DNA of 64,000 nt from an uncultured Candidatus Saccharibacteria bacterium (GTDB taxonomy: Bacteria > Patescibacteriota > Minisyncoccia > Phycocordibacterales > EsbW-18): NCBI GenBank assembly GCA_964447415.1, contig CAYUSN010000001.1, positions 121,727 to 185,726 on the forward strand. The letters are read 5' to 3'. This document shows, piece after piece, positions 1 to 64,000 of this stretch. The notes under the pieces are model-generated. The model had not been told where the DNA came from, did not search any database, and saw nothing but the letters and a program-made list of their open reading frames with translations. The position numbers were made by a program, and so were the translations under genes. How positions within the stretch are numbered: the stretch's first letter is position 1; every line of letters starts with the position of its first letter.

Positions 1-1
1 G

Positions 2-466
2 GAAAGCAGAAAACTCCGCCGAGAGTTCGGCGGATTCAAGACGACGTTCGACCGCTTCTACATCTGGCGACAACAGGAACGCGAGGAGCTCCGTTCACTG
101 GCGCACGACGGCTTCATCACGGACTCGCCGCTGTTCCACAACTACATCGCCGCGAAGCTGTACTCCAGCGAACCGCGCGACTATCTGGCGGTACGCGAGC
201 TGCTGCGGATGTGCCATGAAATCGAGGGGCGCTATCAGCTCATCGTCATGGCGGAGGATCCGCGCGAGATTCCGTACAGGAAGGACCAGTCGCGCAGCGG
301 CAACGAGGAGAACGCGCGCAAGCGCCACGCGCTCACGCGTAGCTACGTGGAACACTTCCTGCCGGAGCAGTTGTTCCTAGTCCGCGGTTCGGTTCAGGAA
401 CGTCTCGAGCAGGTCGTGGCGCATCTCACGCTCATGCGCGCGTCGGGGAGAAGGCATCTGCGATGA
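2..466 (+). CDS. Hypothetical protein, 5'-truncated by the window edge (3' portion only). Open frame runs from nt 2 to TGA at 464-466. About 60% GC.
   Basis: Continuous frame-2 ORF entering from the window edge with protein-like composition. No family recognised. Confidence 0.4.
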   Translation, partial: ESRKLRREFGGFKTTFDRFYIWRQQEREELRSLAHDGFITDSPLFHNYIAAKLYSSEPRDYLAVRELLRMCHEIEGRYQLIVMAEDPREIPYRKDQSRSGNEENARKRHALTRSYVEHFLPEQLFLVRGSVQERLEQVVAHLTLMRASGRRHLR

Positions 467-628
467 CGATCAGCATTCACGCCCCGTCGCAGTCTCGTTT
501 TTTGAGACCGCGACGGGGCATTCGTATATAGGGGAAAACGGGTATAATTTGACAGTAACTTTTTTTAAGTTATAATTCTCATCAGAAATACGGCATGGAG
601 CCGTTTTTTCTTCAGAAAAGGAGGGTTT

Positions 629-1126
629 GTGAGCAAAGCACGCGCTTGGCTCATCGCGCTCATCGACTCCATTCACGGGGTCACGAGCGAAGAGTTCGGC
701 ACCTCCGTCACCAAGGTGACGGAGAAGAAGGACGGGGAAACCGAGATCGCCAAGATCGAGGGCTTCCTCGGGCAGTTCTGGACGCTCGCCTGGAACCGTC
801 AGCAGGCCGTTCGCGCGCAGGTGATGCGTGCGATGGCCGAGAGCATCGAGACCGGCAAGGATCCATCCGACGAGGAGAGGAAGCGGCTGGAGTCCGAGAC
901 CCGCGAGGCCGACGCGATGATGAGCCTGTTCTGGTTCCTCGTCAGGCGGCAGTTCCAGCTCGACGGCGGGACCATCGGGGTCCGCCGCGGAGGCGTTCTC
1001 GTCTCGGTGCCCGAAGAGCCCGAGGACGACGGTCCCAACGTCATCATCCACGCCGTTCAGATCCCGCTTCCGCCTTCCGGCGGCATCCTCTCCAAGATCT
1101 TCGGCGGCGGGAAACAGCAGCAGTAA
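629..1126 (+). CDS. Hypothetical protein, 165 aa, GTG start, in a ~60% GC island.
   Basis: AAAGGAGGG Shine-Dalgarno 5 nt upstream of GTG. TTGACA/TATAAT-like promoter at about 540-575. Hairpin plus T tract downstream. Confidence 0.5.
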   Translation: MSKARAWLIALIDSIHGVTSEEFGTSVTKVTEKKDGETEIAKIEGFLGQFWTLAWNRQQAVRAQVMRAMAESIETGKDPSDEERKRLESETREADAMMSLFWFLVRRQFQLDGGTIGVRRGGVLVSVPEEPEDDGPNVIIHAVQIPLPPSGGILSKIFGGGKQQQ

Positions 1127-1153
1127 CAGCAGTTCTTCGTCTGCCATTCCAGA

Positions 1154-1200
1154 GGCCCGGCGCGCAGTCAGCGCCGGGCCGTTTCGTATCCTGTTATTTT
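1154..1200 (+). terminator. Intrinsic terminator hairpin GGCCCGGCGC-gcagtca-GCGCCGGGCC followed by a T-rich tail.
   Basis: 10-bp GC stem read directly. Downstream T tract is interrupted. Confidence 0.45.
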
Positions 1201-2213
1201 TGATTCTCCAGGAATTCCAAGACCTTTTGATTGGCGAGCGCGTTTGCGACGTACGCCTCAACATGTGCGCGCTTTGCATCTTTGTGGTGCGAGAGAATAT
1301 GCTCGGTTTCCTTCTTGATTTCCTCGGCCGACGGTTCCAGTTTTTCCGAAAGACCGATGTCGTGCAAAATGAGCTGTTGCTTTGCGCTTTTCTCCGCGTC
1401 GGAGCGCCACTCTTTCCGCAAATCTTCAGGCGTTTTTTTGATGTGCGCCATGTATTCATCCGGTTTCAATCCGAATTTTTCAATGTCGTGCACGAACTGC
1501 GAAAACATTTTGTCCAGCTCCGCTTCCACCAGAATGTCGGGAATGACAACTTTTGTTTTATTCGTGATGTCTTCAAGAATCGCAATACGCAGCGCCTCGC
1601 GCGCCTTGTGTTTCTTGTCATGGAGGAGCCCGTCTTTAATTTTTGCCTTAAAATCAGCGACGTCTGTGAACGCACCGAACTCCTTCACCACGTCATCGGT
1701 GAGCTCAGGGATCGGGTCATCTTTTTTACCTGCACGCTCGTTTTTCTCGCGGAGCGCCATTTCTATAAACTTCGTGATCTCGTCGTCTTCTATGGTGATT
1801 TTTTCATCGGCGCTTTTTGCGACGTGTTTTTTTGCAAGCGCTTTGTAGTCGGGAAGCTCCACTTTCGGCATGACCGCAGTTTCGATTTTAAATCCGAGCG
1901 GATTGCCGGGCGCGAGTTTAGTCACTGACACGGCGGGACGTCCGATGGCGTCAATCTCATGATGCGCGAGCATTTTCGGGTAGTGTTCCGAAAGCGCGTG
2001 TTCCGCCATTTCCTGTAAAACGGCGTCTTCACCGATTTTTGAAAGCAGGATGTGTTCCGGTACGTGCCCTTTGCGGAAGCCGTCCATCTCGACGTGTTGT
2101 CCGAGCTTTTGTATGACGTGCCCGCGGTGTTTTGTGAGCTCCTCGTGCGGCAACTCGCCTTCGATGGTAACGGTCGCGTTGCTGTTCTTGGTGATTTTGA
2201 AGTTGGTATACAT
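1194..2213 (-). CDS. tig: Trigger factor (ribosome-associated chaperone and PPIase).
   Basis: N-terminal GFRKGHVP ribosome-binding signature and overall trigger-factor layout. Start taken as MYTNFK at 2213; the longer ORF reaches 2264. Confidence 0.85.
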   Translation of the reverse strand: MYTNFKITKNSNATVTIEGELPHEELTKHRGHVIQKLGQHVEMDGFRKGHVPEHILLSKIGEDAVLQEMAEHALSEHYPKMLAHHEIDAIGRPAVSVTKLAPGNPLGFKIETAVMPKVELPDYKALAKKHVAKSADEKITIEDDEITKFIEMALREKNERAGKKDDPIPELTDDVVKEFGAFTDVADFKAKIKDGLLHDKKHKAREALRIAILEDITNKTKVVIPDILVEAELDKMFSQFVHDIEKFGLKPDEYMAHIKKTPEDLRKEWRSDAEKSAKQQLILHDIGLSEKLEPSAEEIKKETEHILSHHKDAKRAHVEAYVANALANQKVLEFLENQK

Positions 2214-2256
2214 GATTGATTTTCTTAACGAGCGCCGCGAGTTTTGAAAATCATCA

Positions 2257-2289
2257 TCCAGCACTCAGTTTTCCCAACTGAGTGCTGGA
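2257..2289. repeat. Hairpin element, copy A: TCCAGCACTCAGTT-ttccc-AACTGAGTGCTGGA.
   Basis: Perfect 14-bp inverted repeat with the same ATCCAGCAC/GTGCTGGAT tips as the elements at 11981, 23350 and 45689. GAAAATCAT direct repeats flank it at 2246-2254 and 2295-2303. Confidence 0.6.
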
Positions 2290-2357
2290 TTCCCGAAAAT
2301 CATAGTCGTTACCACTCCTTGATTTTCGGAAGTGTACCAGTTTCCGTACCAAAATAA

Positions 2358-2395
2358 AAGACCGCCCCGGTTTTCCGGGACGGTCTTTTTCGTTT
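2358..2395. terminator. Bidirectional intrinsic terminator: GACCGCCCCGG-ttttcc-GGGACGGTC flanked by an A tract and a T tract.
   Basis: Hairpin with poly-A upstream and poly-T downstream. Lies downstream of the minus-strand 2402-2653 gene. Confidence 0.6.
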
Positions 2396-2401
2396 CCTGA
2401 A

Positions 2402-2653
2402 TTACTGTGTCTGCTCGAGCTCCTGAAGGTCTGCGTCAAGCTCGGCTTCAAGACCTGAAAGGTCTTCTGCCTGAAGCTCGCTTTCGATATTGGCGACCTC
2501 CTGTTCGTCGGTTGTTTGCGCCGCCTTCTGTGACTGCAGTTCGGAGTAAAAGAAGTACCCGCCGATTGCAAGCACGATGACGACGATGATAATACCGACG
2601 ACCGGACCGTTACTTTTTGCGGTCGGTGTTTGCATGGTTTCCATTTGTTCCAT
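2402..2653 (-). CDS. Small single-pass membrane protein, 83 aa, with an acidic C-terminal tail.
   Basis: One hydrophobic helix (VVGIIIVVIVLAIGGYFFY). Terminator immediately downstream. Confidence 0.5.
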   Translation of the reverse strand: MEQMETMQTPTAKSNGPVVGIIIVVIVLAIGGYFFYSELQSQKAAQTTDEQEVANIESELQAEDLSGLEAELDADLQELEQTQ

Positions 2654-2689
2654 GAGTGATGTACTTAAAATGAATAAATAAATGCGTTG

Positions 2690-3292
2690 TTAGTTGTCGT
2701 CATCCTCGTCATCGTCATCGCTGTCGTCTGCGTTTGCAAGTCCCGCTTTGATTGCAACGATGGCGTCCACCAGCTGTCCGTGCGCCTTTCTGATGAGATC
2801 TTTGACGGCGCCGAGCTGTACGCGCAATTCCGCGATTGCACCGGACGGCGTGGTTGTGCCGAAGTCTTCAAGGATGTCGGCTAACTCAATGGTATTGAGC
2901 GCTTCCTGTGCGTCGCTGAGTGTGTCGCGTGCGGAATCAACGTGACCTTGTGAAACGTCAACAGCAACTCCTTTGTCCGCGAGAAGATCGAGGCGCGCAT
3001 CAATGCGGTCTGCAAATGAGATGAGCCGGTCAATTGCACTCTGAAAACGTTCGGAGACGCGCTCAAGAATGTCACCGACTTTTTGCTGGCGAGTCTCCTG
3101 CATTTCGGCGCGCCGTTCTTCGAAGCGAGTTTTAATTTCCTCTTTTTTCTGCTGGAGCTCTTCACGTTTTTCCTGCCAACGTGCTCCCCATTGTCCTTTC
3201 GTTGAGGTTGAGGTCGTTGCATCTGCACTCGCAAACGCAAGCGGCATCACCAGAAGCGCCGTTGCGGCTACTCCGATAAATGTTTTTTTCAT
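2690..3292 (-). CDS. Secreted coiled-coil protein with an Asp-rich C-terminus, hypothetical.
   Basis: N-terminal signal peptide MKKTFIGVAATALLVMPLAFASA followed by heptad-like E/R/K/Q-rich sequence. Confidence 0.55.
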   Translation of the reverse strand: MKKTFIGVAATALLVMPLAFASADATTSTSTKGQWGARWQEKREELQQKKEEIKTRFEERRAEMQETRQQKVGDILERVSERFQSAIDRLISFADRIDARLDLLADKGVAVDVSQGHVDSARDTLSDAQEALNTIELADILEDFGTTTPSGAIAELRVQLGAVKDLIRKAHGQLVDAIVAIKAGLANADDSDDDDEDDDN

Positions 3293-3410
3293 ACGAATAA
3301 AAAATTATTACTGACAATAGTTCGACTGTAAGGGGTATTGTACACCACTGCCGATAGTATGGAAAAGAACGGAAAAGCGGTTACAAAAACAGCCCGATTC
3401 GGACTGTTTT

Positions 3411-3956
3411 TTAGAGGTCCATTTTTTGCTGATACATGCGTGCGGCGCGCTCGATTGCCTTGAGCGCATCGGCTTTTCCGGAAAAACCGTTGATGGTAAC
3501 TTTGTTTTTTTCGGGCAGGTCGTCTTTGAGTGCTTTGTACGTTTCAAAAAAGTGCTGGATTTCACGCAGTGTGTGTTTGTTCAAATCTTCGAGGTCCTGC
3601 ACATCTTCCCATCGTTTGTCGTGCACGGGCACGGCGAGCACTTTGTGGTCGGGAAGTCCGCCGTCAACCATGTCCATGAAACCGACGGCACGAACCGTTG
3701 CAAGGATACCCGACGGAATCGGATAGGTGGCGAGCACAACAACATCGAGTGCGTCGCCGTCGTCCCACAGTGTTTGTGGTACGAATCCGTAATCAAACGG
3801 GTAGCCGGATGCGTTGAAGTTCGCGCGGTCAAGCGCGATGAGTCCCGTCTCCTTATCAATCTCGTACTTGTTGTTGGAGCCCTTCGGGATTTCAATAATG
3901 GTGTTGAATTCCTCAGGTGCATTTTCTCCGATAGGAACGTCGTGCCAGTAGTTCAT
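3411..3956 (-). CDS. ppa: Inorganic pyrophosphatase, family I.
   Basis: 181 aa matching family I PPase throughout (DHKVLAVPVHD..., Asp-rich metal site). Confidence 0.9.
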   Translation of the reverse strand: MNYWHDVPIGENAPEEFNTIIEIPKGSNNKYEIDKETGLIALDRANFNASGYPFDYGFVPQTLWDDGDALDVVVLATYPIPSGILATVRAVGFMDMVDGGLPDHKVLAVPVHDKRWEDVQDLEDLNKHTLREIQHFFETYKALKDDLPEKNKVTINGFSGKADALKAIERAARMYQQKMDL

Positions 3957-4102
3957 GGTGGGATGTCTGTTTTTGGGGACCTCTACTCAACCGTTGGCGC
4001 GATGTTTCACGCAACAGATGAATTTCTTATAAAGTGGGTAAAAGACTTTAGAAAAACTTTATCTTTTCTTTATCTAGATTTTATCTTTACCAAAAAACGG
4101 CT

Positions 4103-5413
4103 CTATTCCCCGTCTTTTTTGGTGTCGTCGTTTTCCTCAGGTGCTTTCGTTTCATCCTCGTTTTTTCCGTCGGTTTTCGGTTGCTCTGTTTCACCGCTTT
4201 GTGTTTCGGCGTCGTCGGCAAGCTCAGTGGCGACGTGCTCTACGGATTCTTCCAACACACCGTCTTCAAGAGATTCACCGCCTGCGGACTGAATATCAAT
4301 ACGCCAACCGGTAAGTTTTGCGGCCAAACGAACATTTTGTCCTCCGCGGCCGATTGCAAGTGACTGCTGATCTTCGGTGACGCGCACCACCGCGCTGTGG
4401 GTGTCTTCGTCGATAATTTCAACGGAAAGTACTTTCGCAGGTGAGAGCGCGTCTTCAATGAAATGTTCCGGAGTTTCTGACCATTCAATAACGTCAATTT
4501 TTTCTCCCGCCAATTCACTCATCACCGTGGAGACGCGCACGCCGCGCTGACCGACGAGTGCGCCAACGGGATCAATGTGATCGTCGTTTGACCACACGGC
4601 AACTTTTGAACGCGAACCCGGTTCGCGCGCGATCGCTTTGATTTCAACGACACCGGACGCTACTTCCGGACACTCATTTGCAAACAGCTCCGCCAAAAAT
4701 TGCGGGTGTGAGCGCGACAGTCGCAGAAAGACTCCGCGTGGCGTCTCTTCCACTTTGAAGAGGTATGCGCGGATGCGTTCTCCTGCGCGATACCGCTCAC
4801 CCGGAATCTGTTCGTCGTACGGTAAGATGCCCACGGCGCGTCCGAGATCAACAAAAATATTTCCGCGCTCGATGCGCTGTACGGAACCGGAAAGAATTTC
4901 TCCTTCGCGCTGGCCGTACTCTTCCGAGAGATGCTCTTTCTCGGCCTCGCGGATTTTTTGAATGATGACTTGCTTTGCGGTCTGTGCGGCGATGCGGCCG
5001 AAGTCGTCGTGCGCATCAAGCGGAAAAATAATTTCGTCGCCCAACTGTGCACCCTTCTTCATTTTTTTCGCATCTTCAAGCAGCATGTGCTTCTCGGGGT
5101 TAAACACGGGAAGTTTGACGACAAGCTCGCCGGTTTCCGAAACCTCCGGCGCTGCGGTCTCTTCTTCATCCTCGGCGTCTTCTTTGAAGCGGACCGTTGT
5201 GTCATCAACGACCGTCTTTACCTGTTCAAATTCAGTTGCGCCGGTGTTGAGGTCAAAGTGTGCGCGAATAACCTGATCACGTTTCCCGTACTCTTTTTTG
5301 TACGCGGTTGCAAGCGCAACGGCGATTGCGTCGAGTACTTTTTCTTTGGTGATGCCGCGCTCTTCTTCAAGTTCTCCGAGCACTGCGGTCAATGTTTTAA
5401 GGTCGAATGTCAT
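4103..5413 (-). CDS. nusA: Transcription termination/antitermination factor NusA.
   Basis: N-terminal domain, S1 domain and two KH domains (ALVGQRGVRV... type). Acidic C-terminal tail. Start taken as MTFDLK. Confidence 0.85.
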   Translation of the reverse strand: MTFDLKTLTAVLGELEEERGITKEKVLDAIAVALATAYKKEYGKRDQVIRAHFDLNTGATEFEQVKTVVDDTTVRFKEDAEDEEETAAPEVSETGELVVKLPVFNPEKHMLLEDAKKMKKGAQLGDEIIFPLDAHDDFGRIAAQTAKQVIIQKIREAEKEHLSEEYGQREGEILSGSVQRIERGNIFVDLGRAVGILPYDEQIPGERYRAGERIRAYLFKVEETPRGVFLRLSRSHPQFLAELFANECPEVASGVVEIKAIAREPGSRSKVAVWSNDDHIDPVGALVGQRGVRVSTVMSELAGEKIDVIEWSETPEHFIEDALSPAKVLSVEIIDEDTHSAVVRVTEDQQSLAIGRGGQNVRLAAKLTGWRIDIQSAGGESLEDGVLEESVEHVATELADDAETQSGETEQPKTDGKNEDETKAPEENDDTKKDGE

Positions 5414-5772
5414 ACGAATAGTGGTTACCGATATCTGTGAAACAAAAGTGCCGCGTCCGTTTCTGGCGCAGCAACCATACACACAATATTAATACGGACA
5501 GTATACGCCGACCCGCACGCGTGTCAACCCCGGTAGAGATTTTTCTGCTCAAAAGAGTGTAGGAGTTGTTATAGAAAGCACCTGAAGAGAAAATACGATA
5601 CCAAGTGAAGGGTGTCTCTAACGGGGTCAACTGTCTGCTGTTATCAACATATATTATATGAGCCAGACGGCTTTGTACGATACAATGAAAGCACCATTGG
5701 ACCCGCATTCTCGGCGTTCCAACGTTTCTCTATCAACATTTTTAATCGTCGTTTCGTAACCGCACTATATAT

Positions 5773-6315
5773 ATGGAAAACATGAACATAAACCCGATGT
5801 CAGGCATTAATGCTCCGGGACCAGTACCGTCACGCGGAGGCCGCGGAGGCGTCCTTAAGACGCTTATTATCGTCATCGTCGCACTTATCGTTATTTGGGG
5901 CGCCGTGAAGCTCTTTTCTCGCGTCGGTGTCTCGGACGAAGACGCTGCACGAGGGTACTCTGTGGAGAGCGCCGATGAAGGCGAGGTCGTGTCAAGTTTT
6001 CCTTCTGAGTTTCTCGTTGAACCGAACGCGGCAGTTAGTGGTAGCTATGAACTGAAGTACACAAATGGCAGGGGAACGCTTCCGACTGTTGAATACACTT
6101 CGGAAAGGTCACTGGACGAAAATATCGCCCTGTTTAAGGGTATTTTGACCGATGGCGGATGGAGCATCACGAAGGAAGCGACATCAGAAGAGGCGCCTAC
6201 AACCAACTTCTACGCACTGAGGGGCGGAAACGACGTCAATATCACACTGACTGACATAGAAGGTGTAGTCACGGTCCACATCGCATACATTGAACGCGTG
6301 CCCATGGCGGAGTAA
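5773..6315 (+). CDS. Membrane-anchored hypothetical protein, 180 aa.
   Basis: Gly/Arg-rich N-terminus, then a TM helix (LKTLIIVIVALIVIWGAV) and an extracytoplasmic domain. Confidence 0.5.
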   Translation: MENMNINPMSGINAPGPVPSRGGRGGVLKTLIIVIVALIVIWGAVKLFSRVGVSDEDAARGYSVESADEGEVVSSFPSEFLVEPNAAVSGSYELKYTNGRGTLPTVEYTSERSLDENIALFKGILTDGGWSITKEATSEEAPTTNFYALRGGNDVNITLTDIEGVVTVHIAYIERVPMAE

Positions 6316-6338
6316 CCCGGCTGTACTTCAAACCAACT

Positions 6339-8540
6339 ATGAAAAAATATTTTAAACTGCCGATACTCACCGCAACCCTTGTACTTCTGGGTTTTTCTCT
6401 GTTTCCGAACGCCGCACAGGCAATGTGTGATCCGCTGTATGGAGACGGTGAACGAAATCCGCGTATTGATAACCCAGGCTCTGTTTCTCTGAGTGCCGAC
6501 CAAAACACGCTGAACGTCTCAGGTGCCATGTGGTACCCAGGAGCTCTTTGCCCCGATCCATCGGCGGAAAAAGAGGGGCAGATGGACAGTTTTGTTCAAG
6601 GGGCGTCTCCCTCAATAGTGGGACCGTCTCAAAATAGGACAACAGCGGGACCACACACATACTCAGGTTCTCTCAATGTTTCTGCATTGCCCAACGGTAC
6701 GTATACACTCACGCTCGTTGTCGACAGTATTTTCGGTGTTCCCGGCGAGGATTTTGCGTATCACCAATTTACTATTACAAACCGCAATCCGCTGACAGTT
6801 GGTTCCTGTTCAGGAAGTCCGAACCCGGCGACAACAGGCTCCTCAATGACGTGGTCAGTTCCTGTTCCGACAGGAGGAACGGGGAGCTACACGTATTCGT
6901 GGAGCGGGACGGACAGCCTGGGCGGTACTACGCGCACGGTCAACAAAACATATACAACGACCGGAACAAAAAACGCATCGGTTGTCGTGACGTCAGGCGC
7001 GGAGCAGGTTACGAAAAACTGCAGTATTACCGTGAATGCACCAGCAAGCAATCCGACATGTTTGCCTAGTCCATCCACGGTAACAACAGGACAAACAACA
7101 AGTATCTCCGCTTCAGGTGGCAGTGGCGGTACATCACCGTATTACACTTGGAATACAGATGGCGGTTCATCGTGTGCGGCGGGAACACCGTGTAGCACAT
7201 CGTGGACGACGACGGGCACAAAGAACGTGACCGTAACACGCAACGGTGTAACATCGCCGTCTTGTCCGGTGACGGTGGGTCCGCCTACCAACTACACACT
7301 GACCATCAATAAAGTCGCTGATCCGATTACAGGTGACGGAACAGACTACGCCAATGTCACCAGTGTTAGTCCCGACGGTCAGATTTCGTGCTCGGGAACA
7401 TGTAATACAGATACGGGCTCGTATGCTGCAAGTACTGTGATAAATACTAATACGTCAATCACTTCACCGGGAACATGGGTGGGTCTCGGTGCGGGTTCTG
7501 ATGCAGCATGTGGTGATCCGATGACGATGCCGGCGCGTAACGTGACGTGCAATATGGTATTCGGACTTGAAACTCCTCCTGATGACGATGACGACCCGCC
7601 GACGGGTATCGCATGTAGCGGTCCGGCAAACGTTGCGCAGGGCGATGAGGCGACATTTACCGTGTCGGGCGGCTCATCTCCGTACTCATGGTCATCAACG
7701 GGAAATCCGGGCAGCGGTTCGGGAACAAGCTACACTACCAGTTGGGGATCGCTTGGCACAAAAACCGTGACGGTCTCCGGTGGCGGAAGTGATACCTGTT
7801 CTATCTGTGTCGGCGCGTTTGGTTCGTGCGATGAACCTAATCCACCACCGACCGCAACGGTTCATATCAACGGATTTTTAACACCGCAAAACATTACTGC
7901 AGGACAATCGGCGACGGTGGGTTGGTCATCCACAAATGCGGCAGGGTGCAGGCTAACATCTTCTCCGGTTGATTCCGGTTGGAATGAGCTAGTCGCTGGA
8001 ACAAGTGGTTCGAAAGTACGGTCTCCTTCGGCAACAACTATATACACCGCACGCTGTACGGGGCTTGGCGGCTCTGCGTCAGATTCAAACACACTCAACG
8101 TCACTTCGTCTCCGCTTTCCTGCGACCCTCCGGTACAGGGGACGTATCTCAACACAAATGCAACAGTCAATGCGTCGGGTGGTACCGGGAGCTACACGTG
8201 GAATACGGGCGGCGGCACAACATGTCTTCCCGGTTCATCGTGTACAACACAGTATTCAACAACGGGTGCCAAGACGGTAACACTCTCTGACGGGTCGGGA
8301 GTCGCATACTGCACCATTAACGTTACCGTGCCCCCTGCTGCTCTGACGTGTGCTCCAACGACGCAGGAAATTGCGCCTGGCGCAACGGCAAACTTCACCG
8401 GCTCCGGAGGATCCGGAGGTCCGTACTCGTGGTCCGCTCCGGGCGGCACTCCGTCAACCGGAATAGGCACAATTTTTGCATCTCTCTTTAGTACAGCCGG
8501 AACGTACTACGTGACGGTAAGCGAAAGTGCATCCGATTAA
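6339..8540 (+). CDS. Large secreted repeat protein with PKD-like repeats and a divergent InlB B-repeat-like domain.
   Basis: Signal peptide. Repeated ~75-aa Cys-bracketed T/S/G-rich modules (…YTWS..GG…TGTKTVTV…). A ~95-aa module (NYTLTINKVADPITGDG…ARNVTCNMVFGL) is shared with the next gene. Confidence 0.75.
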   Translation: MKKYFKLPILTATLVLLGFSLFPNAAQAMCDPLYGDGERNPRIDNPGSVSLSADQNTLNVSGAMWYPGALCPDPSAEKEGQMDSFVQGASPSIVGPSQNRTTAGPHTYSGSLNVSALPNGTYTLTLVVDSIFGVPGEDFAYHQFTITNRNPLTVGSCSGSPNPATTGSSMTWSVPVPTGGTGSYTYSWSGTDSLGGTTRTVNKTYTTTGTKNASVVVTSGAEQVTKNCSITVNAPASNPTCLPSPSTVTTGQTTSISASGGSGGTSPYYTWNTDGGSSCAAGTPCSTSWTTTGTKNVTVTRNGVTSPSCPVTVGPPTNYTLTINKVADPITGDGTDYANVTSVSPDGQISCSGTCNTDTGSYAASTVINTNTSITSPGTWVGLGAGSDAACGDPMTMPARNVTCNMVFGLETPPDDDDDPPTGIACSGPANVAQGDEATFTVSGGSSPYSWSSTGNPGSGSGTSYTTSWGSLGTKTVTVSGGGSDTCSICVGAFGSCDEPNPPPTATVHINGFLTPQNITAGQSATVGWSSTNAAGCRLTSSPVDSGWNELVAGTSGSKVRSPSATTIYTARCTGLGGSASDSNTLNVTSSPLSCDPPVQGTYLNTNATVNASGGTGSYTWNTGGGTTCLPGSSCTTQYSTTGAKTVTLSDGSGVAYCTINVTVPPAALTCAPTTQEIAPGATANFTGSGGSGGPYSWSAPGGTPSTGIGTIFASLFSTAGTYYVTVSESASD

Positions 8541-8550
8541 TTCCACCATT

Positions 8551-11500
8551 ATGAATACACACAAAAAAATCTTTCTCGGACTTCTGGTGGCGGCTGTGCT
8601 CATTCTTCCATCGTCTGCGTTTGCACTCATGCCGTATGGCGAGGGTGATGAACCGCCGAACAATGAACCGCCGGGAAATCCGTGTTCCCTGAACTCACCC
8701 AGTATTACAACAGGCGGTATTACAATTACCGGCTCAACAGCGAGAGGAACATTCACAAACACCTCTGCGGACTGTACCTACAAAATCGGCATTGCGTCGT
8801 ACAAAATCAACGACCAACTCTCTGATTACACTGAGTTTATCAACGCACAGGTGCTGAATGATTCCGATTACACGACAGTCGGTCCCGGTGCATCGGTTGA
8901 AGTTTCAGCATCTATTCCGTCGTGTGACTATCAGGTTGACCTGTATGCGTACAAGGGGACAAACAACGTGCCGATACCGCCGGATTTCTGGTATGCGTTG
9001 AGCACAACACATCGATTGTTTGATTACCAAATGACGGGGGCGCTCGTATCCTGTTTTCGCCCGACGTGTTCGGCAAGTCCGTCGACGGTTGCGCCGAACA
9101 CGAACACTACACTTACCGGATCAGGGGGTTCTGCAGGGTATCCCTACACATGGTCTGGAGGAGGAACTCCGGCGACAGGGTCCGGCACCACATGGGCGAC
9201 ACAGTGGGCAAATCCGGGCACGAAGACAGTAACGGTGACGCGCGCAGGACAGTCAAATACCTGTCAGGTAACTGTTGGCGGTGATTGTGACTACCAATGT
9301 ACGCTCGGTATTACGCCGTCTTCTGGTGCCCCCGGAGCGAGCTTTACCTTCAACGTACAGGCGACGGGCGATAACGGATATTGTTCCGGTGCAGGCACGA
9401 ACAGAAAGTTTTACATTGATTACACCAATGATGGCACCTATGACGCGACAACGCCGTGGACGGGGTGTTACGAAAGTACATGTAAAGACGGTGCATGGAC
9501 AAGCGCACCGTACTCCTCGCCAGGTTCATACACCGCAAAGGGAAAGATGGATTGGCAGAACAATCCGAACGGAACGGTGACACGCACGTGTACCGCACCG
9601 GTGACAATCTCATCAACATCGTACACGCTGACCATAAACAAGGTTGCCGATCCTGTTACGGGTGACGGTACCAATTACGCTGACGTGACGAGTGTGGACG
9701 GGCAGATTTCCTGTTTAGGGGCGTGCAATACCGATACCGGTTCGTACGCTGCCGGTGCCACAATAGATACGATTACGACGATTACGCCGCCCGGAACGTG
9801 GGTGGGACTTGGAGCCGGTTCGGATCCCGCATGCGCCGATCCGATGACAATGCCGGCACGCAACGTGACGTGCAACATGGTGTTCGGACTCTCTCAGGCG
9901 CCTGTTTGCTCTCCTGCAACGCAGACGGTGACGACGGGACAGCAGGCGAGCTTCACGGCGTCAGCGGGGACCGGCACATACTCGTGGTCAGGCGGAGGGA
10001 CACCTTCAACAGGCTCCGGAGCTTCATGGTCAACAACGTACAGTACGACAGGAACGAAAACAGTGACAGTAAACAGCGGAGGACTGATTGACACCTGTTC
10101 GGTGACGGTGACCACGGTCCCGCCGACCAACTACACACTCACTGTTACGAAAGCGGGTACCGGTTCAGGTACGGTGACCAGCAGTCCGGCAGGAATTTCT
10201 TGCGGTGCTGACTGTACTGAAAGTTATTCCAGCGGAACATCGGTAACCATGACGCCGACGCCTGCTGCGGGGTCAACGTTTGCGGGATGGAGCGGCACCG
10301 GTTGTACGACAGGGACCGTGTCGATGACTACAAACAGAAACTGTACGGCAACGTTCAATGCTTCGGTAACCAACTACACACTCACTGTTACAAAAGCAGG
10401 CACAGGCTCAGGTACGGTGACGGCACCTGCAGGCACAGGCGACGGAATTTCCTGCGGTACCAACTGCACGGAGGCCTACGGAAGCGGCACACCGGTCACG
10501 ATGACGCCGACAGCGACACTGGGGTCAACCTTTGCGGGATGGAGCGGGCTCGGTTGTACAACCGGAACGGTCACCATGAGCGCAAACAGAACCTGTACGG
10601 CAACATTCAACCTATCTCAACTCTCGTGTGCGGCGGTATCACCCGACGTTGTGGTGGGTGATTATGCGAGATTCAACGCATCCGGCGGAACCGGCTCTTA
10701 CTCATGGTCGGGAGGGGGAATACCTGCGACAGGAAACAGTAATCCGTTTGTTACACAGTACACCAGCACAGGATTGAAAACAGTGACGGTGACAAGCGGA
10801 ACACAAAATGCGCAGTGCTCAGTCAATATCATTCCCGTACCCGCATCGGTGTGTCAGGTAAACGTGGCAGATGTCTGCGGACAAATCCGCGTGACCTCAA
10901 ACATCGGTACGACGTGGAGAATCACGGGTGCAGACGGAAAAATAATTGATCAAACAGAAGACGCAGGTACCACGCCTGTCGTCTACGACAAAACGGTCTG
11001 CGGTATGTACTCCATCACTAACATTCCTGAACGCGCCGGCACTGCTCCGGTGGTGTCTCCCGCCGACTCAGGCGATCTGGTGCAGGGAGGTGTGCTTGAA
11101 TTCAACATCAACTACGCGGCACCGGTTGACCTCAAGGCCAACGGAAAAGACAGCGGTGTGGAAGTGGTTCAAGGGACTCCGGCATATCTGACCTGGACAA
11201 CAACGGAAACAATTGAACCGGGCTCATGTGTTGCCTCAAACGACCGGAATCAGCCATCGTGGGATGGATCAAAGGCCGACAAAGGAGAACAGAACTCCGA
11301 TCCGATAGATGCAAAAACAATCTTCACGCTTACGTGTTACAACGCAAAAGGCGCAGAGTTCTCCGATTCTGTTGACGTCAGTCCACGCCCGCCGGTGTGT
11401 AACAACGACAAAGATGATGACTTTGACGGGTTCTTTGACTGGGACGGTGCAGGAATAACGGAACCGGACCCAGGGTGTGACGGTAATCCTACTAAAGACA

Positions 11501-11796
11501 GCGAAGACAATGCACCGGAATGCAGTGACGGCATAAACAACGATACGGAGGATGAAGATATCGATTATCCGGCAGATATCGGCTGTGAAGATCGTGATGA
11601 CAACGACGAGTCAAACGCGTCCACTATCGTCACGGACTGTAACGACGGTCTCAACAACGACGGAGACACAAACGAGAAGGGGGTTGAGATGGTTGACCAC
11701 GAGTCAGTGACGCCGACGGGGTACGTTCCTGATCCGGGATGCACAAGCGTGCTTGACCCGAGTGAGGTCGAAGATCCCGACATCCGCGAAATCTAG
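8551..11796 (+). CDS. Large secreted repeat protein: PKD-like modules, two InlB B-repeat-like domains and an acidic Cys-rich calcium-binding-like C-terminus.
   Basis: Signal peptide MNTHKKIFLGLLVAAVLILPSSAFA. Two near-identical YTLTVTKAGTGSGTV…FAGWSG.GCTTGTV…CTATF domains. C-terminal CxDGxNND/DxD repeats. Start at 8551; the longer ORF reaches 8527. Confidence 0.75.
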   Translation: MNTHKKIFLGLLVAAVLILPSSAFALMPYGEGDEPPNNEPPGNPCSLNSPSITTGGITITGSTARGTFTNTSADCTYKIGIASYKINDQLSDYTEFINAQVLNDSDYTTVGPGASVEVSASIPSCDYQVDLYAYKGTNNVPIPPDFWYALSTTHRLFDYQMTGALVSCFRPTCSASPSTVAPNTNTTLTGSGGSAGYPYTWSGGGTPATGSGTTWATQWANPGTKTVTVTRAGQSNTCQVTVGGDCDYQCTLGITPSSGAPGASFTFNVQATGDNGYCSGAGTNRKFYIDYTNDGTYDATTPWTGCYESTCKDGAWTSAPYSSPGSYTAKGKMDWQNNPNGTVTRTCTAPVTISSTSYTLTINKVADPVTGDGTNYADVTSVDGQISCLGACNTDTGSYAAGATIDTITTITPPGTWVGLGAGSDPACADPMTMPARNVTCNMVFGLSQAPVCSPATQTVTTGQQASFTASAGTGTYSWSGGGTPSTGSGASWSTTYSTTGTKTVTVNSGGLIDTCSVTVTTVPPTNYTLTVTKAGTGSGTVTSSPAGISCGADCTESYSSGTSVTMTPTPAAGSTFAGWSGTGCTTGTVSMTTNRNCTATFNASVTNYTLTVTKAGTGSGTVTAPAGTGDGISCGTNCTEAYGSGTPVTMTPTATLGSTFAGWSGLGCTTGTVTMSANRTCTATFNLSQLSCAAVSPDVVVGDYARFNASGGTGSYSWSGGGIPATGNSNPFVTQYTSTGLKTVTVTSGTQNAQCSVNIIPVPASVCQVNVADVCGQIRVTSNIGTTWRITGADGKIIDQTEDAGTTPVVYDKTVCGMYSITNIPERAGTAPVVSPADSGDLVQGGVLEFNINYAAPVDLKANGKDSGVEVVQGTPAYLTWTTTETIEPGSCVASNDRNQPSWDGSKADKGEQNSDPIDAKTIFTLTCYNAKGAEFSDSVDVSPRPPVCNNDKDDDFDGFFDWDGAGITEPDPGCDGNPTKDSEDNAPECSDGINNDTEDEDIDYPADIGCEDRDDNDESNASTIVTDCNDGLNNDGDTNEKGVEMVDHESVTPTGYVPDPGCTSVLDPSEVEDPDIREI

Positions 11797-11815
11797 AGAA
11801 AAAAGTAAGAAATGA

Positions 11816-11852
11816 AGACAGCGCGCCCGTTGTCGGGCGCGCTGTTGCGTTT
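11816..11852 (+). terminator. Intrinsic terminator (ACAGCGCGCCC-gttgtc-GGGCGCGCTGT then T-rich).
   Basis: 11-bp GC stem directly after the 8551-11796 stop. Confidence 0.55.
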
Positions 11853-11980
11853 ATGCGCCCCGTCGTGTATATTTTTCCGTGCACGGCCAAAGAATACAGG
11901 CAGTCTCACATATACAAGAGGCAGAGGTCCTGTAGAGGTCGACAACTCTTTTAGAGTGGCCCGTGCGGTCATTTTTTTTA

Positions 11981-12278
11981 TCCAGCACTTAACTTTGTCT
12001 TGCTAGTGTGAGCGCGTGATCTACGTATACGTGCTACAAAACAAGTCTGGCGAGCTGTACATCGGGTCAACAAACAATCTAAAGCGAAGAATGTTTGAGC
12101 ACGAGAAAGGTCTATCGGCTTCAACAAAACACACTTCGTGGAAGTTGGTGTATTACGAGACGTATATTTCCAGTGTTGATGGGCGAGAGCGCGAGCATCA
12201 ACTGAAATATCACGGACAGGCGAAACGTCATTTAAAGAATCGGCTCAAACATTCTTTAAGACAAAGTTAAGTGCCGGA
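11981..12278. mobile_element. Hairpin element, copy B. A 21-bp inverted repeat (TCCAGCACTTAACTTTGTCTT / AAGACAAAGTTAAGTGCCGGA, one mismatch) encloses the whole GIY-YIG ORF.
   Basis: The arms bracket 12016-12270, and the right arm overlaps the stop codon. Same conserved tips as copies A, C and D. Confidence 0.5.
12016..12270 (+). CDS. Small GIY-YIG nuclease family protein (UPF0213/YhbQ-like), 84 aa.
   Basis: N-terminal (V)IYVYVL…GELYIGSTNNLKRR…EH motif matches the GIY-YIG fold. GTG start. Confidence 0.7.
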   Translation: MIYVYVLQNKSGELYIGSTNNLKRRMFEHEKGLSASTKHTSWKLVYYETYISSVDGREREHQLKYHGQAKRHLKNRLKHSLRQS

Positions 12279-12297
12279 TGAATTTAAGAAAAACACT

Positions 12298-12804
12298 ATG
12301 GCAGTTACACGGCAGAAAAAAGAGGCGACGCTTGAAAAGCTTCAGAGCATTTTCAAGAACGCCGCAACCGCGGTCTTCGTGAATTTTCACGGACTGACGG
12401 TTTCCGATGTCTCCGACGTGCGTCGCACACTCAAAGGTGAGGGTATCGGCTACATGGTTGCAAAAAAAACGCTCATCAAAAAAGCGTTGCCGACGTCCGG
12501 TGCAGAAGGCGAGATGCCCTCACTTGACGGTGAAGTCGCCGTTGCGCACATTCCCGGAGGCGACGGAGCGGATATCACGGCTCCTGCGCGCGGCATTCAC
12601 GCATTTGCGAAGAAATTCGAAAACCGCATCGCGATTCTCGGAGGCATCTTCGGAGGCAAACTTCTCAACCGAGAAGAAATGCTTGAGATTGCGACCATTC
12701 CGTCTATGCACACGCTGCAGGGGATGTTCGTCAACGTCATCAGCGCGCCCATTCAGGGTTTTGTGGTGGCGCTTCAGGCAATTGCGGACAAGAAAAGCAA
12801 TTAA
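12298..12804 (+). CDS. rplJ: 50S ribosomal protein L10.
   Basis: L10 conservation (…VNFHGLTVSDVSDVRRTL…). ATG at 12298 preferred over the in-frame GTG at 12271, which lies inside the repeat arm. Confidence 0.85.
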   Translation: MAVTRQKKEATLEKLQSIFKNAATAVFVNFHGLTVSDVSDVRRTLKGEGIGYMVAKKTLIKKALPTSGAEGEMPSLDGEVAVAHIPGGDGADITAPARGIHAFAKKFENRIAILGGIFGGKLLNREEMLEIATIPSMHTLQGMFVNVISAPIQGFVVALQAIADKKSN

Positions 12805-12805
12805 T

Positions 12806-12935
12806 AAAAAAGCACGAAGCACGAAATACGAATCTCGAAACAAACTCGAAATCAGAAATTCTAATGTTTAAAACATTCAGGTTTCGAAATTAGATATTGT
12901 TTCGGATTTCGACATTCGGATTTCGAAATTAACTC
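12806..12935. repeat. ~125-bp palindromic intergenic repeat, copy 1, between rplJ and rplL.
   Basis: Left half AAGCACGAA…CGAAATACGAATCTCGAAACAAA pairs with right half TTTGTTTCGGATTTCGACATTCGGATTTCGAAATT. Apex palindrome AATGTTTAAAACATT at 12863-12877. Confidence 0.7.
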
Positions 12936-12942
12936 AAAAACT

Positions 12943-13356
12943 ATGTCAGATGAAGCAACAGTACAGGCGGGAGCGGACGAGAAGGTAGAAGTTCCCGCGC
13001 AATTCAAGGATTTGGTTTCAAAAATCGAAACCATGTCAGTGATTGAACTCAACGAGCTCGTCAAAGTGCTCGAGAAAAAATTCGGCGTCTCGGCGGTTGC
13101 AGCAGCGGCAGCACCTGCCGCAGCAGCGGCAGGCGAGGAAGAGAAGTCGGAGTACACCGTTGAGCTTACGTCAGTTGGCGACAACAAAATCGCCGTCATC
13201 AAGGCGGTGAAGGAAGTCTCGGGTCTCGGCCTCAAGGAGGCAAAAGATCTCGTTGACGGCGCACCGGGCGTCATCAAAGAGGCGGTCAAGAAAGAAGACG
13301 CCGAGGTGATGAAGAAAAAAATCGAGGAAGCAGGTGGCAAAGTGACTCTTAAATAG
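12943..13356 (+). CDS. rplL: 50S ribosomal protein L7/L12.
   Basis: Typical L7/L12: an N-terminal helix, an Ala-rich hinge and a C-terminal domain (…[11 protein letters not shown]…). Confidence 0.9.
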
Positions 13357-13393
13357 AGTCACTTTGATCCGGAACCTCCCTATCCCCAACATG

Positions 13394-13436
13394 GAGAAAA
13401 CACCCCCCCCCTGCACAGGGGGGGGGGTGTTTTCTG
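13394..13436 (+). terminator. Intrinsic terminator with a homopolymeric stem: AAAACAC-C9-tgcaca-G10-TGTTTT.
   Basis: A C9 run and a G10 run form the stem, with an A tract before and a T tract after. Confidence 0.6.
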
Positions 13437-13472
13437 TTATCATGTATTCACATCTATTCATAAACTCTGCAT

Positions 13473-15476
13473 ATGATATATAAGAAACATCTCTTCCTCG
13501 TACTTGCGTCACTCATGTTGGCAACCCCCGTGTCTGCAGCAACCGTGCCGGTGTTTGATTGGGTTGCTGCACGAACCGACTCACTTATTGGTCTTCAGGG
13601 AGGATTCAGTGTGGCCTACACACCAGCAGTTGATTCGGCTGATGGCAGTATCTACATCTCGAATTTTTTTACAGGGACACCTGATTTTGACCCTGGAGCA
13701 GGAACGGATTCCATTGCTTCAAATGGAGAGGAGGATAACTTCCTCTCCAAGTTTGATTCGAATGGCGCATACCTATGGACAAAAACATGGGGGGGCACGG
13801 GAAGAGAGCGCACGCTAGGAGCCACAGTTGATGGCAACGGAAACGTCTATAGTGTGGGCACATTTTCAAGCACGGTTGATTTTGATCCAGGAGCTGGGAC
13901 ATTCTTTGCTACATCAACAGGCGGTACTGATAACTTTGTTTCAAAATTTGATTCCGATGGAAACTTTATTTGGGCAAAGACGTGGGGGAATGCAAGCAAC
14001 CAAAACACCCTCCGAATGGTTACAACAAACGATACAGGAGATGTTTTTGTGCACGGACACTTTACAGGTACGGTTGATTTTGATCCGAGCGCTGGAACGG
14101 CATTTGCAACATCAACGGCAGGGAATGATATTTTTCTTTCAAAATTTGACTCGGATGGAAACTTTGAGTGGGTGAAAGCGTGGGGAGGGACAGGGGACGA
14201 CGGTTCATCGGGAGTTAAAATTGCGAATGACGGAGCGCTCTTCTTTACAGGTATTTTTACGAACACAATTGATCTTGATCCAAGCGTGGCTACTGCCTCA
14301 TCAACATCAGCAGGAAGTTATGATAGATATTTTTTGAAACTTTCTACAACAGGTGATCTTGTGTATGCAAAAACATGGGGAGGAACCGGATTTGATTCTG
14401 CCGGGGAACTTCAGTTTGGGAATGGTGATGCGGTGTATGTTTTTGGAGGATTTTCAAGCACGGTTGATTTTGATCCAGGTCCTGGCGAGGCGTTTGCGAC
14501 ATCAACAGGAGGTTTGGACGCATACTTTTCAAAATTTGATGCTGATGGAAATTTCGAATGGGTAAAAACATGGGGAGGCTCGGGGACCGACGTTGCTGTT
14601 AACGCGGTTGTGAATGAAAACACCCTTACTGTTGTTGGATATTTTTCAAGCACGGTTGATTTTGATCCAAGCGCCGGAACTGACTCAAAAGTATCTGTAG
14701 GAGGACTTGATGTGGCCATCTCTACATACTCACCAGATGGAACATATATCCGTACGGACACATTCGGTGGTTCGCTCGACGATTTTCTTGATTCGTTACC
14801 ACAGGGCGTGGCCTTTGGTTCGGACACGCTCGTTCTCGCAGCCTATTACAAAAGCGCACCCGCCGATTTCGATCCAGGTCCTGGAGTTTCGTCTGCATCA
14901 TCAAATGGAACATCGCTCTACATTTCTTCCCTCAACCTCGTTGAAGCTTCAGTCGGAGTCTCCCCGACATCAGGTACTGCCGAAGAGGGGGGTGATACGC
15001 TCACCTACGATATTGTGCTCAATGCTCCGCCGACTGATGACGTCGTCATCACTGTTACCCCCGACAGCCAACTCTCAGTTTCCACAACAACACTCACGTT
15101 CGCCTCAACCACATGGGACACACCGCAGACAGTGACGGTCACCGCGGTTGACGATGAGGAAAACGAAGATGACCCGCACACCGGCGTTGTGACGCACACT
15201 GCGGCCTCAGACGATGCATTGTATGACGGCATTACCGTCGGAAGCGTGACCGTGTCAATTGATGAAAACGATTCATCCGGTGGCGGTGGCTCCTCGCGTA
15301 GTACCCGCGCCATTCAGGCACTCACCGACACCGAGCCCGAAACACTTCCGCCTGCAGTACCGTTGACACCCGAGCAGGTGCAGGAGGCAATAGTCAAGGT
15401 GAAACAACAACTCATCATCGTTATCCAACAGCTTATCGTGCTGCTACAGGAAGAGATTGCAAAACTCTCCAGATAG
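13473..15476 (+). CDS. Secreted SBBP-type beta-propeller repeat protein with a Calx-beta/cadherin-like beta-sandwich and a conserved C-terminal motif. Paralog 1 of 3.
   Basis: Signal peptide MIYKKHLFLVLASLMLATPVSA. About 8 repeats of the form …VDFDPxxGTxxATSxGGxDxFxSKFDSDGxFEWVKTWGG…. C-terminal …SSGGGGSSRS…QQLIIVIQQLIVLLQEEIAKLSR. Confidence 0.75.
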   Translation: MIYKKHLFLVLASLMLATPVSAATVPVFDWVAARTDSLIGLQGGFSVAYTPAVDSADGSIYISNFFTGTPDFDPGAGTDSIASNGEEDNFLSKFDSNGAYLWTKTWGGTGRERTLGATVDGNGNVYSVGTFSSTVDFDPGAGTFFATSTGGTDNFVSKFDSDGNFIWAKTWGNASNQNTLRMVTTNDTGDVFVHGHFTGTVDFDPSAGTAFATSTAGNDIFLSKFDSDGNFEWVKAWGGTGDDGSSGVKIANDGALFFTGIFTNTIDLDPSVATASSTSAGSYDRYFLKLSTTGDLVYAKTWGGTGFDSAGELQFGNGDAVYVFGGFSSTVDFDPGPGEAFATSTGGLDAYFSKFDADGNFEWVKTWGGSGTDVAVNAVVNENTLTVVGYFSSTVDFDPSAGTDSKVSVGGLDVAISTYSPDGTYIRTDTFGGSLDDFLDSLPQGVAFGSDTLVLAAYYKSAPADFDPGPGVSSASSNGTSLYISSLNLVEASVGVSPTSGTAEEGGDTLTYDIVLNAPPTDDVVITVTPDSQLSVSTTTLTFASTTWDTPQTVTVTAVDDEENEDDPHTGVVTHTAASDDALYDGITVGSVTVSIDENDSSGGGGSSRSTRAIQALTDTEPETLPPAVPLTPEQVQEAIVKVKQQLIIVIQQLIVLLQEEIAKLSR

Positions 15477-15504
15477 ACCGGAACTTAAAAATCAACTACC
15501 CCAT

Positions 15505-17484
15505 ATGACATATAAAAAACATCCCTTTCTCGTACTTGCGTCACTCATGTTGGCAACCCCCGTGTCTGCAGCAACCGTGCCGGTGTTTGATTGGGTGAAT
15601 ACGTGGGGAGGAACAGGGAGTGATTCCGGTTCGAACGTTGTTTTTGACGGAGATGAAAATATCTATACCGTTGGTCGTTTTAATGTAACTACCGACTTTG
15701 ATTCCAGTGCAGGTACCGCATATGCGACATCAAGTGGTGAGGGAGACGCTTACTTATTAAAATCAGATCCAAATGGAATCTTTGAGCTGGTAAAAACATG
15801 GGGTGGTAGTGGTGATGACACTGCTAGTTTGGTTAGTTCTGACGGACTAGGTGGGCTTGTTGCATCCGGACGATTCTCAAACACCGTTGACCTAGACCCT
15901 GACGTAGGCACTGTGTTTGCAACATCAAGTGGCGGATATGATATGTATCTTTCCAGATTTGATACGGACGGTGTGCTTGAATGGTCGGGTGTCTGGGGTA
16001 GTACAGGCAGTGATGTCGGTGCGTTTGTTGTCCCCACTTTCAGTGACGCTGTTTATGTTATGTCTAACTTTGCCGGCGTCATTGATTTTGACCCTGGTGT
16101 AGATACTGCCTTTGCGACATCAAGTGGTGGATTTGACATGGCCCTTTCCAGGTTTAACTCAGACGGCATTTTTGAATGGGTGAAGACATGGGGAGGAACA
16201 GGCAACGAAATTCTGGGGGGCAGTTCATCGGTGGGACTTGACGGGGTGGGAGGAGTGTACGTTCTCGGTAATTTTAGTGGTACGGTTGATTTTGATCCCA
16301 GTGTCAGCACCACTTATGCAACCTCAAGCGGATCAGCGGATGCTTTTGTGTCTAAGTTTGACTCGGACGGTACGTTTGAATGGGTGAAAACGTGGGGAGG
16401 AACAGGGAGTGATGGGGCGCGCGGGGTGTTTTTCGATGACGAAGATAATATCTATATGATTGGTTCTTTTGCGAACACCGTCGACTTTGACCCTAGTGCA
16501 GGTACCGCGTATGCAACCTCAAGCGGAAACGCTGATGCTTCACTCTCCAAATTTGACTCAGAAGGTACATTTGAGTGGGTGAAGGCGTGGGGCGGAACAG
16601 GTAATGAGTTTGTAGAAAACGGTGCGGTTAATGAGGGTGATGTCTATGTATTTGGTTCTTTTGCGAACACGGTTGACTTTGATCCGAGCGCCAGCACCGC
16701 CTTTGCAACTTCAAACGGATCAGACGACGCCTTCGTGTCTAGGTTTAACTCGGAGGGTACGTTTGAATGGGTGAAGACATGGGGAGGAACCTCATCAGAC
16801 ACCTCCAAACATATGAATTTTCTCGATGGAAAAGCATTTATAAGCGGTACTTTTCAAAACACCGCCGACTTTGATTTCTCTCTCGGAACAGAAAACCGAA
16901 CATCGGCCGGTTCCGGTGATGTGTATCTCCTTGTCCTCAACCTCCTCGAACCCGCCGTCACCGTTTCTCCAACCTCGGACAGTTTAGACGAAGCAGGTGC
17001 CGGCACTTTTGACTACGACCTCGTGCTTGCAACGCCGCCCGAGAACGACGTCGTTATCACCATCACTCCTGATGTACAGGTGTCTGTGTCCACCACGTCA
17101 CTCACCTTCGCTTCAACCACATGGGACATTGCACAGACAGTGACGGTGAGTGTTGTTGACGATGAGGAGAACGAAGACGATCCGCACACCGGCGTCATAA
17201 CGCACACCGCAGTATCAGATGATGCGGCATATGACGGTATTACTATCAGCAGTGTGACGGTGTCAATTAACGAGAACGACTCGTCCGGCGGCGGTTCTTC
17301 ACGAAGCAGTGTGCGCGCTGTTCAGGCAATCACCGATGTTGAACCCGAGACACCCCCGCCCGCAGTACCGCTGACGCCTGAGCAAGTACAGGAGGCGATA
17401 GACAAGGTGAAACAACAGCTTGTGGCCGTTCTTCAACAGCTTATCGTGCTGCTACAGGAAGAGATTGCAAAACTCTCCAGATAG
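15505..17484 (+). CDS. Secreted SBBP-type beta-propeller repeat protein, paralog 2 of 3.
   Basis: Signal peptide and C-terminal motif identical to paralog 1. Start MTYKKH at 15505. Confidence 0.75.
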   Translation: MTYKKHPFLVLASLMLATPVSAATVPVFDWVNTWGGTGSDSGSNVVFDGDENIYTVGRFNVTTDFDSSAGTAYATSSGEGDAYLLKSDPNGIFELVKTWGGSGDDTASLVSSDGLGGLVASGRFSNTVDLDPDVGTVFATSSGGYDMYLSRFDTDGVLEWSGVWGSTGSDVGAFVVPTFSDAVYVMSNFAGVIDFDPGVDTAFATSSGGFDMALSRFNSDGIFEWVKTWGGTGNEILGGSSSVGLDGVGGVYVLGNFSGTVDFDPSVSTTYATSSGSADAFVSKFDSDGTFEWVKTWGGTGSDGARGVFFDDEDNIYMIGSFANTVDFDPSAGTAYATSSGNADASLSKFDSEGTFEWVKAWGGTGNEFVENGAVNEGDVYVFGSFANTVDFDPSASTAFATSNGSDDAFVSRFNSEGTFEWVKTWGGTSSDTSKHMNFLDGKAFISGTFQNTADFDFSLGTENRTSAGSGDVYLLVLNLLEPAVTVSPTSDSLDEAGAGTFDYDLVLATPPENDVVITITPDVQVSVSTTSLTFASTTWDIAQTVTVSVVDDEENEDDPHTGVITHTAVSDDAAYDGITISSVTVSINENDSSGGGSSRSSVRAVQAITDVEPETPPPAVPLTPEQVQEAIDKVKQQLVAVLQQLIVLLQEEIAKLSR

Positions 17485-17512
17485 ACCGGAACTTAAAAAT
17501 CAACTACCCCAT

Positions 17513-19522
17513 ATGACATATAAAAAACATCCCTTTCTCGTACTTGCGTCACTCATGTTGGCAACCCCCGTGTCTGCAGCAACCGTGCCGGTGTTTGATT
17601 GGGTAAACGGAGGGGACAGTTCTCTGATAAATACTACCATCGGTGGTTCCGCCCAAGTGTATAAAGTTGAAGTTGATACAAACGACGGGAGTATCTATGT
17701 TTCCGGACAGTTCACCGGCACACCCGATTTTGATCCGTCGGGCGATACGGACGAAATTGCTTCGGCGGGCGACAGAGACGCCTTTCTTTCTAAATTTGAT
17801 GCGGACGGCGGATATCTTTGGACGAAAACGTGGGGTTCAACCGCAGCTGACATTATTCGTGATGCGCTTGCCGTAGACACGAACAGCGACGTCTACGTTG
17901 CAGGTTCGTTCAGAGGAACGGTTGATTTTGATCCAGGTCCTGGCGAGGCGTTTGCGACATCAACAGGACAGAACGATGTGTTTTTCCTTAAACTTAATTC
18001 CGACGGAGAATTTGTGTGGCTCAAAACATGGGGCAAAACAGGATCAGAAACAGGATTCCCGTTTGATATAGAGGAAGCAACGGACGGGGGGGTTTTTGTA
18101 TACGGCGGATTTGACGGAACGGTTGATTTTGATCCAGGTCCTGGCGAGGTGTTTGCCACATCAACAGGAAGTGTTGATTTTGTGCTTTCAAAATTTGATG
18201 CAGACGGTACGTTTCAGTGGGTGAAAACATGGGGAAGCACCGGTTTTGATAGCGCGACATCCCTACATGAGGGTGAAGACGGATCGGTGTATCTTATGGG
18301 CCTATACGCTGGTACGACGGACTTTGATCCCGGCGCGGGCGTTGTATCGGTCGGGACAAACGGCGGTTCCGATGCGTTTGTTCTCAAACTTGATACGGAC
18401 GGATTGTTCCAATGGGTTCGTGTATGGGGGGGAGCTTCTACCGACGTCGCATACAGCGCAAACACCGACTCTACAGGCGGTTTGTATGTAGCGGGTTATT
18501 TTCAGGGCACTGCAGACTTAAATCCAACTGACGGTACAGCGACCACAACATCTGCAGGAGGCACAGACGCACTTCTCATGAAACTCGATTCAGACGGCAA
18601 TTTTGAGTGGGTGAAGACGTGGGGGAGCACGGGGTCGGACGATGTTCGTAAAACGGTTTTCTTTGACGACGGGTATCTTGTTCTTGGTAGGTTTTCGGAA
18701 ACCGTCGATTTTGATCCTGATGCCGGAGTAGATGAGAAGGTGGCGGCTGGTTCGGACGTGTCAATGTCTCTTTTCAATTTGAATGACGAGTATATACGCA
18801 CCGACACGTTCGGCGGGGCGCTTGATGAGTGGGTAGACAACGCTCCTGACAATAATTTGTCTTCGGGTAAGGCTCTTTTCGGCGGTTTTCACAAATCAGA
18901 TCCTGCCGATTTTGACCCGTCGGGGAAGGTGGCAGAACACTCAGGCGGTGGGGTGGATACAATGTATGTTGTCTCCTTCACCATGACGGAGCCGGCTGTC
19001 ACCATCACCGCATCCGACACAACGGCGTCCGAGGCGGGCGACACGGCGGCGTATTCCGTAGTCCTCACCGCGCCTCCGCATGAGGACGTCGTTGTTACTC
19101 TTACACCTGACAACCAGCTTTCTGTTTCTACCACTTCACTTACGTTCACGTCTGCAACGTGGGACATGCCGCAGACAGTGACGGTTACCGCAGTTGACGA
19201 TGAGGAAAACGAAAATGACCCGCACACCGGCGTCGTGACGCACACTGCGGCCTCAGACGATGTGTTGTATGACGGCATCACCGTCGGAAGCGTGACCGTG
19301 TCAATTGATGAAAACGATTCATCCAGCAGCAGCTCCTCGCGTAGTGCCCGTGCTATTCAGGCGATTACCGGCGCTGGGCCCGAAACACCTCTACAAACGG
19401 CACCGCTGACGCCCGAGCAAGTGCAGGAGGCAATAGTCAAGGTGAAACAACAACTCATCATCGTTATCCAACAGCTTATCGTGCTGCTACAGGAAGAGAT
19501 TGCAAGGCTTTCTGTCCAATAG
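17513..19522 (+). CDS. Secreted SBBP-type beta-propeller repeat protein, paralog 3 of 3.
   Basis: Same N-terminus and C-terminal motif. Start MTYKKH at 17513. Confidence 0.75.
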   Translation: MTYKKHPFLVLASLMLATPVSAATVPVFDWVNGGDSSLINTTIGGSAQVYKVEVDTNDGSIYVSGQFTGTPDFDPSGDTDEIASAGDRDAFLSKFDADGGYLWTKTWGSTAADIIRDALAVDTNSDVYVAGSFRGTVDFDPGPGEAFATSTGQNDVFFLKLNSDGEFVWLKTWGKTGSETGFPFDIEEATDGGVFVYGGFDGTVDFDPGPGEVFATSTGSVDFVLSKFDADGTFQWVKTWGSTGFDSATSLHEGEDGSVYLMGLYAGTTDFDPGAGVVSVGTNGGSDAFVLKLDTDGLFQWVRVWGGASTDVAYSANTDSTGGLYVAGYFQGTADLNPTDGTATTTSAGGTDALLMKLDSDGNFEWVKTWGSTGSDDVRKTVFFDDGYLVLGRFSETVDFDPDAGVDEKVAAGSDVSMSLFNLNDEYIRTDTFGGALDEWVDNAPDNNLSSGKALFGGFHKSDPADFDPSGKVAEHSGGGVDTMYVVSFTMTEPAVTITASDTTASEAGDTAAYSVVLTAPPHEDVVVTLTPDNQLSVSTTSLTFTSATWDMPQTVTVTAVDDEENENDPHTGVVTHTAASDDVLYDGITVGSVTVSIDENDSSSSSSSRSARAIQAITGAGPETPLQTAPLTPEQVQEAIVKVKQQLIIVIQQLIVLLQEEIARLSVQ

Positions 19523-19545
19523 AACTTCTTACACAAACCCGCAAA

Positions 19546-19576
19546 AAACACCCCACAAAGGGGTGTTTTTGTTTTA
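19546..19576 (+). terminator. Intrinsic terminator (AAAACACCCC-acaaa-GGGGTGTTTT then TGTTTT).
   Basis: Hairpin plus U tract after the third paralog. Confidence 0.6.
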
Positions 19577-19604
19577 ATGAAGAATGCGTCTATAATCGGG
19601 GTGT

Positions 19605-20162
19605 ATGGATTTGCTTGCAAAACTGTTCGGGGATGTAACGCTCGTACGCCTGATGCGCTTTTTCCTGTTTCACCCCGACGGCGTCTTTACCTCACAAGCG
19701 CTCTCGGAACACCTGCATACTCCGATACGCGCGCTTACCGGACCGCTCTCATGGCTGAAATCAGCCGGGTTTGCAAAAAAACGCGCGAAGGGATGGACAC
19801 TCGACCCCGCGTTCCCGCACATGGTATCTCTGCGCGAGTTATTACTCGGCAACATGCTTGCGGACGTCTCCATCGAGGACCGTATTGCCCGCGCCGGCGC
19901 CGTGAAGCTCATCGTTGCCTCGGGTATTTTCGTGGAAGGGGACACTGATACACGAACGGACGTGCTCATCGTCGCCGACCGGCTCAATGAACGGGCGCTC
20001 AAGCGCGCAGTGGCGGGTATTGAGGCCGACTGCGGGACGGACATCCGCTATGTGGCACTTTCAACGAAAGATTTCCGGTATCGCATGGATATGAACGATC
20101 GTTTGCTCCGTGATGTCTTCGACTATCCGCACCGGAAACTGGTCAATAAACTCGGTGTATAG
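19605..20162 (+). CDS. Hypothetical protein, 185 aa. Possible N-terminal winged helix and a nucleotidyltransferase-like C-terminal segment.
   Basis: ORF with balanced composition. GIFVEGDTDTRTDVLIVAD resembles a Pol-beta nucleotidyltransferase motif only weakly. Confidence 0.45.
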   Translation: MDLLAKLFGDVTLVRLMRFFLFHPDGVFTSQALSEHLHTPIRALTGPLSWLKSAGFAKKRAKGWTLDPAFPHMVSLRELLLGNMLADVSIEDRIARAGAVKLIVASGIFVEGDTDTRTDVLIVADRLNERALKRAVAGIEADCGTDIRYVALSTKDFRYRMDMNDRLLRDVFDYPHRKLVNKLGV

Positions 20163-20187
20163 CCGTTCACCTTTTTTTCACACCCCA

Positions 20188-20221
20188 CCCGAAAGCATGC
20201 TTTCGGGTGGGGTGGAGCGCA
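20188..20221. repeat. Perfect 34-bp palindrome CACCCCACCCGAAAGCA|TGCTTTCGGGTGGGGTG.
   Basis: Two 17-bp arms with no loop. No U tract on either strand, so it is not a canonical terminator. Confidence 0.5.
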
Positions 20222-20483
20222 ATGAGCCTGTCGCCCAAAAAGACTCTCGCAGGGCGAGGAGCCCGAGAGGGAGCGTTCCGCCAGGAGGCGGAAACGCGTG
20301 TTTTTTGGGCGATTCAGGCGAATGAAGGGTTATCCACAAAGACGGTAAAGGACACGGCATGCGGTGCTATCATAAAAGACATTAAAAGTCGAAATAGCGC
20401 CCTCGGGCACGTTTTTAAGGAAAAATAAGAACTATCCTTGGAAACACATTAAAAATTTCCACTAGTAAACATCTCATTAACGT

Positions 20484-21173
20484 ATGGATATTCTCGGTTC
20501 AACAGGCGTCACGGTGGCAGGATCACTCTCATCGGTCTGGGCAGGAGTCATCGCATTTCTGCCGAAGCTGATCGTCGCCCTCATCGTCTTTATCGTCGGC
20601 TGGATTATCGCGTCACTGCTTGCAAAAGCGGTTGATCAGGTGCTCAAGTCGGTGAAACTCGACATGGCGCTTCGCAGCGCGGGTATGGAACAGACGCTCG
20701 CACGTGCAGGGTTCTCGCTCAATTCAGGCAAGTTCATCGGCGAGCTCGTCCGTTGGTTCATCATCGTGGTCTTCTTGATTGCCGCGCTTGAAATCGTCAA
20801 CCTCACACAGGTGACCGATTTCTTGAGCAACGTGGTCTTGGGCTACCTCCCGCAGGTGATTGTTGCGGTCCTCATCATGCTGGTCTCGGTGGTGATTGCG
20901 GAGGCGGTTCGCAAGCTCGTGATTGCGTCGGCAAAAGCAACACACATCAAGATGGCGGGATTCCTCGGTGCACTCTCGCGCTGGGCGATTCTTATCTTCG
21001 CGCTCCTGGTCGCGCTCTCACACCTCGGTATCGGCGTCATGTTTTTGCAGACGCTCTTCACCGGCGTGGTGATTGCACTTGCGCTCGCGTTCGGTCTCTC
21101 ATTCGGTCTTGGTGGTCAGCAGGCAGCTGCGCGCTACCTTGAGCACTTGGGCAACGAGATGAAACACGATTAA
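20484..21173 (+). CDS. Polytopic membrane protein with repeated conserved TM helices (MscS N-terminal-like).
   Basis: Several hydrophobic helices and an internal repeat (…LPKLIVALIVFIVGWIIASLLAKAV… / …LPQVIVAVLIMLVSVVIAEAVRKLV…). Confidence 0.55.
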   Translation: MDILGSTGVTVAGSLSSVWAGVIAFLPKLIVALIVFIVGWIIASLLAKAVDQVLKSVKLDMALRSAGMEQTLARAGFSLNSGKFIGELVRWFIIVVFLIAALEIVNLTQVTDFLSNVVLGYLPQVIVAVLIMLVSVVIAEAVRKLVIASAKATHIKMAGFLGALSRWAILIFALLVALSHLGIGVMFLQTLFTGVVIALALAFGLSFGLGGQQAAARYLEHLGNEMKHD

Positions 21174-21235
21174 GAAAAGCACGAAAGTCGAATATCGAAA
21201 TTCGAAAATCCGCCCGCGCTGTACAGCGCAGGCGG
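21174..21235. repeat. Half copy (left arm) of the palindromic intergenic repeat, followed by a GC hairpin AATCCGCCCGCGCTGTACAGCGCAGGCGGATT.
   Basis: AAGCACGAAAGTCGAATATCGAAATTCGAAAA matches the left-arm consensus of the copies at 12806, 31778 and 34806. Confidence 0.55.
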
Positions 21236-21302
21236 ATTCGTGTATCGTCGCAGATAGAAAAAACTGTTACACAAAACGCTGAATCGGCGAAAGGGGTTTC
21301 AA

Positions 21303-21908
21303 ATGACATATCAGACGGCGAAGTCGAGGGTGAATCGCGCGATCATGCTTCTGGTCGCCACGTTCTTCTGTTTTCTCGGCGTGCTCGCGCTGACCCTCAA
21401 GCGCGTTCTGCGTGCGGATGAAAGCGTCGTGACGTGGCGCCTGTTGGTTGCTCTGGTGCTTTTCGCTGCGGTGTGGATGCTGTGGCGCACTGTGCTCAAG
21501 AGAATCGACGAGTGTCATTCCATCGAGCGCGCGTGGAAGGAGAACATTGAAGGGTTTTCTCTTTTCATGTTCATCGTTGCGCACGAACTTCGCAAGGGTG
21601 AGGTATCCGCACTCTTGCATCTCTGGAGATTTCATTCGGAGAAACGTGCGACGCGCGAGTGGAGCGTGTATCAAATTGAGGATGCCGCGAAGACGTACCG
21701 CGACGGGTCGGAGGCGTTTCTGTTCGCAATCATTCGTATGTGCGGGTCGGGGCATCTGGACTTCTCCCCGAAGCACTACCACCACCTCGTCATCGGTGAG
21801 GAGTTGTGGGGTGTTGCAAAGAGGAGATATCCGATCTCGGGCTTCTCGGTCAAGCAGAGAAGCGAGCTCGAAGCAGCAGAACGGTCCGTCGAGACCGCTT
21901 CCGCCTGA
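21303..21908 (+). CDS. Hypothetical membrane protein, 201 aa, with two N-terminal TM helices.
   Basis: Preferred over the overlapping minus-strand ORF 21267-21974, which has R/P/H-rich antisense-like composition. Confidence 0.45.
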   Translation: MTYQTAKSRVNRAIMLLVATFFCFLGVLALTLKRVLRADESVVTWRLLVALVLFAAVWMLWRTVLKRIDECHSIERAWKENIEGFSLFMFIVAHELRKGEVSALLHLWRFHSEKRATREWSVYQIEDAAKTYRDGSEAFLFAIIRMCGSGHLDFSPKHYHHLVIGEELWGVAKRRYPISGFSVKQRSELEAAERSVETASA

Positions 21909-22012
21909 CGGTTGCAGCAGTTCTTTCACGGCAGTACACCGCTCTCTCCTTGGGGGCGGTGCTCCATTTTCCACAGGTAATGCACAAAACAGTCCGAAAA
22001 AGTTGACGAATT

Positions 22013-22041
22013 TAAAAAGTCCGTATAGTATAAGCGAGCTT
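22013..22041 (+). promoter_or_regulatory. Sigma70-like promoter for tuf: TTGACG-17-TAGTAT.
   Basis: Sequence match to the -35/-10 hexamers with 17-nt spacing, about 100 nt upstream of tuf. Confidence 0.4.
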
Positions 22042-22142
22042 ACACAATGCGCGCTTAGCGTATTTTTTGTCGGAAGCGTGCGCTTCTCGAGGGGTTAAAG
22101 TAGAGGGCCACTATTTTTAGCAACTTTTAGCATTCTACGTAT

Positions 22143-23345
22143 ATGGCAGCAGAATTTGATCGTTCGAAACCGCACGTCAACGTCGGAACCATCGGTCACG
22201 TTGACCACGGTAAGACGACTCTCACCGCAGCTATTCTCCACGTCCTGGACATGAACAAGGACAAGGGATACGGCGCACGCGTCGAAGGTATTGATAACAT
22301 CGACAAGGCACCGGAAGAGAAGGCGCGCGGTATTACTATCTCACTCCACCACTCGGAGTACTGGACGCCGAACCGTCACTACGCGCACATCGATGCGCCG
22401 GGACACGCGGACTACATCAAGAACATGATCACCGGTGCCGCTCAAATGGACGGCGCAGTCTTGGTGGTCGCAGCTCCGGACGGAGCGATGCCGCAGACCC
22501 GAGAGCACATCCTCTTGGCAAAGCAGGTTGGCGTTCCGAAAATGATCGTCTTCCTCAACAAGTGCGACATGGTTGCCGATGCGGAACTTATTGACCTCGT
22601 TGAAGAGGAAGTCCGCGAAATGCTTACGAAATACGGTTTTGACGGCAAGGAGACGCCGTTTGTTCGCGGTTCAGGCCTCAAAGCGCTTGAATCAAAGTCG
22701 GTTGACGACCCGGAGGCCATGAAGGTCCTCGAGCTCGTGCAGACGCTGGACACCTACATCACTGAGCCGGTTCGCGAGACGGACAAGCCGTTTCTCATGC
22801 CGGTTGAAGACATCTTCTCAATCGAAGGACGCGGCACCGTGGTGACCGGCCGTATCGAGCGTGGAGAAATCAAAGTGGGTCAGGACATCGAAGTCGTCGG
22901 ACTTGCGCCGACACAGAAGACGACGGTGACCGGTATCGAAATGTTCAACAAGTCGCTCAATGAGGGAAAGGCGGGCGACAACGCGGGAATTCTTCTCCGC
23001 GGTCTCAAGAAAGAGGATGTGACGCGAGGACAGGTCATTGCGGCTCCGGGTTCGGTAACACCGCACACGGACTTCGAGGCAGAAGTGCTCATTCTCACGA
23101 AAGATGAAGGCGGACGACACACACCGTTCGTCTCCGGCTACAAGCCGCAGTTCTACATCCGCACAACCGACGTTACCGGAGAGGTGACGCTCAATGAGGG
23201 TGTGCAGATGGTGATGCCTGGCGACACCGTTACATTCAAGGTGAAGCTCACGGCGCCGATTGCACTTGAAGCACAACAGCGTTTCGCTATCCGCGAGGGT
23301 GGCAAGACGGTGGGCGCAGGAGTCGTCACAAAGATTGTTGCGTAA
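22143..23345 (+). CDS. tuf: Elongation factor Tu.
   Basis: [18 protein letters not shown] and NKCD GTPase motifs and full-length EF-Tu conservation. Confidence 0.97.
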
Positions 23346-23349
23346 TTAA

Positions 23350-23480
23350 TCCAGCACACAACTTCCCGTCGTTGCTGATATCGCAAGATGTCTGCGAAGC
23401 GGGAAGTTGTCGTATCTGGAAAAAATTGTTACAATCGCTTCGTTCACCGCAACAAAGATAACGGGAAGTTGTGTGCTGGA
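23350..23480. repeat. Hairpin element, copy C. A perfect 19-bp inverted repeat TCCAGCACACAACTTCCCG…CGGGAAGTTGTGTGCTGGA encloses ~95 nt.
   Basis: Starts 4 nt after the tuf stop. The interior carries a degenerate third arm copy (CGGGAAGTTGTCGTATCTGGA) and a TTGTCG-17-TACAAT promoter-like motif facing rpsJ. Confidence 0.65.
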
Positions 23481-23517
23481 CATGCCTCAGTAATTGATAT
23501 ACAGTGTCCCGCGTAGT

Positions 23518-23886
23518 ATGAGTACTTTGAAACCAAAAACACCACGAAAGACGAAGAAAGAAAAAGCGCACGACGAGGCGCCGCACAAGCTGCGCATCCG
23601 CGTTCGTGCCTACGAACACAAACTGCTCGACGAATCGGTGAAGCAGATTATGGATACCGCGACGAAGTACGAAGCGGAAGTCATCGGCCCAATACCGCTT
23701 CCCACCGAGCGTTCAATGTATACGGTCAACCGCGGCGCATTCATCGATAAAAATGCGCGCGAACAGTTTGAAATACGCGTGCACAAACGGGTGCTTGATA
23801 TCACGAACCCGTCGCCGAAAGTGATTGAAGCGCTCACCTCGCTGTCGCTTCCCTCAGGAGTCAATATTGAAGTCAAAATGATGTAA
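23518..23886 (+). CDS. rpsJ: 30S ribosomal protein S10 with a Lys-rich N-terminal extension.
   Basis: KLRIRVRAYEHKLLD…GPIPLPT…EIRVHKRVLDI matches the S10 core. ATG at 23518 preferred over TTG at 23494. Confidence 0.85.
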   Translation: MSTLKPKTPRKTKKEKAHDEAPHKLRIRVRAYEHKLLDESVKQIMDTATKYEAEVIGPIPLPTERSMYTVNRGAFIDKNAREQFEIRVHKRVLDITNPSPKVIEALTSLSLPSGVNIEVKMM

Positions 23887-23887
23887 A

Positions 23888-23920
23888 CAAAAAACCACCC
23901 TACGAGGGGTGGCTTTTTGT
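23888..23920 (+). terminator. Intrinsic terminator (AAAAACCACCC-tacga-GGGGTGGCTTTTTGTT).
   Basis: Hairpin plus T tract directly after rpsJ. Confidence 0.55.
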
Positions 23921-23982
23921 TATGCACACGGAAGAAAAAATCGTTGCCAGGTGATTTTGAGGAAGTGCTATACTTACGGGAT

Positions 23983-26574
23983 ATGAAGTCATCACTATTT
24001 TTTATGCGGTTGGGAGTTATTTCAACCTCCGTAGTATTTTCACTTTTTTGTGTTGGTGTTTCTCATGCACAGGCAGCAACACTGTATTTTAATGGTGTAG
24101 TGAATTCAAATTGGAATACGTTGGGTAACTGGTGGACAGATGTAGGGTTCTCTGCGCCAGCAGGGAGTCTTCCAGGCGTGGGTGATGATGTGATTATTTC
24201 TGCTGACGTACTTTCAAATAGCGGTCCTGCGGCATCTGTAAACAGCATGCTGGTGAGTGGCCCCGCTGTTATAGGAATACCGGTAACCGTTGCAGTAGAT
24301 GCATCGTTTCATGACTCAAGCTCGCTCCGTAACCTTGTTATTGGTGACGCATGTTTTGCAACAACTGCAACAAACGGGCCGCGGTTTTTCGCAGGCCTGG
24401 GCCAGAGCAACAGGTCTTGGAGTAACTTTGCGGCGGCACCAAACGGTGATGTATATGGTGTTACGACTACTAATAATGAAATTTACAAACAAACAGGTGG
24501 TACGGGAGACTTTGTTGATTTGGGTATATTTATCTCCGGTGCATTTAGTATCGGCGTTGCACCAAATGGTAATGTGTATGCGGGCTCATACGGTGGTGAT
24601 ATGTATATGCAGACAGGGGGTGTGGGTAGCTTTGACGCTCTCAATCAAACTTTCAGAAATTGGTTAGGTATCACGGTGGCTCCAAACGGGGATGTATACG
24701 CCACGGGCTTTAACGAGGACATCTACAAACAAACATCTGGCGTGGGTGATTTTGTAGCTCTCGGACAGACTGTTCGTTCTTGGCAAACAATGGCGGCTGC
24801 ACCAAATGGTAATATTTATGCAATTGCAAATGATAATAAAATATACAAACAAACCTCCGGCATGGGAGATTTTGTTGATATAGGCGCACCAGTCAAATCG
24901 TGGTCTGGTATCACTATTGCTGCAAATGGGGACGTATATGCAAGTGTGTTTAACGGTGATATTTACGTACAATCAGGTGGTACTGGTGACTTCAATGCTC
25001 TCGGAGAAACATCGAGGAATTGGAGAGGTATGACAGTTGTCCCGAACGGTAACATTTATACTGGTGTTGTGGGTGGAGATGTATACATGCAGGATAATAG
25101 TGGTACAGTCACGGGGGCTACTACTGTTTGTTCCGCAGCGCTTCCTGTGGTCACGACATCAGCAACAACGTTGGGGATAAGTGGATCCACCTCACTGCTT
25201 TTAGGATCGATTGATGATACTGGTGGGGAAAGTATAAGTACACGGGGTTTTGAATACGGCCTGACAGAAAGTTATGGAGCCGCAACGTCTGAATCAGGGG
25301 TTTTTAACTCTGGCTCCTATAGTTTTTTTGCGGAGAACTTAACATGTGGCAGCGCCTATCATTTTCGAGCATTTGCTACGAATGGGGTAGGAACTGCTTA
25401 CGGTGCGGATGAAACATTTACCACACCAGCCTGTTCATCGGACAGCACTCTTTATGGCATTGATGGTTCGGGTAGTAATTCTGATGACCCACAACTGTAT
25501 GTGCTTGACCCTCTTACGGGTCTGAAGATAGAAACAATTGGACCGGTTGGTTTCTATGTCACCGGAATGGCATTTGACCCTACAACGGGTATTTTGTATG
25601 GAAGTACGGGAGGAAGTGGAATTAATTCAAAAAGTTTGATTACCATAAATACAGAGACAGGAAACGGAACATATCTTGGTGCTATTAAGAATGCGGGAAA
25701 TACATCACTGAATATGCCAGATATCACCTTCCGTTCAGATGGTAGATTATACGGATGGTATGGAAATGATAGTAGTCTCTACACAATCGATTTGACTTCT
25801 TGTGATGGAGTTGATGTCTCCTGTCTCGCAACAAAAGTTGGAGATTCGGGCTTAAGTAGCAACGGTGGCAACGGGCTCGCATTTGATAGTAATGATACCT
25901 TATTTCAATTTGGGAATTATGACGATAGTTATTATCAGATAAATCCAGACACTGGGGAGTCCGTTGCCGAATTCTCATTTACAAATCCTACTGGGGATAG
26001 TCATCCTATAGCGGCAGCCTCTTTCAATCAAAGTGACACTCTCTATCTTTCTCGGTTGTATTACGGAAGCCCAGGAGATTTAGTGATAGTTAACACCGAT
26101 ACGTATGAAATATTTTCTACAGGTGAGAATAATGATGAGATGGCTTACATGGACGCAATTGCGTTTTATATTCCTCCCGACACCACCGCCCCTGTCATCA
26201 CTATTCTCGGCGACAATCCAACCACTATCACCGTTGGTGATACATACACCGACGCAGGAGCAACAGCAGAAGATGATACCGACGGTGATATTACTGGAGA
26301 CATTGTGACAACCAACAACGTCAACGCTGCAGTTGCCGGTACGTACACGGTTGTCTATGATGTATCTGACACGGCACTCAATACTGCATCTGCAGAACGA
26401 ACGGTTATTGTGAATGAAGAAGAATCGAGTGGTGGAGGAAGTAGCAGACGCCGTGACGTTGCCGACGAACCCGTTAATTCTTCACCTACAACTCAAACAC
26501 CACTCGAGCAGCTTCTACTGGAACTCATTGAAGCACTCAAACTGCTCATTGCTGAGTTGATGAAAACACGGTAA
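23983..26574 (+). CDS. Large secreted protein: ~45-aa beta-propeller-type repeats, an FN3-like domain, a second propeller-like region, a bacterial Ig-like (DUF5011-type) domain and the shared C-terminal motif.
   Basis: Signal peptide MKSSLFFMRLGVISTSVVFSLFCVGVSHAQA. Repeats of the form …APNG(D/N)VYA…DIYKQTSG.GDFV.LG…. C-terminal …SSGGGSSRRR…LLELIEALKLLIAELMKTR. Confidence 0.7.
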   Translation: MKSSLFFMRLGVISTSVVFSLFCVGVSHAQAATLYFNGVVNSNWNTLGNWWTDVGFSAPAGSLPGVGDDVIISADVLSNSGPAASVNSMLVSGPAVIGIPVTVAVDASFHDSSSLRNLVIGDACFATTATNGPRFFAGLGQSNRSWSNFAAAPNGDVYGVTTTNNEIYKQTGGTGDFVDLGIFISGAFSIGVAPNGNVYAGSYGGDMYMQTGGVGSFDALNQTFRNWLGITVAPNGDVYATGFNEDIYKQTSGVGDFVALGQTVRSWQTMAAAPNGNIYAIANDNKIYKQTSGMGDFVDIGAPVKSWSGITIAANGDVYASVFNGDIYVQSGGTGDFNALGETSRNWRGMTVVPNGNIYTGVVGGDVYMQDNSGTVTGATTVCSAALPVVTTSATTLGISGSTSLLLGSIDDTGGESISTRGFEYGLTESYGAATSESGVFNSGSYSFFAENLTCGSAYHFRAFATNGVGTAYGADETFTTPACSSDSTLYGIDGSGSNSDDPQLYVLDPLTGLKIETIGPVGFYVTGMAFDPTTGILYGSTGGSGINSKSLITINTETGNGTYLGAIKNAGNTSLNMPDITFRSDGRLYGWYGNDSSLYTIDLTSCDGVDVSCLATKVGDSGLSSNGGNGLAFDSNDTLFQFGNYDDSYYQINPDTGESVAEFSFTNPTGDSHPIAAASFNQSDTLYLSRLYYGSPGDLVIVNTDTYEIFSTGENNDEMAYMDAIAFYIPPDTTAPVITILGDNPTTITVGDTYTDAGATAEDDTDGDITGDIVTTNNVNAAVAGTYTVVYDVSDTALNTASAERTVIVNEEESSGGGSSRRRDVADEPVNSSPTTQTPLEQLLLELIEALKLLIAELMKTR

Positions 26575-26580
26575 CGCAAG

Positions 26581-26612
26581 ACCCGCCCGAAAGGGCGGGT
26601 TTTCATATTTTT
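26581..26612 (+). terminator. Intrinsic terminator (ACCCGCCC-gaaa-GGGCGGGT then TTTCATATTTTT).
   Basis: GC hairpin plus T tract. Confidence 0.55.
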
Positions 26613-26674
26613 GACTCTGTCAAAAGACTAGCGTATAGTCCCCACAGGAACACCGAATACAAAGGGAGGTTAAC

Positions 26675-26923
26675 ATGAGCGAAGAGTTCAACCCGTACGG
26701 GGGAGACGAGTACATGGACGATGTCGCGCTACTCCTGAACAGGCTTGCTGCTCGTTGCACGGGGTGCAAACGTGTCACCAAGAACAAGTTCTTGAAGGAG
26801 GGCAGATGCCCTGTCTGTCGTGGTGCGACGCACGAAGAAGTAGGACGACGTGACCACGGTTCCAATGGCGGTCGGCGTTGCGACACCAACTTCGGTCCCT
26901 GCTCCTGCGGCGCCTGGCACTGA
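26675..26923 (+). CDS. Small zinc-ribbon protein, 82 aa (CxxC…CPVC plus C-terminal CSCG). GC-rich.
   Basis: Strong Shine-Dalgarno AAGGGAGG 6 nt upstream. TTGACT-17-TATAGT promoter at 26611-26639. About 60% GC. Confidence 0.5.
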   Translation: MSEEFNPYGGDEYMDDVALLLNRLAARCTGCKRVTKNKFLKEGRCPVCRGATHEEVGRRDHGSNGGRRCDTNFGPCSCGAWH

Positions 26924-26974
26924 GAAGATGTTCACCGCTTTCCCCCCATGCCCGCGGCTTCTGCCGCGGGCGTC

Positions 26975-27003
26975 TTGCATCTAAAACAACGCTCATGTAT
27001 AGT
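26975..27003 (+). promoter_or_regulatory. Promoter for rplC (TTGCAT-17-TATAGT), followed by a structured ~90-nt leader.
   Basis: Hexamer match. The downstream leader contains a nested inverted repeat GGACACTACCGGCCCTGCCGGACCACAGTGTCC. Confidence 0.4.
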
Positions 27004-27094
27004 GTCTCCCGTTACGCTCCACGTCCCCATAGGGACCACTGGACACTACCGGCCCTGCCGGACCACAGTGTCCGAGCAGGGCGAATCAGTTTCT

Positions 27095-27697
27095 ATGCAG
27101 AAATTTCTCATCGGTACAAAACAGGAAATGACGCAAATCTTCGACGAGAAGGGTGTCGTGCACCCGGGCACCGTCATTTCGCTTTTTCCCGCAGCCGTGA
27201 CACAAATGAAAGCAACCGACACCGACGGGTACACCGCGGTGCAAATCGGTTACGGCGCAAAGAAAGAATCAAAAGTGAACCGCGCGCAGAAAGCGAAAGG
27301 TGCATTTACGGCATTCAAAGAATTTCGCGTTGATGACCCGTCTGCGTTTGCAGTCGGTACGGCAATTGATCCGAATGTGTTTGCAGTCGGTGACACGGTC
27401 ACTGTTGCGGGCGTATCAAAAGCAAAAGGATTTCAGGGTGTGGTGAAGCGTCACGGGTTCCACGGCGGCCGCCGCACGCACGGCCAGAAGCACTCAGAGC
27501 GCGAGCCGGGTTCCATCGGCGCCGGCGGTGTGCAGCGCGTACCCAAAGGACGCCGCATGGCAGGACGCATGGGCGGCGAGCGCATCTCAGTTAAGAATCT
27601 CCGCGTGCTCCAGATTGATCCGTCAGCCAATGTGCTGGTGGTCTCAGGTGCAATCCCGGGACGCCGCGGTACGGTGGTTGAAATCATCGCGCAGTAA
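27095..27697 (+). CDS. rplC: 50S ribosomal protein L3.
   Basis: MQKFLIGTKQEMTQIF… start and L3 conservation. The longer ORF from 26948 is an upstream artefact. Confidence 0.9.
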   Translation: MQKFLIGTKQEMTQIFDEKGVVHPGTVISLFPAAVTQMKATDTDGYTAVQIGYGAKKESKVNRAQKAKGAFTAFKEFRVDDPSAFAVGTAIDPNVFAVGDTVTVAGVSKAKGFQGVVKRHGFHGGRRTHGQKHSEREPGSIGAGGVQRVPKGRRMAGRMGGERISVKNLRVLQIDPSANVLVVSGAIPGRRGTVVEIIAQ

Positions 27698-27705
27698 TTG
27701 TTCTA

Positions 27706-28472
27706 TGGAAAAGAAAATCGTAAAAAAGAAAATCGTGAAGAAGACAGCGGCAAAAACGCGCGCCGTTAAAGCGGAGAAAAAAGCAAAAGCATCCACAGGC
27801 GAGCTTTCAGCGCCGATGTTTACAGTTGCAGGAAAAGAAGCGGGGAAAGTAACGCTTCCCGCAAGTGTCTTCGGTGTCACATGGAACGCGGACTTGGTGC
27901 ACCAGGTTACCTTGGGCATGCAGGCAAACGCACGCGCAGGACTCGGACGCGCACACACGAAAGGACGCGGTGAAGTACGCGGTGGAGGACGCAAGCCGTG
28001 GCGACAGAAGGGAACCGGACGCGCACGACACGGTTCTTCACGCTCACCGATATGGCGCGGCGGAGGAGTGACGCACGGACCGCGCGCGGACAAAGAATAC
28101 GCGGTGCGGATTCCCCGAAAGATGCGCGCGAAGGCGCTCTTCTCGGTGCTCTCACGAAAATTCCGCGACGGTCAGCTTCTCTTTGTGGATGCGATGCCGT
28201 TTGCAACGCCAAAAACAGGCGATGCCAAGAAAGCACTCGACACGCTTGCAAAAGTCGCGGGCTTTGAAAAACTTTCACGAAAGAGCGGGAATGCGGTGCT
28301 GTTTGTGATGCCGAAAAACGACGAGGCGGTGAAGAAGAGCTTCCGCAACATCGGCACGACCGGCGTGGAGGAGGCGCGCAACTTAAACGCGGTAGACGCA
28401 CTCTCATTTACGTATCTCGTTATTGTCGACCCCGATACGTCGGTGAAAGGGTTTGAATCAAAAATGAACTAA
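27706..28472 (+). CDS. rplD: 50S ribosomal protein L4, with a Lys-rich N-terminal extension.
   Basis: L4 core (…KPWRQKGTGRARHGS…). Gene order matches the S10 operon. Confidence 0.9.
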
Positions 28473-28473
28473 T

Positions 28474-28932
28474 ATGCTGTTTCGTAAAAAAGACAACTCA
28501 AGCGGTGCAAAAGCGAAGACCTCGCTGTTTGCAAAGCGCGCCACAAAGGAAGTCGCCGACGTCAAAGAAGAGGAGGCAAAAGAACTTCCGGCGGTCAAAG
28601 GCGGCAAGCACGTGACGGAGAAGAAAAATCTCAAGCAGACCATTGCCGGCGGGAAGGTGAACCCGAACTTTTTGCGCAGCCCGCGTGTGACCGAAAAAGG
28701 AACGATGCTTGCCGCACACAACGTGTACGTATTTGATGTGGCGCGTGAGTCGAACAAAAAACTTATCGCCGCGGCCGTGAAAGACGTCTACAATGTGACG
28801 CCGGTATCGGTGCGCATCGTAAACGTGCCGGCAAAAATGAAAGTATCGCGCCGCGGACTGAAGACAAAAATAGGCGGAGGCAAAAAAGCGTATGTGCAAC
28901 TGAAGAAGGGCGACACCATCGAGCTCGTGTAA
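28474..28932 (+). CDS. rplW: 50S ribosomal protein L23, with an N-terminal extension.
   Basis: L23 core (…RSPRVTEKG…VYVFDVA…) and operon position. Confidence 0.88.
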   Translation: MLFRKKDNSSGAKAKTSLFAKRATKEVADVKEEEAKELPAVKGGKHVTEKKNLKQTIAGGKVNPNFLRSPRVTEKGTMLAAHNVYVFDVARESNKKLIAAAVKDVYNVTPVSVRIVNVPAKMKVSRRGLKTKIGGGKKAYVQLKKGDTIELV

Positions 28933-28942
28933 TACACCGACT

Positions 28943-29794
28943 ATGAAATCATACAAACCAACAAGCAAAGGACGCCGCGGCATGACCGGTATCGAATACC
29001 GGAAACACCTGACGCGCAGCACGCCGCACAAGCCGCTTACCGGCGGATTTAAGCGTTCCTCGGGACGAAACGCGTTCGGTCGGCTCACCACACGCTCCAT
29101 CGGCGGCGGTCACAAACGACGCTTCCGCGACATTGATTTCTCATACGACAAAAAAGATATTCCGGCGCGCGTTGAATCAATTGAATACGATCCGAACCGC
29201 ACCGGTTTTATCGCGCTGTTGGTGTTTTCAGATGGTGCGCGCCGCTACATTCTTGCGCCGCAGTCGATGAAAGTCGGCGCAACATTCCTCGCGTCTGAAA
29301 AAGCACCGCTTATTCCCGGCAACCGTCTTCCGCTTGCAAAAATTCCCGTCGGTACGTTTGTGTACAACATCGAAGCAAAGCAAAACGGCGGTGCAAAGAT
29401 CGCGCGTTCGGCGGGGAACTACGCGGAAGTGGTTGCACACGACGGCGGATACACGCTTATCAAAATGCCGTCAACGGAAATTCGGCGCGCATCAGAAAAA
29501 TCATGGGCATCAATCGGAGAAGTCTCGAATCCTGAAAACAAACTCGTGAATCTCGGTAAGGCCGGTCGCAAGCGCTGGCTCGGCAAGAAGCCGAAAGTCC
29601 GCGGTACGGCGATGAACCCGGTTGACCACCCGCACGGAGGAGGTGAGGGACGTCAGGGACGCGGTCACCGACGCGCACGCACACGTCACGGTAAAAACAC
29701 AGGCAAAGGACACAAGACGCGCCGTCCGAAAAAATACTCAAACTTCCTCATCGTCTCGCGCCGCAAAGTCGGCAAGAAACGAAAGGCAAACTAA
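28943..29794 (+). CDS. rplB: 50S ribosomal protein L2.
   Basis: L2 signatures (…GRN..GRIT.RH.GGGHKR…NPVDHPHGGGEGR…). Confidence 0.95.
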   Translation: MKSYKPTSKGRRGMTGIEYRKHLTRSTPHKPLTGGFKRSSGRNAFGRLTTRSIGGGHKRRFRDIDFSYDKKDIPARVESIEYDPNRTGFIALLVFSDGARRYILAPQSMKVGATFLASEKAPLIPGNRLPLAKIPVGTFVYNIEAKQNGGAKIARSAGNYAEVVAHDGGYTLIKMPSTEIRRASEKSWASIGEVSNPENKLVNLGKAGRKRWLGKKPKVRGTAMNPVDHPHGGGEGRQGRGHRRARTRHGKNTGKGHKTRRPKKYSNFLIVSRRKVGKKRKAN

Positions 29795-29802
29795 TACACA
29801 AC

Positions 29803-29839
29803 ACACGCCCCGGCAAAAGCCGGGGCGTGTTTCTTTTTT
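29803..29839 (+). terminator. Intrinsic terminator after rplB (ACACGCCCCGG-caaaag-CCGGGGCGTGT then TTCTTTTTT).
   Basis: 11-bp GC stem plus T tract. Unusual inside an S10 operon. Confidence 0.6.
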
Positions 29840-29906
29840 ATATAAAGCAGAAAGGGCGCCGTACGTTCACGACGCCCTCAATGGGATTTCCGAGACCGGG
29901 GTGGTG

Positions 29907-30095
29907 TTAGATGGCCGCGATCGTGATCGAAGCGATCGCCAGCGTCAGCCAGACGCCGCGGTACCGGCCTTCCTTCGGCCGGACGTTGAGCGTGGGGAAG
30001 ACCCCCTGCTTCACCTCCGCGACGACGAACTCTCCGTTCGGGTCCCACTTGACCCGATAGACCCCCGGACGTACTGCATTGTACTCGGAGCGCAT
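29907..30095 (-). CDS. Small GC-rich membrane-anchored protein, 62 aa, on the strand opposite the ribosomal operon.
   Basis: GGAGGG Shine-Dalgarno 7 nt upstream of ATG. C-terminal TM helix ([16 protein letters not shown]). About 62% GC. The longer 86-aa ORF reaches 30167. Confidence 0.4.
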
Positions 30096-30245
30096 CCCGT
30101 TACCCTCCAGGCTCTCTTTTCCACGGAATGTGGAGAAGAGTACTTCTACAGCTGACTTTACATACAATTTTCATAAAGCGCAAGACCACTGTGTATTACC
30201 TGTGGAAAGACGGCTTCTTTGAGGGCGTTTTTGGCACCGCAACAT

Positions 30246-30274
30246 TTGACCGTGGGGTATGCTTCTGGTACTAT
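30246..30274 (+). promoter_or_regulatory. Promoter for rpsS (TTGACC-17-TACTAT). A 10-bp perfect palindrome GTCGAAAAAC-ttg-GTTTTTCGAC lies downstream at 30315-30337.
   Basis: Hexamer match. The palindrome sits in the 5' UTR. Confidence 0.4.
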
Positions 30275-30352
30275 GCCTCGAAGGCCGGTGGGCCATTTTT
30301 TTGGCGCTTAGCGCCGTCGAAAAACTTGTTTTTCGACCATTCAAAAGAATCA

Positions 30353-30697
30353 ATGACACGATCACTCAAAAAAGGACCATATCTCAACGTAAAGCTCATG
30401 CAGAAGGTGGGCAAGCAGAAACCGGGAGGACCGGCTATTAAAACGTGGGCGCGCGCATCCGTTATTGCCCCGGAAATGGTCGGCTATACATTTGCAGTTC
30501 ACAACGGCAAAGTTTTTAACGATGTATTTGTAACCGAGGAAATGGTCGGACACCGCCTCGGTGAATTTTCGCCCACGAAGACATTCCGCAAGCACGGAGG
30601 TCAGATGCAGAAGGCGCTTGATACCGCAAAGAAGGAAGCGGAAATTTCCGCAGCACACGCGGCGAAGGCAGCAGCAGAAGGTGCCGTAAAGAAATAA
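30353..30697 (+). CDS. rpsS: 30S ribosomal protein S19, with an Ala/Lys-rich C-terminal extension.
   Basis: [12 protein letters not shown]… start and S19 core. The longer ORF from 30128 is an upstream artefact. Confidence 0.9.
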
Positions 30698-30698
30698 T

Positions 30699-31115
30699 AT
30701 GCGCGTGTATCTCAAAAATTACCGTCAGTCGCCCCGCAAAGTTCGCCTCGTCGCGAACCTTATCCGCGGCAAAAGCGTTCCCGCAGCGCTTACACTGCTT
30801 CGTGTGACACCGAAGCGGGCAACGGTTCAGCTTGAAAAATCACTCCGTTCCGCGCTTGCGAACGCAAAGCAGAAGGGGATGACCGACGCAGACACGCTTA
30901 CCGTTAAAGAAATCCGCGTGGATAAGGGTGTGACCCTGCATCGATTTTTGCCCCGCGCACAGGGACGCGCGACCCGTTTTGACAAGCACTCAAGCAACAT
31001 CATTATGGTGCTCGGAGAATCAAAGAAAGCGGACGTGAAGGCGGAAAAGACCGAAACCGAGAAGGCGGCAAAAAAAACAGCACCGAAAACAAAAGCTAAA
31101 AAAGCGACAACGTAA
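30699..31115 (+). CDS. rplV: 50S ribosomal protein L22, with a Lys-rich C-terminal extension.
   Basis: L22 core and operon position. Confidence 0.9.
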   Translation: MRVYLKNYRQSPRKVRLVANLIRGKSVPAALTLLRVTPKRATVQLEKSLRSALANAKQKGMTDADTLTVKEIRVDKGVTLHRFLPRAQGRATRFDKHSSNIIMVLGESKKADVKAEKTETEKAAKKTAPKTKAKKATT

Positions 31116-31120
31116 TTTAT

Positions 31121-31777
31121 ATGACACACCGAGTTCATCCATTTGCACATCGTCTGGGAATTCTTCGTGACTGGCAGTCACGGTGGTTTGCGCGTGGTGC
31201 TGATTATCGCGCAAACCTTAAGACGGACGTGCTCATCCGAAGAAAAATCGCCAAGCTCACCGAAAAAATGTACGTCGGCGGCATTGAAATGGAACGCCGC
31301 GGCGCACAGCTTCGCATCATCATCAAGACGTCCCGTCCCGGTCTTATCATCGGACGCTCGGGTGAGGGTATTGCAAAGCTCAAAAAAGAAATAGACTCCT
31401 TTGCCGCAAAGCAGGGACTGGAGGGTGTCGGCGCCATCAAACTTGAAATTGAGGAGATAAAGTCGCCGGAATCAAACGCCGCAATCGTAGCAAGTATGGC
31501 AAAAGAGGGTATCGAGAAGCGCACACCGTTTCGCCGCGTGCTCAAACAGACTGTCGACAAGGTGATGGCGAACAAAGATGTGCAGGGCGTCCGTATTCAC
31601 CTCTCAGGTCGCCTCGGCGGGGCCGACATGGCGCGCCGTGAGCAGATTAAGAAAGGACGCATTCCGTTGCAGACGTTCCGCGCCGACATTGATTACGCAC
31701 ACGACGAAGCGCACATCCCGCAGGGACAAATCGGCATCCGCGTCTGGATTTACCGCGGTGATATCTTTAAAAAATAA
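31121..31777 (+). CDS. rpsC: 30S ribosomal protein S3.
   Basis: KH domain and S3 C-terminal domain (…GIRVWIYRGDIF). Confidence 0.92.
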   Translation: MTHRVHPFAHRLGILRDWQSRWFARGADYRANLKTDVLIRRKIAKLTEKMYVGGIEMERRGAQLRIIIKTSRPGLIIGRSGEGIAKLKKEIDSFAAKQGLEGVGAIKLEIEEIKSPESNAAIVASMAKEGIEKRTPFRRVLKQTVDKVMANKDVQGVRIHLSGRLGGADMARREQIKKGRIPLQTFRADIDYAHDEAHIPQGQIGIRVWIYRGDIFKK

Positions 31778-31900
31778 GCACGAATATCGAAGCGCGAAAT
31801 TCGAAACAAGCACGAAACATGAAGGCTCAAATGTTCAAAACTTCAAAAAGTAAGATTTCAGATTTGTTTCGGATTTCGATATTCGGATTTCGAATTTAAA
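31778..31900. repeat. Palindromic intergenic repeat, copy 2, between rpsC and rplP.
   Basis: GCACGAATATCGAAGCGCGAAATTCGAAACAAGCACGAAACATGAA…TTTGTTTCGGATTTCGATATTCGGATTTCGAATTT. Confidence 0.7.
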
Positions 31901-31905
31901 AAAAT

Positions 31906-32322
31906 ATGTTGTTTCCGAAGAAAGTAAAATACCGAAAGTGGCAGACGAAGCGCGTGAACCCGAAGAAAGTCGGGGTTGCTTCGCGCGGCACGACGATTGC
32001 GTTCGGTTCCTTCGGACTGAAAGCAGTGTCTGCACATCGCGTGACGTCAAATCAGATTGAAGCGGGACGACGTGTCATTCGCCGCGCGCTCGGCAAGAGC
32101 GGCAACCTCTGGACCCGTATTTTCCCCGACCGACCGTACACGGCAAAGCCGGCGGAAGTGGGCATGGGTAAGGGGAAAGGAGACCCGAAAGGGTTTGTGG
32201 TTGAAGTACTTCCCGGACAGATGCTGTTTGAAGTAGACGGCGTTCCTGAGGCGCTTGCGCGTGAGGTGCTTCGTAAAGGAGGCGCGAAAATGCCGTTGAA
32301 GACGAAAATTATTGCGCGATAA
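31906..32322 (+). CDS. rplP: 50S ribosomal protein L16.
   Basis: L16 conservation (MLFPKKVKYRK…). Confidence 0.92.
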   Translation: MLFPKKVKYRKWQTKRVNPKKVGVASRGTTIAFGSFGLKAVSAHRVTSNQIEAGRRVIRRALGKSGNLWTRIFPDRPYTAKPAEVGMGKGKGDPKGFVVEVLPGQMLFEVDGVPEALAREVLRKGGAKMPLKTKIIAR

Positions 32323-32351
32323 GGTATTCTTCTGTAGTATCACCAGACTCT

Positions 32352-32546
32352 ATGGCGAAAAAAACCGACATCACGAATATGACCGACAAAGATCTGCTGG
32401 CGCTCGTTTCCGAAAAGCGGGAGGCGCTCCGACAGGTTCGGTTTGCAACATCGTCATCACGCGGACGTGACGTAAAAAAAATGCGGGAGAGCAAGAAGGG
32501 AATCGCACGCGCACTGACTGAATTGTCACGCCGCAGTGCACAGTAA
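32352..32546 (+). CDS. rpmC: 50S ribosomal protein L29.
   Basis: 64-aa helical protein of the L29 family, in the expected position. Confidence 0.85.
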   Translation: MAKKTDITNMTDKDLLALVSEKREALRQVRFATSSSRGRDVKKMRESKKGIARALTELSRRSAQ

Positions 32547-32550
32547 TCAT

Positions 32551-32790
32551 ATGGATACACAAGCAAAAAAACCGAAAACGCTGAAGGGTACCGTCGTGTC
32601 AGACAAGATGAAAGACACGGTGGTTGTCCGTGTGGAGCGCTATATTAAGCACCCGAAGTACGGCAAATTCATGAAACGGCAGAAACGATACAAAGCGCAT
32701 GATGCAGGCAACACGAAGCGCATCGGAGAGGTGGTTACGATTATTGAAACCGCGCCGTATTCAAAGGACAAGCATTTTAAAGTGATGTAA
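32551..32790 (+). CDS. rpsQ: 30S ribosomal protein S17.
   Basis: S17 core (…[20 protein letters not shown]…). ATG at 32551 preferred over the overlapping GTG at 32536. Confidence 0.85.
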
Positions 32791-32794
32791 GTAT

Positions 32795-33166
32795 ATGATT
32801 CAGCCTCGTTCCATCGTGCAAATTGCAGACAACTCCGGAGCAAAAGTCGGACGTGTTTTCAAAGTGCTCGGCGGCAGCAAGCGCCGATATGCGGAAATCG
32901 GCGACAAGGTGGTTATTTCCATTCAGATTGCAGAACCGCGCAAGGCGACGAAGAAAAAAGACGTCGTGCACGCGGTTGTTGTACGCCAGACGAAAGCGTT
33001 TCGCCGAAAAGACGGTTCGTATGTTCGTTTTGATGAAAACGCGGTCGTGCTCGTGGACAAGGTGAAACCGGAACCGAAAGCAAACCGCATCTTCGGACCC
33101 GTTCCGCGCGAACTTTCAGATAAAGGTTTTCAGAAAATTGTATCGCTTGCACCCGAGGTTGTATAA
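32795..33166 (+). CDS. rplN: 50S ribosomal protein L14.
   Basis: [17 protein letters not shown]… L14 signature. Confidence 0.93.
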
Positions 33167-33170
33167 CGTT

Positions 33171-33386
33171 ATGCACGTCAAAAAAGGAGACAAAATCAAA
33201 GTGATCGCAGGAAAAGACAAAGGTACCTCAGGTACGGTGGTGCGCGCGTTTCCGAAAAAGAACATGGTGCTTATTGAGGGCGTCAACAGGGTCAAACGGC
33301 ACCAGCGTGCCAAAAAGGGCAGCGCAAAAGGACAGATTCTTGAAAAGGCGATGCCGATTCACGTATCTAACGTACAGAAAGCATAA
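33171..33386 (+). CDS. rplX: 50S ribosomal protein L24.
   Basis: [18 protein letters not shown]… KOW motif. The ORF track's 33138 start is an upstream artefact. Confidence 0.88.
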
Positions 33387-33391
33387 TTTGT

Positions 33392-33946
33392 ATGATTCCT
33401 GTTAAAGAAAAACAGAAAAAAGCGTTTGCAGACCTCAAGGACGTGTTGCACATCAAAAACACGATGGCGCTTCCGCATGTCGAAAAAATCGTCATCTCCG
33501 TCGGTATCGGTTCGGTGAAGGACAAAAACAAAATCGAAGTGATTCAGGACCGTTTGGGTAAAATTACCGGTCAGAAATCAGTCGGACGTGTCGCGAAAAA
33601 ATCCATCGCGTCATTTAAGCTCCGCGAAGGACAGACCATCGGCTACCAGATTACGCTCCGCGGTCAGCGCATGTACGATTTTCTTGATCGTCTGCTCAAC
33701 ATCGCGCTTCCCCGCACGCGTGACTTCCGCGGTATCGACCGAAAATCAGTTGACCCGATGGGCAATCTTACCATCGGTATCCGCGAACACCTTATTTTCC
33801 CTGAAACGGCGGATGAAGAAGCACGCGACGTGTTCGGTCTTGCCATCACCATCGTTACCTCGGCCCGCAACAAAAAAGACGCCGAAACCTACCTTGAATA
33901 TATCGGTGTGCCGTTCAAAAAAGAGACGGAAAAGGCCAAAAAATAA
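33392..33946 (+). CDS. rplE: 50S ribosomal protein L5.
   Basis: L5 conservation throughout. Confidence 0.92.
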   Translation: MIPVKEKQKKAFADLKDVLHIKNTMALPHVEKIVISVGIGSVKDKNKIEVIQDRLGKITGQKSVGRVAKKSIASFKLREGQTIGYQITLRGQRMYDFLDRLLNIALPRTRDFRGIDRKSVDPMGNLTIGIREHLIFPETADEEARDVFGLAITIVTSARNKKDAETYLEYIGVPFKKETEKAKK

Positions 33947-33955
33947 AGAAAAGCC

Positions 33956-33988
33956 CCGCCAAAAAGAAGGCGGGTTTTTTCTTGCCCT
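33956..33988 (+). terminator. Intrinsic terminator after rplE (AGCCCCGCC-aaaaagaa-GGCGGGTTTTTTC).
   Basis: Hairpin plus T6. Unusual between rplE and rpsN. Confidence 0.5.
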
Positions 33989-34150
33989 TTTTTGGCGGTT
34001 CTGGTAGTATACGAGGGCTTTACTTTTGTGGAGCTAGTCCTTCCAGAGCCAATAGGCGCAGGGGGGAGACCATCGCCTCGTTATCTGCCAGCCGGTCACA
34101 CGACCCATGGGCACATCCAAGAGGCAGCATTTTTTTTGGAAATAAAGCAT

Positions 34151-34420
34151 ATGGCACGAAAAAGCAATCTTGCACGGGACAAAAAACGAGCGGTTATGCG
34201 TACCCGCACGGCGGCAAAACGCGCCGCGCTCAAGGAGACGCACGACTACGAAGCGCTCCAGGGCCTGAAGAAAAACGCGTCGCCGGTTCGTACAAAGAAC
34301 CGCTGTTTTAAGTGTGGTCGTCCGCGCGGCTACATGCGCGAATTCGGTCTGTGCCGCATCTGTTTCCGCGAACTCGCCAACAAAGGAATGATTCCGGGCG
34401 TTAAAAAAGCATCATGGTAA
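34151..34420 (+). CDS. rpsN: 30S ribosomal protein S14, type Z (zinc-binding), with an N-terminal extension.
   Basis: CFKCGRPRG…CRIC zinc-ribbon motif typical of S14 type Z. The ORF track's 33992 start is an upstream artefact. Confidence 0.85.
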
Positions 34421-34803
34421 CCGACCCTATCGCAAATTTCATAATTGCTCTCCAGAATGCCGCGCGCGCAGGCAAAGAAACCGTGCTGGTACACCGTTCA
34501 GCGCTTAAAGAGGCGGTTGCTGCGACACTTAAAGGTGCAGGGTACATTTCAGGTTTTTCAATCAAGGGAAAAAACGACAACAAAATTGAAGCAACACTCG
34601 CGTTTGCCGACGGTGTTGCAAAGATTCACGGTGTAAAGCGCGTGTCACGTCCGGGTAAGCGCGTGTACTGCGGCGCATCTGATATTTATCCGGTACGCAA
34701 CGGCTACGGACACCTGGTGCTGTCAACGCCTGCAGGTGTGATTACCGGACAGGATGCACGCAAACGAAAAGTCGGCGGAGAGGTACTGTTTGAAATCTGG
34801 TAA
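34414..34803 (+). CDS. rpsH: 30S ribosomal protein S8.
   Basis: S8 conservation ([16 protein letters not shown]…). Overlaps rpsN by 7 nt. Confidence 0.92.
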
Positions 34804-34805
34804 CA

Positions 34806-34936
34806 AATGCAAGCACGAATGTCGAAGTACGAAATTCGAAACAAGCACGAAATATGAAAATCCAAATATCAAAAAAAGAAAAATACGAAAATCCAAATTT
34901 GTTTCGGATTTCGATATTCGAATTTCGAATTTAATT
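34806..34936. repeat. Palindromic intergenic repeat, copy 3, between rpsH and rplF.
   Basis: AAGCACGAATGTCGAAGTACGAAATTCGAAACAAGCACGAAATATGAAAA…TTTGTTTCGGATTTCGATATTCGAATTTCGAATTTAA. Confidence 0.7.
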
Positions 34937-34941
34937 CAGAT

Positions 34942-35475
34942 ATGTCACGTATCGGCCGACAAAAAATCACCGTTCCCGAGAAGACAACCGTTACCGTAAA
35001 CGACGGCATGGTAACTGTTGTCGGACCGAAAGGGACACTCTCACGCGCATTTAAGAACGACATCACCATCAGTATCGCAGACGGTGTGGTGACGCTTGTC
35101 CCGAAAAAAGAATCAAAGGAGGTCTCCGCACTCTGGGGGACGTACAGCTCGCACATCCAAAACATGATTAACGGCGTCAATACAGGATACGAAAAGAAGC
35201 TCGTGCTCGACGGAGTTGGTTTCCGTGCGGAAGTAAAAGGAAAAGAGCTCGCCATGCAGCTCGGTTTCTCGCATCCGGTGGTAGTACCGATTCCGGAGGG
35301 CGTCTCAGTAACGGCGGAAAAAAACCTTTTGACGTTTCAGGGAATCGACAAGGAGCTGGTGACGCAGTTTGCAGCGAAAATCAGAAGCTTGAAAAAACCG
35401 GAACCGTACAAAGGCAAAGGGTTTCATTACGACGACGAGGTTATCCGCCGCAAGGAAGGTAAACGTGCCGCATAA
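34942..35475 (+). CDS. rplF: 50S ribosomal protein L6.
   Basis: MSRIGRQKITVP… and L6 two-domain conservation. Confidence 0.92.
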   Translation: MSRIGRQKITVPEKTTVTVNDGMVTVVGPKGTLSRAFKNDITISIADGVVTLVPKKESKEVSALWGTYSSHIQNMINGVNTGYEKKLVLDGVGFRAEVKGKELAMQLGFSHPVVVPIPEGVSVTAEKNLLTFQGIDKELVTQFAAKIRSLKKPEPYKGKGFHYDDEVIRRKEGKRAA

Positions 35476-35478
35476 CGT

Positions 35479-35823
35479 ATGGCAATCAAAAGCACAAAAG
35501 AAAAACGAGTTCGCCGGCAGGTGCGCATCCGCGCCAAGATTTCGGGCACAAGCGAGCGCCCGCGGCTTGCGGTGTTTCGCTCAAACCGTGCTATTTCCGT
35601 ACAGCTTATCGACGATGTGAAGGGACGGACACTGTTGTCGGGAACGACGCGCGGCATGAAGGGCGCACAGAAAGAAAACGCGAAAAAGCTCGGACAACAG
35701 ATTGCCGCCGATGCGAAGGAGAAAAAAATTACGAAAGTGGTGTTTGACCGCGGCGGGTTTTCATATACAGGCAACATCGCGGTGTTGGCGGAGGGTGCGC
35801 GGGAAGGAGGCCTGCAATTTTAA
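35479..35823 (+). CDS. rplR: 50S ribosomal protein L18.
   Basis: L18 core (…RPRLAVFRSNR.I..QLIDD…). Confidence 0.9.
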   Translation: MAIKSTKEKRVRRQVRIRAKISGTSERPRLAVFRSNRAISVQLIDDVKGRTLLSGTTRGMKGAQKENAKKLGQQIAADAKEKKITKVVFDRGGFSYTGNIAVLAEGAREGGLQF

Positions 35824-35832
35824 TGTATACCT

Positions 35833-36486
35833 ATGTCAGATGACGCAACGATAAAGGAAAACGATGTGGAGATAAAAGAGGCTGAGGTTGAAGCTGTGGT
35901 TGAAACCGCAGATGAGGCCGCTGCTCCTGAGACAAAGGCGCCGGCCGCTCCCGAAGAGCGTGGAAGAGGCGGACGGTTCGAAAAGAATCCCCGTCGCCGT
36001 CCTCGCGCCCGCACGGAGCGTGTGAAGCCCGAGTTTGACCAGCGTATTATCGGTATCCGCCGTGTGACGCGTGTTGTCGCGGGAGGACGCCGATTCTCGT
36101 TCTCTGTCTGTGTCGTTGCGGGAAACCGTCGCGGACAAGTTGGTGTGGGCACCGGCAAAGCAGGTGACACAGCGCTTGCCGTTGAAAAGGCGTATCGAAG
36201 CGCGCTCAAAAATAAAATTGATATTTCAAAGACGGACACGAACTCCATTCCGCACGAGGTACAGGCAAAATACTCAAGCGGCGTGGTCAAGCTCTACCCG
36301 GCTCCGGGACGCGGTTTGATTGCCGGAGGCGCGGTGCGTGACGTACTTGAACTTGCAGGTATGCAGGGTGTGGGCGCAAAAATTCTTTCACGCAGCCACA
36401 ACAAGCTCAACAACGCATTTGCCGCAATTATGGCGCTCAAACAGCTCACACGGGAGATTAAGAAGCATGCGCCGCGTAAGGAATAA
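35833..36486 (+). CDS. rpsE: 30S ribosomal protein S5, with an acidic N-terminal extension.
   Basis: S5 dsRBD and C-terminal domain (…RVTRVVAGGRRFSFSV…). Followed directly by rplO, so no L30 gene. Confidence 0.92.
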   Translation: MSDDATIKENDVEIKEAEVEAVVETADEAAAPETKAPAAPEERGRGGRFEKNPRRRPRARTERVKPEFDQRIIGIRRVTRVVAGGRRFSFSVCVVAGNRRGQVGVGTGKAGDTALAVEKAYRSALKNKIDISKTDTNSIPHEVQAKYSSGVVKLYPAPGRGLIAGGAVRDVLELAGMQGVGAKILSRSHNKLNNAFAAIMALKQLTREIKKHAPRKE

Positions 36487-36491
36487 ATTCT

Positions 36492-36941
36492 ATGCAGCTC
36501 CACGAACTCAAAAGAAAAACACCGAATAAGAAATCGCGACGTGTCGGACGCGGCAGTAAGCGCGGTAAAACGTCGGGACGCGGTACAAAGGGTCAGAAAG
36601 CACGCGCAGGACACCGAATTCGTCCGGAGTTCCGCGACATGATCAAAAAGATTCCGAAACGGCGCGGCTACGGCAAACATCGCGCATCAGGCGTCATCGG
36701 CTCGCGTGTGAGTGCAATCGTCGTTGACCTCAAAACAATCGATAAGACGTTCGAGTCAGGAGACTCGGTAACACTTGCGGCACTCGCCGAAAAAAAAGTC
36801 ATTCGCATGCGCGGCGGCAAAATGCCGGCTGTAAAAATACTCGGTACAGGACCAGTTTCAAAGAAACTCACCGTAACCGGTGTTCCGATCTCAGCGTCCG
36901 CGAAGGCGGCAATCGAGAAGGCGGGTGGGTCAGTTGCATAA
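36492..36941 (+). CDS. rplO: 50S ribosomal protein L15.
   Basis: L15 Gly/Arg/Lys-rich N-terminus and core. Confidence 0.9.
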   Translation: MQLHELKRKTPNKKSRRVGRGSKRGKTSGRGTKGQKARAGHRIRPEFRDMIKKIPKRRGYGKHRASGVIGSRVSAIVVDLKTIDKTFESGDSVTLAALAEKKVIRMRGGKMPAVKILGTGPVSKKLTVTGVPISASAKAAIEKAGGSVA

Positions 36942-36945
36942 TTAT

Positions 36946-38217
36946 ATGTCCGAATTTGTTCATAAACTGAAAATTATCGTCGGTGACCGGCAGTTGCGTT
37001 CACGCATTCTCTTTGTGCTCGGCATTCTCGCGCTCTCGCGCGTGTTTGCGGCTATCCCGATTCCGGGCATTGATATCGTCGCGCTTGCGCAGTTCTTTTC
37101 AAACAATCAGTTCTTCGGACTGCTCAATCTGTTTTCAGGAGGCGGACTGTCGGGGCTTTCCATCGCCATGCTCGGTGTGGGTCCGTTCATTACGGCATCC
37201 ATCATCATGCAGCTTCTGACGATTCTGTCTCCACAACTCAAGGCGATGTACCACGAGGAAGGGCAGGCGGGACGCCGGCGCATTTCACAGTACTCGCGTC
37301 TGCTCACGGTGCCGCTTGCGGCGCTCTCGGCATTCGGTTTCATCCTGCTTTTGCAGCGTAACGGCGTTATCGCCGAGCTCAGCTCGCTTGCGCTTATCTC
37401 AAACATCGTGGTGATTGTCGCCGGTTCAGTGCTCATGATGTGGCTCGGAGAACTCATCACGGAATTCGGTATCGGCAACGGCATGTCACTGCTTATCTTC
37501 GCCGGAATCGTCGCGGGGTTGCCCGGGGCCATTCAACAGCTCTCGTTTTCATTCACACCGGAACAGATTCCCGCGTATGTCGGTTTCCTCATCGTAGCGC
37601 TTGTCATTATCTTCGGTGTCGTAATCATCACGGAGGCGGAGCGGCCGATTCCGATTACGTATGCAAAGCAGGTCCGCGGCAACAAAGTCTACGGCGGCGT
37701 GTCCACGTACCTTCCGCTGCGCGTCAACCAAGCCGGCGTGATGCCGATCATCTTCGCACTCTCCATCCTGCTGTTTCCGGGCATGATTGCGAACTTCCTT
37801 TCAGGTATTCAAAACGGATTTGTGCAGGCGGCAGTCTCCTTCATCAACGGGTTCCTCAATAATCTGCTTCTCTATGGCGCCGCGTACTTCATCCTGGTGT
37901 TTCTCTTCACGTACTTCTACACCGCCGTTACATTTGACCCCGATGCGATTTCAAAGAACCTGCAGAGAAGTGGCGCATTTATTCCGGGCGTTCGTCCGGG
38001 CGTTTCCACCGCAACACATATCGGCAACATTCTCACCCGCCTCACGCTTTTAGGAGCCCTGTTCCTCGGTCTTATCGCGGTCTTGCCGCTTATCATGCAG
38101 ACGGCGACCGGTATCACTTCAGTGGCGGTCGGCGGTACGGGACTTCTGATTGCTGTGTCCGTCATCATCGACTTGGTGAAGAAGATAGAAGCCCAAGTGT
38201 CGCTTCGAGAATACTAA
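36946..38217 (+). CDS. secY: Preprotein translocase subunit SecY.
   Basis: 10-TM SecY topology and motifs. Start MSEFVHKLK at 36946. The ORF track's 36880 start overlaps the rplO 3' end. Confidence 0.92.
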   Translation: MSEFVHKLKIIVGDRQLRSRILFVLGILALSRVFAAIPIPGIDIVALAQFFSNNQFFGLLNLFSGGGLSGLSIAMLGVGPFITASIIMQLLTILSPQLKAMYHEEGQAGRRRISQYSRLLTVPLAALSAFGFILLLQRNGVIAELSSLALISNIVVIVAGSVLMMWLGELITEFGIGNGMSLLIFAGIVAGLPGAIQQLSFSFTPEQIPAYVGFLIVALVIIFGVVIITEAERPIPITYAKQVRGNKVYGGVSTYLPLRVNQAGVMPIIFALSILLFPGMIANFLSGIQNGFVQAAVSFINGFLNNLLLYGAAYFILVFLFTYFYTAVTFDPDAISKNLQRSGAFIPGVRPGVSTATHIGNILTRLTLLGALFLGLIAVLPLIMQTATGITSVAVGGTGLLIAVSVIIDLVKKIEAQVSLREY

Positions 38218-38225
38218 AAAACACG

Positions 38226-38257
38226 AAACCGCCCCGTACCGGGGCGGTTTTAATATT
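38226..38257 (+). terminator. Intrinsic terminator after secY (AAACCGCCCC-gtacc-GGGGCGGTTTTAATATT).
   Basis: GC hairpin plus T tract. Confidence 0.55.
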
Positions 38258-38274
38258 CTGGTATACTGGAATCC

Positions 38275-38841
38275 ATGAAATACAACACCATCATCGTTTT
38301 AGGAAAGCCGGGGTCGGGGAAGGGCACACAGGCAAAACTGCTCTCTGAAAAGGCAGGTTTTCCGGTGTTCTCTGCGTCGGGTAACCTCAAATCTCTGGCA
38401 CAGTCACACCCCGATATCGGCAAAGAAATTCTTGATGATATGAATCACGGCGTTTTGGTGCCGCACTGGATTGTGTCGTACCTATGGATCGCCGAGCTGG
38501 TAAATCTCGGACACGACAAAGGTATTATTTTTGACGGCGCGGTGCGCAAGCTTGAAGAGGCAAAACTGTTTGATGAAGTGATGCGTTACATGCACCGCAC
38601 ATATGTGGTGGTGTATCTGACCATTTCTGATGAAGAGCTGTACGACCGGCTTTCCAAGCGCGCTGAAATCGAGAGCCGTGCTGACGACGACGGAGAGGTG
38701 ATTAAAAAACGTCTTGCGCAGTACGATGAAAACACGAAGGACTCACTCGCGTTTTTCAAAGAACAAGGAACGCTTAAAGAGGTAAACGGTGAGGGAAGTA
38801 TTGAAGAAATCCACGAGCGTATTCTTGCCGCGCTTGCATAA
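38275..38841 (+). CDS. adk: Adenylate kinase, short form without a zinc lid.
   Basis: P-loop GKPGSGKGTQ and the adenylate-kinase fold. Confidence 0.9.
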   Translation: MKYNTIIVLGKPGSGKGTQAKLLSEKAGFPVFSASGNLKSLAQSHPDIGKEILDDMNHGVLVPHWIVSYLWIAELVNLGHDKGIIFDGAVRKLEEAKLFDEVMRYMHRTYVVVYLTISDEELYDRLSKRAEIESRADDDGEVIKKRLAQYDENTKDSLAFFKEQGTLKEVNGEGSIEEIHERILAALA

Positions 38842-38843
38842 TC

Positions 38844-39608
38844 ATGCTGCTGATTAAAACCGAGGAAGACATACGGCTCATTCGTGAAGCGGGTAGGCGT
38901 CTTGCGCGCGTGATGCGCGACGTTGCCGTCGCGGCCGTGCCCGGTGTTTCCACACAGGAACTCAATGATCTCGCTGAACGTCTCATCCGCGAGGGAGGAG
39001 ACGCGCCGGCATTTTTAAACTTTAAACCCGCAGGTGCTTCACGTCCCTTTCCTGCAACGCTGTGTGTGTCCGTTAACGACGAAGCGGTGCACGGCATTCC
39101 ATCAAAAGAACGCTTTTTGAAAGAGGGAGATATCGTGAGTTTAGACGCGGGTTTGACGCACCATGGTCGTGTTGCCGACATGTGTGTGACGGTTCCCGTC
39201 GGAGAGGTTGATGAAAAAGCGAAACGGCTCATTGAAGTCACCAAAAAAGCGATGGAGCTAGGTATTGCCGCCTCGCACGGCGGTGCGTTTGTCGGCGATA
39301 TCGGACGCGCCATTGAACCGTATGTAAAAAAGGAGGGCTTTGAGGTGGTCGCTGACCTCGGTGGACACGGTGTGGGGTATGCGGTGCACGAAGAACCGCA
39401 CGTTTTTCATATTGTGCGGAAAGGAAAGGGAATGAAGCTGAGCCCTGGAATGGTCATTACCGTTGAACCGACGGTGTCGGAAGGGAGCGGAGAGGTGGAT
39501 TTGGCAGGGGATGAGTGGACATATAAAACCACAGATGGTTCCCGCTGTGCACAGTGGGAACACACCATACTTATTACCGAGGGTGTTCCTGAAATTTTGA
39601 CGGTATAA
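38844..39608 (+). CDS. map: Methionine aminopeptidase, type I.
   Basis: Pita-bread-fold metal ligands (D…D…H…E…E) and full-length MetAP-I similarity. Confidence 0.92.
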   Translation: MLLIKTEEDIRLIREAGRRLARVMRDVAVAAVPGVSTQELNDLAERLIREGGDAPAFLNFKPAGASRPFPATLCVSVNDEAVHGIPSKERFLKEGDIVSLDAGLTHHGRVADMCVTVPVGEVDEKAKRLIEVTKKAMELGIAASHGGAFVGDIGRAIEPYVKKEGFEVVADLGGHGVGYAVHEEPHVFHIVRKGKGMKLSPGMVITVEPTVSEGSGEVDLAGDEWTYKTTDGSRCAQWEHTILITEGVPEILTV

Positions 39609-39638
39609 TGAAGTTATTAAAAATCTAGCCGCACTTTT

Positions 39639-42224
39639 ATGAAAATGGAAGGATTTCAGTCACCACAGGAGGAACAACCGAAAGATCTTGACCATGTGAC
39701 GGCAGGTGATTTGCGGGATGTGTATAAGTCTGTGTTAAAGAGGAAGGAAGGTGAGGCTGCCGAAGAAGAAAGGGCACAGAAAACCGAGAGTTCGTCTCCG
39801 GAGGTAAAAAAATCTTCCGGACGCAAGACATCAAAAGGCCGGTTGCCCGCGAAATCTGATGAGAATAAGAAACCTGAGACATTTGTTCGCCCTGAAGAGG
39901 CGCTGTCCCGGAAAGAACTTGAACAGCTCGAGCAGAAATTGCGGGAGATTCCTTCTGAAGCTGAGCTCACACAACGAATCAGCGACGCCGCGTCGTTTGA
40001 TGAGCTTTTTGCCGCATTTGAGGGTGTGGAGATTGTTGAAGGTACACACACATACACTTTAGAGCAGGTGAAAAAAGGTATTGAGAAGCTTCGTGCGGAC
40101 GTTGTGCGCACCGCACAGGAAAAAAACGGAACCGAGGAGCGGACGTATGAGGTGTTCCAGGCGCTGTTGCGCTGGGGTCTTCCGGAATTCACAAGACGGT
40201 TCGGTTTGCGTGGTAAAGTCGAAGAGTTGTTAATTGAGGAGTATCATCTCGGACCTGAAGGGGCAGAGGAACAGTCTTCACAACCAGAGACAGAAGCGCA
40301 GGAGCCCGAAAAAGATGCCGAAAAACTTCTCGAAGCCGTTCCTGAAAAAGAAAAACCGACATGGCTGCGAAAAATCGCCGGTGCAGGGTTTGGTATTCAA
40401 CAAGCGAAGAACTGGGCGGGCGAACAGGCGTTCGGATTTGCGTACAAGAAATTTTTTGAAGGCGCAGTAGACGCAAAAAAGCAGGGAAAAGAGCTGAAAG
40501 GGTTTCAAAAAGCGCGGTTTGAAGCGGGGCTTCTGGTAGGCTCATTGGCGAGACATTACTCCGAAGCAAAAGATGTTTCGGAAAAAAACAAAGAGGACTT
40601 CTACGCCGGAAAAAGCAAGAAGATGGAGTGGGCGAAACTCGCAGGGGAGGGTATCCGTGCGGTGCGTGCGGTGTTTGCGCCGATGGGAATGCTGCGTTCT
40701 CCGGTGTGGACGCTGATTGCGCTTTCAAGAATCTCCGAGACCGCAAAAGAACACCGTTTTGAGAAGAAAAAATACGACGAATCATCGGATGAGGTCGCGG
40801 AAGACGCCATTGCAATGTACGAAGAGGCGCAGAAAGAAGCACGGGCAGCCGGAAGGGATCTTCCGACGTCAGATGATATCTCCCGCGTGTACGCAAAAGG
40901 TGTGATTCGCGGAACGCTTGAGTCGGGGACGGGTGTGCTTGCCAAAACTGCGGCGGGTTTGGGCGTGAAGAAGCTTATTGAGCCCGTGTTTAAGGAAATG
41001 CAGGCGGTTGAAGAAGATGCAACGCTTTCCGCTTCAGAAAAACAGGCGCGGCTGACCGTGTTGGCGCGTAAAAATGAAAAACTCATCAAGGAAGTGGACA
41101 TGCTCGTTGACCGGGCGGGTAGCGTGGATGCGGTTGCCTACTATCTGCGTCAGACTGGCGTCTGGACGAAACGTGTTTCAGCCGCGGTGGCGATAGAAAC
41201 TATTCTTGAGGCGGGGTACCACATCTTTGACAGTCTTGCAGAGGGAGCGGATGCGTCGCATTCGGCGGGTGCCGAAGTCTCATCACTGAAACGCCCGCAC
41301 GTTGCATCTATGGCGTATACGCTCGGGCACATGAAAGACACGGAGGGATTAGATTTGTCGGGTGTTGAGGCGCCGGTCCCGCCGGTTACCATCGAGCACG
41401 GCGGAAACATCTGGAGTTCCGCAAAAGACATTGCGGAGAAGGCGGGACTTTCAAAGGAGCAGTTCGCAGCCGCGTGGGGAGAGTCCACTGTGAAGCTTCC
41501 TGACGGACGCGTTATTCCGATTGCGGAGCTTAATTTGGTGCATGAGGGCGATACGCTCTCCTACGTGCCGGGAGAAGGGGATGCCGCGGGACATTTTGAA
41601 TTCAACAACGAATCACATATTGCGTACGGCGATACGTTGAATCTTCCGGGCGCACAGGAGGGCGAGGTGATTTCAAAGATGGATTTTGAACCGCAAGAAT
41701 ACTCTGAAGTCGTTGATTCGGGATCAGAAAATGTTGAGAAATTGATGCAAGATTACCCCGAGCTTACCCGTGAACAGGCGGAAAGAATAGAGGATATTAT
41801 GTCATCCGAACACAGCACGCTACCTGAAGCGGAGGGAATTACCGGAGAGGTCGGGACGGACTCGCCGCAGGAAGTTTCGGAAAAAATCTCCGGAACACCG
41901 GTTGACCGTCTTGCCGAGATGGGTATTGAAAAATACTCTGCTGATGTGGTTGATAAGGAGTTGCGTTGGTATTTCGGACAAAAATATCAGACATCTGAGG
42001 CGTGGAATCAGATTCAGGGTATGAGCGCGCGAAAATTTGAAAGAATGTCGCCCGGTGCCGAAGATGCGGAAATAATTACAAAATTTCAGTCGTATATTGA
42101 AGATCTCGGGAAAAAAACAGGAATCAAGCCGGTCGGAGGGTTGTTCCGGCGCGATGAAACCGTGCTTGAATACTTCGCACGTGTTAGAAGGGCTTTGATC
42201 GAACAAAAAAGCTCGGGTAGGTAG
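39639..42224 (+). CDS. Large hypothetical protein, 861 aa, highly charged (Lys/Glu-rich), no recognised domain.
   Basis: Long ORF directly upstream of the coupling protein-like ATPase. No TM segment or signal peptide seen. Confidence 0.6.
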   Translation: MKMEGFQSPQEEQPKDLDHVTAGDLRDVYKSVLKRKEGEAAEEERAQKTESSSPEVKKSSGRKTSKGRLPAKSDENKKPETFVRPEEALSRKELEQLEQKLREIPSEAELTQRISDAASFDELFAAFEGVEIVEGTHTYTLEQVKKGIEKLRADVVRTAQEKNGTEERTYEVFQALLRWGLPEFTRRFGLRGKVEELLIEEYHLGPEGAEEQSSQPETEAQEPEKDAEKLLEAVPEKEKPTWLRKIAGAGFGIQQAKNWAGEQAFGFAYKKFFEGAVDAKKQGKELKGFQKARFEAGLLVGSLARHYSEAKDVSEKNKEDFYAGKSKKMEWAKLAGEGIRAVRAVFAPMGMLRSPVWTLIALSRISETAKEHRFEKKKYDESSDEVAEDAIAMYEEAQKEARAAGRDLPTSDDISRVYAKGVIRGTLESGTGVLAKTAAGLGVKKLIEPVFKEMQAVEEDATLSASEKQARLTVLARKNEKLIKEVDMLVDRAGSVDAVAYYLRQTGVWTKRVSAAVAIETILEAGYHIFDSLAEGADASHSAGAEVSSLKRPHVASMAYTLGHMKDTEGLDLSGVEAPVPPVTIEHGGNIWSSAKDIAEKAGLSKEQFAAAWGESTVKLPDGRVIPIAELNLVHEGDTLSYVPGEGDAAGHFEFNNESHIAYGDTLNLPGAQEGEVISKMDFEPQEYSEVVDSGSENVEKLMQDYPELTREQAERIEDIMSSEHSTLPEAEGITGEVGTDSPQEVSEKISGTPVDRLAEMGIEKYSADVVDKELRWYFGQKYQTSEAWNQIQGMSARKFERMSPGAEDAEIITKFQSYIEDLGKKTGIKPVGGLFRRDETVLEYFARVRRALIEQKSSGR

Positions 42225-42277
42225 GAATAGCACATATACTCCTACATTCTGTGTGTTTCAGTTGCTATACTATTCGT

Positions 42278-45037
42278 ATGGAACGTTTTTCCGTTACCCC
42301 TGAAACAAAATTTTCCTCAGCAGAGCAGGAGGCGGCATTTTTGCGGGAACGGCTTAAACAACTAGAGCAAAACGTTGATGCGGGTACGCACGAGCTCGTG
42401 CACACAGGTACTGAAGAGGAAATTACGCGTACCTACGCAAAAACCGCCCCCGATAAAGTGCTTGCCAAGGGCCATGAAATGCTCCAGCCGGAAGTTGATG
42501 CTGTGGTGCTTGATTTGGCGCCTGAGGAGCACGACACCATCATGGGTGAGCTTTTGACGTTGGTTCGTGAGAAAGGTGTCCGTAACGCGCTTTCTGTTGT
42601 TGAGAAACTTCACGATGCCCATGTTGAGGACGACTTTCATCGCTTTTTGGCCGAGTATCTGAAGGAAGGGTATGCAACGAAAGGTGTTAAAGAGGGCGAG
42701 CCTTTGTGGAAAGCGCTCCACATGACGCTTCTGGAGGTGACACTGCCGTTTGCCGCCTCCGACGCACAGGAACATCAAAAACCTCTGAAGGAACTGCTAT
42801 CGTCCATGGAGCAGTTTTATGCCGGCGCCTTGTCGGTTGCGGAGGAAAAAGGTTCCAAGAAAAACTATTTTGCCCTTGAACTTGCGGTTGAGTCGCATCA
42901 GGAGCATGTGGTGCTGTATCTCTCCGTTCCGGTGGAGAAAGTGCCGCTGTTTGAAAAGCAATTGCTCTCCATTTTTCCGCAGGCGCGCATCGAAGTCTCG
43001 AAAAACGACTACAACATCTTTGTTCCGGAAGGACAGACGGCGGGTTCCGTTGCCTCATATGCACAGCCGTCCGCGTATTCAATAAAAACACACGAATCGT
43101 TCGACTACGACCCGCTCAATATTCTGCTCTCGGCTTTCGGAAAACTCCTGCGCGTCGGTGAAGGAGCGGCGGTACAAGTGCTTGTTCGGGCCGCACAAAC
43201 CGACTATGCGGCGACATACCGGAAGGCGCTTGAAAAAATACTGAAAGGGACGCCTGTGAAAGAGGCGCTTAAGGAAAAATCGGTGGTGTCCTCAATCGGC
43301 AAGGAAATTAACGAGCTCTTTTTCATGACGAAAGAGAAAAAAGACAAGAAAAAAGAAAAAGAGCGGGAACACCCCGTGGACGATATCGCGGTTGAGCAGA
43401 TTAAACAGAAAATTTCGCACCCGATTGCCGAAGTGAACGTGCGCTTGCTTGCATCCGCAACCTCACAAACGCGCGCTGATGCAATTCTTTCGGATATTGA
43501 AGCAACCTTCAGCCAGTTTAATGAACCGCGCGGGAACGCGTTTGCATTTACTCGCGTCAAACCCGGCAACATCAAGGTTCTTATAAAGAACTTTGCGTTC
43601 CGCCTGTTTGCAGACGGCGACGTGATGCCGATGAATCTCCGCGAGATCGCATCTTTTATCCATGTTCCGTCAACGAGCGGCGATGCATCGCGCGAACTGA
43701 AGCGTTCGAAATCTACTGTGACGCCCGCACCGATAGACCTTCCGCAAGAGGGCGTACTTCTCGGTTACAACACATACGGTAACCAGCAGACGCCCGTGCG
43801 CATGCTTCCGGAAGACCGTCTGCGCCATCTCTACTGCGTCGGACAGACCGGTGTAGGAAAGACAACGCTTTTGAAAAATATGATTATCCAAGACATCAAA
43901 AACGGTGAGGGTGTGTGTATGATTGACCCGCACGGCACAGACCTCATTGATGTGCTTTCACAAATTCCTGCGGAGCGCTGGGATGATGTGATTTATTTTG
44001 ATCCTGCGTATACACCGCGCCCGATGGGACTCAACATGCTTGAGTACGATACACGCTATCCCGAGCAAAAAACATTCGTGGTTAACGAGGTGTTCTCCAT
44101 CTTCCAGAAGCTGTACGGCAGTGTGCCCGAGTCAATGGGACCGATGTTTGAACAGTATTTCCGTAACTCGGCCATGCTCGTGATTGAAGATCCGGAGACG
44201 GGTAACACGCTGTTTGATGTCTCTCGGGTGATGACCGATAAGGCATTTCGTGACCTGAAGCTTTCCCGCTGTAAAAACCCTGTGGTGGTGCAGTTTTGGC
44301 GTGAAATCGCCGAAAAAGCGGGCGGTGAAGCCTCGCTTGCCAATATCGTGCCCTACATCTCGAGTAAATTTGACGTGTTTTTGGCAAACGACATCATGCG
44401 TCCGATTATTACGCAAAAGAAATCGGTCTTTAATTTCCGCGAAATCATGGATGAGCGCAAGATTCTTTTGGTGAACCTTTCAAAGGGTCGTTTGGGCGAC
44501 ATCAACGCAAACCTCATCGGACTCATCATTGTCGGCAAGATTTTGATGGCGGCGCTCTCACGAGTTGATATGCTCGGCACAAAAGACATTCCGCCTTTCT
44601 ATCTGTATATCGACGAATTTCAAAATGTGACGACAGACTCTATTGCAACAATTCTCTCGGAGGCACGCAAATACAAACTGGGGCTCAATGTGTACCACCA
44701 GTACATCAAACAGCTTGATGAGAAAATCCGCGATGCGGTGTTCGGCAACGTCGGCACCATCTGCTCCTACCGTGTGGGTTCCGAAGATGCGGAGTTTTTG
44801 GAAAAACAATTTACACCGGTATTTACCGCAAACGATCTCATGAATGTCGACAACTTTAACGCGTTTCTCAAACCGCTCATCAGAAATAAAACAGAGCGCC
44901 CATTTTCAATCTACATACCCAACACAGAAAAAGGAAACCCGGAGGTGATTGAAACACTCAAACAGCTTTCGTACAACCGATTCGGACGTCCGCGCGAAGA
45001 AGTCGAAGCGGAAATCGGCTCGATGTACAAGGTGTAA
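42278..45037 (+). CDS. Type IV coupling protein-like (VirD4/TraG, FtsK/HerA superfamily) ATPase, fused to a ~480-aa N-terminal domain of unknown function.
   Basis: Walker A YCVGQTGVGKTTLL, then MIDPHGTDL, then Walker B-like FYLYIDEFQNV. Start MERFSV at 42278. No N-terminal TM helices. Confidence 0.65.
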   Translation: MERFSVTPETKFSSAEQEAAFLRERLKQLEQNVDAGTHELVHTGTEEEITRTYAKTAPDKVLAKGHEMLQPEVDAVVLDLAPEEHDTIMGELLTLVREKGVRNALSVVEKLHDAHVEDDFHRFLAEYLKEGYATKGVKEGEPLWKALHMTLLEVTLPFAASDAQEHQKPLKELLSSMEQFYAGALSVAEEKGSKKNYFALELAVESHQEHVVLYLSVPVEKVPLFEKQLLSIFPQARIEVSKNDYNIFVPEGQTAGSVASYAQPSAYSIKTHESFDYDPLNILLSAFGKLLRVGEGAAVQVLVRAAQTDYAATYRKALEKILKGTPVKEALKEKSVVSSIGKEINELFFMTKEKKDKKKEKEREHPVDDIAVEQIKQKISHPIAEVNVRLLASATSQTRADAILSDIEATFSQFNEPRGNAFAFTRVKPGNIKVLIKNFAFRLFADGDVMPMNLREIASFIHVPSTSGDASRELKRSKSTVTPAPIDLPQEGVLLGYNTYGNQQTPVRMLPEDRLRHLYCVGQTGVGKTTLLKNMIIQDIKNGEGVCMIDPHGTDLIDVLSQIPAERWDDVIYFDPAYTPRPMGLNMLEYDTRYPEQKTFVVNEVFSIFQKLYGSVPESMGPMFEQYFRNSAMLVIEDPETGNTLFDVSRVMTDKAFRDLKLSRCKNPVVVQFWREIAEKAGGEASLANIVPYISSKFDVFLANDIMRPIITQKKSVFNFREIMDERKILLVNLSKGRLGDINANLIGLIIVGKILMAALSRVDMLGTKDIPPFYLYIDEFQNVTTDSIATILSEARKYKLGLNVYHQYIKQLDEKIRDAVFGNVGTICSYRVGSEDAEFLEKQFTPVFTANDLMNVDNFNAFLKPLIRNKTERPFSIYIPNTEKGNPEVIETLKQLSYNRFGRPREEVEAEIGSMYKV

Positions 45038-45101
45038 GGTGTTTCTTGCCCGTACTGCGGGCGTCTGATACGATGGTGCCGTTACACATAGCATTTTTAG
45101 C

Positions 45102-45686
45102 ATGAAAAATCCAAAAGAGGAGAAGACATTCGTGATGATTAAACCCGACGGCGTGCGGAAAGGACTTGTCGGCGAGATTATCAAACGCTTTGAACAGCGT
45201 GACATGAAGATTGTGGCGCTTGAAATGTACCAACCGACCCTTAAACAGGTTGATAGTCATTACCCGAAGGATAAAGCATGGGTTACCCGTCTTGGGGAAA
45301 AGACTTCGGCGACATACGAGAAGTACGGATACTCTCTAAAAAGTCATTTTGGTACTGATGACAAGTTTAAAATAGGAAAAGAAGTCCGTAGTTGGTTATT
45401 GAAATACATGACATCCGGGCCGATTGTGAAAATGGTCGTGCAAGGTGTTCATGCGGTTGATATGATTCGGAAAATTGTCGGTCCGACTCTGCCATATTCT
45501 GCTGAAATGGGCACGATTCGCGGAGATTTCTCCGCGGACTCACCGGCGCTGGCAAATGCCGAGAAACGCGCCGTTATGAACCTTGTTCATGCGTCAGAAA
45601 CACCCGCAGAAGCGGCGCACGAGATCAAACATTGGTTTGGGAAGGAGCCGATTTATGCCTATAAACGCTTCGGCATTGATGAATGA
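45102..45686 (+). CDS. ndk: Nucleoside diphosphate kinase, long variant with insertions.
   Basis: ERTFVMIKPDGV signature. Active-site His context NLVHAS. Confidence 0.8.
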   Translation: MKNPKEEKTFVMIKPDGVRKGLVGEIIKRFEQRDMKIVALEMYQPTLKQVDSHYPKDKAWVTRLGEKTSATYEKYGYSLKSHFGTDDKFKIGKEVRSWLLKYMTSGPIVKMVVQGVHAVDMIRKIVGPTLPYSAEMGTIRGDFSADSPALANAEKRAVMNLVHASETPAEAAHEIKHWFGKEPIYAYKRFGIDE

Positions 45687-45688
45687 AC

Positions 45689-45774
45689 CCAGCACTTAAT
45701 TTACCCTGTGTTTTTTGGTTTGGTGAGGATTGGTTAGTAAGGAACGAGGGAAAAATGATACGATGTGCATGAAT
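45689..45774. repeat. Hairpin element, copy D. A 13-bp inverted repeat CCAGCACTTAATT…AATTAAGTGCTGG encloses ~60 nt.
   Basis: Begins 2 nt after the ndk stop. Same tips as copies A to C. Confidence 0.6.
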
Positions 45775-45844
45775 TAAGTGCTGGATGAAGCTGACATCAA
45801 TCAAAATCAGAATCTTTGTCAAATCTTCATAAAACGAAATCCAA

Positions 45845-45872
45845 AAACACGCCAAAAACTGGCGTGTTTTGT
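45845..45872 (+). terminator. Intrinsic terminator (AAAACACGCC-aaaaact-GGCGTGTTTT).
   Basis: Hairpin flanked by an A tract and a T tract, so it could act in either direction. Confidence 0.5.
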
Positions 45873-46029
45873 GTCGGGCGTATTCACTTTTTGTGCGCGT
45901 GTGGTGAACGGTGTTATCCCCCTTGCACGTTTTTGTCAAAAGGGAGTATCGTACTAGTAGGGGTTATTTTGGATATTATCTAGATCAAATAAAAACTTAT
46001 AGGGACTCCGAATTGTTTCAAACCGCGCA

Positions 46030-46136
46030 CCTTGGTGCTCGTACTGAGGAGACCCACCTAGCATACGCTAGGTAACACATCCGAGATGACCCCACAGATG
46101 AGCTCCGACCGCAAGGTCGGGGCTCATCTGTTTTTC
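46030..46136 (+). ncRNA. Candidate small structured RNA or leader: nested GC hairpins CAGATGAGC[TCCGACC-gcaa-GGTCGG]GGCTCATCTG followed by TTTTT.
   Basis: No ORF here. Strong coaxial hairpins with a U tract, ~45 nt upstream of the 46183 gene. No known family recognised. Confidence 0.25.
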
Positions 46137-46182
46137 GTGTGATATACTAAGGGTATTACACGCAGACTAGTCTTGATATTTT

Positions 46183-46611
46183 GTGATAGAAAAGCGAAAA
46201 AACATCCTCCTACTCGCGCTTTTGGTGATTGCATTTGCTGTGTTAACGCTTGATCGGATTGCGCAGGACAACTATCTGTACTGGACGTATTGGTGGTACG
46301 ACATCATGATGCACTTTCTCGGCGGGTTTCTTGTCGCCGGCATCGCGCTGTGGTTTCTTGCGCGCTTTTCACACGAGTCAGTGCGCGGCGCACGCCGTGC
46401 GCTGTATGTTGCAGTCAGTACCGCTATTATCGTCGGTATCGGATGGGAATTTTTTGAATATTTTTCCGGAGCACTTCTGCAGCAGGAGGGAAGCGTTGTC
46501 GGTGACACTGCGCTTGATTTGGTGATGGACACGGTCGGTGCGCTCGTGATGTGGGGAATTCTTGCAAAAATTTTTTTCGTACAGATTATTGACGACATGC
46601 GTCCGCTATGA
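46183..46611 (+). CDS. Small polytopic membrane protein (VanZ-like topology), hypothetical.
   Basis: Four predicted TM helices. Overlaps the next gene by 4 nt. Confidence 0.5.
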   Translation: MIEKRKNILLLALLVIAFAVLTLDRIAQDNYLYWTYWWYDIMMHFLGGFLVAGIALWFLARFSHESVRGARRALYVAVSTAIIVGIGWEFFEYFSGALLQQEGSVVGDTALDLVMDTVGALVMWGILAKIFFVQIIDDMRPL

Positions 46612-47987
46612 GCACCGAGCAATCTTCAAAAGACGTACGAATTGTGTTTCATGGCGGCGTCGGTACAGTGACGGGTGCAAATTTTCTGCTTGCATCGTCG
46701 CAGATACAAATTCTCGTTGACTGCGGTCTGCTGCAGGGTCAGCGCATGTGCAGTGCCGAAAACAGCGACCCGTTTCCGTACAATCCCGCAGAGATGCAGG
46801 CGCTTCTTGTGACGCACTCACACATTGATCATATCGGGCGCATTCCGAAATTGGTGAAGGATGGTTTTAGGGGGACGATTTATTCCACGCTCGAAACAAA
46901 AAAACTTGCCGAAGTGATGCTGCCGGACGCAGCGCAACTCTTGATGCAGGAGTCGCTCACCTGCGGAACACCGCCGCCATATACGGCTGACGATGTCGCG
47001 CCTATTTTTGAGAAGTGGGAAACGATGCCGTACTACGCGTCATTTCCGCTCGGTGACTTTACCGTAAAATTCCAAAACGCGGGCCATATTCTCGGTTCCG
47101 CGATGGTTGAGATCGTTCATCCGAAGGTGGGAAAGATTCTCTTTACCGGCGATCTCGGCAATTCACCCTCACTGCTTCTCAAGGATACCGATGCGGTTGA
47201 AGAGGTGAACTACCTTGTTGTGGAATCAGTCTACGGCGACCGTGTGCATGAGGTTGTTGAGAACCGTCTCGGGCAGCTCGAAGACATCGTTGAACGGACA
47301 ATTTTACACGGAGGCACACTGCTGATTCCGACATTCTCCGTCGAGCGTACTCAAAACATTCTATACGAGATTAATCTGCTTGTTGAAAAAGACCGTATAC
47401 CGCATATTCCCGTCTTTCTTGACTCACCGCTTGCAACAAAGGTGACGGAGATTTACCGCAACGCAAAAACCGAATACAACGAATCGGTACAGCGCACGAT
47501 GGCGAAGGGGGATGACATTTTTGCGTTTGAAGGACTGCGTGTCGTTGAGTCGCCGGAGGAATCGCAGGAGATTCACAACATGTCGGGACCGAAAATCATC
47601 ATCGCGGGTTCGGGAATGTCCACCGGCGGACGTGTGTTGAGCCACGAGAAGCACTATCTCTCCGATCCGTCCTGCACGCTGCTTATCGTCGGCTATCAGG
47701 CACCAGGAAGTTTGGGTCGCCAGCTTGTAGACGGGGCAAAAGACGTACAGATTGAGAAAGAAGAGGTGGCCGTGCGCGCGAAAGTGGTTTCGGTGTCGGG
47801 ATACTCGGGGCATCGCGACGTCAACGGCCTGCTCGAGTTCGTCAACAGCACCAACACGTCGCTAAAACGCGCGTTTGTAGTGATGGGCGAGCCGAAAAGT
47901 TCCCAGTTTTTTGCACAACGGCTGCGTGATTACTATGGCGTTGACGCGTATGTGCCTACCGCAGGAGAAACTGTTGAACTTCCGTAG
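46608..47987 (+). CDS. Metallo-beta-lactamase fold ribonuclease with a beta-CASP domain (CPSF/RNase J-like).
   Basis: HSHIDHIG (HxHxDH) motif and downstream beta-CASP motifs (D…H…H). Confidence 0.8.
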   Translation: MSTEQSSKDVRIVFHGGVGTVTGANFLLASSQIQILVDCGLLQGQRMCSAENSDPFPYNPAEMQALLVTHSHIDHIGRIPKLVKDGFRGTIYSTLETKKLAEVMLPDAAQLLMQESLTCGTPPPYTADDVAPIFEKWETMPYYASFPLGDFTVKFQNAGHILGSAMVEIVHPKVGKILFTGDLGNSPSLLLKDTDAVEEVNYLVVESVYGDRVHEVVENRLGQLEDIVERTILHGGTLLIPTFSVERTQNILYEINLLVEKDRIPHIPVFLDSPLATKVTEIYRNAKTEYNESVQRTMAKGDDIFAFEGLRVVESPEESQEIHNMSGPKIIIAGSGMSTGGRVLSHEKHYLSDPSCTLLIVGYQAPGSLGRQLVDGAKDVQIEKEEVAVRAKVVSVSGYSGHRDVNGLLEFVNSTNTSLKRAFVVMGEPKSSQFFAQRLRDYYGVDAYVPTAGETVELP

Positions 47988-48023
47988 ACGCCGTTTGCGT
48001 GTGCGGTATACTACAATAACGTT

Positions 48024-48650
48024 ATGACCTACCGAAAAGAGGTGAATCAAGACATCAAGTTGTGTGTGTCAGGAGCGGCGGAAACGTCGAACTGCGGACC
48101 GCACGCATACGAACTTGCCAAGGAACTCGGCCGTGAGATTGCGCGCCATGATGCGGTGGTCGTCACCGGCGCCACGACGGGATTTCCGCTGTGGGCGGCA
48201 ATCGGGGCAAAAGAAGCGGAAGGAACTTCCATCGGCTTTTCTCCGGCGGCATCAGAGCGCGAACACATTGAGGCATTCCGGCTCCCCGTTGATTACATGG
48301 ACCTTATCATTTACACGGGATTCGGTTATTCGGGACGCGACCTTATTTTGACCCGTTCATCGGATGCCGTGCTGTTCGGGTGCGGACGCATCGGAACAAT
48401 TCACGAATTTACCATCGCGTTTGAAGACAACAAACCCATCGGTATTTTGGAAGGGGACTGGATGACGGATGAAACAATCAAAACAATTCTCGAGCGCAGC
48501 AACCGCGCATACGACAAGGTGATATTTGATACGAATCCGAAAAGTCTTGTTGAGAAAATTATCGAGCTGGTGAAACGCGACAAGGCCGCCGACAAGATGA
48601 CGTACAGTTACCGTCCCGTGGAAGAAGACGACGGCGCACTACATGGATAA
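48024..48650 (+). CDS. LOG / TIGR00725-family Rossmann-fold protein.
   Basis: GCGRIGTIHEF resembles the LOG PGGxGTxxE motif. Size and layout fit. Confidence 0.55.
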   Translation: MTYRKEVNQDIKLCVSGAAETSNCGPHAYELAKELGREIARHDAVVVTGATTGFPLWAAIGAKEAEGTSIGFSPAASEREHIEAFRLPVDYMDLIIYTGFGYSGRDLILTRSSDAVLFGCGRIGTIHEFTIAFEDNKPIGILEGDWMTDETIKTILERSNRAYDKVIFDTNPKSLVEKIIELVKRDKAADKMTYSYRPVEEDDGALHG

Positions 48651-48656
48651 GCCTCG

Positions 48657-48705
48657 GCCCACTTTATTTTAGAAAACACGAAAACCGGTCACGCGGTTTT
48701 TTTTG
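48657..48705 (+). terminator. Intrinsic terminator (AAAACCG-gtcacg-CGGTTTTTTTT).
   Basis: Short stem plus T8. Confidence 0.4.
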
Positions 48706-48864
48706 ATATCTTTATGTTCTTTCATCGGATTTTCCATAATGTAAGAAGATAAAATTTTTCTAAAGTTGTTTTGTCTCGACCGTTGACAACAGTTGGCAAT
48801 CGTTTAAGATTAGTTCCCAGATAGGACAGAATAGTTCTGTCCCACGAAGTACCTTGAAAAGGAG

Positions 48865-49449
48865 ATGGTCATGATTCAGGCAATCGAAAGAAGGTCTCAT
48901 CCGGAAGAATCCCCACGCTTCCACGGTGGATTCGCGGTTCAGGGGATTCTCAGCGATCTGGTGATTCCCGCAGTTCCAGGCGAGTGCTACATGTACTCAT
49001 CTGAGTTCACGGTGGGTCGGCCGCTGTACGTGTTCATGAAGTGCAAGGCAAACAAGAGCCGCCCCATCGGCGCCGCGGAAGACCTCGGCCACGAGGCCAA
49101 CCTGCTCTTCTTGTTCGGCAATCCGAACGAGGTTCAGGTCTGCGCGATCAAGGAGGCACACCACTCCGGCCTACTCGGCGACTCCGTCAACGGTGAGGTG
49201 TTCGGCGAGACATGGATTGCGCCCGCCGGGATTACCGCCGAAGACTTCTACAAGCTTTGCTCACAGCAGGATGTGGCGAAGCTGGTGGAGGTTTGCCGGG
49301 CGGCGTGCTCGGAGCGCCGTGGGTTCATCGCACTGGATCCGGGAGCGGTCATTGCCATGATGACCGATTGCGGCAAGTACGGTCTGTTCTTCGTGAAGGG
49401 ACTCACCCAGGCATCGATTCAGATCGACGCCTGCCACATCTTGCTGTAG
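48865..49449 (+). CDS. Hypothetical protein, 194 aa, GC-rich.
   Basis: Strong Shine-Dalgarno AAAAGGAGATGG. TTGACA-17-TAAGAT promoter at about 48770-48800. Perfect palindrome GGACAGAA-tag-TTCTGTCC at 48808-48826 between the promoter and the Shine-Dalgarno. Confidence 0.5.
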   Translation: MVMIQAIERRSHPEESPRFHGGFAVQGILSDLVIPAVPGECYMYSSEFTVGRPLYVFMKCKANKSRPIGAAEDLGHEANLLFLFGNPNEVQVCAIKEAHHSGLLGDSVNGEVFGETWIAPAGITAEDFYKLCSQQDVAKLVEVCRAACSERRGFIALDPGAVIAMMTDCGKYGLFFVKGLTQASIQIDACHILL

Positions 49450-49471
49450 CTCTACGGAGCACAGTGGAAGC

Positions 49472-49505
49472 ATCTGCCGCCAAGAAACCTTTGGCGGCAG
49501 ATTTA
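49472..49505. terminator. Bidirectional terminator between convergent genes (ATCTGCCGCCAA-gaaacc-TTTGGCGGCAGAT then TTTAATTTTAT).
   Basis: 12-bp stem with T-rich flanks. Confidence 0.55.
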
Positions 49506-49514
49506 ATTTTATAT

Positions 49515-49991
49515 CTATAAAATTTTTCGCCACACGTACCCGATGTCATCATCCGGCGGGGTTACCTCTCCAACTCTCTTAAAACCCAACGTGTCATGGA
49601 AACTCCAAGACTCATCATGAGAACCGGGGCTGTATAAAAGAATTTCAGAAAACCCGAGCCTCTGCACTTCTTCCACCAGTTTTGATTTGAGCACCTCCCC
49701 AATACCTCTTCTCTTGAACTTTACTGCAATGACGTAAAACTCAACGGGGTTATCTGTTTGCACAAACGGTTTCAAGTAGTCAGCCACTTTTTTAAAGCCG
49801 ACAATTCCTACAATTTCACTACCTTCTGTTGCTACAAAAAAACCGGAATCTTTCTTTGGAGCATTTTGAGTGTACAGTTCTAATTCACCTGAAAGCTCCC
49901 TCAGAAATTCCAAGTCTGTCCAATACAAAGCAAAAATTTCTTCAACCGCTTTTTGGTCACTTTTCTGAAATTCTCGGATAATCATCTGCAT
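49515..49991 (-). CDS. GNAT family N-acetyltransferase.
   Basis: Motif A (…KRRGIGEVL…) and GNAT fold layout. Confidence 0.75.
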   Translation of the reverse strand: MQMIIREFQKSDQKAVEEIFALYWTDLEFLRELSGELELYTQNAPKKDSGFFVATEGSEIVGIVGFKKVADYLKPFVQTDNPVEFYVIAVKFKRRGIGEVLKSKLVEEVQRLGFSEILLYSPGSHDESWSFHDTLGFKRVGEVTPPDDDIGYVWRKIL

Positions 49992-50123
49992 ATTTTAACA
50001 AAACTGTGCGATATGTGAATTAGTATTTAGAATGAACCTTCAATCTTTGTGAGGTGTATTCAAAGATTTTCTGAAAAGATTGGGTACATAATAAAAACCC
50101 CCGCCAAACGGCGGGGGTTTTTA

Positions 50124-50471
50124 TTATGCGATGACTTGGGTGACGATGCGATCGAATGTTTTCGGGTGGTCTTTGGCAATCTCGGCGAGCATCTTGCGGT
50201 TCAGCACAATACCTTTCTTGTGCACGAGCCCCATAAACTTACTGTATGAAATGCTGTGCGGTGCGAGTCCTGCGGAAATGCGTGTCTGCCAGAGCATGCG
50301 GAAATCGTTTTTCTTGTCGCGGCGGTGTGCGAATGCGTAGACACCGGCGTGCACCAGCGCTTCGTGCGCCTGGCGCTCCTTGCTCTTGCGCGCGTTGCGG
50401 AAACCTTTCGTGCGTGAAAGCACGTTGCGGCGGCGCTTCGTTGATATTTTGCCTCGTTTGACTCGTGTCAT
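50124..50471 (-). CDS. rplT: 50S ribosomal protein L20.
   Basis: MTRVKRGKISTKRRRNVL… L20 N-terminus and core. Confidence 0.92.
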   Translation of the reverse strand: MTRVKRGKISTKRRRNVLSRTKGFRNARKSKERQAHEALVHAGVYAFAHRRDKKNDFRMLWQTRISAGLAPHSISYSKFMGLVHKKGIVLNRKMLAEIAKDHPKTFDRIVTQVIA

Positions 50472-50480
50472 GGTGGTATT

Positions 50481-50666
50481 TTATTTGCCTGCCAAAAAGC
50501 GCGTGCGGAGCTTCACCGTCAGATTGACGCGCTGGTTTCGTTTTCGCTTGAGCTGGACGCCCCGCGACTCTTTCGCGTTGTAGTGGTTGCCGCCGGCTTT
50601 TCGGCCCAGGATTTTCCCGTTTTTGGTGACGCGCAACCGCTTGGTATATGCCTTGTTTGTCTTCAT
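50481..50666 (-). CDS. rpmI: 50S ribosomal protein L35.
   Basis: 61-aa Lys/Arg-rich protein (…KRLRVTKNGKI…) between infC and rplT. Confidence 0.85.
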   Translation of the reverse strand: MKTNKAYTKRLRVTKNGKILGRKAGGNHYNAKESRGVQLKRKRNQRVNLTVKLRTRFLAGK

Positions 50667-50879
50667 AAAAAGAAGCCCCGATGGGCTCGCTTATAATACC
50701 TTTTTCCGCCTGTTTTGCAAGGGTTCCTGTATTGGTGTAGTGGGGCCGTTTTTGCGGCCCCACGTGTGCGCAATGAGCCCCTATTTTTAGAAAGCCTCTG
50801 CAGGGGACGGCGGTCCCGAAAGGAGAAAACCGCCAGTAGGCGGTTTTTGTGCTTTCAAAAATACGGGGCGAGTGAAGGG
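50667..50879 (-). promoter_or_regulatory. Candidate L20-responsive leader in the infC-rpmI intergenic region, ~210 nt.
   Basis: GC hairpins read on the minus strand (GGGGCCGTTTTTGCGGCCCC, AAACCGCC-agta-GGCGGTTT). The position matches the known L20 autoregulatory site. Confidence 0.25.
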
Positions 50880-51404
50880 CTATTTGCGCTCCAACACCAT
50901 GGACATGCCTTTGGGGTTCTTGGCAGGTGCCTCCGCGATCTTAAATTCAACCGCCAAAAGCTTCAAAAACCGCTCCATACGCTCCTTGAGGAAGGCGTCT
51001 CCGAGGAATTTGGCCCGTCCGCGCAGATACAGTTCAAACCGCACGCGGTGTCCGTCGGCAAGCCAGGCAGAGGCCTGTTTTGCCTTGATACCCATAGAGT
51101 CCTCCGACGTGCCGATTTTTATCTGCACGCTTTTTGTTTCTGTCTGATGCGATTTTGCTTTTACGTCGCGCGCTTTCTTTTTCTGCTCATAGAGATATTT
51201 GCCGAACTCGATGATTTTTGCGACCGGCGGCACCGCGTTGGGGGAGATTTCAACTAAGTCCAATTCTGCCTCGCGCGCCTTTGCCATCGCTTCCTCACGT
51301 GAAATAACGCCGATGTTTTCGCCATCTGCGCCGATAACGCGAAGCTCCGGGGCACGAATGCCTTCGTTAACGCGTGTACCTCCTTTGTCTCGTGGATTAC
51401 TCAC
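50880..51404 (-). CDS. infC: Translation initiation factor IF-3.
   Basis: IF-3 N- and C-terminal domains (…INEGIRAPELRVIGADGE…). The true start may be a non-ATG codon. Confidence 0.9.
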   Translation of the reverse strand: MSNPRDKGGTRVNEGIRAPELRVIGADGENIGVISREEAMAKAREAELDLVEISPNAVPPVAKIIEFGKYLYEQKKKARDVKAKSHQTETKSVQIKIGTSEDSMGIKAKQASAWLADGHRVRFELYLRGRAKFLGDAFLKERMERFLKLLAVEFKIAEAPAKNPKGMSMVLERK

Positions 51405-51491
51405 TTGTGGGCTGATACTACTACAACTTCACGTATTTTTCAATCTGCTTTACGTATAGATAAAATTTTCATAAAGCCACTTCTAAAAATA

Positions 51492-51524
51492 CTTGACAAT
51501 TCCATATAAAAATGTATTTTATAA
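51492..51524 (+). promoter_or_regulatory. Promoter-like TTGACA…TATAAT with 21-nt spacing, upstream of the radical-SAM gene.
   Basis: Perfect hexamers but suboptimal spacing. Confidence 0.3.
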
Positions 51525-51575
51525 TAAGAATTCAAAGAATGGGTGCCAATACCCATGAAAAGGAGGAGGCACGCC

Positions 51576-52628
51576 ATGTGCTCTTTGAAAACTCAAACAG
51601 CAACAAGTTCACGACCAGGCTGTGCGTGGATTACAGTGAATCGCGTGTGTAACTTCAGGTGCTCCTGGTGTTACGCGCAGGGTACCGAGTACAACCCAAA
51701 CCAAAGTATGACGCTCGAGCTTGCAGAAGCACTCGTGTCTCTTCTCGAATCATTGGGTATCCGAGACGTTACAGTGATTGGAGGAGAGCCGACTCTCTGG
51801 AAACACCTGATTGAATTCAACGCGCTCTGTGCTGGCAGGGGAATCAAGACGGGGCTCGTAACAAACGCCATGCGTTTCGGAATCGATGGTTTTTGGGAGC
51901 GCTACATGAAGGCTCCCAACAATCACGCGGGCGTCTCGGTGAAGGCGTTTGATGAAAAAAGCCTTCAAGCGGTTGCCGGTGTTGCGCGCTTCGATCTCTC
52001 AAAAAAGGGCATCGAGCGTGCGGTCAAGTTCTTCAACTGTGGCGTAAGCACTGTCTACAACACCGCTTGTGCGGACTCTCTCGTAGAGATTGCCCGATTT
52101 GCGATGGAGTGTGGGGCCAGGTCCTTGAGAATAAGCCCCTGTACCCCGGCACTTTCCGGAAAGAAGGTCGACGGATCCTACGTGGTGGAGCCTCATACGC
52201 TCGTGAAGAACGTGGTAGGTATCTATCCGCAACTTCATGAGATCACGCACGGACAGGTCAGTTTCTCGATGAAGCTCCCGCTATGTCTGTGGCCGCGGGA
52301 ATTCATCGACACCCTGATTCGGCGAAACCAAATCAGCACGGTTTGCCAGCTCCAACACCGATCAGGTATTATCTTCGATACGGACGGGCATCTTGCAATC
52401 TGCAACAGTTTGTTCGACTATCCGGTCGGTAAGTACGGCGAGGACTTTAATGATGCTGACTCGCTTCTTGCCGTCGTGAACAGACCTGACGTTGTGGCTC
52501 TCTACGACAGACTTACTTCCTATCCGTCGAAGAAGTGTGTCGAGTGTGAGAAGTTCAACATCTGTGCGGGCGGATGTCCTCTGTACTGGACACTCTACCA
52601 TCCTGAGGAGCTCATCCCCGGCTGGTGA
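51576..52628 (+). CDS. Radical SAM / SPASM-domain peptide-modifying enzyme.
   Basis: CNFRCSWC (Cx3Cx2C) radical-SAM cluster. C-terminal SPASM cysteines (…CVECEKFNICAGGCP). AAAGGAGGAGG Shine-Dalgarno before ATG at 51576. The longer ORF reaches 51543. Confidence 0.8.
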   Translation: MCSLKTQTATSSRPGCAWITVNRVCNFRCSWCYAQGTEYNPNQSMTLELAEALVSLLESLGIRDVTVIGGEPTLWKHLIEFNALCAGRGIKTGLVTNAMRFGIDGFWERYMKAPNNHAGVSVKAFDEKSLQAVAGVARFDLSKKGIERAVKFFNCGVSTVYNTACADSLVEIARFAMECGARSLRISPCTPALSGKKVDGSYVVEPHTLVKNVVGIYPQLHEITHGQVSFSMKLPLCLWPREFIDTLIRRNQISTVCQLQHRSGIIFDTDGHLAICNSLFDYPVGKYGEDFNDADSLLAVVNRPDVVALYDRLTSYPSKKCVECEKFNICAGGCPLYWTLYHPEELIPGW

Positions 52629-52669
52629 GAGAACCCCGCCAATCGAAGCACCGAAAGGAGGTGATACAA

Positions 52670-52825
52670 ATGGAGTTGCTGCTCGAGATTCCGGTCACGG
52701 GCATTCAGCCGACCTGTCGTCCCATCGGGCTCAGCACCGCCTCTCGAGAGGGGCAGTGTGATCCGCCGCCGGACGACTGCGCGAATCCGGACGACTGCGA
52801 CTGTGACTGCGCCCCGCCGCACTGA
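52670..52825 (+). CDS. Candidate RiPP precursor peptide, 51 aa. Leader MELLLEIPVTGIQPT followed by a Cys/Asp/Pro-rich core with 6 Cys.
   Basis: 13-nt perfect Shine-Dalgarno GAAAGGAGGTGAT 4 nt before ATG. Lies 42 nt after the radical-SAM stop. Followed by a terminator. About 62% GC. Confidence 0.55.
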   Translation: MELLLEIPVTGIQPTCRPIGLSTASREGQCDPPPDDCANPDDCDCDCAPPH

Positions 52826-52857
52826 CGGCACCCTCTCTGGGGGCACCAGAGACATCC

Positions 52858-52897
52858 CTCGGCAAGAAGATTGCCGAGGGATTTATTTTTTGTCACA
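52858..52897 (+). terminator. Intrinsic terminator (CCCTCGGCAA-gaagat-TGCCGAGGG then ATTTATTTTTTG).
   Basis: Hairpin plus T tract after the precursor ORF. Confidence 0.6.
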
Positions 52898-52905
52898 ATG
52901 GGGCA

Positions 52906-53550
52906 ATGAACGAGGTAATTAGTCTATCTTTTAAATACTCAAAAATTCTTGAAAAAGAAAGAATTACTAACACGATCAAACGTCTTAGTTGGTACAAAGA
53001 GAATAAGTATAACGTTGATTTAATCGGTTTCCCAAAAGAACTCAATAGAGAAAGGATTTTTTCTGTTTCTGATACTGATATTTCGAACGCTATTGATGCT
53101 GAATACGATGAGACAAAATTTGTTGAATCAGAAAGGTCATTAAGAGAACTTTTTCCCCTATATCACGACCGGCTCACATGTTTTTTGGATGAGATAAAAC
53201 TGTCCATTATTCCGTCCATTGTTGTTCAGCTGACCATGTATGGTATGGGCGGGAGCTATTCTTTACCAAACAAAGCGATAGTGAATATCGCAAAATATTA
53301 CGGCGTCGGATTACTGAGAAACATGCTCCATGAAATTATTCACCTGCATATTCAACATCTTATCGACAGGTACAAACTCAGCCAGTGGCAGAAAGAAAGG
53401 GTTGTTGACTTGCTTATAGAGAAACTTGTTCCAGAACTCGCAAAGCAACAAAAAATACCAATTGATATTTCTGTTGTTGATGAAGCGTTCAACAAATATT
53501 ATCCGGATGTACCACGAGTAATACAAAATATTGCCGTCTCCCACGGATAA
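52906..53550 (+). CDS. Hypothetical protein with an HExxH motif (HEIIHLH), AT-rich.
   Basis: ORF with HExxH. About 36% GC, unlike its neighbours. Confidence 0.5.
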   Translation: MNEVISLSFKYSKILEKERITNTIKRLSWYKENKYNVDLIGFPKELNRERIFSVSDTDISNAIDAEYDETKFVESERSLRELFPLYHDRLTCFLDEIKLSIIPSIVVQLTMYGMGGSYSLPNKAIVNIAKYYGVGLLRNMLHEIIHLHIQHLIDRYKLSQWQKERVVDLLIEKLVPELAKQQKIPIDISVVDEAFNKYYPDVPRVIQNIAVSHG

Positions 53551-53571
53551 AATCACCTGTTGCAAGTAAGT

Positions 53572-55188
53572 TTAAGAGAGGGCGGGGAGGTCGACGAAGA
53601 AGGTGGAGCCTTTTCCTCGACCTTCTGATTCTGCCCAGATGCGGCCGCCGTGCGCTTCCACAATTTTCTTTGCGATAAATAGTCCGTAGCCGGTTGAGTG
53701 CGGATTGATGTTGCGTGACTCTTCTCCGCGACCGCCTTCGGTAAACAACACTTGCATATCCTCAGGGGTGAGTCCGATACCGGTGTCCTTCACCGAAAAG
53801 ATAATCCGTTTTCCTGAGCGCGACAGCGAGACGGTGATGGAGCCCGACGGCGTGTAGTTGGTCGCGTTGTTGATGAGGTTGCCGATGAGGTGATTGGTGA
53901 GTTGGTCGGCGTCGCCGCTGATCTGATAGTCGCCCGGCGCGATATGTGAAGAAAGCGTCAGTCCTTTTTTCTTTGCATTTTCCTCAAGCATCGGAAGCGC
54001 GTCCTCAAGTGTTTTTTTGAAGTCAAACGGCTGTATCTGATAGGCGACCTTTCCGGTCTTGAAGTCCGAGATTCGCAAGAACTCTTTAATTTCGTTGATT
54101 GCTTTTTGGTCTTTTGCGAGCGCTTCTTTGACCATCGCGCGGGTCTCATCGTTGATGGGACCAAACGTGTCGGTCAACAGCGCGTCAAAGGCGCCTGAGG
54201 AGTCGGTGAGATAGCCCTTCACTTCGTGGGTGATGAACCGCATGGTATCAACCTGTTGTTTGTTCATGACCTGCAGTTGTTCACGCAGGGCCACCTCGCG
54301 TTTGACACTTTTCACGAGCGCGGCGCCAATTGCCATCACAAAAAGAAATGTTACCGCAATGACGTAGCGCAGGTTTTCAATGTGACGCACAAAAAGCATT
54401 GCAAATACCAAACCGGCGAGTGCGATGACAAGCATTTGTGCGCCGATGATTTTCACACTGAATGCATGATAGCGGACAATCATAAAGGCAAGGAATGCCA
54501 AAAAGAGCACCATACCGATCGGTCCGATGAGGTTCACTTCATATACCAAGAAATAGTCGCCGGCGAGATTAGTGAGCGTGAATACTAAAAGAAAGAGTGC
54601 AGAGGCAACAGAGAGCATCAGTATCTGCTTGCGGGCCACTCCTTCCGACGTTTTTCGCAGATAGTGAAACGAAAGATACACCACAAAAAGTATTGAGGCG
54701 AATTCAAGCGCATAAATGTAGTACCAGAGTGAGCCGTAAATTGCTTCACAATTTATCAAATCAAAAGCAATCATATTAAACTGCGTCGGAAGGAGCACGA
54801 TGACCGGCGTATACAAAAGAACCATTATTAGATTTTGTCTGAAACTCAACTCGGAACCTTTAAAGTATATCCATGTGAAGTACACAATGAGGTACACCAG
54901 CATGGAGTGAAAGAGAGCGGAGAGCTCCCACCCGAAATACACAAAATCGGCGCGAACCGCAATCCATTGAATAATCTCATTGAGTAGTAAGAGTGCAAAA
55001 AGAACGGAAAGCGCAAGCAGCAATCTCGATTGCAACTGTTGGGTGTTCTTTAAAAAAATGAACAGACCGAAAAAAACGGAAAAAATTGCGATGGGGAGAT
55101 ACGCATAATACATCAACGTCGGCGCAATTGTCGTGTCAAAAAGACCCCAGAGATTTGCGATTGAATCAGGACAAAGCAGGACATCCAT
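53572..55188 (-). CDS. Sensor histidine kinase with a polytopic (about 7-8 TM) N-terminal domain.
   Basis: H-box FITHEVKGYL. HATPase_c G-boxes (DTGIGL…GYGLFIAK). Several N-terminal hydrophobic helices. Confidence 0.85.
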   Translation of the reverse strand: MDVLLCPDSIANLWGLFDTTIAPTLMYYAYLPIAIFSVFFGLFIFLKNTQQLQSRLLLALSVLFALLLLNEIIQWIAVRADFVYFGWELSALFHSMLVYLIVYFTWIYFKGSELSFRQNLIMVLLYTPVIVLLPTQFNMIAFDLINCEAIYGSLWYYIYALEFASILFVVYLSFHYLRKTSEGVARKQILMLSVASALFLLVFTLTNLAGDYFLVYEVNLIGPIGMVLFLAFLAFMIVRYHAFSVKIIGAQMLVIALAGLVFAMLFVRHIENLRYVIAVTFLFVMAIGAALVKSVKREVALREQLQVMNKQQVDTMRFITHEVKGYLTDSSGAFDALLTDTFGPINDETRAMVKEALAKDQKAINEIKEFLRISDFKTGKVAYQIQPFDFKKTLEDALPMLEENAKKKGLTLSSHIAPGDYQISGDADQLTNHLIGNLINNATNYTPSGSITVSLSRSGKRIIFSVKDTGIGLTPEDMQVLFTEGGRGEESRNINPHSTGYGLFIAKKIVEAHGGRIWAESEGRGKGSTFFVDLPALS

Positions 55189-55233
55189 ATGGAGGAATTG
55201 TAGTATAATATTTACATAAAGACAAAACGGTTT

Positions 55234-55806
55234 ATGAAGAAATCATATTCTTGGGTAAATTCAAAATTGATTGTTAAAGAAACCCCACACATGGGGTTGG
55301 GGGTCTTTACCGACCGAAATATACAAAAAAACGAAATTCTGGTTGTCTTGGGTGGTTATATTTATGATATAAACGATGAAAACAAACTCAAGGGTTTTAA
55401 TGAAGACAAGCCAATTGAAATATCAGAGCATTTTTCCTTTTGTCCGCACCGTGAGGATGATATGGATAGGATGTTTCAACATTATCTGAACCATAGTTGC
55501 GAGCCAAATGTTGGATTTCGGGGACAACTCTTTATGGTTGCGTTACGAGATATCATGGTGGGTGAAGAGCTCTGTTATGACTACGCAATGATCATGCACT
55601 CTAATGAGAAGAGCACAAACACCTTCTCTATGAAGTGTTTATGTGGGGCCGCATCGTGTCGGGGTGAAATTAAGGAAGATGATTGGAAAATACCGGCACT
55701 GCAAAGTAAATATGATGGTTACTTTCAATATTACCTGCAGGAGAAAATAAAAAATCCGGGAAGAGAACTATATATCCTTCCCGACGATTTCTATAAAAAA
55801 GAATAA
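55234..55806 (+). CDS. SET-domain protein (putative protein-lysine methyltransferase).
   Basis: NHSCEPN and ELCYDY SET signatures. Post-SET Cys cluster CLCGAASCRG. Confidence 0.75.
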   Translation: MKKSYSWVNSKLIVKETPHMGLGVFTDRNIQKNEILVVLGGYIYDINDENKLKGFNEDKPIEISEHFSFCPHREDDMDRMFQHYLNHSCEPNVGFRGQLFMVALRDIMVGEELCYDYAMIMHSNEKSTNTFSMKCLCGAASCRGEIKEDDWKIPALQSKYDGYFQYYLQEKIKNPGRELYILPDDFYKKE

Positions 55807-55971
55807 TTTGGCTATTCTTCACCAACCTCCTCAACAACTTCAAAATCTTGTAGGAAGAAAGTTCTATACGTTGTGTAGCCGATAGAAATTAAAATTACCA
55901 ACAGAAAAACAAAAAACAGAAGTTTTGAATTCTTGTCCATATGGGGTTACTATACTACGTATACACCACCC

Positions 55972-57354
55972 ATGAAAGTGCTGTTTGTCTCAAAAGATCT
56001 GTTGGCCGGAAATCTCGCAGTTTTGCTGCGGAAGGAAGGGCATGAAGTGAAATTGTATATAGAGGACGGCTCGCGTCGGAAAAACTTACAGGGTCTCGTG
56101 ACCCAGACGGAGGACTGGGAAAAGGACCTTGAGTGGGTCGGTAAAGACGGCCTGATTGTTTTTGATGACGTCGGGTTCGGAAAAACACAGGACGCACTTC
56201 GAAAGAAGGGGTATCGGGTGTTCGGTGGCTCGTATACAGGTGAGCGCATGGAGACGAACCGATACTTCGGTCACGAGATTTTCCGACACAACGGCATTCA
56301 GACGTTTCCACTGCTCGATTTCGACGGCATTGATACCGCCATTAAATTTCTTGGGGAACACAAGGGTAAATGGGTGCTGAAGCAAAACAATTCCGACAAG
56401 GAGTTTACCTATGTCGGGTATCTTGAGGATGCGAGCGATACGATAGCTGTGCTGAAGAATTATGACAATCGAACGAAGTATAAGCACCACATTGTCACGC
56501 TCCATAAACGAATAGAGGGAGTTGAAGTCGGGGTCGCGCGATACTTTAACGGCCATGACTGGGTGGGACCCATTGAAATGAATCTGGAACATAAACACCT
56601 GTTCCCCGGAGATATCGGGCCGATGACATTTGAGATGGGAACGCTGGCCTGGTATGACGACGATGAGAACAATAAACTCTTTCAAGAAACGCTTGCCAAA
56701 CTGAAAGATTTTCTCATCAAGGCGGATTTCAGGGGCGATTTCAGTATCAATTGCATCGTCAATGAACACGGAGCTTTCCCAACTGAGGCAACAGCGCGCT
56801 TGGGATGCCCGATAATACATTTACAGACGGAGCTTCACGATTCTTCGTGGGGCGATTTTTTATATGCAGTTGCAAGCGGGGAGCCGTTTGATTTGCAGTG
56901 GAAGAGAGGATTCGGTCTTGTTGCGACTGTCGCGCTTCCGCCGTTCCCGTTTCACTTCGAAGGTCATCCGGTGTCTAGCAGCGGCATTCCGATTCATTTG
57001 GGCGGATATGCACAAGAGCAAAGTGAACATATTCACTTTGATGAAGTGTCGGTTTCCGGCAGTGGCAACAACAACTACTTTGTCTCCGGTGATGCGGGAT
57101 ACGGTTTGTACGTGACGTCTGTCGGAAAGACGGTGAGGGAAGCGCAGAAAAAGCTGTACAAAATTATTGAAGACATTCACATACCGCGCATGTTCTACCG
57201 CAACGACATCGGCAACCGGTATTTGAAATCAGATGCAAAAAAACTGAAGCAGTGGGGGTACCTGAAAGAAACATTTGCAGAACACTACCTGTCATTTCTT
57301 GTAGACTGGAACTTTTCGGAGAAAAACGAGGAAAAAGAAAGCAGCGCCTCGTAA
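55972..57354 (+). CDS. ATP-grasp fold protein (PurD-like layout).
   Basis: N-terminal Rossmann-like MKVLFVS… followed by central and C-terminal ATP-grasp-like segments. The assignment is tentative. Confidence 0.45.
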   Translation: MKVLFVSKDLLAGNLAVLLRKEGHEVKLYIEDGSRRKNLQGLVTQTEDWEKDLEWVGKDGLIVFDDVGFGKTQDALRKKGYRVFGGSYTGERMETNRYFGHEIFRHNGIQTFPLLDFDGIDTAIKFLGEHKGKWVLKQNNSDKEFTYVGYLEDASDTIAVLKNYDNRTKYKHHIVTLHKRIEGVEVGVARYFNGHDWVGPIEMNLEHKHLFPGDIGPMTFEMGTLAWYDDDENNKLFQETLAKLKDFLIKADFRGDFSINCIVNEHGAFPTEATARLGCPIIHLQTELHDSSWGDFLYAVASGEPFDLQWKRGFGLVATVALPPFPFHFEGHPVSSSGIPIHLGGYAQEQSEHIHFDEVSVSGSGNNNYFVSGDAGYGLYVTSVGKTVREAQKKLYKIIEDIHIPRMFYRNDIGNRYLKSDAKKLKQWGYLKETFAEHYLSFLVDWNFSEKNEEKESSAS

Positions 57355-57391
57355 GAGACGCTGCTCGGGTGGTTCCGCGTTGGTTGTTGGC

Positions 57392-57913
57392 TTAGAAAAT
57401 CGACGAGACGGATTTCCAGACCCACTCGCCGACCTCCAGGCCGGTGAATACGGCGAAGGTCCACCAGGCATTGGCAATGACGAACGAGACGAGGAAAATC
57501 ACCCAGTCCCGCTTGCTCATGCCGTTGTACTGATGTGCACCGTGTCGCATATACACGGTGCAAATGAATGGGTCGAATTTCACCGACAGAATGAGCATCA
57601 CTGCCCAGTCTCCGCGGCGCATCGCCCACTGCATGATTCTTTGAAAGAGCTTTTTCGCTTCGGCATCGCGAACCTCTTTCAAGGTTTCGATGCCGAGCCA
57701 GTCCGTACGCGACCAGTCGTAGAACTTCATGGTCGCGTAGCAGTTGATGAAGGAAAGTACCCACATGATGGCGGCACCCTTCACCAACCCGGCCTTCCAC
57801 ATCACCCACGGATAGAGGGCGTAATCGAAGACCCAGACGAGGAGGAAGTTGGCGATGTATCCAACTCCCCAGATCCCAACTCGCTCTTTGAGCGACTTTC
57901 TGGTGTTGGTCAC
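57392..57913 (-). CDS. Hypothetical polytopic membrane protein, 173 aa. GTG start with GAAAGGAAG Shine-Dalgarno.
   Basis: Several TM helices. Preferred over the overlapping plus-strand ORF 57380-57919, which has R/G/P/H-rich antisense composition. Confidence 0.5.
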   Translation of the reverse strand: MTNTRKSLKERVGIWGVGYIANFLLVWVFDYALYPWVMWKAGLVKGAAIMWVLSFINCYATMKFYDWSRTDWLGIETLKEVRDAEAKKLFQRIMQWAMRRGDWAVMLILSVKFDPFICTVYMRHGAHQYNGMSKRDWVIFLVSFVIANAWWTFAVFTGLEVGEWVWKSVSSIF

Positions 57914-58058
57914 CGTTGACTTCCTTTCTGTGTGGGGAAGGGTGTTTGGGCGAGATTGCCCGAAACCCTCATTCCACTCTACCTATCATTTTAGCACATA
58001 AAATGGCTATTTGTCAATGTACGAAAAAACAAGGTATAGGGGTATATAATCTCGGTAT

Positions 58059-58448
58059 ATGGAACAAGAACCTACTAATAATTCACAACAAAAAGCTGCC
58101 GAAAAGCTGTCACTGGAAGGGAAAAAGTTGTTTTTTGAGCGTGTAGAAAAAGAGGGAATGGATAATCACCTCTCGTTTCTTGTGGAAATCCTTGAGCAAG
58201 ATGATCCGTCGCTCAAGGCGTTATTTGACTACGGAATAGCGCATTTGCCCGCAGACGATAAAAGACCCAACACAGCGCTCGCTTCGTTCTTTTTCTTTAT
58301 TTCTGAAATTGCTTTAATGCCGGAAGAAGCACAGAGTTTTGCAGCGGATTTAATGGTTTTTTGTGAAGAAGACCAGTACTCGCCGCCTGTGATTCGGCGG
58401 GAAAATATTTTACAGGAGTTTGAAAAGGTTAAACCCCTGCTTGCGTAA
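58059..58448 (+). CDS. Hypothetical protein, 129 aa.
   Basis: TTGTCA…TATAAT promoter about 40 nt upstream. No domain recognised. Confidence 0.45.
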   Translation: MEQEPTNNSQQKAAEKLSLEGKKLFFERVEKEGMDNHLSFLVEILEQDDPSLKALFDYGIAHLPADDKRPNTALASFFFFISEIALMPEEAQSFAADLMVFCEEDQYSPPVIRRENILQEFEKVKPLLA

Positions 58449-58484
58449 CCAAACGCAAGCAGGGGTGGTTGGCGGCGGGTGATA

Positions 58485-58703
58485 CTACTTGCGCCTGCCG
58501 CCGAAGATGCCGTGGCCGTGCGCGGTGGTGCGCCCGCTCTCGTGCTCGGTGACGATCACGTGCGAGTGGTCGTTCCGCGAGCCTTCCTTGGCGTTGTCCT
58601 CCGTGCGGAGGGTGTGGCTCTCCGTACGGCCGCCGGACGACTCCGTCTTCTCACGTGTCTCGCCGCCACCGGATGAATCCGAAGACCAAGGTCCCCATCC
58701 CAT
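58485..58703 (-). CDS. Small hydrophilic Gly/Ser/His/Glu-rich protein, 72 aa, with no Cys (…HGHGIFGGRRK).
   Basis: 13-nt perfect Shine-Dalgarno GAAAGGAGGTGAT 4 nt before ATG. This region matches the 5' region of the precursor ORF at 52670 at 19 of 21 positions. About 62% GC. The longer ORF reaches 58712. Confidence 0.4.
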   Translation of the reverse strand: MGWGPWSSDSSGGGETREKTESSGGRTESHTLRTEDNAKEGSRNDHSHVIVTEHESGRTTAHGHGIFGGRRK

Positions 58704-58825
58704 CTGTATCACCTCCTTTCAGGGGGCTTCTTTCCTGAGATCAGTGTGCGCCCGTGAGTAATTTTGTCAACAGTTTTTATTTGAAGTTTTATAAAAAATT
58801 TATCTGACGAAAACCCCGCCCAACG

Positions 58826-58856
58826 AAGCCGTTGGGCGGGGGATAGGAAAGCAGAA
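58826..58856 (-). terminator. Terminator for the 58861-59532 gene (CCCCGCCCAACG-aagc-CGTTGGGCGGGG, T-rich on the minus strand).
   Basis: 12-bp GC stem, followed by TTTTCG on the minus strand. Confidence 0.5.
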
Positions 58857-58860
58857 AGGG

Positions 58861-59532
58861 TCAGAGACCGGACCAGAGGAAGCGGTGCGTCCAGTTGGAG
58901 GAAGTATCGTTGCGGTACGAACCGCAATTTACGCCGGGCGTGCAGTAGTCACCGTCGGGATACATGGATGTGTTCTTGTACCGTGTGGCATTGCCGGTTG
59001 CCATGTATCCGGCATGCACGTGCGTGCCGGTCCAGGCACAGTCACGACCGGAATCATTGACCATGGTGCCGAGCGACTTGATGTTGTATGTCCCGGTACT
59101 TGAAGTGGCGATTGGAAATTCTGCAGTTGAGTTCATCGACGCGTGCGTATACTGCATGACACCGCGAATTTTCAACTCACCGTAGTCGATGAGATACACT
59201 TTTTGTACTTCGCACACTTCAGAACCTGAGGACACGAGGGCACGTCGCCCATAGAGACGATTGGTCTCTTGTGGAGAGTTGCTTCTCGTGAAGATACCGC
59301 GGAACGAGACCAAAAGCGTACTGGTGTTGTCCCAGTCGAGGAAATTGCCGGTGGCACCGTTGTAGCACGCACCGCTATGGAAACCGCAGGTGAGCGCGGG
59401 TGACTGTCCCGTGTTTCCCGAGGGGGGCAACAGATTTGCGCGGTATTGGAACGTGGAAGCACTCGACAATGGAACAGAAGTTCCAAGGAGTGCACCGATG
59501 AGAAGCGGAATGAGCCGGTGCAGACGCATCAC
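58861..59532 (-). CDS. Secreted hypothetical protein, 223 aa, Cys-containing.
   Basis: Signal peptide MMRLHRLIPLLIGALLGTSVPLSSA. Confidence 0.55.
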   Translation of the reverse strand: MMRLHRLIPLLIGALLGTSVPLSSASTFQYRANLLPPSGNTGQSPALTCGFHSGACYNGATGNFLDWDNTSTLLVSFRGIFTRSNSPQETNRLYGRRALVSSGSEVCEVQKVYLIDYGELKIRGVMQYTHASMNSTAEFPIATSSTGTYNIKSLGTMVNDSGRDCAWTGTHVHAGYMATGNATRYKNTSMYPDGDYCTPGVNCGSYRNDTSSNWTHRFLWSGL

Positions 59533-59562
59533 TCTCTCCTTTCTTTGTGTGGTGTTGAGGGA

Positions 59563-60261
59563 CTACTGCGTACGGGTAGTTGAAGCAACGATCTCGACAA
59601 GTTTCATGAATTCGGAGCGGGGAAGTTGAGACACCCGGATGGCGGTCATTCCGAAGGATTCTGGAAAATATGCAGAAGCACGTTCCCAGTAGCCATCTTC
59701 GGTAATCGTGTTAACGATCACCACTTCTCGTCCGGAAACCTTTTGTACTTTGACGCGTTCAACCGCCACGTCAGTTGTGTCGTAATCAGAAAACGATCGG
59801 CCGATGAAGATGTTTGCAGTGTCACCATTGGAAAGGCGATAGATGTAACTTTTGTTTGAACTCATTACACCGCCGTCACAGGCGATTGTGCCGTTGCTTG
59901 GGCTCTCAATATCGAGTACGTACTCTTCCGGCAACTCAATGTCGAGAGTCAAAACACCCGCCTCACTGTCCGGCACAATCCACGACTTGCGCTCCGCACA
60001 CAGATCGTCAAACGTCGTGTACTTCTCGGGGATGGGTGTGCCCTCAGGGGCGAGGAAGATGCCGCCGATTTCGCCGACGAAGCGCGGCTTCCCGCGCTCG
60101 GCGATCACAGCCGGGTCGGTGGGAGGAACCTTCCAGAGTTGATCGTTGCGGCTCTCGCGGTCCGCGAAGAGTTTCGGGTTGAGGTACTGCACGCCGATGT
60201 AACCGGCGAGCACGAGGCCGAGGAACAAGACCGCGGCCGAGATTTTGCTGCTGACGTTCAT
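59563..60261 (-). CDS. Membrane-anchored hypothetical protein, 232 aa.
   Basis: Start MNVSSK with AGAAAGGAAA Shine-Dalgarno. N-terminal TM anchor ISAAVLFLGLVLAGYIGV. The longer ORF reaches 60375. Confidence 0.5.
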   Translation of the reverse strand: MNVSSKISAAVLFLGLVLAGYIGVQYLNPKLFADRESRNDQLWKVPPTDPAVIAERGKPRFVGEIGGIFLAPEGTPIPEKYTTFDDLCAERKSWIVPDSEAGVLTLDIELPEEYVLDIESPSNGTIACDGGVMSSNKSYIYRLSNGDTANIFIGRSFSDYDTTDVAVERVKVQKVSGREVVIVNTITEDGYWERASAYFPESFGMTAIRVSQLPRSEFMKLVEIVASTTRTQ

Positions 60262-60538
60262 GGTGTTTCCTTTCTGGCCGTATGGCCGGTTAGGTGCTGC
60301 GTGAGAGTGACCCTTTCTGCTGTCAATGAACCTCTGAGGCGCACTGTACAGAAGTGAGGATGAAATAAATTTCAAACGCGTTTGTGTTGATAAGGTGACT
60401 CCTCCCAGCGTAGCAAACTAAGATAAAGAAAAGGTAAATTCATTGCATTCACAGCATTGACTTTCTGTGTATCAGTGGTAACTTACTTTTAAGTAACCAA
60501 TCCTGGTTACTCTGATGTTCTTTGAAAGGAGCTGCGTC

Positions 60539-60739
60539 GTGAGCAAAAGCAACGTAGTCCCCGCCGCGGTACCGGACCAGCCGGACACCGCACCCAACAC
60601 CACCGAAGGTCACCGGCCCACCAGGATCAAGCAGGTGCCCGACAACGACCCGCACGGAGCCGAAGTGCTCAAGCCGGGTTCGCCCGGCCGCCGGTTCTCC
60701 CCCGAACGGAGGATGGGCAAGGACGGCTGTGGCTACTAG
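60539..60739 (+). CDS. Candidate RiPP precursor peptide, 66 aa, GTG start, Pro/Asp/basic-rich with a single Cys. C-terminus …RRMGKDGCGY.
   Basis: GAAAGGAG Shine-Dalgarno 8 nt upstream of GTG. Ends 72 nt before the second radical-SAM/SPASM gene, with a hairpin-plus-U attenuator in between. About 62% GC. Confidence 0.45.
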   Translation: MSKSNVVPAAVPDQPDTAPNTTEGHRPTRIKQVPDNDPHGAEVLKPGSPGRRFSPERRMGKDGCGY

Positions 60740-60810
60740 AGCCACACCGAGGCCTCACAGCCCTCCTGATCGCCACGGCGGTCAGGAGGGTTTCTACTTA
60801 TAAGGAGGTT

Positions 60811-62139
60811 GTGGTGAAAAACAAACCGAAGTGGAGCAATTTTCAGACAAGAGCGGTGCTTCCAAACGGGAGCATACTCCTGAAGAGTACGCTTACCGGT
60901 GCCGTGGTTTCGATAGGCTGCCATGCCGAGACCGCGGTGACCAGTTGGATTGACGGGAAGGAAGAAACCATCCCGTCGGTCGTCAAGACACTCCTGGATC
61001 CCAATGTTGGTCTACTCGTTCCTGCTGAGTACGATGAGTACTCCGCATGGCGGGACAAGCTTTTGGATCGACGGAACAACGCCGCACACACCTTTACCCT
61101 CCACTTTCTCCCAACGACACTGTGCCAGCTTGAATGCTCGTACTGTTTCGAGAACGGGAGTCAGCGGATGAAGGGTATGCGGCCGGAGCTTGTGGGGACG
61201 TCGCGCGAGTGGCTTGCAACTTACCTTGCGAACCACCCGGAGATTGACACGGTGCGCCTCGCGCTTTTCGGGGGAGAACCTCTCCTGCAAAAAGACATCG
61301 TCAAGCTCGGGCTGGAAGCATTTCATTCACTCGCTCGCGAGAGAGGGCTCGACTTCTGGACCGAACTGACCAGCAACGCCGAGCTGCTCAACGAAGCGAC
61401 TGCCAAGATGCTGTCCCAACACGAGTGGCGTCGGGTTCAGGTTACGCTCGACGGTCCGGAGGAGGTGCATGATGCTCGGAGACATGGTCGGAACATGCGA
61501 CCGACGTTTGAGAGAATCATGCGCAATGTGCAGATGCTTCTCTCGACCGACTACATTCCAAAGGTCGACATCAGAATTTCCTTCGACCTTTCGAATGCCG
61601 ATCGGGTTCCGGAACTGATTCGGTACCTTGCCGGACTCGACAGGCAGCACCGCATCAACCTGAGTCTTGGGCTCATTACACCAACACTCCAGAACCGTGA
61701 CAATGCGAAAAACGAAGCGCTTCTTGCCGAGAAGGCGCTCGCGGTGTGGAAACTGGCGAAACAGCACGGCTTTGAAATCCCGGGGGAGTTCATCACGGGT
61801 CCGTGGTGTGTGGCCATAGCCAAGCACTCGGCGGTTCTACAACCGGACGGCACCTTGCAGAAGTGCTTCTGTACCGTCGGTCGAGAAGGGTACAACTTCG
61901 GAACGATTTACGAACAACCGAAGGGCGGGTATCTGTACGACTCGCGATTCGAACACTTCCGCCGAACGGATCAGTGCATCGAGGAGAAGTGCCAGTATCT
62001 GCCCATGTGTGGCGGCGGGTGCATCCACGATGCCATAGTTGCGGCCGGCGGCGCAGAAGGGGCTCGCAACCGTTTTTGCCAGAAGACCCTTCTTACCAAA
62101 ATGAACAAAGGTCTCCTGGTACTCAATCATGTTTCCTGA
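60811..62139 (+). CDS. Radical SAM / SPASM-domain peptide-modifying enzyme (second, distinct paralog).
   Basis: CQLECSYC (Cx3Cx2C) radical-SAM cluster. C-terminal SPASM cysteines (…CIEEKCQYLPMCGGGC). AAGGAGG Shine-Dalgarno before GTG. Confidence 0.8.
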   Translation: MVKNKPKWSNFQTRAVLPNGSILLKSTLTGAVVSIGCHAETAVTSWIDGKEETIPSVVKTLLDPNVGLLVPAEYDEYSAWRDKLLDRRNNAAHTFTLHFLPTTLCQLECSYCFENGSQRMKGMRPELVGTSREWLATYLANHPEIDTVRLALFGGEPLLQKDIVKLGLEAFHSLARERGLDFWTELTSNAELLNEATAKMLSQHEWRRVQVTLDGPEEVHDARRHGRNMRPTFERIMRNVQMLLSTDYIPKVDIRISFDLSNADRVPELIRYLAGLDRQHRINLSLGLITPTLQNRDNAKNEALLAEKALAVWKLAKQHGFEIPGEFITGPWCVAIAKHSAVLQPDGTLQKCFCTVGREGYNFGTIYEQPKGGYLYDSRFEHFRRTDQCIEEKCQYLPMCGGGCIHDAIVAAGGAEGARNRFCQKTLLTKMNKGLLVLNHVS

Positions 62140-62167
62140 TGCTCTTTTGCAACACACGTTGTTGCGA

Positions 62168-62200
62168 GGTCACCACCCGGGCGGGAGGTGACCTTTTTTG
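62168..62200 (+). terminator. Intrinsic terminator (GGTCACCACCCGG-gcg-GGAGGTGACC then TTTTTTG).
   Basis: Hairpin plus T6 after the second radical-SAM gene. Confidence 0.55.
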
Positions 62201-62213
62201 TTACCATGGGTTT

Positions 62214-62951
62214 ATGTTCGAACAACATTTACCACACTATATTCATACGTTTGAAAATGATTCCCGGTGGCGGACACGTACGTCAGACCACTACATTTTT
62301 CACTATTTTGAAAACTCAGCCGCCGAAAAGGACATAGACCACATTATAGAGAGGCAAGAAAAGGCATACGCAAAAATTATGTCGTTTCTAAGTGTTCCGG
62401 AACCGAGGCGTCCCATTGAGTATTTTTTCTATCCCGACGAGGACACAAAAAAGGAACTCATGGGTGATGATTGGTACGCGCAGTCTATTTACAACGAGTT
62501 TCGGGTCCACGTGTTGTATACCGAAAAAAATAAACCGCTCGGGGAACACGAAGACACACACCTCCTCTCGCTTCCGTGGGGTCAATCAATCGCATTTTTT
62601 GCCGAAGGGTTAGCTGAATATATGGTCGGACATGCGTGGGACGGGACACCGCATCTACAGTACGTACGAGAAGGGTACGAGAAAAAACTCTACCCGACAC
62701 TTGAGAGTTTTATGCGTCACGACGCGTGGCTTGAAACGGATGACACATACGCTATTTATTTTTATTCTCTTGCGGGGGTGTTTACGTCATTTCTCATTTC
62801 CCGGTTTGGAAAAGAAAAATTTGAAATGGTGTACACACAGCTGAACAGAAAAAATACCAAAGAAGAAAACAGTACGGTGTGTGAGTCAGTACTGGGAACA
62901 AGTATTTTATCCCTGGAGACAGTATTCAAGGATTCTTTAAAAAATGTTTAA
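62214..62951 (+). CDS. Putative zinc metallopeptidase, 245 aa: HExxH (GEHEDTH) plus a downstream Glu (AEGLAEY).
   Basis: HEDTH followed about 18 aa later by ExxxE. Start MFEQHL at 62214. The 5' part of the 61803 ORF overlaps the radical-SAM gene and is an artefact. Confidence 0.5.
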   Translation: MFEQHLPHYIHTFENDSRWRTRTSDHYIFHYFENSAAEKDIDHIIERQEKAYAKIMSFLSVPEPRRPIEYFFYPDEDTKKELMGDDWYAQSIYNEFRVHVLYTEKNKPLGEHEDTHLLSLPWGQSIAFFAEGLAEYMVGHAWDGTPHLQYVREGYEKKLYPTLESFMRHDAWLETDDTYAIYFYSLAGVFTSFLISRFGKEKFEMVYTQLNRKNTKEENSTVCESVLGTSILSLETVFKDSLKNV

Positions 62952-63043
62952 GAAAAGAACCAGGTAACATACTTTCTATTGACGTAAGTAAACTGATTTT
63001 CCATTAGATTTCTCGTCGCAGAGGGACGTTGTAGTATGAGAAG

Positions 63044-63571
63044 ATGAAAGTCCAGGTATTAAAAACAGAACGCCTTATACTCCGCCCTTACGAAGAGGGA
63101 GATATTGTCGCGTGGCAACGGTGGGATACTGACGTGCAGGTCCAAGAGTATCTTCCGGAACCACTGAACAAACCTGTGAGCGATGCGGAGCAACTCGCGT
63201 ATCTCAAAGAATGTCTTGCTGAAGAAGACGGTGCCTACTGGACGATTGTTTTTTCCGAGACACATGAGGTCGTCGGAACAATTTCTCTAAGTGACATTAA
63301 CACATATCACGGCACAGCTGAGATAAATACCGTCATCGGCGAGAAACAATACTGGGGAAAAGGAATCGCTACCGAAGCCACGCGTGCGGTTGTTGACTAC
63401 GCGCGTGACGTTCTCAAGTTACGGCGAATTACGGGCGAGTTTGAAGCCGACAACAAAGGGGTTGCTAAAGTACTTGCCACGAACGGTTTTGTCGAAGAAT
63501 GCCGTTGCAAAGCATCACGAATGAAGCGTGGTGCACCGATTGACACCATCCGCTACTACTTACAACTCTAG
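63044..63571 (+). CDS. GNAT family N-acetyltransferase (RimJ/RimL-like).
   Basis: …LRPYEEGD… N-terminus and motif A (…QYWGKGIATEA…). Confidence 0.75.
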   Translation: MKVQVLKTERLILRPYEEGDIVAWQRWDTDVQVQEYLPEPLNKPVSDAEQLAYLKECLAEEDGAYWTIVFSETHEVVGTISLSDINTYHGTAEINTVIGEKQYWGKGIATEATRAVVDYARDVLKLRRITGEFEADNKGVAKVLATNGFVEECRCKASRMKRGAPIDTIRYYLQL

Positions 63572-63619
63572 GTTTCCCGGTGTTTTGAACCCGAGGGGCG
63601 GGCGTGGTATCCTACAGGC

Positions 63620-64000
63620 ATGACCGACGCATCGAAAAAGAAAGTACTTCTGGTTGACGACGACGCGTTTTTCTCGAAGCTCTACCAAAAGAAGGCGGAG
63701 CAGTATCCGCTTGAGTTCCGCGTTGCCGGCAGCGGTAAGGAGGCGCTTGAACTTCTTAAAAGCGGCGCGTTTGTTCCCGACAAAATTCTTCTTGATATCA
63801 ACATGCCCGACATGGACGGCGTCGAAGTACTGCGCGAGATACGGGAACAGAACCTCGTGCCGAATGCAAAGATATATATTCTCTCAAACACGCATGAAGC
63901 GGAGTACGCCGACGACTACAAAAAACTGAAGATTGACCGCTTTATCCCGAAGACCGCACTCCTGCCCTCACAGCTTCTTGAAGCACTCACCAACGGCAAC
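63620..64000 (+). CDS. Response regulator receiver domain protein, 3'-truncated by the window edge.
   Basis: Hand translation of the frame starting at ATG 63620 gives MTDASKKKVLLVDDD…LLDINMPDMDG…IPK, a receiver domain. This frame has no stop inside the window. Confidence 0.7.
   Translation, partial: MTDASKKKVLLVDDDAFFSKLYQKKAEQYPLEFRVAGSGKEALELLKSGAFVPDKILLDINMPDMDGVEVLREIREQNLVPNAKIYILSNTHEAEYADDYKKLKIDRFIPKTALLPSQLLEALTNGN

Follow-up and report, generated by a model that had tools for sequence, protein, structure and literature searches.

Locus and gene calls

Two large genes follow secY, adk and map in the window (the whole 64-kb stretch of DNA that was analysed), one for an 861-aa protein without a recognisable domain and one for a 919-aa soluble P-loop ATPase. 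The question raised by this locus was whether the two genes belong to one system and, if so, to what kind. A preliminary description had treated them as a two-gene module standing in place of the alpha-operon genes, possibly a remnant of conjugation or DNA uptake or a defence module. Both ORFs and the motifs quoted for the ATPase were confirmed, and the upstream products were identified as SecY, Adk and Map. The genes of the locus were as follows.

36880-38217, plus strand: secY, upstream anchor of the locus (synteny in approximately 40 of 80 loci)
38275-38841, plus strand: adk, upstream anchor
38844-39608, plus strand: map, upstream anchor
39639-42224, plus strand: gene 1, acidic Glu/Lys-rich orphan of 861 aa (ORF and translation, no family match)
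42278-45037, plus strand: gene 2, soluble DUF8128 ATPase of 919 aa, the conserved element of the locus
45102-45686, plus strand: ndk, downstream anchor (synteny with relatives)
46183-46611, plus strand: DUF2238 membrane protein, downstream anchor
46608-47987, plus strand: beta-CASP RNase, downstream anchor (synteny with relatives)
48024-48650, plus strand: SLOG/LDcluster4 protein, downstream anchor

Gene 1 was called from an ATG start (39639-42224, plus strand, 861 aa). The longest ORF of gene 2 runs from a GTG start at 42251 to 45037 and encodes 928 aa; the ATG at 42278, giving 919 aa, is favoured by the orthologue alignment, in which M1 and E2 are nearly invariant. Short gaps flank gene 1, 30 bp on the map side and 53 bp on the ATPase side, and the GC content of both genes is similar to that of the remainder of the window. 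A promoter and terminator scan from map to ndk gave nothing above shuffled expectation, which is compatible with co-transcription; the sole strong hairpin lies after ndk (46094-46131). Rfam and tRNA scans of the window matched nothing. A second large insertion was seen in the same window, within the S10 operon.

E. coli IF1, L36, S13, S11, S4 and L17 were used as tblastn queries, as a screen only. No match was obtained in the 64-kb window, in agreement with the preliminary description, and 80 related loci likewise gave none within 10 kb of the ATPase. The gene order thus does break off after map, but it does so lineage-wide and not through the local replacement that had been supposed.

Conservation and gene neighbourhood of the ATPase

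Full-length orthologues of the ATPase were found in at least 584 species-level Patescibacteria genomes; among the matches listed, 120 were full-length relatives with 52-83% identity. The approximately 800-aa form had 1355 relatives, and the N-terminal domain alone gave 831 clusters at the 50% identity level. Paralogues were also seen. Mean identity was 53% for the ATPase, compared with 52.5% for map, 56.6% for S5 and 50.9% for ndk, and ATPase identity correlated with SecY identity (rho 0.53, p 0.002). Patescibacteria account for much of bacterial diversity; since these epibionts have tiny genomes, any gene that they conserve probably matters.

The order S5-L15-secY-adk-map-[0-6 kb]-ATPase-ndk-DUF2238-betaCASP-SLOG was found in approximately 40 of the 80 loci, species being sampled, and in 18 loci map is the next ORF upstream of the ATPase (greedy ORF calls). 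Other gene contexts were judged by eye from cluster representatives. There the neighbours were housekeeping-like (dcw genes, MreB, RseP, RmuC, RecR, DnaB, Tgt), and those of the split form described below included PMT_2, POTRA/FtsQ-like, GtrA and dnaX. Pilin-like ORFs were occasional neighbours only. Judged by these sequence comparisons, gene 2 is the orthologue, in Campbellbacteria, of a chromosomal gene that has been inherited vertically throughout the Paceibacteria-type Patescibacteria. In a large clade its ancestral place is directly after secY-adk-map and before ndk, and the short stretch that separates map from the ATPase is a variable slot.

The pair might still be a decayed element, conjugative or integrative, or else a system for defence against phages, of the HerA type or resembling MADS, that had landed in the ribosomal-protein region. 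PADLOC, run on the two proteins, returned mad8 for the ATPase (E 1e-11) together with weak HerA matches, DUF87/HerA was detected at threshold, and distant homologues occur in Bacillus phages. The mad8 match, however, is partial and covers the generic P-loop region only (profile positions 28-244 of 314), and the HerA matches are likewise confined to the P-loop. The flanking genes, scanned with Pfam, were housekeeping, and these scanned neighbours in the window included neither an integrase, a relaxase or VirB4 nor any further component of a defence system; the large ORFs of the window as a whole included no VirB4 and no relaxase. Both genes match the rest of the window in GC. The ATPase is lineage-wide, syntenic and conserved to the degree of a core gene, which speaks against both the conjugation or uptake remnant and the defence module proposed at the outset. 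An element or defence origin is extremely improbable and, by distribution and synteny, is for practical purposes refuted. A phage origin was rejected as well: the remote homologues are real (21-25% identity, Bacillus phages) and two distant matches were found in IMG/VR, and the locus is left unexplained by them. For annotation, a match resembling a coupling protein is no evidence for a mobile element in these genomes.

The preliminary description had set a lineage-specific housekeeping role against its own reading, in case the pair was conserved at this position. Such conservation was found for the ATPase, which argues for that role, and not for gene 1, which occurs in close Campbellbacteria only.

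Domain architecture of the ATPase

The following features were assigned within gene 2.

42278-42697, plus strand: residues 1-140, helical 'adaptor' segment, fused here (profile matches, helical model)
42704-43678, plus strand: residues 143-467, alpha/beta DUF8128 core with a fold like the VirB4 N-terminal domain (AlphaFold2 model, Foldseek)
43274-43369, plus strand: residues 333-364, disordered Lys/Glu loop inside the residues 143-467 domain
43745-45034, plus strand: residues 490-919, RecA-like P-loop motor of the VirD4/VirB4 clade (fold and sequence profiles)
43841-43867, plus strand: residues 522-530, Walker A GQTGVGKTT; G522, Q523, T524, G525, G527 and K528 invariant
43922-43942, plus strand: residues 549-555, IDPHGTD (located in the translation)
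44063-44383, plus strand: residues 596-702, all-helical insertion separating the two Walker motifs (modelled secondary structure)
44597-44626, plus strand: residues 774-783, Walker B FYLYIDEFQN, holding IDEFQN; D779, E780, F781, Q782 and N783 invariant
44657-44716, plus strand: SEARKYKL ... VYHQYIKQL motifs downstream of Walker B, with conserved Arg/Lys and His-Gln

The protein is a three-part assembly of a helical segment of approximately 140 aa, a VirB4-like alpha/beta domain and a coupling-protein-like P-loop motor. The N-terminal half, previously described as unknown, is thus a fused small adaptor followed by a VirB4-type N-terminal domain, as identified from the model, Foldseek and profiles. 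The N-domain was modelled with AlphaFold2 (pLDDT 79.5, pTM 0.72). Foldseek gave 13 significant matches to this model (E 5e-6 to 5e-4). All were TrwK/VirB4 chains, and nothing else scored better than E 0.01; the VirB4-type assignment comes from this one method, structure comparison of a predicted model. The full-length model, of modest confidence in its C-terminal half, was co-linear with full-length TrwK over approximately 920 columns.

The motor half is nearest to the type IV coupling proteins (TrwB, TraD, VirD4) by profile and by fold, so that the earlier placement of gene 2 in the HerA/FtsK superfamily, with a coupling-protein-like motor, was upheld. For the C-terminal half the best fold match was TrwB (target-normalised TM-score 0.52-0.55, 17% identity); DotL, HerA and the VirB4 C-terminal domain were also structurally similar. 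The best-scoring sequence families were TraD, VirD4 (NCBIfam) and TraG-D_C, all under their cut-offs: TIGR03743 scored 52.6 bits (cut-off 366), TIGR03754 43.4 (647), NF045973 32.1 (250) and PF12696 20.7 (22). The sole VirB4 model matched was VirB4_plasma NF045975 (E 0.003, 15.3 bits, cut-off 590), and no VirB4-named Pfam family was matched. The residues 596-702 block, where model confidence is modest, occupies the position of the all-alpha domain, and relatives carry TrwB_AAD_bind (PF10412). In the alignment of orthologues E795, A796, R797, K798, Y799, H807 and Q808 are invariant, and SEARKYKL and VYHQYIKQL may serve this clade of ATPases as arginine-finger and sensor-type motifs.

DUF8128 (PF26449) is recorded for an identical protein (P0001) and for all listed relatives; this assignment was precomputed by the source and was absent from our own Pfam scan. 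PF02534, PF10412 and PF12696 are likewise precomputed on relatives, which NCBI names 'TraM recognition domain-containing' or 'T4SS conjugative DNA transfer family'. A literature search for 'DUF8128' found no paper. Although conserved like the ribosomal-operon genes, the ATPase has no name beyond its DUF label and an annotation, "conjugative DNA transfer", that misleads.

No TM segment was found in the ATPase. The highest 19-residue hydropathy mean (1.97, residues 742-760) belongs to a helix inside the ATPase domain, and the VirD4-type anchor is missing, as had been noted, there being no N-terminal hydrophobic segment on the Kyte-Doolittle scale.

In 57 of 65 loci the counterpart of residues 1-140 is encoded by a small gene of its own, which tightly abuts the ATPase gene on the upstream side, so the protein studied here is a fusion. 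Relatives of approximately 800 aa align to it from residue ~143 on. A profile of residues 1-150 matched the small upstream ORFs with up to 45 bits (31 of 60 after iteration), and it matched all 6 long ATPases (at least 896 aa) and just 5 other ORFs besides. Residues 1-140 are helical in the model, and the adaptor is without a membrane helix.

Comparison with known ATPases

With the type IV coupling proteins (VirD4/TrwB/TraD/TraG) the ATPase shares the P-loop motor with Walker A and B, and its helical insertion may correspond to their all-alpha domain. It differs from them in having no N-terminal membrane anchor and approximately 470 extra N-terminal residues (the VirB4-type fold plus adaptor), in scoring far under the family cut-offs, and in being chromosomal, syntenic and lineage-wide with no linkage to a relaxase or T4SS. 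With VirB4/TrwK/TraC it shares a soluble build of approximately 800-900 aa with N-terminal alpha/beta and C-terminal RecA-like domains; unlike them, it has no significant match to a VirB4 model and in the loci compared was not beside VirB3, VirB6 or VirB8. A small partner of VirB4, VirB3, is often encoded just ahead of it or fused to it. This arrangement is formally analogous to the split or fused adaptor and ATPase, although VirB3 has a membrane helix and the adaptor has none. The findings on the DUF8128 ATPases touch the relationship between the two T4SS ATPase families.

FtsK and SpoIIIE belong to the same ASCE P-loop superfamily, but the ATPase has no FtsK_SpoIIIE, gamma (KOPS-reading) or membrane domain in Pfam and NCBIfam. 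The preliminary description had asked whether a structure search would place it as an FtsK/SpoIIIE paralog; it was placed with TrwK/VirB4 and TrwB, and no FtsK was among the top 50 matches. HerA structures matched with E ~1e-5, while a HerA-type N-terminal barrel was not detected, and DUF87 scored 23.6 bits (cut-off 23.2) over 39 residues at the P-loop only. No NurA, Sir2 or DUF4297 neighbours were seen in the window or the related loci.

Among phage proteins, the ATPase matched the PHROG profile phrog_5156 (E 2.4e-76) and, by Foldseek, Bacillus phage G gp156 (E 2e-32 over 850 columns). The phrog_5156 proteins of Firmicute phages (phage G gp156, phage JL, 0105phi7-2 gp033) have the same two-domain build from residue ~173, at 21-25% identity and without the 140-aa adaptor, and lie in replication/partition or other modules. 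Independent phage annotators had matched one homologue to TrwK 7O43.

A set of Patescibacteria 'T4CP homologues', defined by VirD4-type HMM matches at approximately two per genome in 96% of genomes, has been described (Quinonero-Coronel et al. 2025, PMC12102498). The DUF8128 ATPases are very probably the same or an overlapping gene set. The DUF8128/VirB4-like N-domain, the position after map and the split or fused adaptor are not described in the sections of PMC12102498 drawn on here. The paper reports a separate canonical VirB4 in Patescibacteria, often near dnaA.

The orphan gene in the map-ATPase spacer

Gene 1 encodes an acidic protein (E 13.4%, K 8.5%) with two regions.

39639-40340, plus strand: residues ~1-234, hypervariable N-terminal region (gene 1 alignment)
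40341-42221, plus strand: residues ~235-861, conserved core with many invariant alignment columns

It is an orphan, as first described: no match was found in Pfam, PADLOC or PHROGs and no sequence match in the PDB, and the single NCBIfam match was insignificant. It has no signal peptide and no TM segment (highest 19-residue Kyte-Doolittle mean 1.36). A LysM-like stretch suggested by a weak YneA match was rejected after a segment-wise Pfam scan (E <= 5) proved empty.

Six relatives were found among 5.8 billion proteins, all in the same slot and in close Campbellbacteria. The order map-gene1-ATPase-ndk is constant in the relative loci L001, L002, L171 and L172, while the complete Campbellbacteria genome CP064977 (L004) lacks gene 1 and has the ATPase directly after map. 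A gene 1 profile found no relative in 160 other loci. Gene 1 was therefore rejected as a conserved partner of the ATPase, its profile being empty beyond close Campbellbacteria and the gene missing from CP064977, and the two-gene module of the preliminary description does not hold. By its sequence pattern gene 1 is a clade-specific, mosaic, recombining occupant of the slot. The N-terminal region (residues ~1-234) is charged and indel-rich and, in the alignment, swapped wholesale between strains. Compared with L002, where the product has 1088 aa instead of 861, DNA identity is 98.7% from 40199 on and the stretch before 40199 cannot be aligned. The block 40308-41689 is 81% identical in nucleotides to L171 against 63-72% in the flanking genes, which suggests that the core was exchanged between lineages.

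It is very probable that the ATPase has the identity, architecture and conservation described above, that the two genes form no module, and that neither mobility nor defence is involved. A large orphan neighbour should accordingly not be presumed a system component in annotation.

Pairing could nevertheless be functional without sequence conservation if the large charged orphans beside the ATPase were fast-evolving cargoes, effectors or adaptors, recognised by the ATPase and handed to a secretion machine. Within two genes of the ATPase, approximately 20 of 80 fused-form loci encode a protein of 300-1650 aa that is 28-35% charged and has neither domain nor signal peptide. In one split-form sub-lineage a large charged protein, a DUF5663 protein, the adaptor and the ATPase form a block on the same strand. 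The short gaps around gene 1 (30 bp after map, 53 bp before the ATPase) and its mosaic build, with exchanged core and replaced N-terminus typical of conflict or host-interaction pressure, fit such a role. The frequency of charged orphans at +/-1 was 15/149, compared with 37/1304 at a distance of at least three genes (odds ratio 3.8, p 1e-4). This enrichment became borderline or nil with a fairer background: when only unclustered ORFs of at least 300 aa were used, the odds ratio was 2-2.7 (p 0.04-0.07), with none in the split-form set. Of all large unclustered ORFs in these genomes, approximately one third carry as much charge, the neighbouring charged proteins belong to several unrelated families, and in many loci map abuts the ATPase without an intervening gene. 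The large insertion in the S10 operon of the same window, moreover, indicates that operon junctions here take such genes irrespective of the ATPase. A functional pairing of this kind is very unlikely.

Proposed function

The best explanation overall, held with some preference, is a conserved VirB4/VirD4-like motor that would dock to a membrane complex, with a T4SS as the likeliest candidate, and an unrelated orphan in the adjoining slot. By analogy with its relatives the ATPase is probably a ring-forming, ATP-driven motor. It would form a hexamer ring as VirB4, VirD4 and TrwB do (the models here are monomers), and ATP hydrolysis would power translocation or assembly on the side of a membrane complex that faces the cytoplasm. 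As the membrane anchor is missing, docking is proposed to occur through the VirB4-like N-domain, which in VirB4 contacts VirB3/VirB8, and the small adaptor. The likeliest platform would be the chromosomal relaxase-less T4SS carried elsewhere in the genome by most Patescibacteria, on which the ATPase would take the substrate-recruiting or energising role of the membrane-anchored VirD4 of other systems. Core inheritance, the VirB4-like N-domain with a coupling-protein motor and the split-or-fused adaptor together outline, in terms concrete enough to test, a motor that is soluble and so has to dock somewhere.

That the ATPase works with a T4SS and not independently is a tentative suggestion by the same analogy. 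No partner gene ties it to a T4SS: in approximately 165 related contexts it was not beside a relaxase, virB4, VirB6 or VirB8. The scores far under the cut-offs of curated T4CP and VirB4 models may also argue against a T4SS role.

The ATPase may instead act without a T4SS, as a housekeeping translocase of nucleic acids. It would then be a soluble ring motor like FtsK or HerA, employed in chromosome segregation or dimer resolution at division, in DNA repair, or in DNA uptake during natural transformation; the adaptor and VirB4-like domain would then target it to the divisome or an uptake channel. According to PMC12102498, 5,713 VirD4-type homologues occur in 2,918 of 3,035 Patescibacteria genomes and 148 lie near virB4, so that T4CP homologues are more universal than VirB4 (96% of genomes against 80%) and almost never linked to it, and most T4SS clusters have no relaxase. 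Its authors leave room for exaptation of the T4CP homologues. They also report that the t4cp homologue of Southlakia epibionticum, which may or may not be a DUF8128 protein, is dispensable for epibiotic growth while other T4SS genes are essential. This dispensability and the wider distribution of T4CP argue for a T4SS-independent role. The ATPase also sits inside a core operon, independent lineages place it beside mraZ-rsmH-ftsL-ftsI-murF, POTRA/FtsQ-like, MreB, RmuC, RecR, DnaB and dnaX, and its phage relatives lie in replication/partition modules labelled 'DNA helicase or translocase'. In genomes of approximately 0.8 Mb, however, nearly all neighbours are housekeeping, so this adjacency says little. 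The ATPase has neither an FtsK_SpoIIIE nor an FtsK gamma domain, no FtsK among its top 50 structural matches, and no NurA-type or other nuclease partner, and the VirB4-type N-domain is so far known from T4SS ATPases only. A translocase independent of the T4SS is rather doubtful.

A bolder extension of the docking motor is very improbable. The DUF8128 ATPases would be a third, previously unrecognised branch of T4SS ATPases (VirB4-type docking domain, coupling-protein-type motor, detachable adaptor), indispensable in Paceibacteria, and the adjoining orphans would be host-directed cargoes, specific to each lineage, delivered by the essential T4SS. If this were true, effector candidates of an uncultivated radiation could be read directly from the slot next to the ATPase.

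Under the names VirD4, T4CP and VirB4 nothing is mentioned in the main text of Wang et al. 2023. Genome CP064977 is missing from the supplement of PMC12102498, in which three Campbellbacteria genomes are marked as carrying VirB4.

Locus and gene order

Two large genes were called on the forward strand after secY, adk and map, and are followed by ndk and genes for a DUF2238 membrane protein, a beta-CASP RNase and a SLOG protein.

Features of the locus, with the basis of each call
39639-42224, + strand: gene 1, encoding an 861-aa protein (ORF call)
42278-45037, + strand: gene 2, encoding the ATPase, 919 aa from the ATG (ORF call and starts of orthologues)
42278-42697, + strand: adaptor fused to the ATPase, residues 1-140 (profile and alignment of split forms)
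ATPase motifs: GQTGVGKTT, residues 522-530; IDPHGTD, residues 549-555; IDEFQN, residues 778-783

The longest ORF of gene 2 begins at a GTG at 42251; orthologues begin at an ATG (Met-Glu) instead. No membrane-spanning hydrophobic segment was found in either protein by hydropathy. For the alpha-operon products IF1, L36, S13, S11, S4 and L17, a tblastn screen with approximate E. coli query sequences gave no match, either in the window or at distances of up to 10 kb from the ATPase in 80 related loci. Together, the ORFs, motifs, flanking genes and tblastn result therefore confirm what the preliminary description had recorded, namely both ORFs, the motifs and the lack of alpha-operon genes after secY-adk-map. 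The whole lineage shares the break after map, which is not a local replacement.

Architecture of the ATPase

The motor half (residues ~490-919) most resembled the SXT TraD (2.6e-14), TOL TraD (1.7e-11), CD1115 VirD4-like (5.7e-8) and TraG-D_C sequence families, with all coupling-protein family scores of the ATPase falling far under the curated cut-offs. Its motifs are intact and invariant. An AlphaFold2 model of the whole protein was built from 20 sequences and was of moderate quality (pLDDT 68). Foldseek placed the type IV coupling protein (T4CP) TrwB best for the motor half (target-normalised TM-score 0.52-0.55, 17% identity), followed by DotL, HerA and the VirB4 C-terminal domain. The coupling-protein resemblance noted at the outset was borne out by both sequence family and fold. 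The best E-values for the ATPase model (~5e-10) came from full-length TrwK/VirB4, which aligned over ~920 columns.

The N-terminal domain (residues 1-481) was modelled alone from 94 sequences with good confidence (pLDDT 79.5, pTM 0.72). Its only significant PDB matches were 13 TrwK/VirB4 chains (E 5e-6 to 5e-4, ~410-430 columns), all others having E >= 0.009. Because neither TrwB, HerA, FtsK nor any other P-loop protein was present among the matches, the modelled domain probably corresponds to the N-terminal domain specific to VirB4.

Relatives of ~800 aa align to the window ATPase from residue ~143 only. In four annotated contexts of this split form, a gene for a 137-163-aa protein lies immediately upstream, with spacing from a 4-bp overlap to a 36-bp gap. 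Among 65 split-form loci whose upstream DNA was long enough, 57 have a small same-strand ORF directly upstream, and many of these abut the ATPase gene or overlap it by 4 bp. A profile of residues 1-150 of the long form matched the small upstream ORFs with scores reaching 45 bits. Once iterated, it recovered 31 of 60 upstream ORFs and all six ATPases of 896 aa or more, with only five other ORFs in that set of 84 loci. The truly conserved two-gene module is thus a small helical protein plus the ATPase, the two being fused in the window. A second family of small partners, ~160-210 aa long with the C-terminal motif WLK.IPG.NKFFLEQEAKIKTD, stands in front of 13 ATPases, most of them 835-864 aa in length. 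It is unrelated to the type-A adaptor and takes its place directly upstream of the ATPase. Members were seen in the relatives' loci L091, L094, L102, L107, L111, L115, L121, L131, L136, L137, L139 and L148.

VirB3 occurs either separate from VirB4 or fused to it. The split-or-fused adaptor is formally reminiscent of this arrangement; unlike VirB3, the adaptor of the window ATPase has no membrane helix.

Distribution and synteny

A protein identical to the window ATPase is encoded on Campbellbacteria-like contigs. Its full-length relatives number at least 120 (52-83% identity), all with Pfam DUF8128 (PF26449); those that carry a name are called Campbellbacteria, Parcubacteria, Paceibacterota, Wolfebacteria and similar. 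A relative was present in at least 584 genomes when one genome per species was scanned. The ~800-aa form had 1355 relatives at E <= 1e-10 and is encoded on at least 594 metagenome contigs; residues 1-481 alone gave 831 clusters at the 50% identity level. No mention of DUF8128 by that name was found in the literature.

Approximately 40 of 80 species loci retain the order S5-L15-secY-adk-(pyrH-like)-map-[variable spacer]-ATPase-ndk-DUF2238-betaCASP-SLOG, with an apparent infC-rpmI-rplT on the opposite strand beyond SLOG. Our own ORF calls put map immediately before the ATPase in 18 loci. The complete Campbellbacteria genome CP064977 has a 257-bp spacer between map and the ATPase; in other loci the spacer can contain as much as ~6 kb of unrelated ORFs. 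Recurrent neighbours in contexts other than map were mraZ-rsmH-ftsL-ftsI-murF, MreB, RseP, ProS, RmuC, GatB/YqeY, RecR, DnaB, Tgt and FKBP, all of which look like housekeeping genes on reading representative sequences by eye. Pfam-annotated neighbours of the split form included PMT_2 glycosyltransferases, a POTRA/FtsQ-like protein, a GtrA-like protein, dnaX and SerRS.

Mean identity over the syntenic loci came to 53% (ATPase), 52.5% (map), 56.6% (S5), 50.9% (ndk) and 33.8% (adk), and ATPase identity followed SecY identity (Spearman 0.53, p 0.002). The ATPase is conserved to the same degree as the adjoining core genes. Its conservation at this position argues for a lineage-specific housekeeping role, an outcome that the preliminary description itself had set as refuting its reading. 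Neither a VirB4, VirB6 or VirB8 gene nor a relaxase or integrase could be recognised in the window or in ~165 contexts. The proposal that the pair is a remnant of a conjugative or DNA-uptake system does not fit a syntenic gene with core-like conservation and no such genes around it, and the defence reading was wrong for a syntenic core gene. A mobile-element or defence origin of the pair is effectively excluded.

Remote homologues of the same architecture were found in Bacillus phages (phrog_5156, E 2.4e-76; phage G gp156, Foldseek E 2e-32), one of which had been independently annotated to TrwK by HHpred. The homologues in Bacillus phages 0105phi7-2 (L173) and G (L174) adjoin genes for a ParA-like partition ATPase and a RepB-primase. 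The former has three small ORFs (111-117 aa) upstream, and the latter comes after gp155, annotated as VirB-like.

Gene 1 and large charged neighbours

For gene 1, searches of Pfam, PADLOC, PHROGs and PDB sequences gave no match, and NCBIfam gave nothing above noise. Only six relatives were found among 5.8 billion proteins, all from close Campbellbacteria. Its slot (map-gene1-ATPase-ndk) was constant in the contexts examined (L001, L002, L171 and L172). The first ~230 residues are hypervariable and indel-rich, and the remainder is well conserved. L002 is identical to the window in the ATPase and 98.7% identical in DNA from 40199 on, with the N-terminal part of gene 1 replaced (product 1088 aa) and a recombination breakpoint near 40199. 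In L171, the gene 1 core (40308-41689) shares 81% DNA identity with the window, against 63-72% for every flanking gene. L172 is closer to the window by SecY and ATPase, yet its gene 1 protein is only 46% identical. From these mismatches, gene 1 is mosaic: it recombines between lineages, the backbone around it being inherited vertically. Gene 1 and the ATPase do not form the two-gene module first proposed, gene 1 being limited to close Campbellbacteria and absent from CP064977. A gene 1 product acting as cargo coupled to the ATPase is improbable.

In ~20 fused-form loci a large charged protein (300-1650 aa, 28-35% K+E+D+R, no signal peptide) is encoded no more than two genes from the ATPase, and the eight of these that were scanned held no Pfam domain. 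In one split-form sub-lineage (L096-L098, L106 and L112), a same-strand block comprises a large charged protein (597-1040 aa, weakly inter-related), a DUF5663 protein (~102 aa), the adaptor and the ATPase. Enrichment at +/-1 of the ATPase relative to all distant ORFs gave an odds ratio of 3.8 (p 1e-4). Restricting the background to unclustered ORFs of 300 aa or more left it weak (odds ratio 2-2.7, p 0.04-0.07), and the split-form set showed none. An association of large charged proteins with the ATPase is not established and has a low probability.

Possible function

Solubility, a VirB4-type N-terminal domain, a detachable adaptor and core-gene status are established for the ATPase. It is best described as the product of a vertically inherited core gene, a soluble protein that joins a VirB4-type N-terminal domain to a T4CP-type motor. 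Such a protein would form a ring-shaped, ATP-driven motor, which may dock to a membrane platform through its N-terminal domain and adaptor.

Quinonero-Coronel et al. 2025 (PMC12102498) report VirB4, frequently close to dnaA, in 2,417 of 3,035 Patescibacteria genomes, and the three Campbellbacteria genomes shown in the supplement are VirB4-positive. The most likely candidate for the platform, tentatively, is this chromosomal Patescibacteria T4SS. The same source counts 5,713 VirD4-type T4CP homologues in 2,918 genomes, only 148 of them near virB4, with relaxases almost absent; the window gene is very likely one of these homologues. The S. epibionticum t4cp homologue is described there as non-essential to epibiotic growth, and exaptation is left as a possibility by the authors. 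The main rival, a DNA translocase independent of any T4SS that serves division, repair or uptake, would accord with the scarcity of T4CP homologues near virB4, and the VirB4-type N-terminal domain speaks for the T4SS-docked motor; the rival is somewhat less likely than that motor. That such T4CP homologues are widespread is known from published work; what seems to be new is the architecture, the fused adaptor and the gene's constant place within the ribosomal superoperon.

Paralogues of the ATPase with the same architecture (955/961 aa) lie one to two genes downstream in L125 (3276-6140) and L135 (10676-13558), and are 31% identical to the window ATPase over 801 aa. L090 has another T4CP-like gene (1-784), bearing a zf_Tbcl_2 domain, 8 kb upstream of the ATPase. 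These paralogues are consistent with the ~2 T4CP homologues per genome in the cited counts.

Other features of the window and related loci

Between rpsJ (23494-23886) and rplD (27528-28472) lies an ORF (23917-26574, + strand) encoding 885 aa with a domain of the bacterial surface Ig-like type. Its GC content (0.448) is markedly under that of its surroundings and its GC skew (0.175) above. It is a second large non-ribosomal insertion within the ribosomal-protein superoperon, so the junctions of the superoperon evidently tolerate insertions.

No tRNA genes or Rfam families at gathering threshold were found in 1-64000, though most of the ribosomal-protein region is covered. A GIY-YIG / T5orf172 endonuclease ORF (12016-12270, + strand) directly abuts rplJ (12271-12804) and may be an insertion of the homing-endonuclease kind within the L10 region. 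Large surface-protein-like ORFs (6339-11796, 13473-15476 and 17420-19522, + strand) lie between nusA/rplJ and the translation-factor/S10 region; their domains comprise PKD, InlB B-repeat and a weak propeller motif, and one is domain-less. The ndk-DUF2238 spacer (45687-46182) is 496 bp of non-coding DNA with no Rfam match, and carries a hairpin with a 17-bp stem and a T-run at 46094-46131. Within it, 45907-46093 is 76.6% identical to L171, above the neighbouring coding DNA. Nomurabacteria-like genomes (L044, L050, L057, L064, L073 and L080) carry, inserted in the ribosomal superoperon between adk/pyrH-like and map, one to four tandem copies of a Cys-rich protein of ~580 aa in which CxxC pairs are numerous.

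Follow-up and report, generated by a model that had tools for sequence, protein, structure and literature searches.

A putative RiPP cassette of a radical SAM/SPASM enzyme, a Cys- and Asp-rich precursor peptide and an HExxH protein in a Saccharibacteria genome

Three adjacent genes in the window (the whole 64,000-nt stretch of DNA that was analysed, from a small Saccharibacteria bacterium whose genome is reduced) encode a radical SAM/SPASM enzyme, a short Cys- and Asp-rich peptide and an HExxH protein, and comparison of their sequences indicates that they almost certainly make a modified peptide of an uncatalogued family. Slightly better than even weight is given here to a three-gene RiPP cassette, in which the enzyme would install thioether crosslinks in the precursor and the HExxH protein would remove its leader. 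None of the three components (enzyme subfamily, precursor, HExxH partner) is curated, and they are inherited together. CPR/Patescibacteria, Saccharibacteria included, are generally held to be almost devoid of natural-product genes. One survey reported zero biosynthetic clusters in its Patescibacteria MAGs (PMC11613949). The compact and conserved cassette has CPR genomes among its main hosts and may give initial access to a specialised metabolite made by episymbiotic bacteria. It was probably overlooked, as its enzyme lacks the RRE used by large radical SAM RiPP surveys and is annotated in a truncated form of 306 aa.

The enzyme is a predicted radical SAM/SPASM peptide maturase of 350 aa (51576..52628, plus strand), whose reading frame is open from a GTG at 51543 to 52628 and carries the motif CNFRCSWC at ~51648. 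The ATG at 51576 is likely the true start, because it is preceded at 6 nt by the Shine-Dalgarno sequence AAAGGAGGAGG (51559..51569, plus strand) and agrees with the start of homologue P0001, which is 90% identical and begins with MCSLKTQ. This is one of only six strong Shine-Dalgarno sequences among the 62 crude ORFs of the window, 48 of which have none, so that an earlier description of the genome as Shine-Dalgarno-less holds. Upstream of the gene, a consensus scan found a sigma-70-like promoter candidate, TTGACA-16 nt-TATTTT (51493..51520, plus strand), with 10 of 12 matches. The Pfam model Radical_SAM (PF04055) matches the enzyme at E 8.9e-20 and 72 bits (cutoff 29.5), and the AlphaFold model (pLDDT 86.9) has an alternating beta/alpha core; with its CxxxCxxC motif and this core, the enzyme is a member of the radical SAM superfamily. 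Among 121 aligned homologues, C25, C29 and C32 are 95-96% conserved, C237, C257, C276, C321, C324, C330 and C334 at least 99% conserved and C189 88% conserved, seven to eight of them being conserved putative auxiliary-cluster cysteines. The C-terminal cysteines fit the pattern C-x13-G-x4-C ... C-x2-C-x5-C-x3-C. The full SPASM/twitch motif used here, which binds auxiliary [4Fe-4S] clusters, is Cx9-15Gx4C ... Cx2Cx5Cx3C ... C; its last downstream Cys is missing in 111 of the 121 family members, and upstream C189 and C237 may stand in for it. The Pfam SPASM model gave no match to the window enzyme at E<=1, and JGI labels its homologues 'radical SAM protein with 4Fe4S-binding SPASM domain'. The PF04055 match, the conserved cysteines and the fold bear out the initial assignment of a radical SAM enzyme with CNFRCSWC and a C-terminal SPASM-type cysteine cluster. 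In the public annotation of the source genome, the cut to 306 aa has removed the cluster-binding motif. The enzyme has no RRE-sized N-terminal domain, with 24 residues before the cluster motif, and its model contains no winged-helix domain. In fold the model is nearest to the peptide-modifying SPASM enzymes SuiB, anSME, SkfB and CteB (TM ~0.6), and its likeness to CteB or SkfB is no greater than to anSME, which turns Cys into formylglycine, and SuiB, which makes a C-C crosslink.

The precursor gene (52670..52825, plus strand) lies 41 nt beyond the enzyme stop codon and is conserved beside the enzyme. Its 51-aa ORF and extended 13-nt Shine-Dalgarno GAAAGGAGGTGAT (52653..52665, plus strand) were both recognised in the sequence-only reading, in which the gap, given as 42 nt, has to be corrected. 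The peptide, a called protein at NCBI (P0133), comprises the leader MELLLEIPVTGIQPTCRPIGLSTASRE(G), which carries the family motif TGI.P...P.G, and the core QCDPPPDDCANPDDCDCDCAPPH, which contains 5 Cys and 7 Asp. Six Cys had been assigned to its C-terminal half; six are present in the whole peptide, but C16, a Tyr in the closest relative, sits in the leader, and the core has five. Relative to that closest relative (L001), the precursor gene shows 8 synonymous and 5 non-synonymous codon changes, the only one in the core being P33A, and its substitutions are skewed to the third codon position. The ORF shows the substitution pattern of a coding sequence under purifying selection.

An adjacent ORF with the leader and a Cys-rich stretch occurs at ~90% of the homologous loci (66 non-redundant loci), which span Patescibacteria (including Saccharibacteria), Firmicutes (to Christensenellaceae), Bacteroidota and Proteobacteria. 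The leader motif is common to several phyla and the cores vary; the family has the generic make-up of a RiPP locus, namely a small precursor with a conserved leader and a variable core, co-inherited with its enzyme. The enzyme is rare overall, and CPR genomes rank high among its hosts, with no fewer than 15 of the 38 full-length matches in the genome collection coming from Patescibacteria; the earlier statement that secondary metabolism is rare in CPR therefore calls for some qualification. At 29 of 32 loci, long anti-Shine-Dalgarno complementarity precedes the precursor genes, with a median of 9 nt and up to 13 nt. Among background ORFs, 24% have 5 nt or more and none has more than 9 nt. The 51-aa precursor is predicted to be heavily translated. 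The alternative that the small ORF is a chance frame in GC-rich DNA, with the enzyme acting on another substrate, is effectively refuted. The ORF is short, overlapping antisense ORFs are present too, and no family model recognises it, but the shared leader motif recurs at ~60 loci across phyla, the third-position skew is that of a gene, and a conserved 8-13-nt Shine-Dalgarno and a terminator enclose it. The small ORF is, on these comparisons, taken to be a genuine RiPP precursor.

Between the precursor and HExxH genes lies a predicted intrinsic terminator or attenuator (52854..52892, plus strand), composed of a GC-rich hairpin with a 12-bp stem (52854-52882) and the T-run TTATTTTTT; the terminator and the HExxH ORF behind it (52906-53550) are as first described. 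A hairpin with a T-run follows the precursor gene at nearly all of 39 loci, and these hairpins are unrelated in sequence between loci and have a mean MFE of -22.7 kcal/mol, whereas random 75-mers average -12.6 kcal/mol (Mann-Whitney p ~1e-16). Enzyme and precursor genes would be co-transcribed from the candidate promoter near 51493, the hairpin would halt most transcripts, and the HExxH gene would be expressed at a low level by read-through, since it has no Shine-Dalgarno and no room for a promoter of its own.

In the proposed pathway, the enzyme would bind the leader directly and cleave SAM to a 5'-deoxyadenosyl radical, which would abstract a hydrogen from a core residue; the carbon of this residue would then be joined to a Cys sulfur presented at an auxiliary Fe-S cluster, so that as many as five thioether rings would form within the molecule, with a change of -2 Da for every ring. 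The HExxH protein would subsequently remove the leader while still in the cytoplasm. The cassette is accompanied by neither an exporter nor an immunity gene nor a signal peptide, and because an exporter is lacking the product may function intracellularly or exit by an unlinked route. Family cores consist of 27% Cys and 17% Asp, and their commonest Cys-to-Cys spacing is CxC (151 of 328), inside which Asp is the commonest residue (74 of 151, with Asn in 16 of 151). The residue between cysteines can elsewhere in the family be Q, R, K, V, A or P, Asp is missing in 9 of 59 cores, and Asp, Glu and Asn are all missing in 3 of 59. In the clade of the window, which has the conserved tail P-[DN]-D-C-D-C-[DN]-C-[AGT]-P with interchange of Asp and Asn, the acceptors would probably be the Asp/Asn flanking the cysteines (P-[DN]-D-C-D-C-[DN]-C-A-P), and the sequence fits a ranthionine, linked through the beta-carbon, as well as a sactionine, linked through the alpha-carbon. 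For this clade, crosslinks between Cys and Asp are plausible, whereas one Cys-Asp chemistry for the whole family is ruled out by the cores without Asp and by the varying inter-Cys residue.

Curated NCBIfam and Pfam models were run on the window enzyme, 8 relatives, 10 family precursors and 12 HExxH members, and no enzyme, peptide or partner reaches any subfamily model. All subfamily models are far under cutoff for the window enzyme and its 8 relatives, and no precursor model matches any of the 10 family peptides, so the proposed membership in the SCIFF/ranthipeptide (PapB) or QhpD families was not retained. The PapB-family maturase model (NF047865), which at 330 positions is similarly compact to the window enzyme, scores 46.4 bits with it and 46-71 bits with the relatives (cutoff 340). 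The PapB/PapA (freyrasin) system likewise pairs a SPASM radical SAM enzyme with a precursor rich in Cys and Asp. PapB joins a Cys sulfur to the beta-carbon of Asp or the gamma-carbon of Glu, and it accepts spacings from CX0D to CX6D (PMC9413430). The native PapA motif is CX3D, whereas CDC/DCDC is found here. As with other RiPP maturases, an RRE domain is expected to be the binding site of the leader in PapB (PMC9413430), and the 24 residues before the cluster motif of the window enzyme offer no counterpart to it. The orphan HExxH partner is another difference, as none is noted in the part of the PapB literature covered.

For SCIFF, the precursor model (TIGR03973) gave no match at E<=10 among the 10 precursors, in line with the earlier remark that the peptide is unlike known SCIFF sequences; the maturase model (TIGR03974) does not figure among the 25 best models of the window enzyme, and one relative, L019, reaches 44.7 bits with it (cutoff 425). 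SCIFF systems with CteB/Tte1186-type maturases also place a six-Cys precursor of ~45-50 aa beside a SPASM enzyme, in their case a thioether synthase, and share the lack of a linked exporter and of an assigned function. However, their leader motif is unrelated to TGI.P...P.G, and CteB carries an N-terminal RRE, which the window enzyme does not have. Among sactisynthase models, StsB (NF045574) scores 43.3 of the required 625 bits and AlbA (NF012164) is outside the best 25 for the window enzyme, relatives reach 40-64 of 300 bits with SkfB (TIGR04403), and one relative reaches 42 of 850 bits with AlbA. SkfB is in addition a weak PDB sequence match to the window enzyme (E 2.6e-4). StsB turns the CxCxC core of StsA into sactionines, which are Cys-to-alpha-carbon thioethers (PMC10288494), and an alpha-carbon linkage of this type would fit the varied residues between cysteines in the cassette family. 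StsB, AlbA, SkfB and ThnB carry RRE domains and are found by RRE-based mining, whereas the window enzyme has no RRE, so that such mining would miss the family. QhpD, whose radical SAM/SPASM formation of Cys-to-Asp/Glu thioethers in QhpC resembles the chemistry proposed here, acts on a ~100-aa dehydrogenase subunit encoded alongside the other subunits. Its model (TIGR03906) is outside the best 25, and no dehydrogenase genes occur in the neighbourhood.

Grouping with anSME or another named protein-substrate SPASM clade was not seen: the window enzyme reaches 49.5 bits with the anSME model (TIGR03942; cutoff 349), and its neighbourhood contains no sulfatase gene. Like the window enzyme, anSME is a compact, RRE-less SPASM protein (~350-370 aa; TM 0.62), and it modifies a peptide Cys; its substrate is a sulfatase, whereas a dedicated small precursor with a leader adjoins the enzyme here. 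It is conceivable, if rather unlikely, that the same cassette performs non-thioether chemistry, such as formylglycine formation (anSME), C-C/C-O linkage (SuiB, PqqE), epimerisation (EpeE) or another reaction on or near cysteine. The shared compact, RRE-less architecture, the position of anSME and SuiB as top structural matches (TM 0.62-0.63), the full-length alignment of the anSME model (residues 34-347), albeit at its low score, and the fact that cysteine itself is the only universal core feature are in keeping with such reactions. However, the named models all score equally poorly, so that nothing specifically favours these reactions, and the characterised multi-Cys SPASM cores are mostly thioether substrates (PapA, SCIFF, sactipeptides, StsA; partly general knowledge). 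By analogy, Cys thioether crosslinks are most likely what the enzyme installs.

A bolder extension of the thioether reading, which we regard as unlikely, is that the cassette represents a new RiPP class concentrated in CPR/Patescibacteria. The RRE-less SPASM enzyme would recognise the TGI.P...P.G leader directly and convert the (C-D)n tract, with Asp or Asn as acceptor, into adjoining thioether rings of very small size, arranged as a ladder. To our knowledge, this topology has not been seen in sactipeptides or ranthipeptides. The HExxH partner would then count as a new zincin dedicated to RiPPs, either a leader peptidase or an oxidative tailoring enzyme. The product, acidic and hyper-crosslinked, would have a part in episymbiotic life, such as the handling of metals or contact with the host. 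The (Cys-Asp)n tracts could reveal a new crosslink topology, and precursor and enzyme make a tractable two-gene system.

The third gene (52906..53550, plus strand) encodes an orphan zincin-fold HExxH...E protein of 214 aa, with HEIIH at residues 142-146 and no signal peptide. H142, E143, H146, E164, R19 and a GGSY motif are invariant, and the Glu follows the second His by 18 residues (HExxH-x17-E), which we take to be gluzincin-like spacing. A protein of this HExxH superfamily follows the precursor on the same strand at no fewer than 36 of 66 loci. It comes directly after the precursor at 20 loci, a second, distantly homologous subfamily that retains the HExxH motif occupies the same position at 17 further loci, and the partner is missing at distant Firmicutes and Bacteroidota loci. 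No sequence-detectable relative was found in Pfam, NCBIfam or PDB, including among the gluzincins (M1 aminopeptidase catalytic domain, thermolysin-like) and minimal zincins (Wss1), from which the protein differs in standing alone, at 214 aa, and in having its own helical N-terminal half. The HExxH helix and downstream Glu on a zincin fold nevertheless point to a gluzincin-type zincin, probably a metallopeptidase that removes the leader, and the cassette may thereby offer a new RiPP-associated zincin family. A role as an oxidative tailoring enzyme acting on the Asp-rich core, as in ChlH, BpmH and PflC, would be compatible with the main explanation, since a single step of it would change, and is quite unlikely. 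These alpha-ketoglutarate-dependent HExxH enzymes, defined as IPR026337, hydroxylate Asp, His or Gln in RiPPs; they share a zincin-like fold, hydroxylate Asp at the beta-carbon and are frequently paired with radical SAM enzymes (PMC12636437). The seven Asp of the window core would suit such an activity, and the invariant R19 could, speculatively, bind a carboxylate. However, none of 12 HExxH members matches the HEXXH-domain models of NCBIfam at E<=1, which places them by sequence outside IPR026337, and hydroxylases of this type are much longer (342 residues in ChlH chain 8s5f). The invariant HExxH-x17-E with its Tyr is, moreover, the classic signature of a hydrolytic gluzincin (general knowledge).

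A further alternative, judged improbable, is that the peptide is mainly metal-binding (metallothionein-like) or a cofactor precursor (compare PQQ, mycofactocin and the copper-binding bufferins), tailored in part and with its thiolates and carboxylates free, and not a crosslinked antimicrobial or signal. Its CxC, CxxC and CC spacings and abundant Asp recall metallothionein motifs (partly general knowledge), and the absence of linked export and immunity functions, the retention of the cassette in very small genomes and the histidine kinases that adjoin it at 7 loci would agree with such a role. However, simple metal binding needs neither a conserved leader nor a dedicated radical SAM enzyme, the Asp/Asn interchange in the tail argues against a purely charge-based or ligand role, and kinase adjacency differs even between strains.

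In the window, the cassette is flanked by infC, a histidine kinase gene and a SET-domain gene. The locus had been described as about 60% GC and read as horizontally acquired on that basis, but the enzyme gene has 53% GC (GC3 0.62) and the HExxH gene 36%, against a window mean of 51%, and only the peptide ORF reaches 63%, owing to its amino-acid composition. Although the GC argument falls, mobility of the cassette through horizontal transfer is supported by other sequence comparisons, including the patchy taxonomic distribution. The DNA shared with the closest Saccharibacteria relative is confined to the three genes, at 84.8% identity. Between strains, a 2.7-kb segment of infC and the three genes is 99.4% identical, whereas its flanks are 93-95% identical or unrelated.

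The cassette comprises four collinear elements on the plus strand: a maturase ORF, a small ORF, a hairpin, and an ORF encoding an HExxH protein. The radical SAM/SPASM maturase ORF is open from GTG 51543 to 52628, and its start is placed at ATG 51576 (350 aa), because AAAGGAGGAGG lies 6 nt upstream of this codon, the homologous protein P0001 (90% identical) begins with MCSLKTQ, and the N-termini preceding this position are not conserved among homologues. The enzyme carries the motif CNFRCSWC and matches the Pfam Radical_SAM model at 72 bits. Conservation among 121 homologues is 95-100% for the cluster cysteines (C25, C29, and C32) and for the auxiliary positions C237, C257, C276, C321, C324, C330, and C334, and 88% for C189. 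The arrangement Cx13Gx4C ... Cx2Cx5Cx3C represents a SPASM pattern lacking the usual last downstream Cys, and the Pfam SPASM model gave no match to the window maturase. The AlphaFold model of the maturase (pLDDT 86.9) superposes best on SuiB, anSME, SkfB, and CteB, with a TM of ~0.6. With only 24 residues ahead of the cluster motif, the maturase lacks an RRE. In both the NCBI and Logan gene calls for this genome, the maturase is a 306-aa protein starting at ATG 51708, past the CxxxCxxC motif (P0145 in NCBI), and the public annotation places a spurious 37-aa ORF upstream of it. A frameshifted maturase in related strains was rejected, as L087 is 100% identical to the window; the 306-aa call is thus a start-codon mis-call.

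Assignment of the maturase to a named family was rejected, as the window enzyme and eight relatives from other phyla scored far below the cutoffs of the NCBIfam and Pfam models. The window maturase reached 61.5 bits with the MoaA model (cutoff 325), 49.5 with anSME (349), 46.4 with PapB (340), 43.3 with StsB (625), and 33.2 with TIGR04463 (525), whereas the SCIFF, QhpD, and CcpM models were outside its best 25. Likewise, no named family was accepted for the precursor, since 10 peptides compared with NCBIfam and Pfam matched only low-complexity Ser-Asp repeat adhesins. The sequence-only reading had proposed a RiPP locus of the SCIFF, ranthipeptide, or QhpD type; the assignment to these types is not supported, given the scores of the curated maturase models and the lack of any matching precursor model, while the observation itself was confirmed and there is good support for reading it as a RiPP locus. 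The cassette very probably encodes a radical SAM-modified RiPP, and it appears to operate like a radical SAM/SPASM RiPP system that lies outside every named family. Unlike characterised thioether systems, it has no RRE, its gene order is enzyme, precursor, terminator, and partner, the partner is an orphan zincin, and the cores consist of (CxC)n tracts. A full-text literature search on RiPPs of CPR and Saccharibacteria, beyond whose reach many subscription papers lay, returned no description of this cassette family. The Mitchell-laboratory compendium is limited to RRE-associated enzymes, which, together with the 306-aa mis-annotation, would conceal the locus from mining tools.

The maturase family is real but small: a word-indexed homologue search returned 411 relatives, and an exhaustive scan over 1.84 billion cluster representatives yielded 178 at E<=1e-30. 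Locus DNA was drawn from assemblies, 185,579 species genomes, and JGI metagenomes, giving 66 non-redundant loci with a near-full-length maturase homologue. A small ORF adjoins the maturase in ~90% of these loci, usually on the same strand and 20-80 nt downstream, and it is missing from five (L090, L098, L118, L041, and the truncated L121). In the window, this precursor ORF (51 aa, 52670-52825, plus strand) begins 41 nt past the maturase stop. The precursors share an N-terminal motif approximating h-(T/S)-G-(I/V)-x-P-x-x-x-P-x-G, which can be traced from Saccharibacteria as far as a Christensenellaceae MAG (SKTEIQPQIKLMGYG), as well as a Cys-rich C-terminal tail. Relative to L001, the closest relative, 17 of 153 nt differ in the window precursor ORF, 10 of them in the third position of a codon; of the codon changes, eight are synonymous and five non-synonymous, and P33A is the only non-synonymous one in the core. 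Recurrence in related loci and this coding-type substitution pattern show that the small ORF is real. A precursor profile search gave only 10 significant matches, the peptides being short and the database very large. In L006, from a Vogelbacteria MAG, a one-base indel within a C6 homopolymer splits the otherwise intact precursor (7038-7200), which reads MEELATLVRVTGVP...TTPNDCDCDCAPPHCGVS through the indel; assembly error, pseudogene formation, or a phase-variable tract could account for the split. Some loci are organised differently: L003 (6182-6689), L028, and L031 carry two different precursors per maturase, in tandem or flanking the maturase gene, L020 has the order precursor, HExxH gene, and enzyme, and L019 contains a second paralogous maturase.

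In 59 non-redundant precursors, Cys makes up 27% of the cores, Asp 17%, and Gly 10%, and each core has 2-24 Cys (median 6). CxC spacing predominates (151 of 328 Cys intervals), and its middle residue is Asp in 74 cases, followed by Asn (16), Gln (12), Arg (9), Val (9), Ala (7), Lys (7), and Pro (6). Within the sub-clade of the window, L006, L008, L009, L017, and L097, whose maturases are only 44-48% identical to that of the window, again show the tail P-[DN]-D-C-D-C-[DN]-C-[AGT]-P, in which Asp and Asn replace one another. Asn is a beta-carbon thioether acceptor for NxxcB. Asp plays the same part for PapB (PMC9413430). The interchange of two residues that are both known acceptors of this kind suggests that the tail Asp/Asn matter for their chemistry rather than for their charge. 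The earlier suggestion of a Cys-Asp crosslinked core thus fits the window clade, in which Cys-Asp thioether formation is a reasonable guess, but it does not extend to the whole family, as nine of the 59 cores contain no Asp, eight neither Asp nor Glu, and three none of Asp, Glu, and Asn (e.g., CQCRCANCKCNCFCAQCK and CGACGACGACGAC). Across the family, either the acceptor preference may have diverged, or the links may be to alpha-carbons as in sactipeptides; StsB, for instance, turns a CxCxC core into sactionines (PMC10288494). Overall, thioether crosslinking is judged slightly likelier than not, and a maturase chemistry that yields no thioethers is conceivable.

The HExxH protein (motif HEIIH, 214 aa, 52906-53550, plus strand) begins 14 nt past the hairpin and its T-run. 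Its homologues directly follow the precursor in 20 loci, and unbiased neighbour clustering recovered a second HExxH family (~218 aa) at the same position and strand in 17 other loci. Profile-profile comparison aligned the two families over 141 columns (probability 94%, E 1.5e-7), including HExxH and a downstream K-E, and at least 36 of the 66 loci thus carry a partner from this superfamily; many of the loci without one are truncated contigs or belong to distant Firmicutes/Bacteroidota. Invariant residues include H142, E143, H146, E164, and G116-S117-Y118. HExxH, a Glu 17-19 residues further on, and a catalytic Tyr together form a gluzincin signature. Members of the family matched no Pfam, NCBIfam, or PDB sequence. 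A role as leader peptidase is given an even chance. Alternatively, the protein could be an enzyme of the alpha-ketoglutarate HExxH hydroxylase type, a rival reading that concerns this step alone and is retained because the window core is Asp-rich; however, the partner has no sequence link to the alpha-ketoglutarate HExxH family, and membership in it was rejected for lack of sequence support, as was a relationship to the HExxH ORF found in the second cassette described below. Rosetta-stone fusions were likewise rejected, since the 560-590 aa maturase family members have a different C-terminal domain without HExxH. In P0216, P0260, P0276, and P0292, this extension spans ~220 aa, has a conserved 'HPS' motif, and presumably resembles uracil-DNA-glycosylase-like folds.

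Expression signals around the precursor gene are conserved. An extended SD, GAAAGGAGGTGAT, lies at 52653-52665 (plus strand), and in 29 of 32 loci the precursor gene follows a stretch of 5 nt or more that pairs perfectly with the canonical 16S 3' end (median 9 nt, maximum 13), compared with 24% of the background ORFs (150 aa or longer) from the same loci, none of which exceeds 9 nt. The remark that the genome otherwise lacks SD sequences holds for the largely SD-less window, where 48 of 62 crude ORFs lack one. Between the precursor and HExxH genes, a hairpin with a 12-bp stem and a T-run occupies 52854-52892 (plus strand). GC-rich hairpins with a T-run follow the precursor stop in nearly all of 39 loci, with a mean MFE of -22.7 kcal/mol vs -12.6 for random 75-mers (p ~1e-16); their sequences are unrelated between loci, and the structure is therefore what is conserved. 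In the window, the hairpin lies too close to the start codon of the HExxH gene to leave space for a promoter, and this gene has no SD, from which we infer that the HExxH protein would be produced at a low level by read-through, whereas the maturase and precursor would be made abundantly. Across window positions 1-64000, ARAGORN found no tRNA gene, and no Rfam family reached its gathering threshold.

At least 15 of 38 full-length maturase matches in the genome collection belong to Patescibacteria, and the closest is from a Candidatus Saccharibacteria MAG (L018, 89% amino-acid identity), suggesting that the window is itself Saccharibacteria DNA. Horizontal acquisition had been proposed on the basis of ~60% GC and the use of an SD; a GC island was rejected, as the composition of the maturase gene equals that of the genome, and the proposal now draws on other evidence. 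Aligned with L001, only 51538-53436 matches (84.8% identity), covering the maturase and precursor genes and the greater part of the HExxH gene in a surrounding context that is otherwise different. Between near-identical strains (L085, L086, and L088), the segment 50868-53591, containing infC and the three cassette genes, shows 99.4% identity as against 93% in the rplT/rpmI flank, and all sequence beyond 53591 is unrelated, with ndk and glycosyltransferase genes in the other strains and histidine kinase and SET-domain genes in the window. This comparison indicates a recent recombination, with a breakpoint immediately downstream of the HExxH gene. Furthermore, the window maturase is 52% identical to a Sterolibacterium homologue vs 37-47% for most Saccharibacteria ones. 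Together, the L001 alignment, the segment-wise strain identities, and the closeness to Sterolibacterium argue that the cassette has been exchanged horizontally.

Several neighbouring features were also recorded. A multi-pass membrane histidine kinase adjoins the cassette in seven of 66 loci (the window, 53572-55188 on the minus strand, and L009, L011, L033, L039, L095, and L116), and response regulators occur nearby in four; the adjacency could hint at regulation of the cassette, although it varies even between strains of this organism. A strain-specific insertion at 48656-50122, between a SLOG-domain gene and rplT, is missing from the close strains L085 and L088, and holds a 194-aa ORF (48865-49449) with an unusually high GC3 (0.76), its own SD, and no family match, together with a GNAT acetyltransferase gene (49515-49991, minus strand). 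Another radical SAM RiPP-like cassette, unrelated to the first, lies ~8 kb downstream (60515-62951, plus strand), comprising a 74-aa ORF (60515-60739) ending in ...RRMGKDGCGY, a 442-aa radical SAM/SPASM enzyme (60811-62139) with an RRE-sized N-terminal extension of ~100 aa, and an ORF of ~245 aa whose GEHEDTHLL contains an HExxH motif. The best model for this enzyme is TIGR04463 (148 of 525 bits); CefB, geopeptide, PapB, and QhpD come next, and none of these models reaches its cutoff. In L001, the second cassette directly adjoins the one studied here; the two enzymes share 91% identity.

Follow-up and report, generated by a model that had tools for sequence, protein, structure and literature searches.

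The question raised by positions 60515-62951 of the 64,000-nucleotide stretch of DNA analysed here (hereafter the window) is whether a short peptide gene, a radical-SAM/SPASM enzyme and an HExxH protein lying side by side constitute a RiPP-type locus and, if so, which chemistry the peptide would undergo. An earlier note on this DNA had proposed such a locus, and every feature that it listed could be read from the sequence in its place. The order peptide, hairpin, enzyme, terminator and HExxH protein is repeated in 23 independent genome loci, a recurrence that puts the pattern far beyond chance. The peptide, the radical-SAM enzyme and the adjoining zinc peptidase are a real conserved cassette of the CPR/Patescibacteria, outside every named family. 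With a genuine precursor conserved across loci and a C-terminal motif that does not vary, the RiPP-type claim is borne out, and the locus is probably a RiPP cassette widespread in Patescibacteria (Parcubacteria/Paceibacteria-type CPR bacteria), with CteB/PapB/QhpD-type chemistry as the favoured one. All features described below lie on the plus strand unless otherwise indicated.

The precursor peptide

The precursor peptide gene (60539..60739) opens with a GTG at 60539, 7 nt downstream of a Shine-Dalgarno sequence, AAGGAG (60526..60531), that is read directly from the sequence. It encodes 66 residues, among which 10 Pro, 7 Gly, 6 Arg, 5 Asp and one Cys (C64), and ends in RRMGKDGCGY directly before the stop codon, GKDGCGY being its last seven residues. 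An ORF ending in the same way was found upstream in 22/22 genome loci having upstream DNA and in 21 of the 24 testable metagenome loci, and a Shine-Dalgarno match of at least 4 nt precedes 17 of 22 orthologous peptide genes. The same C-terminus is common to 61 called proteins, and gene callers annotated the precursor ORF in a Logan contig. None of the NCBIfam models matched the peptide.

It may be asked whether this small ORF is translated at all, the true gene being instead the minus-strand ORF 60449-60745, as the earlier note had allowed for, or the region acting as a non-coding leader RNA ahead of the enzyme gene. The region is overlapped by this 98-aa minus-strand ORF, but only one relative, the 91%-identical L001, has a counterpart of it, and it gave no family match in NCBIfam or Pfam, while an Rfam search of the region gave no match, which argues against an RNA leader. 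The plus-strand peptide, for its part, is conserved at the amino-acid level: among 36 distinct DNA tails, its invariant sites show synonymous codon variation, and the position of the stop is fixed with all three stop codons in use. Given this amino-acid conservation, the synonymous changes and the lack of conservation of the minus-strand ORF, the untranslated reading is extremely improbable and can be considered as effectively refuted.

The core M59-Y66 (MGKDGCGY; 60713..60736), of the form hydrophobic-G-K-D-x-C-G-Y-COOH, is the candidate site of modification. Across 79 distinct tails, D (-5), C (-3), G (-2) and Y (-1) were each found in 79/79, the stop codon being fixed directly after the Tyr; position -8 is L/F/M/V/Y, position -7 is G73/S5/N1 and position -6 is K75/Q2/L2. 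A paralogous cassette in locus L082, which includes its own peptidase paralogue, encodes a peptide ending in GKDSCCAAYN, in which the Tyr is not terminal (a single example). This peptide retains L-G-K-D-S-C but has no CGY at its end, an indication that the chemical element common to the two is the Asp/Cys part. Upstream of the core, a leader motif, E42-F53 (EVLKPGSPGRRF; 60662..60697), follows the family pattern h-h-K-x-G-x3-4-[RL]-R-F-G; alignment A3 shows no variation at G47, and conservation of 90% or more at K45 and R52. This motif is a candidate recognition sequence for the RRE-like domain of the enzyme.

Cassette conservation and the intervening stem-loop

Seen from the enzyme side, the peptidase gene comes next, immediately 3', at 23/23 loci, and the enzymes of these genomes share no more than 45-60% identity. 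Within the +/-4 kb flanks of these 23 loci, no other conserved neighbour was found beyond peptide, enzyme and gluzincin, and no transporter or immunity gene was found linked to the cassette, so that an intracellular role and export through an unlinked system are both possible. Besides, the cassette is retained in very small genomes of many lineages. The parallel that had been drawn with the layout of another locus of the window is not upheld: the locus at 51543-53550 runs enzyme then peptide, its enzyme is devoid of an RRE, and its proteins are, the rSAM core excepted, unrelated to those of the present cassette.

Between the peptide and enzyme genes lies a stem-loop of 15 pairs closed by a 4-nt loop, CACG (60759..60792), and followed by a weak U-rich tail (UUUCUACUU; 60793-60799). 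The folding energy of the 71-nt spacer is -33.9 kcal/mol (z = -4.0 versus shuffles). The hairpin noticed here in the window is kept in position in 23/23 loci, with stems of 8-22 pairs (median 13) in spacers of 50-89 nt, a median dG of -24.5 and a median z of -3.5; its position is conserved and its sequence is not. A U-rich tail (4 or more U among the next 10 nt) is present in 11/23 loci and the U-tract is weak in 12/23, so that termination at the stem-loop is not assured. A simple consensus terminator scanner picked up neither this hairpin nor the one that follows the enzyme gene (62166-62193). The stem-loop is presented as a candidate attenuator or mRNA-stabilising hairpin. In the proposed model, a two-gene transcript would carry the precursor (41-66 aa) and the RRE-fused radical-SAM/SPASM maturase, and the stem-loop, acting as a partial terminator or a 3'-stabiliser, would probably raise the peptide message above the enzyme message.

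The radical-SAM/SPASM enzyme

The gene coding for the radical-SAM/SPASM peptide maturase (60811..62139; 442 aa) is preceded by a Shine-Dalgarno sequence, AAGGAGG (60802..60808), likewise visible by reading the DNA, and starts at GTG 60811, an alternative GTG at 60814 (441 aa) having the better Shine-Dalgarno spacing; such a site precedes 21/22 orthologues. The Pfam Radical_SAM model matched above its gathering score (3e-13), and every source-named one of 194 homologues comes from Patescibacteria. The general traits of the class are present, namely the CxxxCxxC motif, the SPASM Cys pattern and a co-conserved adjacent precursor. More precisely, the ligands of the SAM-binding [4Fe-4S] cluster, C105-x3-C109-x2-C112 (61123..61146), are invariant in 30 homologues, as are all eight Cys of the SPASM region, which would hold the auxiliary Fe-S clusters (61807..62079; C333-x13-G347-x4-C352, C354, C389-x4-C394-x5-C400-x3-C404, C423). 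Compared to the class pattern used (C-x9-15-G-x4-C ... C-x2-C-x5-C-x3-C ... C, two auxiliary clusters), the first spacing of the four-Cys run is x4 instead of x2. The Pfam SPASM model did not match the enzyme, and in a profile alignment this segment aligns with the SPASM segment of CteB.

The AF2 model of the enzyme (pLDDT 86.9) displays an N-terminal RRE-like domain (aa about 11-89; 60841..61077) made of three strands then three helices (E12-16, E21-26, E32-36, H37-47, H58-62, H76-89). This agrees with an HMM alignment to CteB that begins at CteB residue 47, and with the full-length Foldseek match to the RRE-containing CteB; Pfam PqqD gave no match in the enzyme. The domain would bind the leader, and its likely target is the leader motif (h-h-K-x-G...R-F-G).

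In the NCBIfam search, the enzyme groups with peptide-maturase radical-SAM/SPASM families, as had been expected from its motifs. Its best matches are maturases of Cys-containing peptides, all below cutoff: TIGR04463 (148 bits vs 525), CefB (139 vs 600), geopeptide (134 vs 400), Clo7bot and PapB (NF047865, 97 vs 340), together with QhpD (TIGR03906, 83 vs 453) and SCIFF (TIGR03974, 74 vs 425). Scores so far below the curated cutoffs make function transfer weak. The alignment to the PapB model spans the whole PapB length (1.7e-27), the best PDB profile match is CteB (3e-20), and CteB is also the nearest solved structure by fold in Foldseek, at 8e-18 with a TM of 0.68 across the full length, RRE-like region included. 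Among the six CteB "catalytic-site-proximity" residues (PMC10288494), mapped by hand on the profile alignment, four are kept (F113, F153, T187, T212), whereas positions 5 and 6 are F353 and C354 instead of His and Gln. The extra invariant Cys354 may leave the auxiliary cluster fully ligated, unlike in CteB.

The adjoining metallopeptidase

The last gene of the locus (62214..62951) encodes an apparently cytoplasmic gluzincin-type zinc metallopeptidase of 245 aa, a candidate leader peptidase. Its HExxH motif, H112-E-D-T-H116 (62547-62561), is followed by E131-G-L-A-E135 (62604-62618), and none of the residues H112, E113, H116, E131, G132 and E135 varies across 32 homologues and 23 neighbours. 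No Pfam or NCBIfam model matched the window peptidase; PF13485 (Peptidase_MA_2) gave weak matches in 17/32 relatives (best 7e-6). A thermolysin-like catalytic fold is present and EryP (PDB 7v9n) is among the Foldseek matches, so that the protein first noticed for its HExxH motif can be described as having a gluzincin peptidase fold in addition to its constant place downstream of the enzyme.

To treat it as just the third member of a single operon, as the initial layout implied, would however be too simple, since it lies behind a terminator, has no Shine-Dalgarno sequence and belongs to a family also found without the enzyme. An intrinsic-terminator-like hairpin followed by U6 (62166..62199; GGUCACC-A-CCC...GGG-A-GGUGACC, z = -2.6) separates it from the enzyme gene, and a GC stem, mostly with a U-run, occurs there in 22/22 loci examined. 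An extended -10-like element, TGtTACCAT (62199..62207), lies 6 nt before the peptidase ATG; this consensus match, weak in the window and clearer in relatives, could serve as the promoter of a peptidase mRNA without a leader. A Shine-Dalgarno sequence was found in 0/28 peptidase genes. In 12/28 of them, a hexamer matching the -10 consensus at 5 or more of its 6 positions ends 4-14 nt upstream of the ATG, compared to 0/22 peptide genes and 1/22 enzyme genes. In addition, the peptidase gene is lower in GC and GC3 than the peptide and enzyme genes in 22/22 loci, markedly so for GC. The peptidase would thus be transcribed separately, apparently without an mRNA leader.

This arrangement could mean that the peptidase stands outside the pathway, a mobile two-gene module of peptide and enzyme having come to sit, or having been kept, time and again in front of a resident housekeeping metallopeptidase gene, with the leader removed otherwise or never. 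The separating terminator and -10-like element, the missing Shine-Dalgarno sequence and the drop in GC all fit such a history, as does the absence of the enzyme from 20 of the 51 informative peptidase-seeded loci, some of whose peptidases are 81-87% identical to linked copies: the stand-alone peptidase of L035 and the linked one of L030 share 87% identity, L031 shares the terminator hairpin of L005 yet is without the module, and in L072 the enzyme is reduced to a C-terminal remnant. Given these enzyme-free copies, the job of the peptidase may be wider or different. Nevertheless, a chance neighbour fits poorly with an adjacency that is complete on the enzyme side despite the divergence of the enzymes and the lack of any other conserved neighbour, with the duplication of the peptidase along with the L082 cassette, or with the presence of the same peptidase family beside two other RRE-radical-SAM peptide systems (L035, L051). 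Enzyme and peptidase identities also co-vary (Pearson 0.84), which shared phylogeny alone could explain, and RiPP clusters commonly include a leader peptidase gene transcribed from a promoter of its own. A peptidase foreign to the pathway is hence considered doubtful.

Candidate chemistry

In the favoured reading, the radical-SAM active site would act on the invariant core hydrophobic-G-K-D-x-C-G-Y-COOH, most likely by forming a thioether of the CteB/PapB/QhpD type that ties the one Cys, which never varies, to a carbon close by. PapB and QhpD join Cys to Asp/Glu side-chain carbons, and the beta-carbon of the invariant Asp two residues upstream would be the favoured acceptor, with Gly or Tyr as alternatives. 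The candidate donor Cys (-3) and acceptor Asp (-5) are both invariant; a single Cys is available here, against the several usual in known sactipeptide and ranthipeptide (thioether) systems. The gluzincin would then probably take off the leader, plausibly by a cut before the always-hydrophobic residue at -8. However, an Asp-Cys thioether leaves the absolute invariance of Gly-Tyr and the stop right after Tyr unexplained, which counts against it. Another radical-SAM core reaction could be envisaged, such as a C-C/C-O Tyr-ring cross-link (cyclophane/ryptide/streptide-like), an anSME-type conversion of Cys to formylglycine, or an epimerisation. A Tyr-ring cross-link would account for the invariant Tyr, the matches to anSME, SuiB, ChlB, DynA, AmcB, GrrM and YhhB-type enzymes are significant, and sequence-to-function rules are known to be unreliable in the radical-SAM superfamily (PMC10288494). 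Yet these matches are weaker than those to CteB and to the maturases of Cys-rich peptides, the nearest families and the nearest structure being thioether formers on Cys peptides, so that reactions of this kind appear unlikely here. As to the individual reactions, the known three-residue cyclophane motifs need residues past the aromatic one while the Tyr is last here, and the sulfatase-type C-x-P/A-x-R motif is absent. Lys or Asp would be possible cross-link partners of the Tyr. The Lys at -6 is not invariant, being Q or L in 4/79 tails.

The terminal Tyr also lies behind the analogy with mycofactocin that had been raised from the window. The enzyme would in that case modify the C-terminal Tyr as in mycofactocin or PQQ formation, for example by an MftC-type oxidative decarboxylation, after which the Cys close by might react with it, the peptidase excising a small molecule derived from Cys-Gly-Tyr as an intracellular cofactor or signal. 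The mycofactocin precursor tail is ...DGMCGVY. The fixed terminal Tyr and the D-G-C-G-Y end, similar to this tail (Gly-Val-Tyr end, Val-Tyr core of MftA; PMC7491314), speak for it, along with the lack of a linked transporter or immunity gene, the maintenance of the cassette in very small genomes and an apparently cytoplasmic enzyme and peptidase, neither having a hydrophobic N-terminus when the sequences are read by eye. The analogy is weakened by the enzyme itself, which is CteB/PapB-like with a fused RRE-like domain instead of a separate MftB/PqqD: neither the MftC (TIGR03962, cutoff 265) nor the PqqE model appears in the list of its 25 best NCBIfam matches, which goes down to E = 4e-12, and PqqE by fold comes only at rank 35 in Foldseek (7e-6, vs 8e-18 for CteB). 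By contrast, TIGR03962 does appear, at 1.6e-11, among the matches of the radical-SAM enzyme encoded elsewhere in the window (51543-52628). Moreover, a search with the NCBIfam MftA model left all 23 peptides unmatched even with a threshold of E <= 10, the flanks of +/-4 kb contain no conserved MftB/D/E/F-like neighbour, the Tyr is internal in the one paralogous peptide of L082, and the penultimate Gly makes MftC cyclisation onto a Val beta-carbon impossible. A mycofactocin-like route is thus given a low probability. It is equally improbable that the strictly C-terminal Asp-x-Cys-Gly-Tyr is altered by an undescribed radical-SAM chemistry, for example a bond between the sulfur of the Cys and the last Tyr, decarboxylated or not, and is trimmed by the peptidase to a small intracellular cofactor or signal; if true, these minimal-genome symbiont-type bacteria would make a cofactor-like product derived from a peptide, the third of its kind after PQQ and mycofactocin.

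Comparison with known systems

Stem-loops between precursor and modification genes occur in bacteriocin/RiPP operons, for instance in lantibiotic and subtilosin clusters. Here as well, a strong hairpin comes directly behind the precursor stop codon and ahead of the enzyme Shine-Dalgarno sequence in 23/23 loci, but with a U-rich tail in only about half of them. The peptidase resembles the clan MA(E) gluzincins (M9 collagenase catalytic domain, M30, M1; PF13485) by its HExxH motif and the downstream Glu in E-G-L-A-E, its gluzincin relatives including EryP, an M1-type lanthipeptide leader peptidase. It differs from known gluzincins in being a minimal single domain of 245 aa, with 7-15% identity to them and no signal peptide seen.

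With mycofactocin, the cassette shares a short precursor ending in a Tyr after Gly with a nearby Asp-Gly...Cys-Gly, a radical-SAM/SPASM enzyme followed by a product-releasing peptidase (a candidate one here), and the lack of an exporter. MftE is a creatininase-family enzyme, whereas the peptidase here is a gluzincin; the enzyme is not MftC-like, the RRE-like domain is fused while MftB is separate, and MftD and MftF neighbours are absent. The end is Gly-Tyr in 79/79 tails, and not Val-Tyr as in mycofactocin (PMC7491314).

The enzyme aligns over nearly its full length with the maturases of TIGR04463 (rSAM_vs_C_rich), NF038107 (CefB, Cys-every-fifth) and TIGR04280 (geopeptide), which are uncharacterised maturases of short Cys-containing peptides, but its scores are 1/4 to 1/3 of the curated cutoffs, and the precursors there are Cys-rich repeats, unlike the present one. 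With the thioether-forming CteB/SCIFF and PapB (freyrasin) maturases of sacti- and ranthipeptides, it shares a putative N-terminal RRE, a radical-SAM core, a SPASM domain and a small Cys-containing precursor encoded beside it, and the invariant Asp-x-Cys of this precursor is reminiscent of the PapB and QhpD systems, in which Cys is linked to Asp/Glu. Compared to CteB, the identity is only 17-18%, two of the six active-site-proximity residues differ and Cys354 is an additional invariant residue; compared to the CteB/PapB systems at large, the precursor contains a lone Cys in place of several and closes with a Gly-Tyr that never varies, the peptidase beside the enzyme is a gluzincin, and the named ones among the 194 homologues come from Patescibacteria only.

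Precursor peptide gene

All the features that the earlier note listed for the cassette at 60515-62951 (plus strand) were found exactly as described there. The cassette opens with a Shine-Dalgarno (SD) sequence AAGGAG (60526-60531, plus strand) located 7 nt before a GTG at 60539, from which a plus-strand ORF of 66 aa (60539-60739) extends, rich in Pro, Gly, Arg, and Asp, containing a single Cys, and ending in GKDGCGY-stop. A genome survey in which one genome per species was scanned returned 23 loci, 22 of them with upstream DNA, and all 22 display a small upstream plus-strand ORF whose tail reads [G/S/N][K/Q/L]-D-x-C-G-Y-stop and whose end lies 50-89 nt from the enzyme start codon. Since an equivalent ORF was also detected in 21 of the 24 testable metagenome loci, conservation of the peptide-enzyme pair and of its C-terminal motif, on which the earlier note had made its reading depend, is borne out. 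Besides, the 61 called proteins retrieved with a peptide profile all carry this tail and, where their source names them, are 'hypothetical'. Judging by this conservation, the small ORF at 60539-60739 is a genuine gene. The overlapping minus-strand ORF 60449-60745, which had been put forward as the possible real gene, has a counterpart solely in a 91% relative and is ruled out.

When the tails from genome loci, metagenome loci, and called proteins are pooled (79 distinct tails) and numbered back from the C-terminal Tyr, the residues Asp(-5), Cys(-3), Gly(-2), and Tyr(-1) never change, a hydrophobic residue always occupies position -8, position -7 is Gly, Ser, or Asn, and position -6 is Lys in 75 of them. 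Both or all of the synonymous codons are used for these invariant residues and stop codons of all three kinds are in use, which argues for selection acting on the protein and on where it ends. Farther upstream, the peptide contains a second conserved motif, h-h-K-x-G-x3-4-[R/L]-R-F-G, and its N-terminal part is variable. This layout of a conserved motif and a C-terminal tail with a free N-terminus looks like the usual leader-plus-core anatomy. No match was obtained for the peptide in NCBIfam and Pfam, even when all 23 peptides were scanned at E <= 10, and no RNA element from Rfam matched the region at E <= 1.

Radical-SAM/SPASM enzyme

The enzyme gene is preceded by the SD AAGGAGG (60802-60808, plus strand) and runs on the plus strand from GTG 60811/60814 to 62139, encoding 442 aa with the motif C105-x3-C109-x2-C112 and a SPASM-type cysteine pattern. 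GTG 60811, the first in frame, is just 2 nt past the SD; GTG 60814, which is 5 nt past it and yields 441 aa, as many as in the 90% homologue P0001, is the likelier start.

Pfam recognises the radical-SAM core of the enzyme, and the closest NCBIfam models (TIGR04463, CefB, geopeptide, Clo7bot, PapB, QhpD type, and SCIFF maturase) are those of maturases of Cys-containing peptides. As its NCBIfam scores all amount to only one quarter to one third of the curated cutoffs, the enzyme falls into no described equivalog. The three radical-SAM cysteines and eight cysteines of the SPASM region are invariant in the homologue alignment. A profile search of PDB sequences returned CteB at the top (3e-20), followed by TigE (entry 8vpo, whose identity comes from the Foldseek comparison), ChlB, anSME, SkfB, and SuiB. 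The AF2 model (pLDDT 86.9) begins with three strands and three helices resembling a RiPP recognition element (RRE), and Foldseek aligned it with CteB over the full length (8e-18, TM 0.68), PqqE appearing at rank 35. Finally, six 'catalytic-site-proximity' residues are defined for CteB in PMC10288494; with CteB as the sole comparison enzyme, the profile-search alignment maps them to F113, F153, T187, and T212, which are kept, and to F353 and C354, which differ. Taken together, the NCBIfam matches, the invariant cysteines, the PDB profile, the AF2 model with its Foldseek comparison, and the proximity residues argue for the architecture of a CteB/PapB-type RRE-rSAM-SPASM maturase. The enzyme is thus not like MftC or PqqE, two of the subfamilies first considered, CteB being its best match by both profile and fold.

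Hairpins and transcription units

The 71-nt spacer between the peptide and enzyme genes holds a hairpin of 15 pairs (60759-60792, plus strand; -33.9 kcal/mol, z = -4.0) with the tail UUUCUACUU. Such a stem, of 8-22 pairs (median 13; median dG -24.5, median z -3.5), is found in the 50-89 nt spacer of all 23 loci, at a constant position and with divergent sequences. Attenuator or stabiliser hairpins are known from bacteriocin operons, and by analogy the hairpin described here may act as one or the other. As regards the partial terminator put forward earlier, the stem is general and a U-rich tail occurs in about half of the loci (11 of 23), its action being presumed.

Between the enzyme and peptidase genes, an intrinsic-terminator-like hairpin followed by U6 is located at 62166-62199 (plus strand; z = -2.6 on folding). 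Unexpectedly, a GC stem is present at this place in all 22 loci examined, with a U-run after most of them. Both hairpins were established by folding, and a simple promoter/terminator scanner detected neither of them in the window. Further, an SD precedes 17/22 peptide genes, 21/22 enzyme genes, and none of the peptidase genes (0/28), whereas a TATAAT-like hexamer ending 4-14 nt before the ATG, often TG-extended, is seen at 12/28 peptidase genes versus 0-1/22 for the other genes. The terminator-like stem, the lack of an SD, and this hexamer suggest that the peptidase gene is a separate, probably leaderless, transcription unit with its own promoter. The hexamer is placed directly after the terminator and 6-12 nt ahead of the peptidase gene (62166-62216 in the window; same spacer in loci L001-L022).

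A composition step also crosses the cassette: in 22/22 loci (L001-L022), GC is higher in the peptide and enzyme genes than in the peptidase gene, with mean GC values of 0.54 and 0.48 versus 0.38 and GC3 of 0.50 versus 0.37. The GC of the peptidase gene is below that of its own flanks, themselves ranging from 27 to 65% GC, in 21/22 loci.

Peptidase and its linkage to the cassette

The last gene (62214-62951, plus strand) encodes a gluzincin-type peptidase of 245 aa with HEDTH and EGLAE, in whose family H112, E113, H116, E131, G132, and E135 are invariant. The window protein has no match in Pfam and NCBIfam, Peptidase_MA_2 weakly matched 17 of its 32 relatives, and a profile search against PDB sequences gave nothing meaningful; fold comparison alone succeeded. 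The AF2 model is very confident (pLDDT 96.3).

In the enzyme-seeded survey, the enzyme gene is directly followed by that of the peptidase in 23/23 loci, and no other gene within the +/-4 kb flanks is common to more than four of them. In the peptidase-seeded metagenome survey, the enzyme is present in 31 loci and absent from 20 loci whose upstream DNA spans 1.45 kb or more. The stand-alone peptidases retain the catalytic motifs and are interspersed among the linked ones, that of locus L035 being 87% identical to the linked one of L030. L031 (1786-1886) still shares its terminator hairpin with the linked relative L005 and has neither the peptide nor the enzyme gene, and L072 (2740-2946) keeps a 68-aa remnant of the enzyme C-terminus beside the peptidase. 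This interspersion, together with the L031 hairpin and the L072 remnant, indicates a two-gene peptide-enzyme module gained or lost beside a persisting peptidase. That the peptidase is merely a fixed neighbour of this module would fit its probably separate transcription and its stand-alone copies, but seems rather unlikely in view of other radical-SAM genes next to the same family.

Indeed, a different PqqD/RRE-rSAM gene and a candidate peptide, MKIMKSSTYSKPIVTRAGSTP, lie upstream of a member of this peptidase family in L035 (1431-3735), and in L051 (2366-5203) a Cys-rich peptide ending in ...SVCACGCSC and another radical-SAM gene lie downstream of one. In L082 (2727-5000, minus strand), a full paralogous cassette was found, consisting of a 33-aa peptide, MKKIRKVRFVRRAIPVARRTKALGKDSCCAAYN, ending in ...ALGKDSCCAAYN, a hairpin, and radical-SAM and peptidase paralogues (303 and 153 bits, respectively); this single example and a stand-alone gene for the window-type peptidase are oriented convergently. 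The peptidase family is accordingly read, from these gene contexts, as serving radical-SAM peptide systems, and it probably has a broader role as well.

Other ORFs of the window

The parallel layout with the first locus (51543-53550), formerly held to strengthen both, does not stand, as the gene order differs and the proteins are unrelated. The first locus comprises a radical-SAM/SPASM-like enzyme of 361 aa (51543-52628) without RRE and with weak MoaA, anSME, PapB, MftC, and StsB matches, an overlapping downstream ORF of 66 aa (52625-52825), rich in Cys, Asp, and Pro and ending in ...CDPPPDDCANPDDCDCDCAPPH, and a HEIIH protein of 214 aa (52906-53550). The two enzymes have solely the radical-SAM core in common, and hhalign detected no homology between the two HExxH proteins (probability 0.1). 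In L045, an ORF located 1.1 kb downstream of a stand-alone peptidase shares 42% identity with the 214-aa protein. Another candidate for the first locus, ORF 46608-47987, was discarded, since its translation looks like that of a metallo-beta-lactamase/beta-CASP protein. Two adjoining minus-strand ORFs (58861-60375) immediately upstream of the cassette have no family match and are not kept beside it in other loci; one encodes 223 aa, including several Cys and an N-terminus resembling a signal sequence, the other 270 aa in which there is a single hydrophobic segment.

Distribution and annotation

The enzyme has 194 database homologues (43-90% identity), and those named by their source are all from Patescibacteria (Pacebacteria/Paceibacterota, Kaiserbacteria, Minisyncoccota, and Parcubacteria). 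Many cassette-bearing TPA metagenome-assembled genomes are titled 'uncultured Candidatus Saccharibacteria' (L001, L004, L005, L008, L011-L016, L018, and L019); as all other named relatives are Parcubacteria/Paceibacteria-type lineages, these titles may be generic. No curated model describes the cassette, and its proteins are annotated at source only as 'hypothetical protein' or, generically, as 'radical SAM protein'. Literature searches for the tail motif, for CPR/Parcubacteria with radical-SAM/RiPP, and for Patescibacteria with ranthipeptide/sactipeptide found nothing relevant.

Proposed mechanism and product

What is shown comprises the class and fold of enzyme and peptidase, the conserved leader motif, core, and hairpins, and the adjacency of the genes. 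On this basis, the RRE of the enzyme would bind the leader motif of the precursor, and the radical-SAM centre would abstract a hydrogen in the core, where the single Cys would form a thioether. As acceptor, the invariant Asp is favoured, since PapB and QhpD make Cys-Asp links and the paralogous L082 peptide keeps G-K-D-x-C without C-G-Y. The gluzincin would then cut off the leader, plausibly in front of the hydrophobic residue at -8, thermolysin-type enzymes having a hydrophobic P1' preference. Both enzymes look cytoplasmic, and the cassette has no linked transporter, immunity gene, or regulator.

The thioether model nevertheless leaves the invariance of Gly-Tyr and its terminal position unaccounted for, and for this reason reactions centred on the Tyr keep a small probability, about equal for an MftC-like decarboxylation and for an aromatic cross-link. 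The Cys-Asp thioether is still the preferred product.

Significance and comparison with known systems

Few specialised products are expected of Patescibacteria (CPR), whose genomes are very small, yet many of their lineages keep the peptide-enzyme pair, whose eight-residue tail never changes at its key positions; its database homologues number in the hundreds, with enzymes from 45% identity up. With a 66-aa peptide, one enzyme, and a 245-aa peptidase, this compact system could reveal new radical-SAM peptide chemistry as well as a function conserved within an uncultured phylum. Moreover, it can seed a family model, adds a new subfamily of gluzincins associated with several radical-SAM peptide systems, and clearly illustrates how a module is gained and lost beside a fixed neighbour gene.

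By the membership tests of the named families, the cassette belongs to none of them. Its likeness to mycofactocin, which the earlier note had drawn from the C-terminus, is real for the peptide tail and confined to it, the enzyme not being MftC-like. The cassette is classed as a Patescibacteria-restricted radical-SAM/SPASM RiPP system with a single-Cys, C-terminal-Tyr core and a gluzincin partner, which would work like the sacti-/ranthipeptide or SCIFF-type systems.
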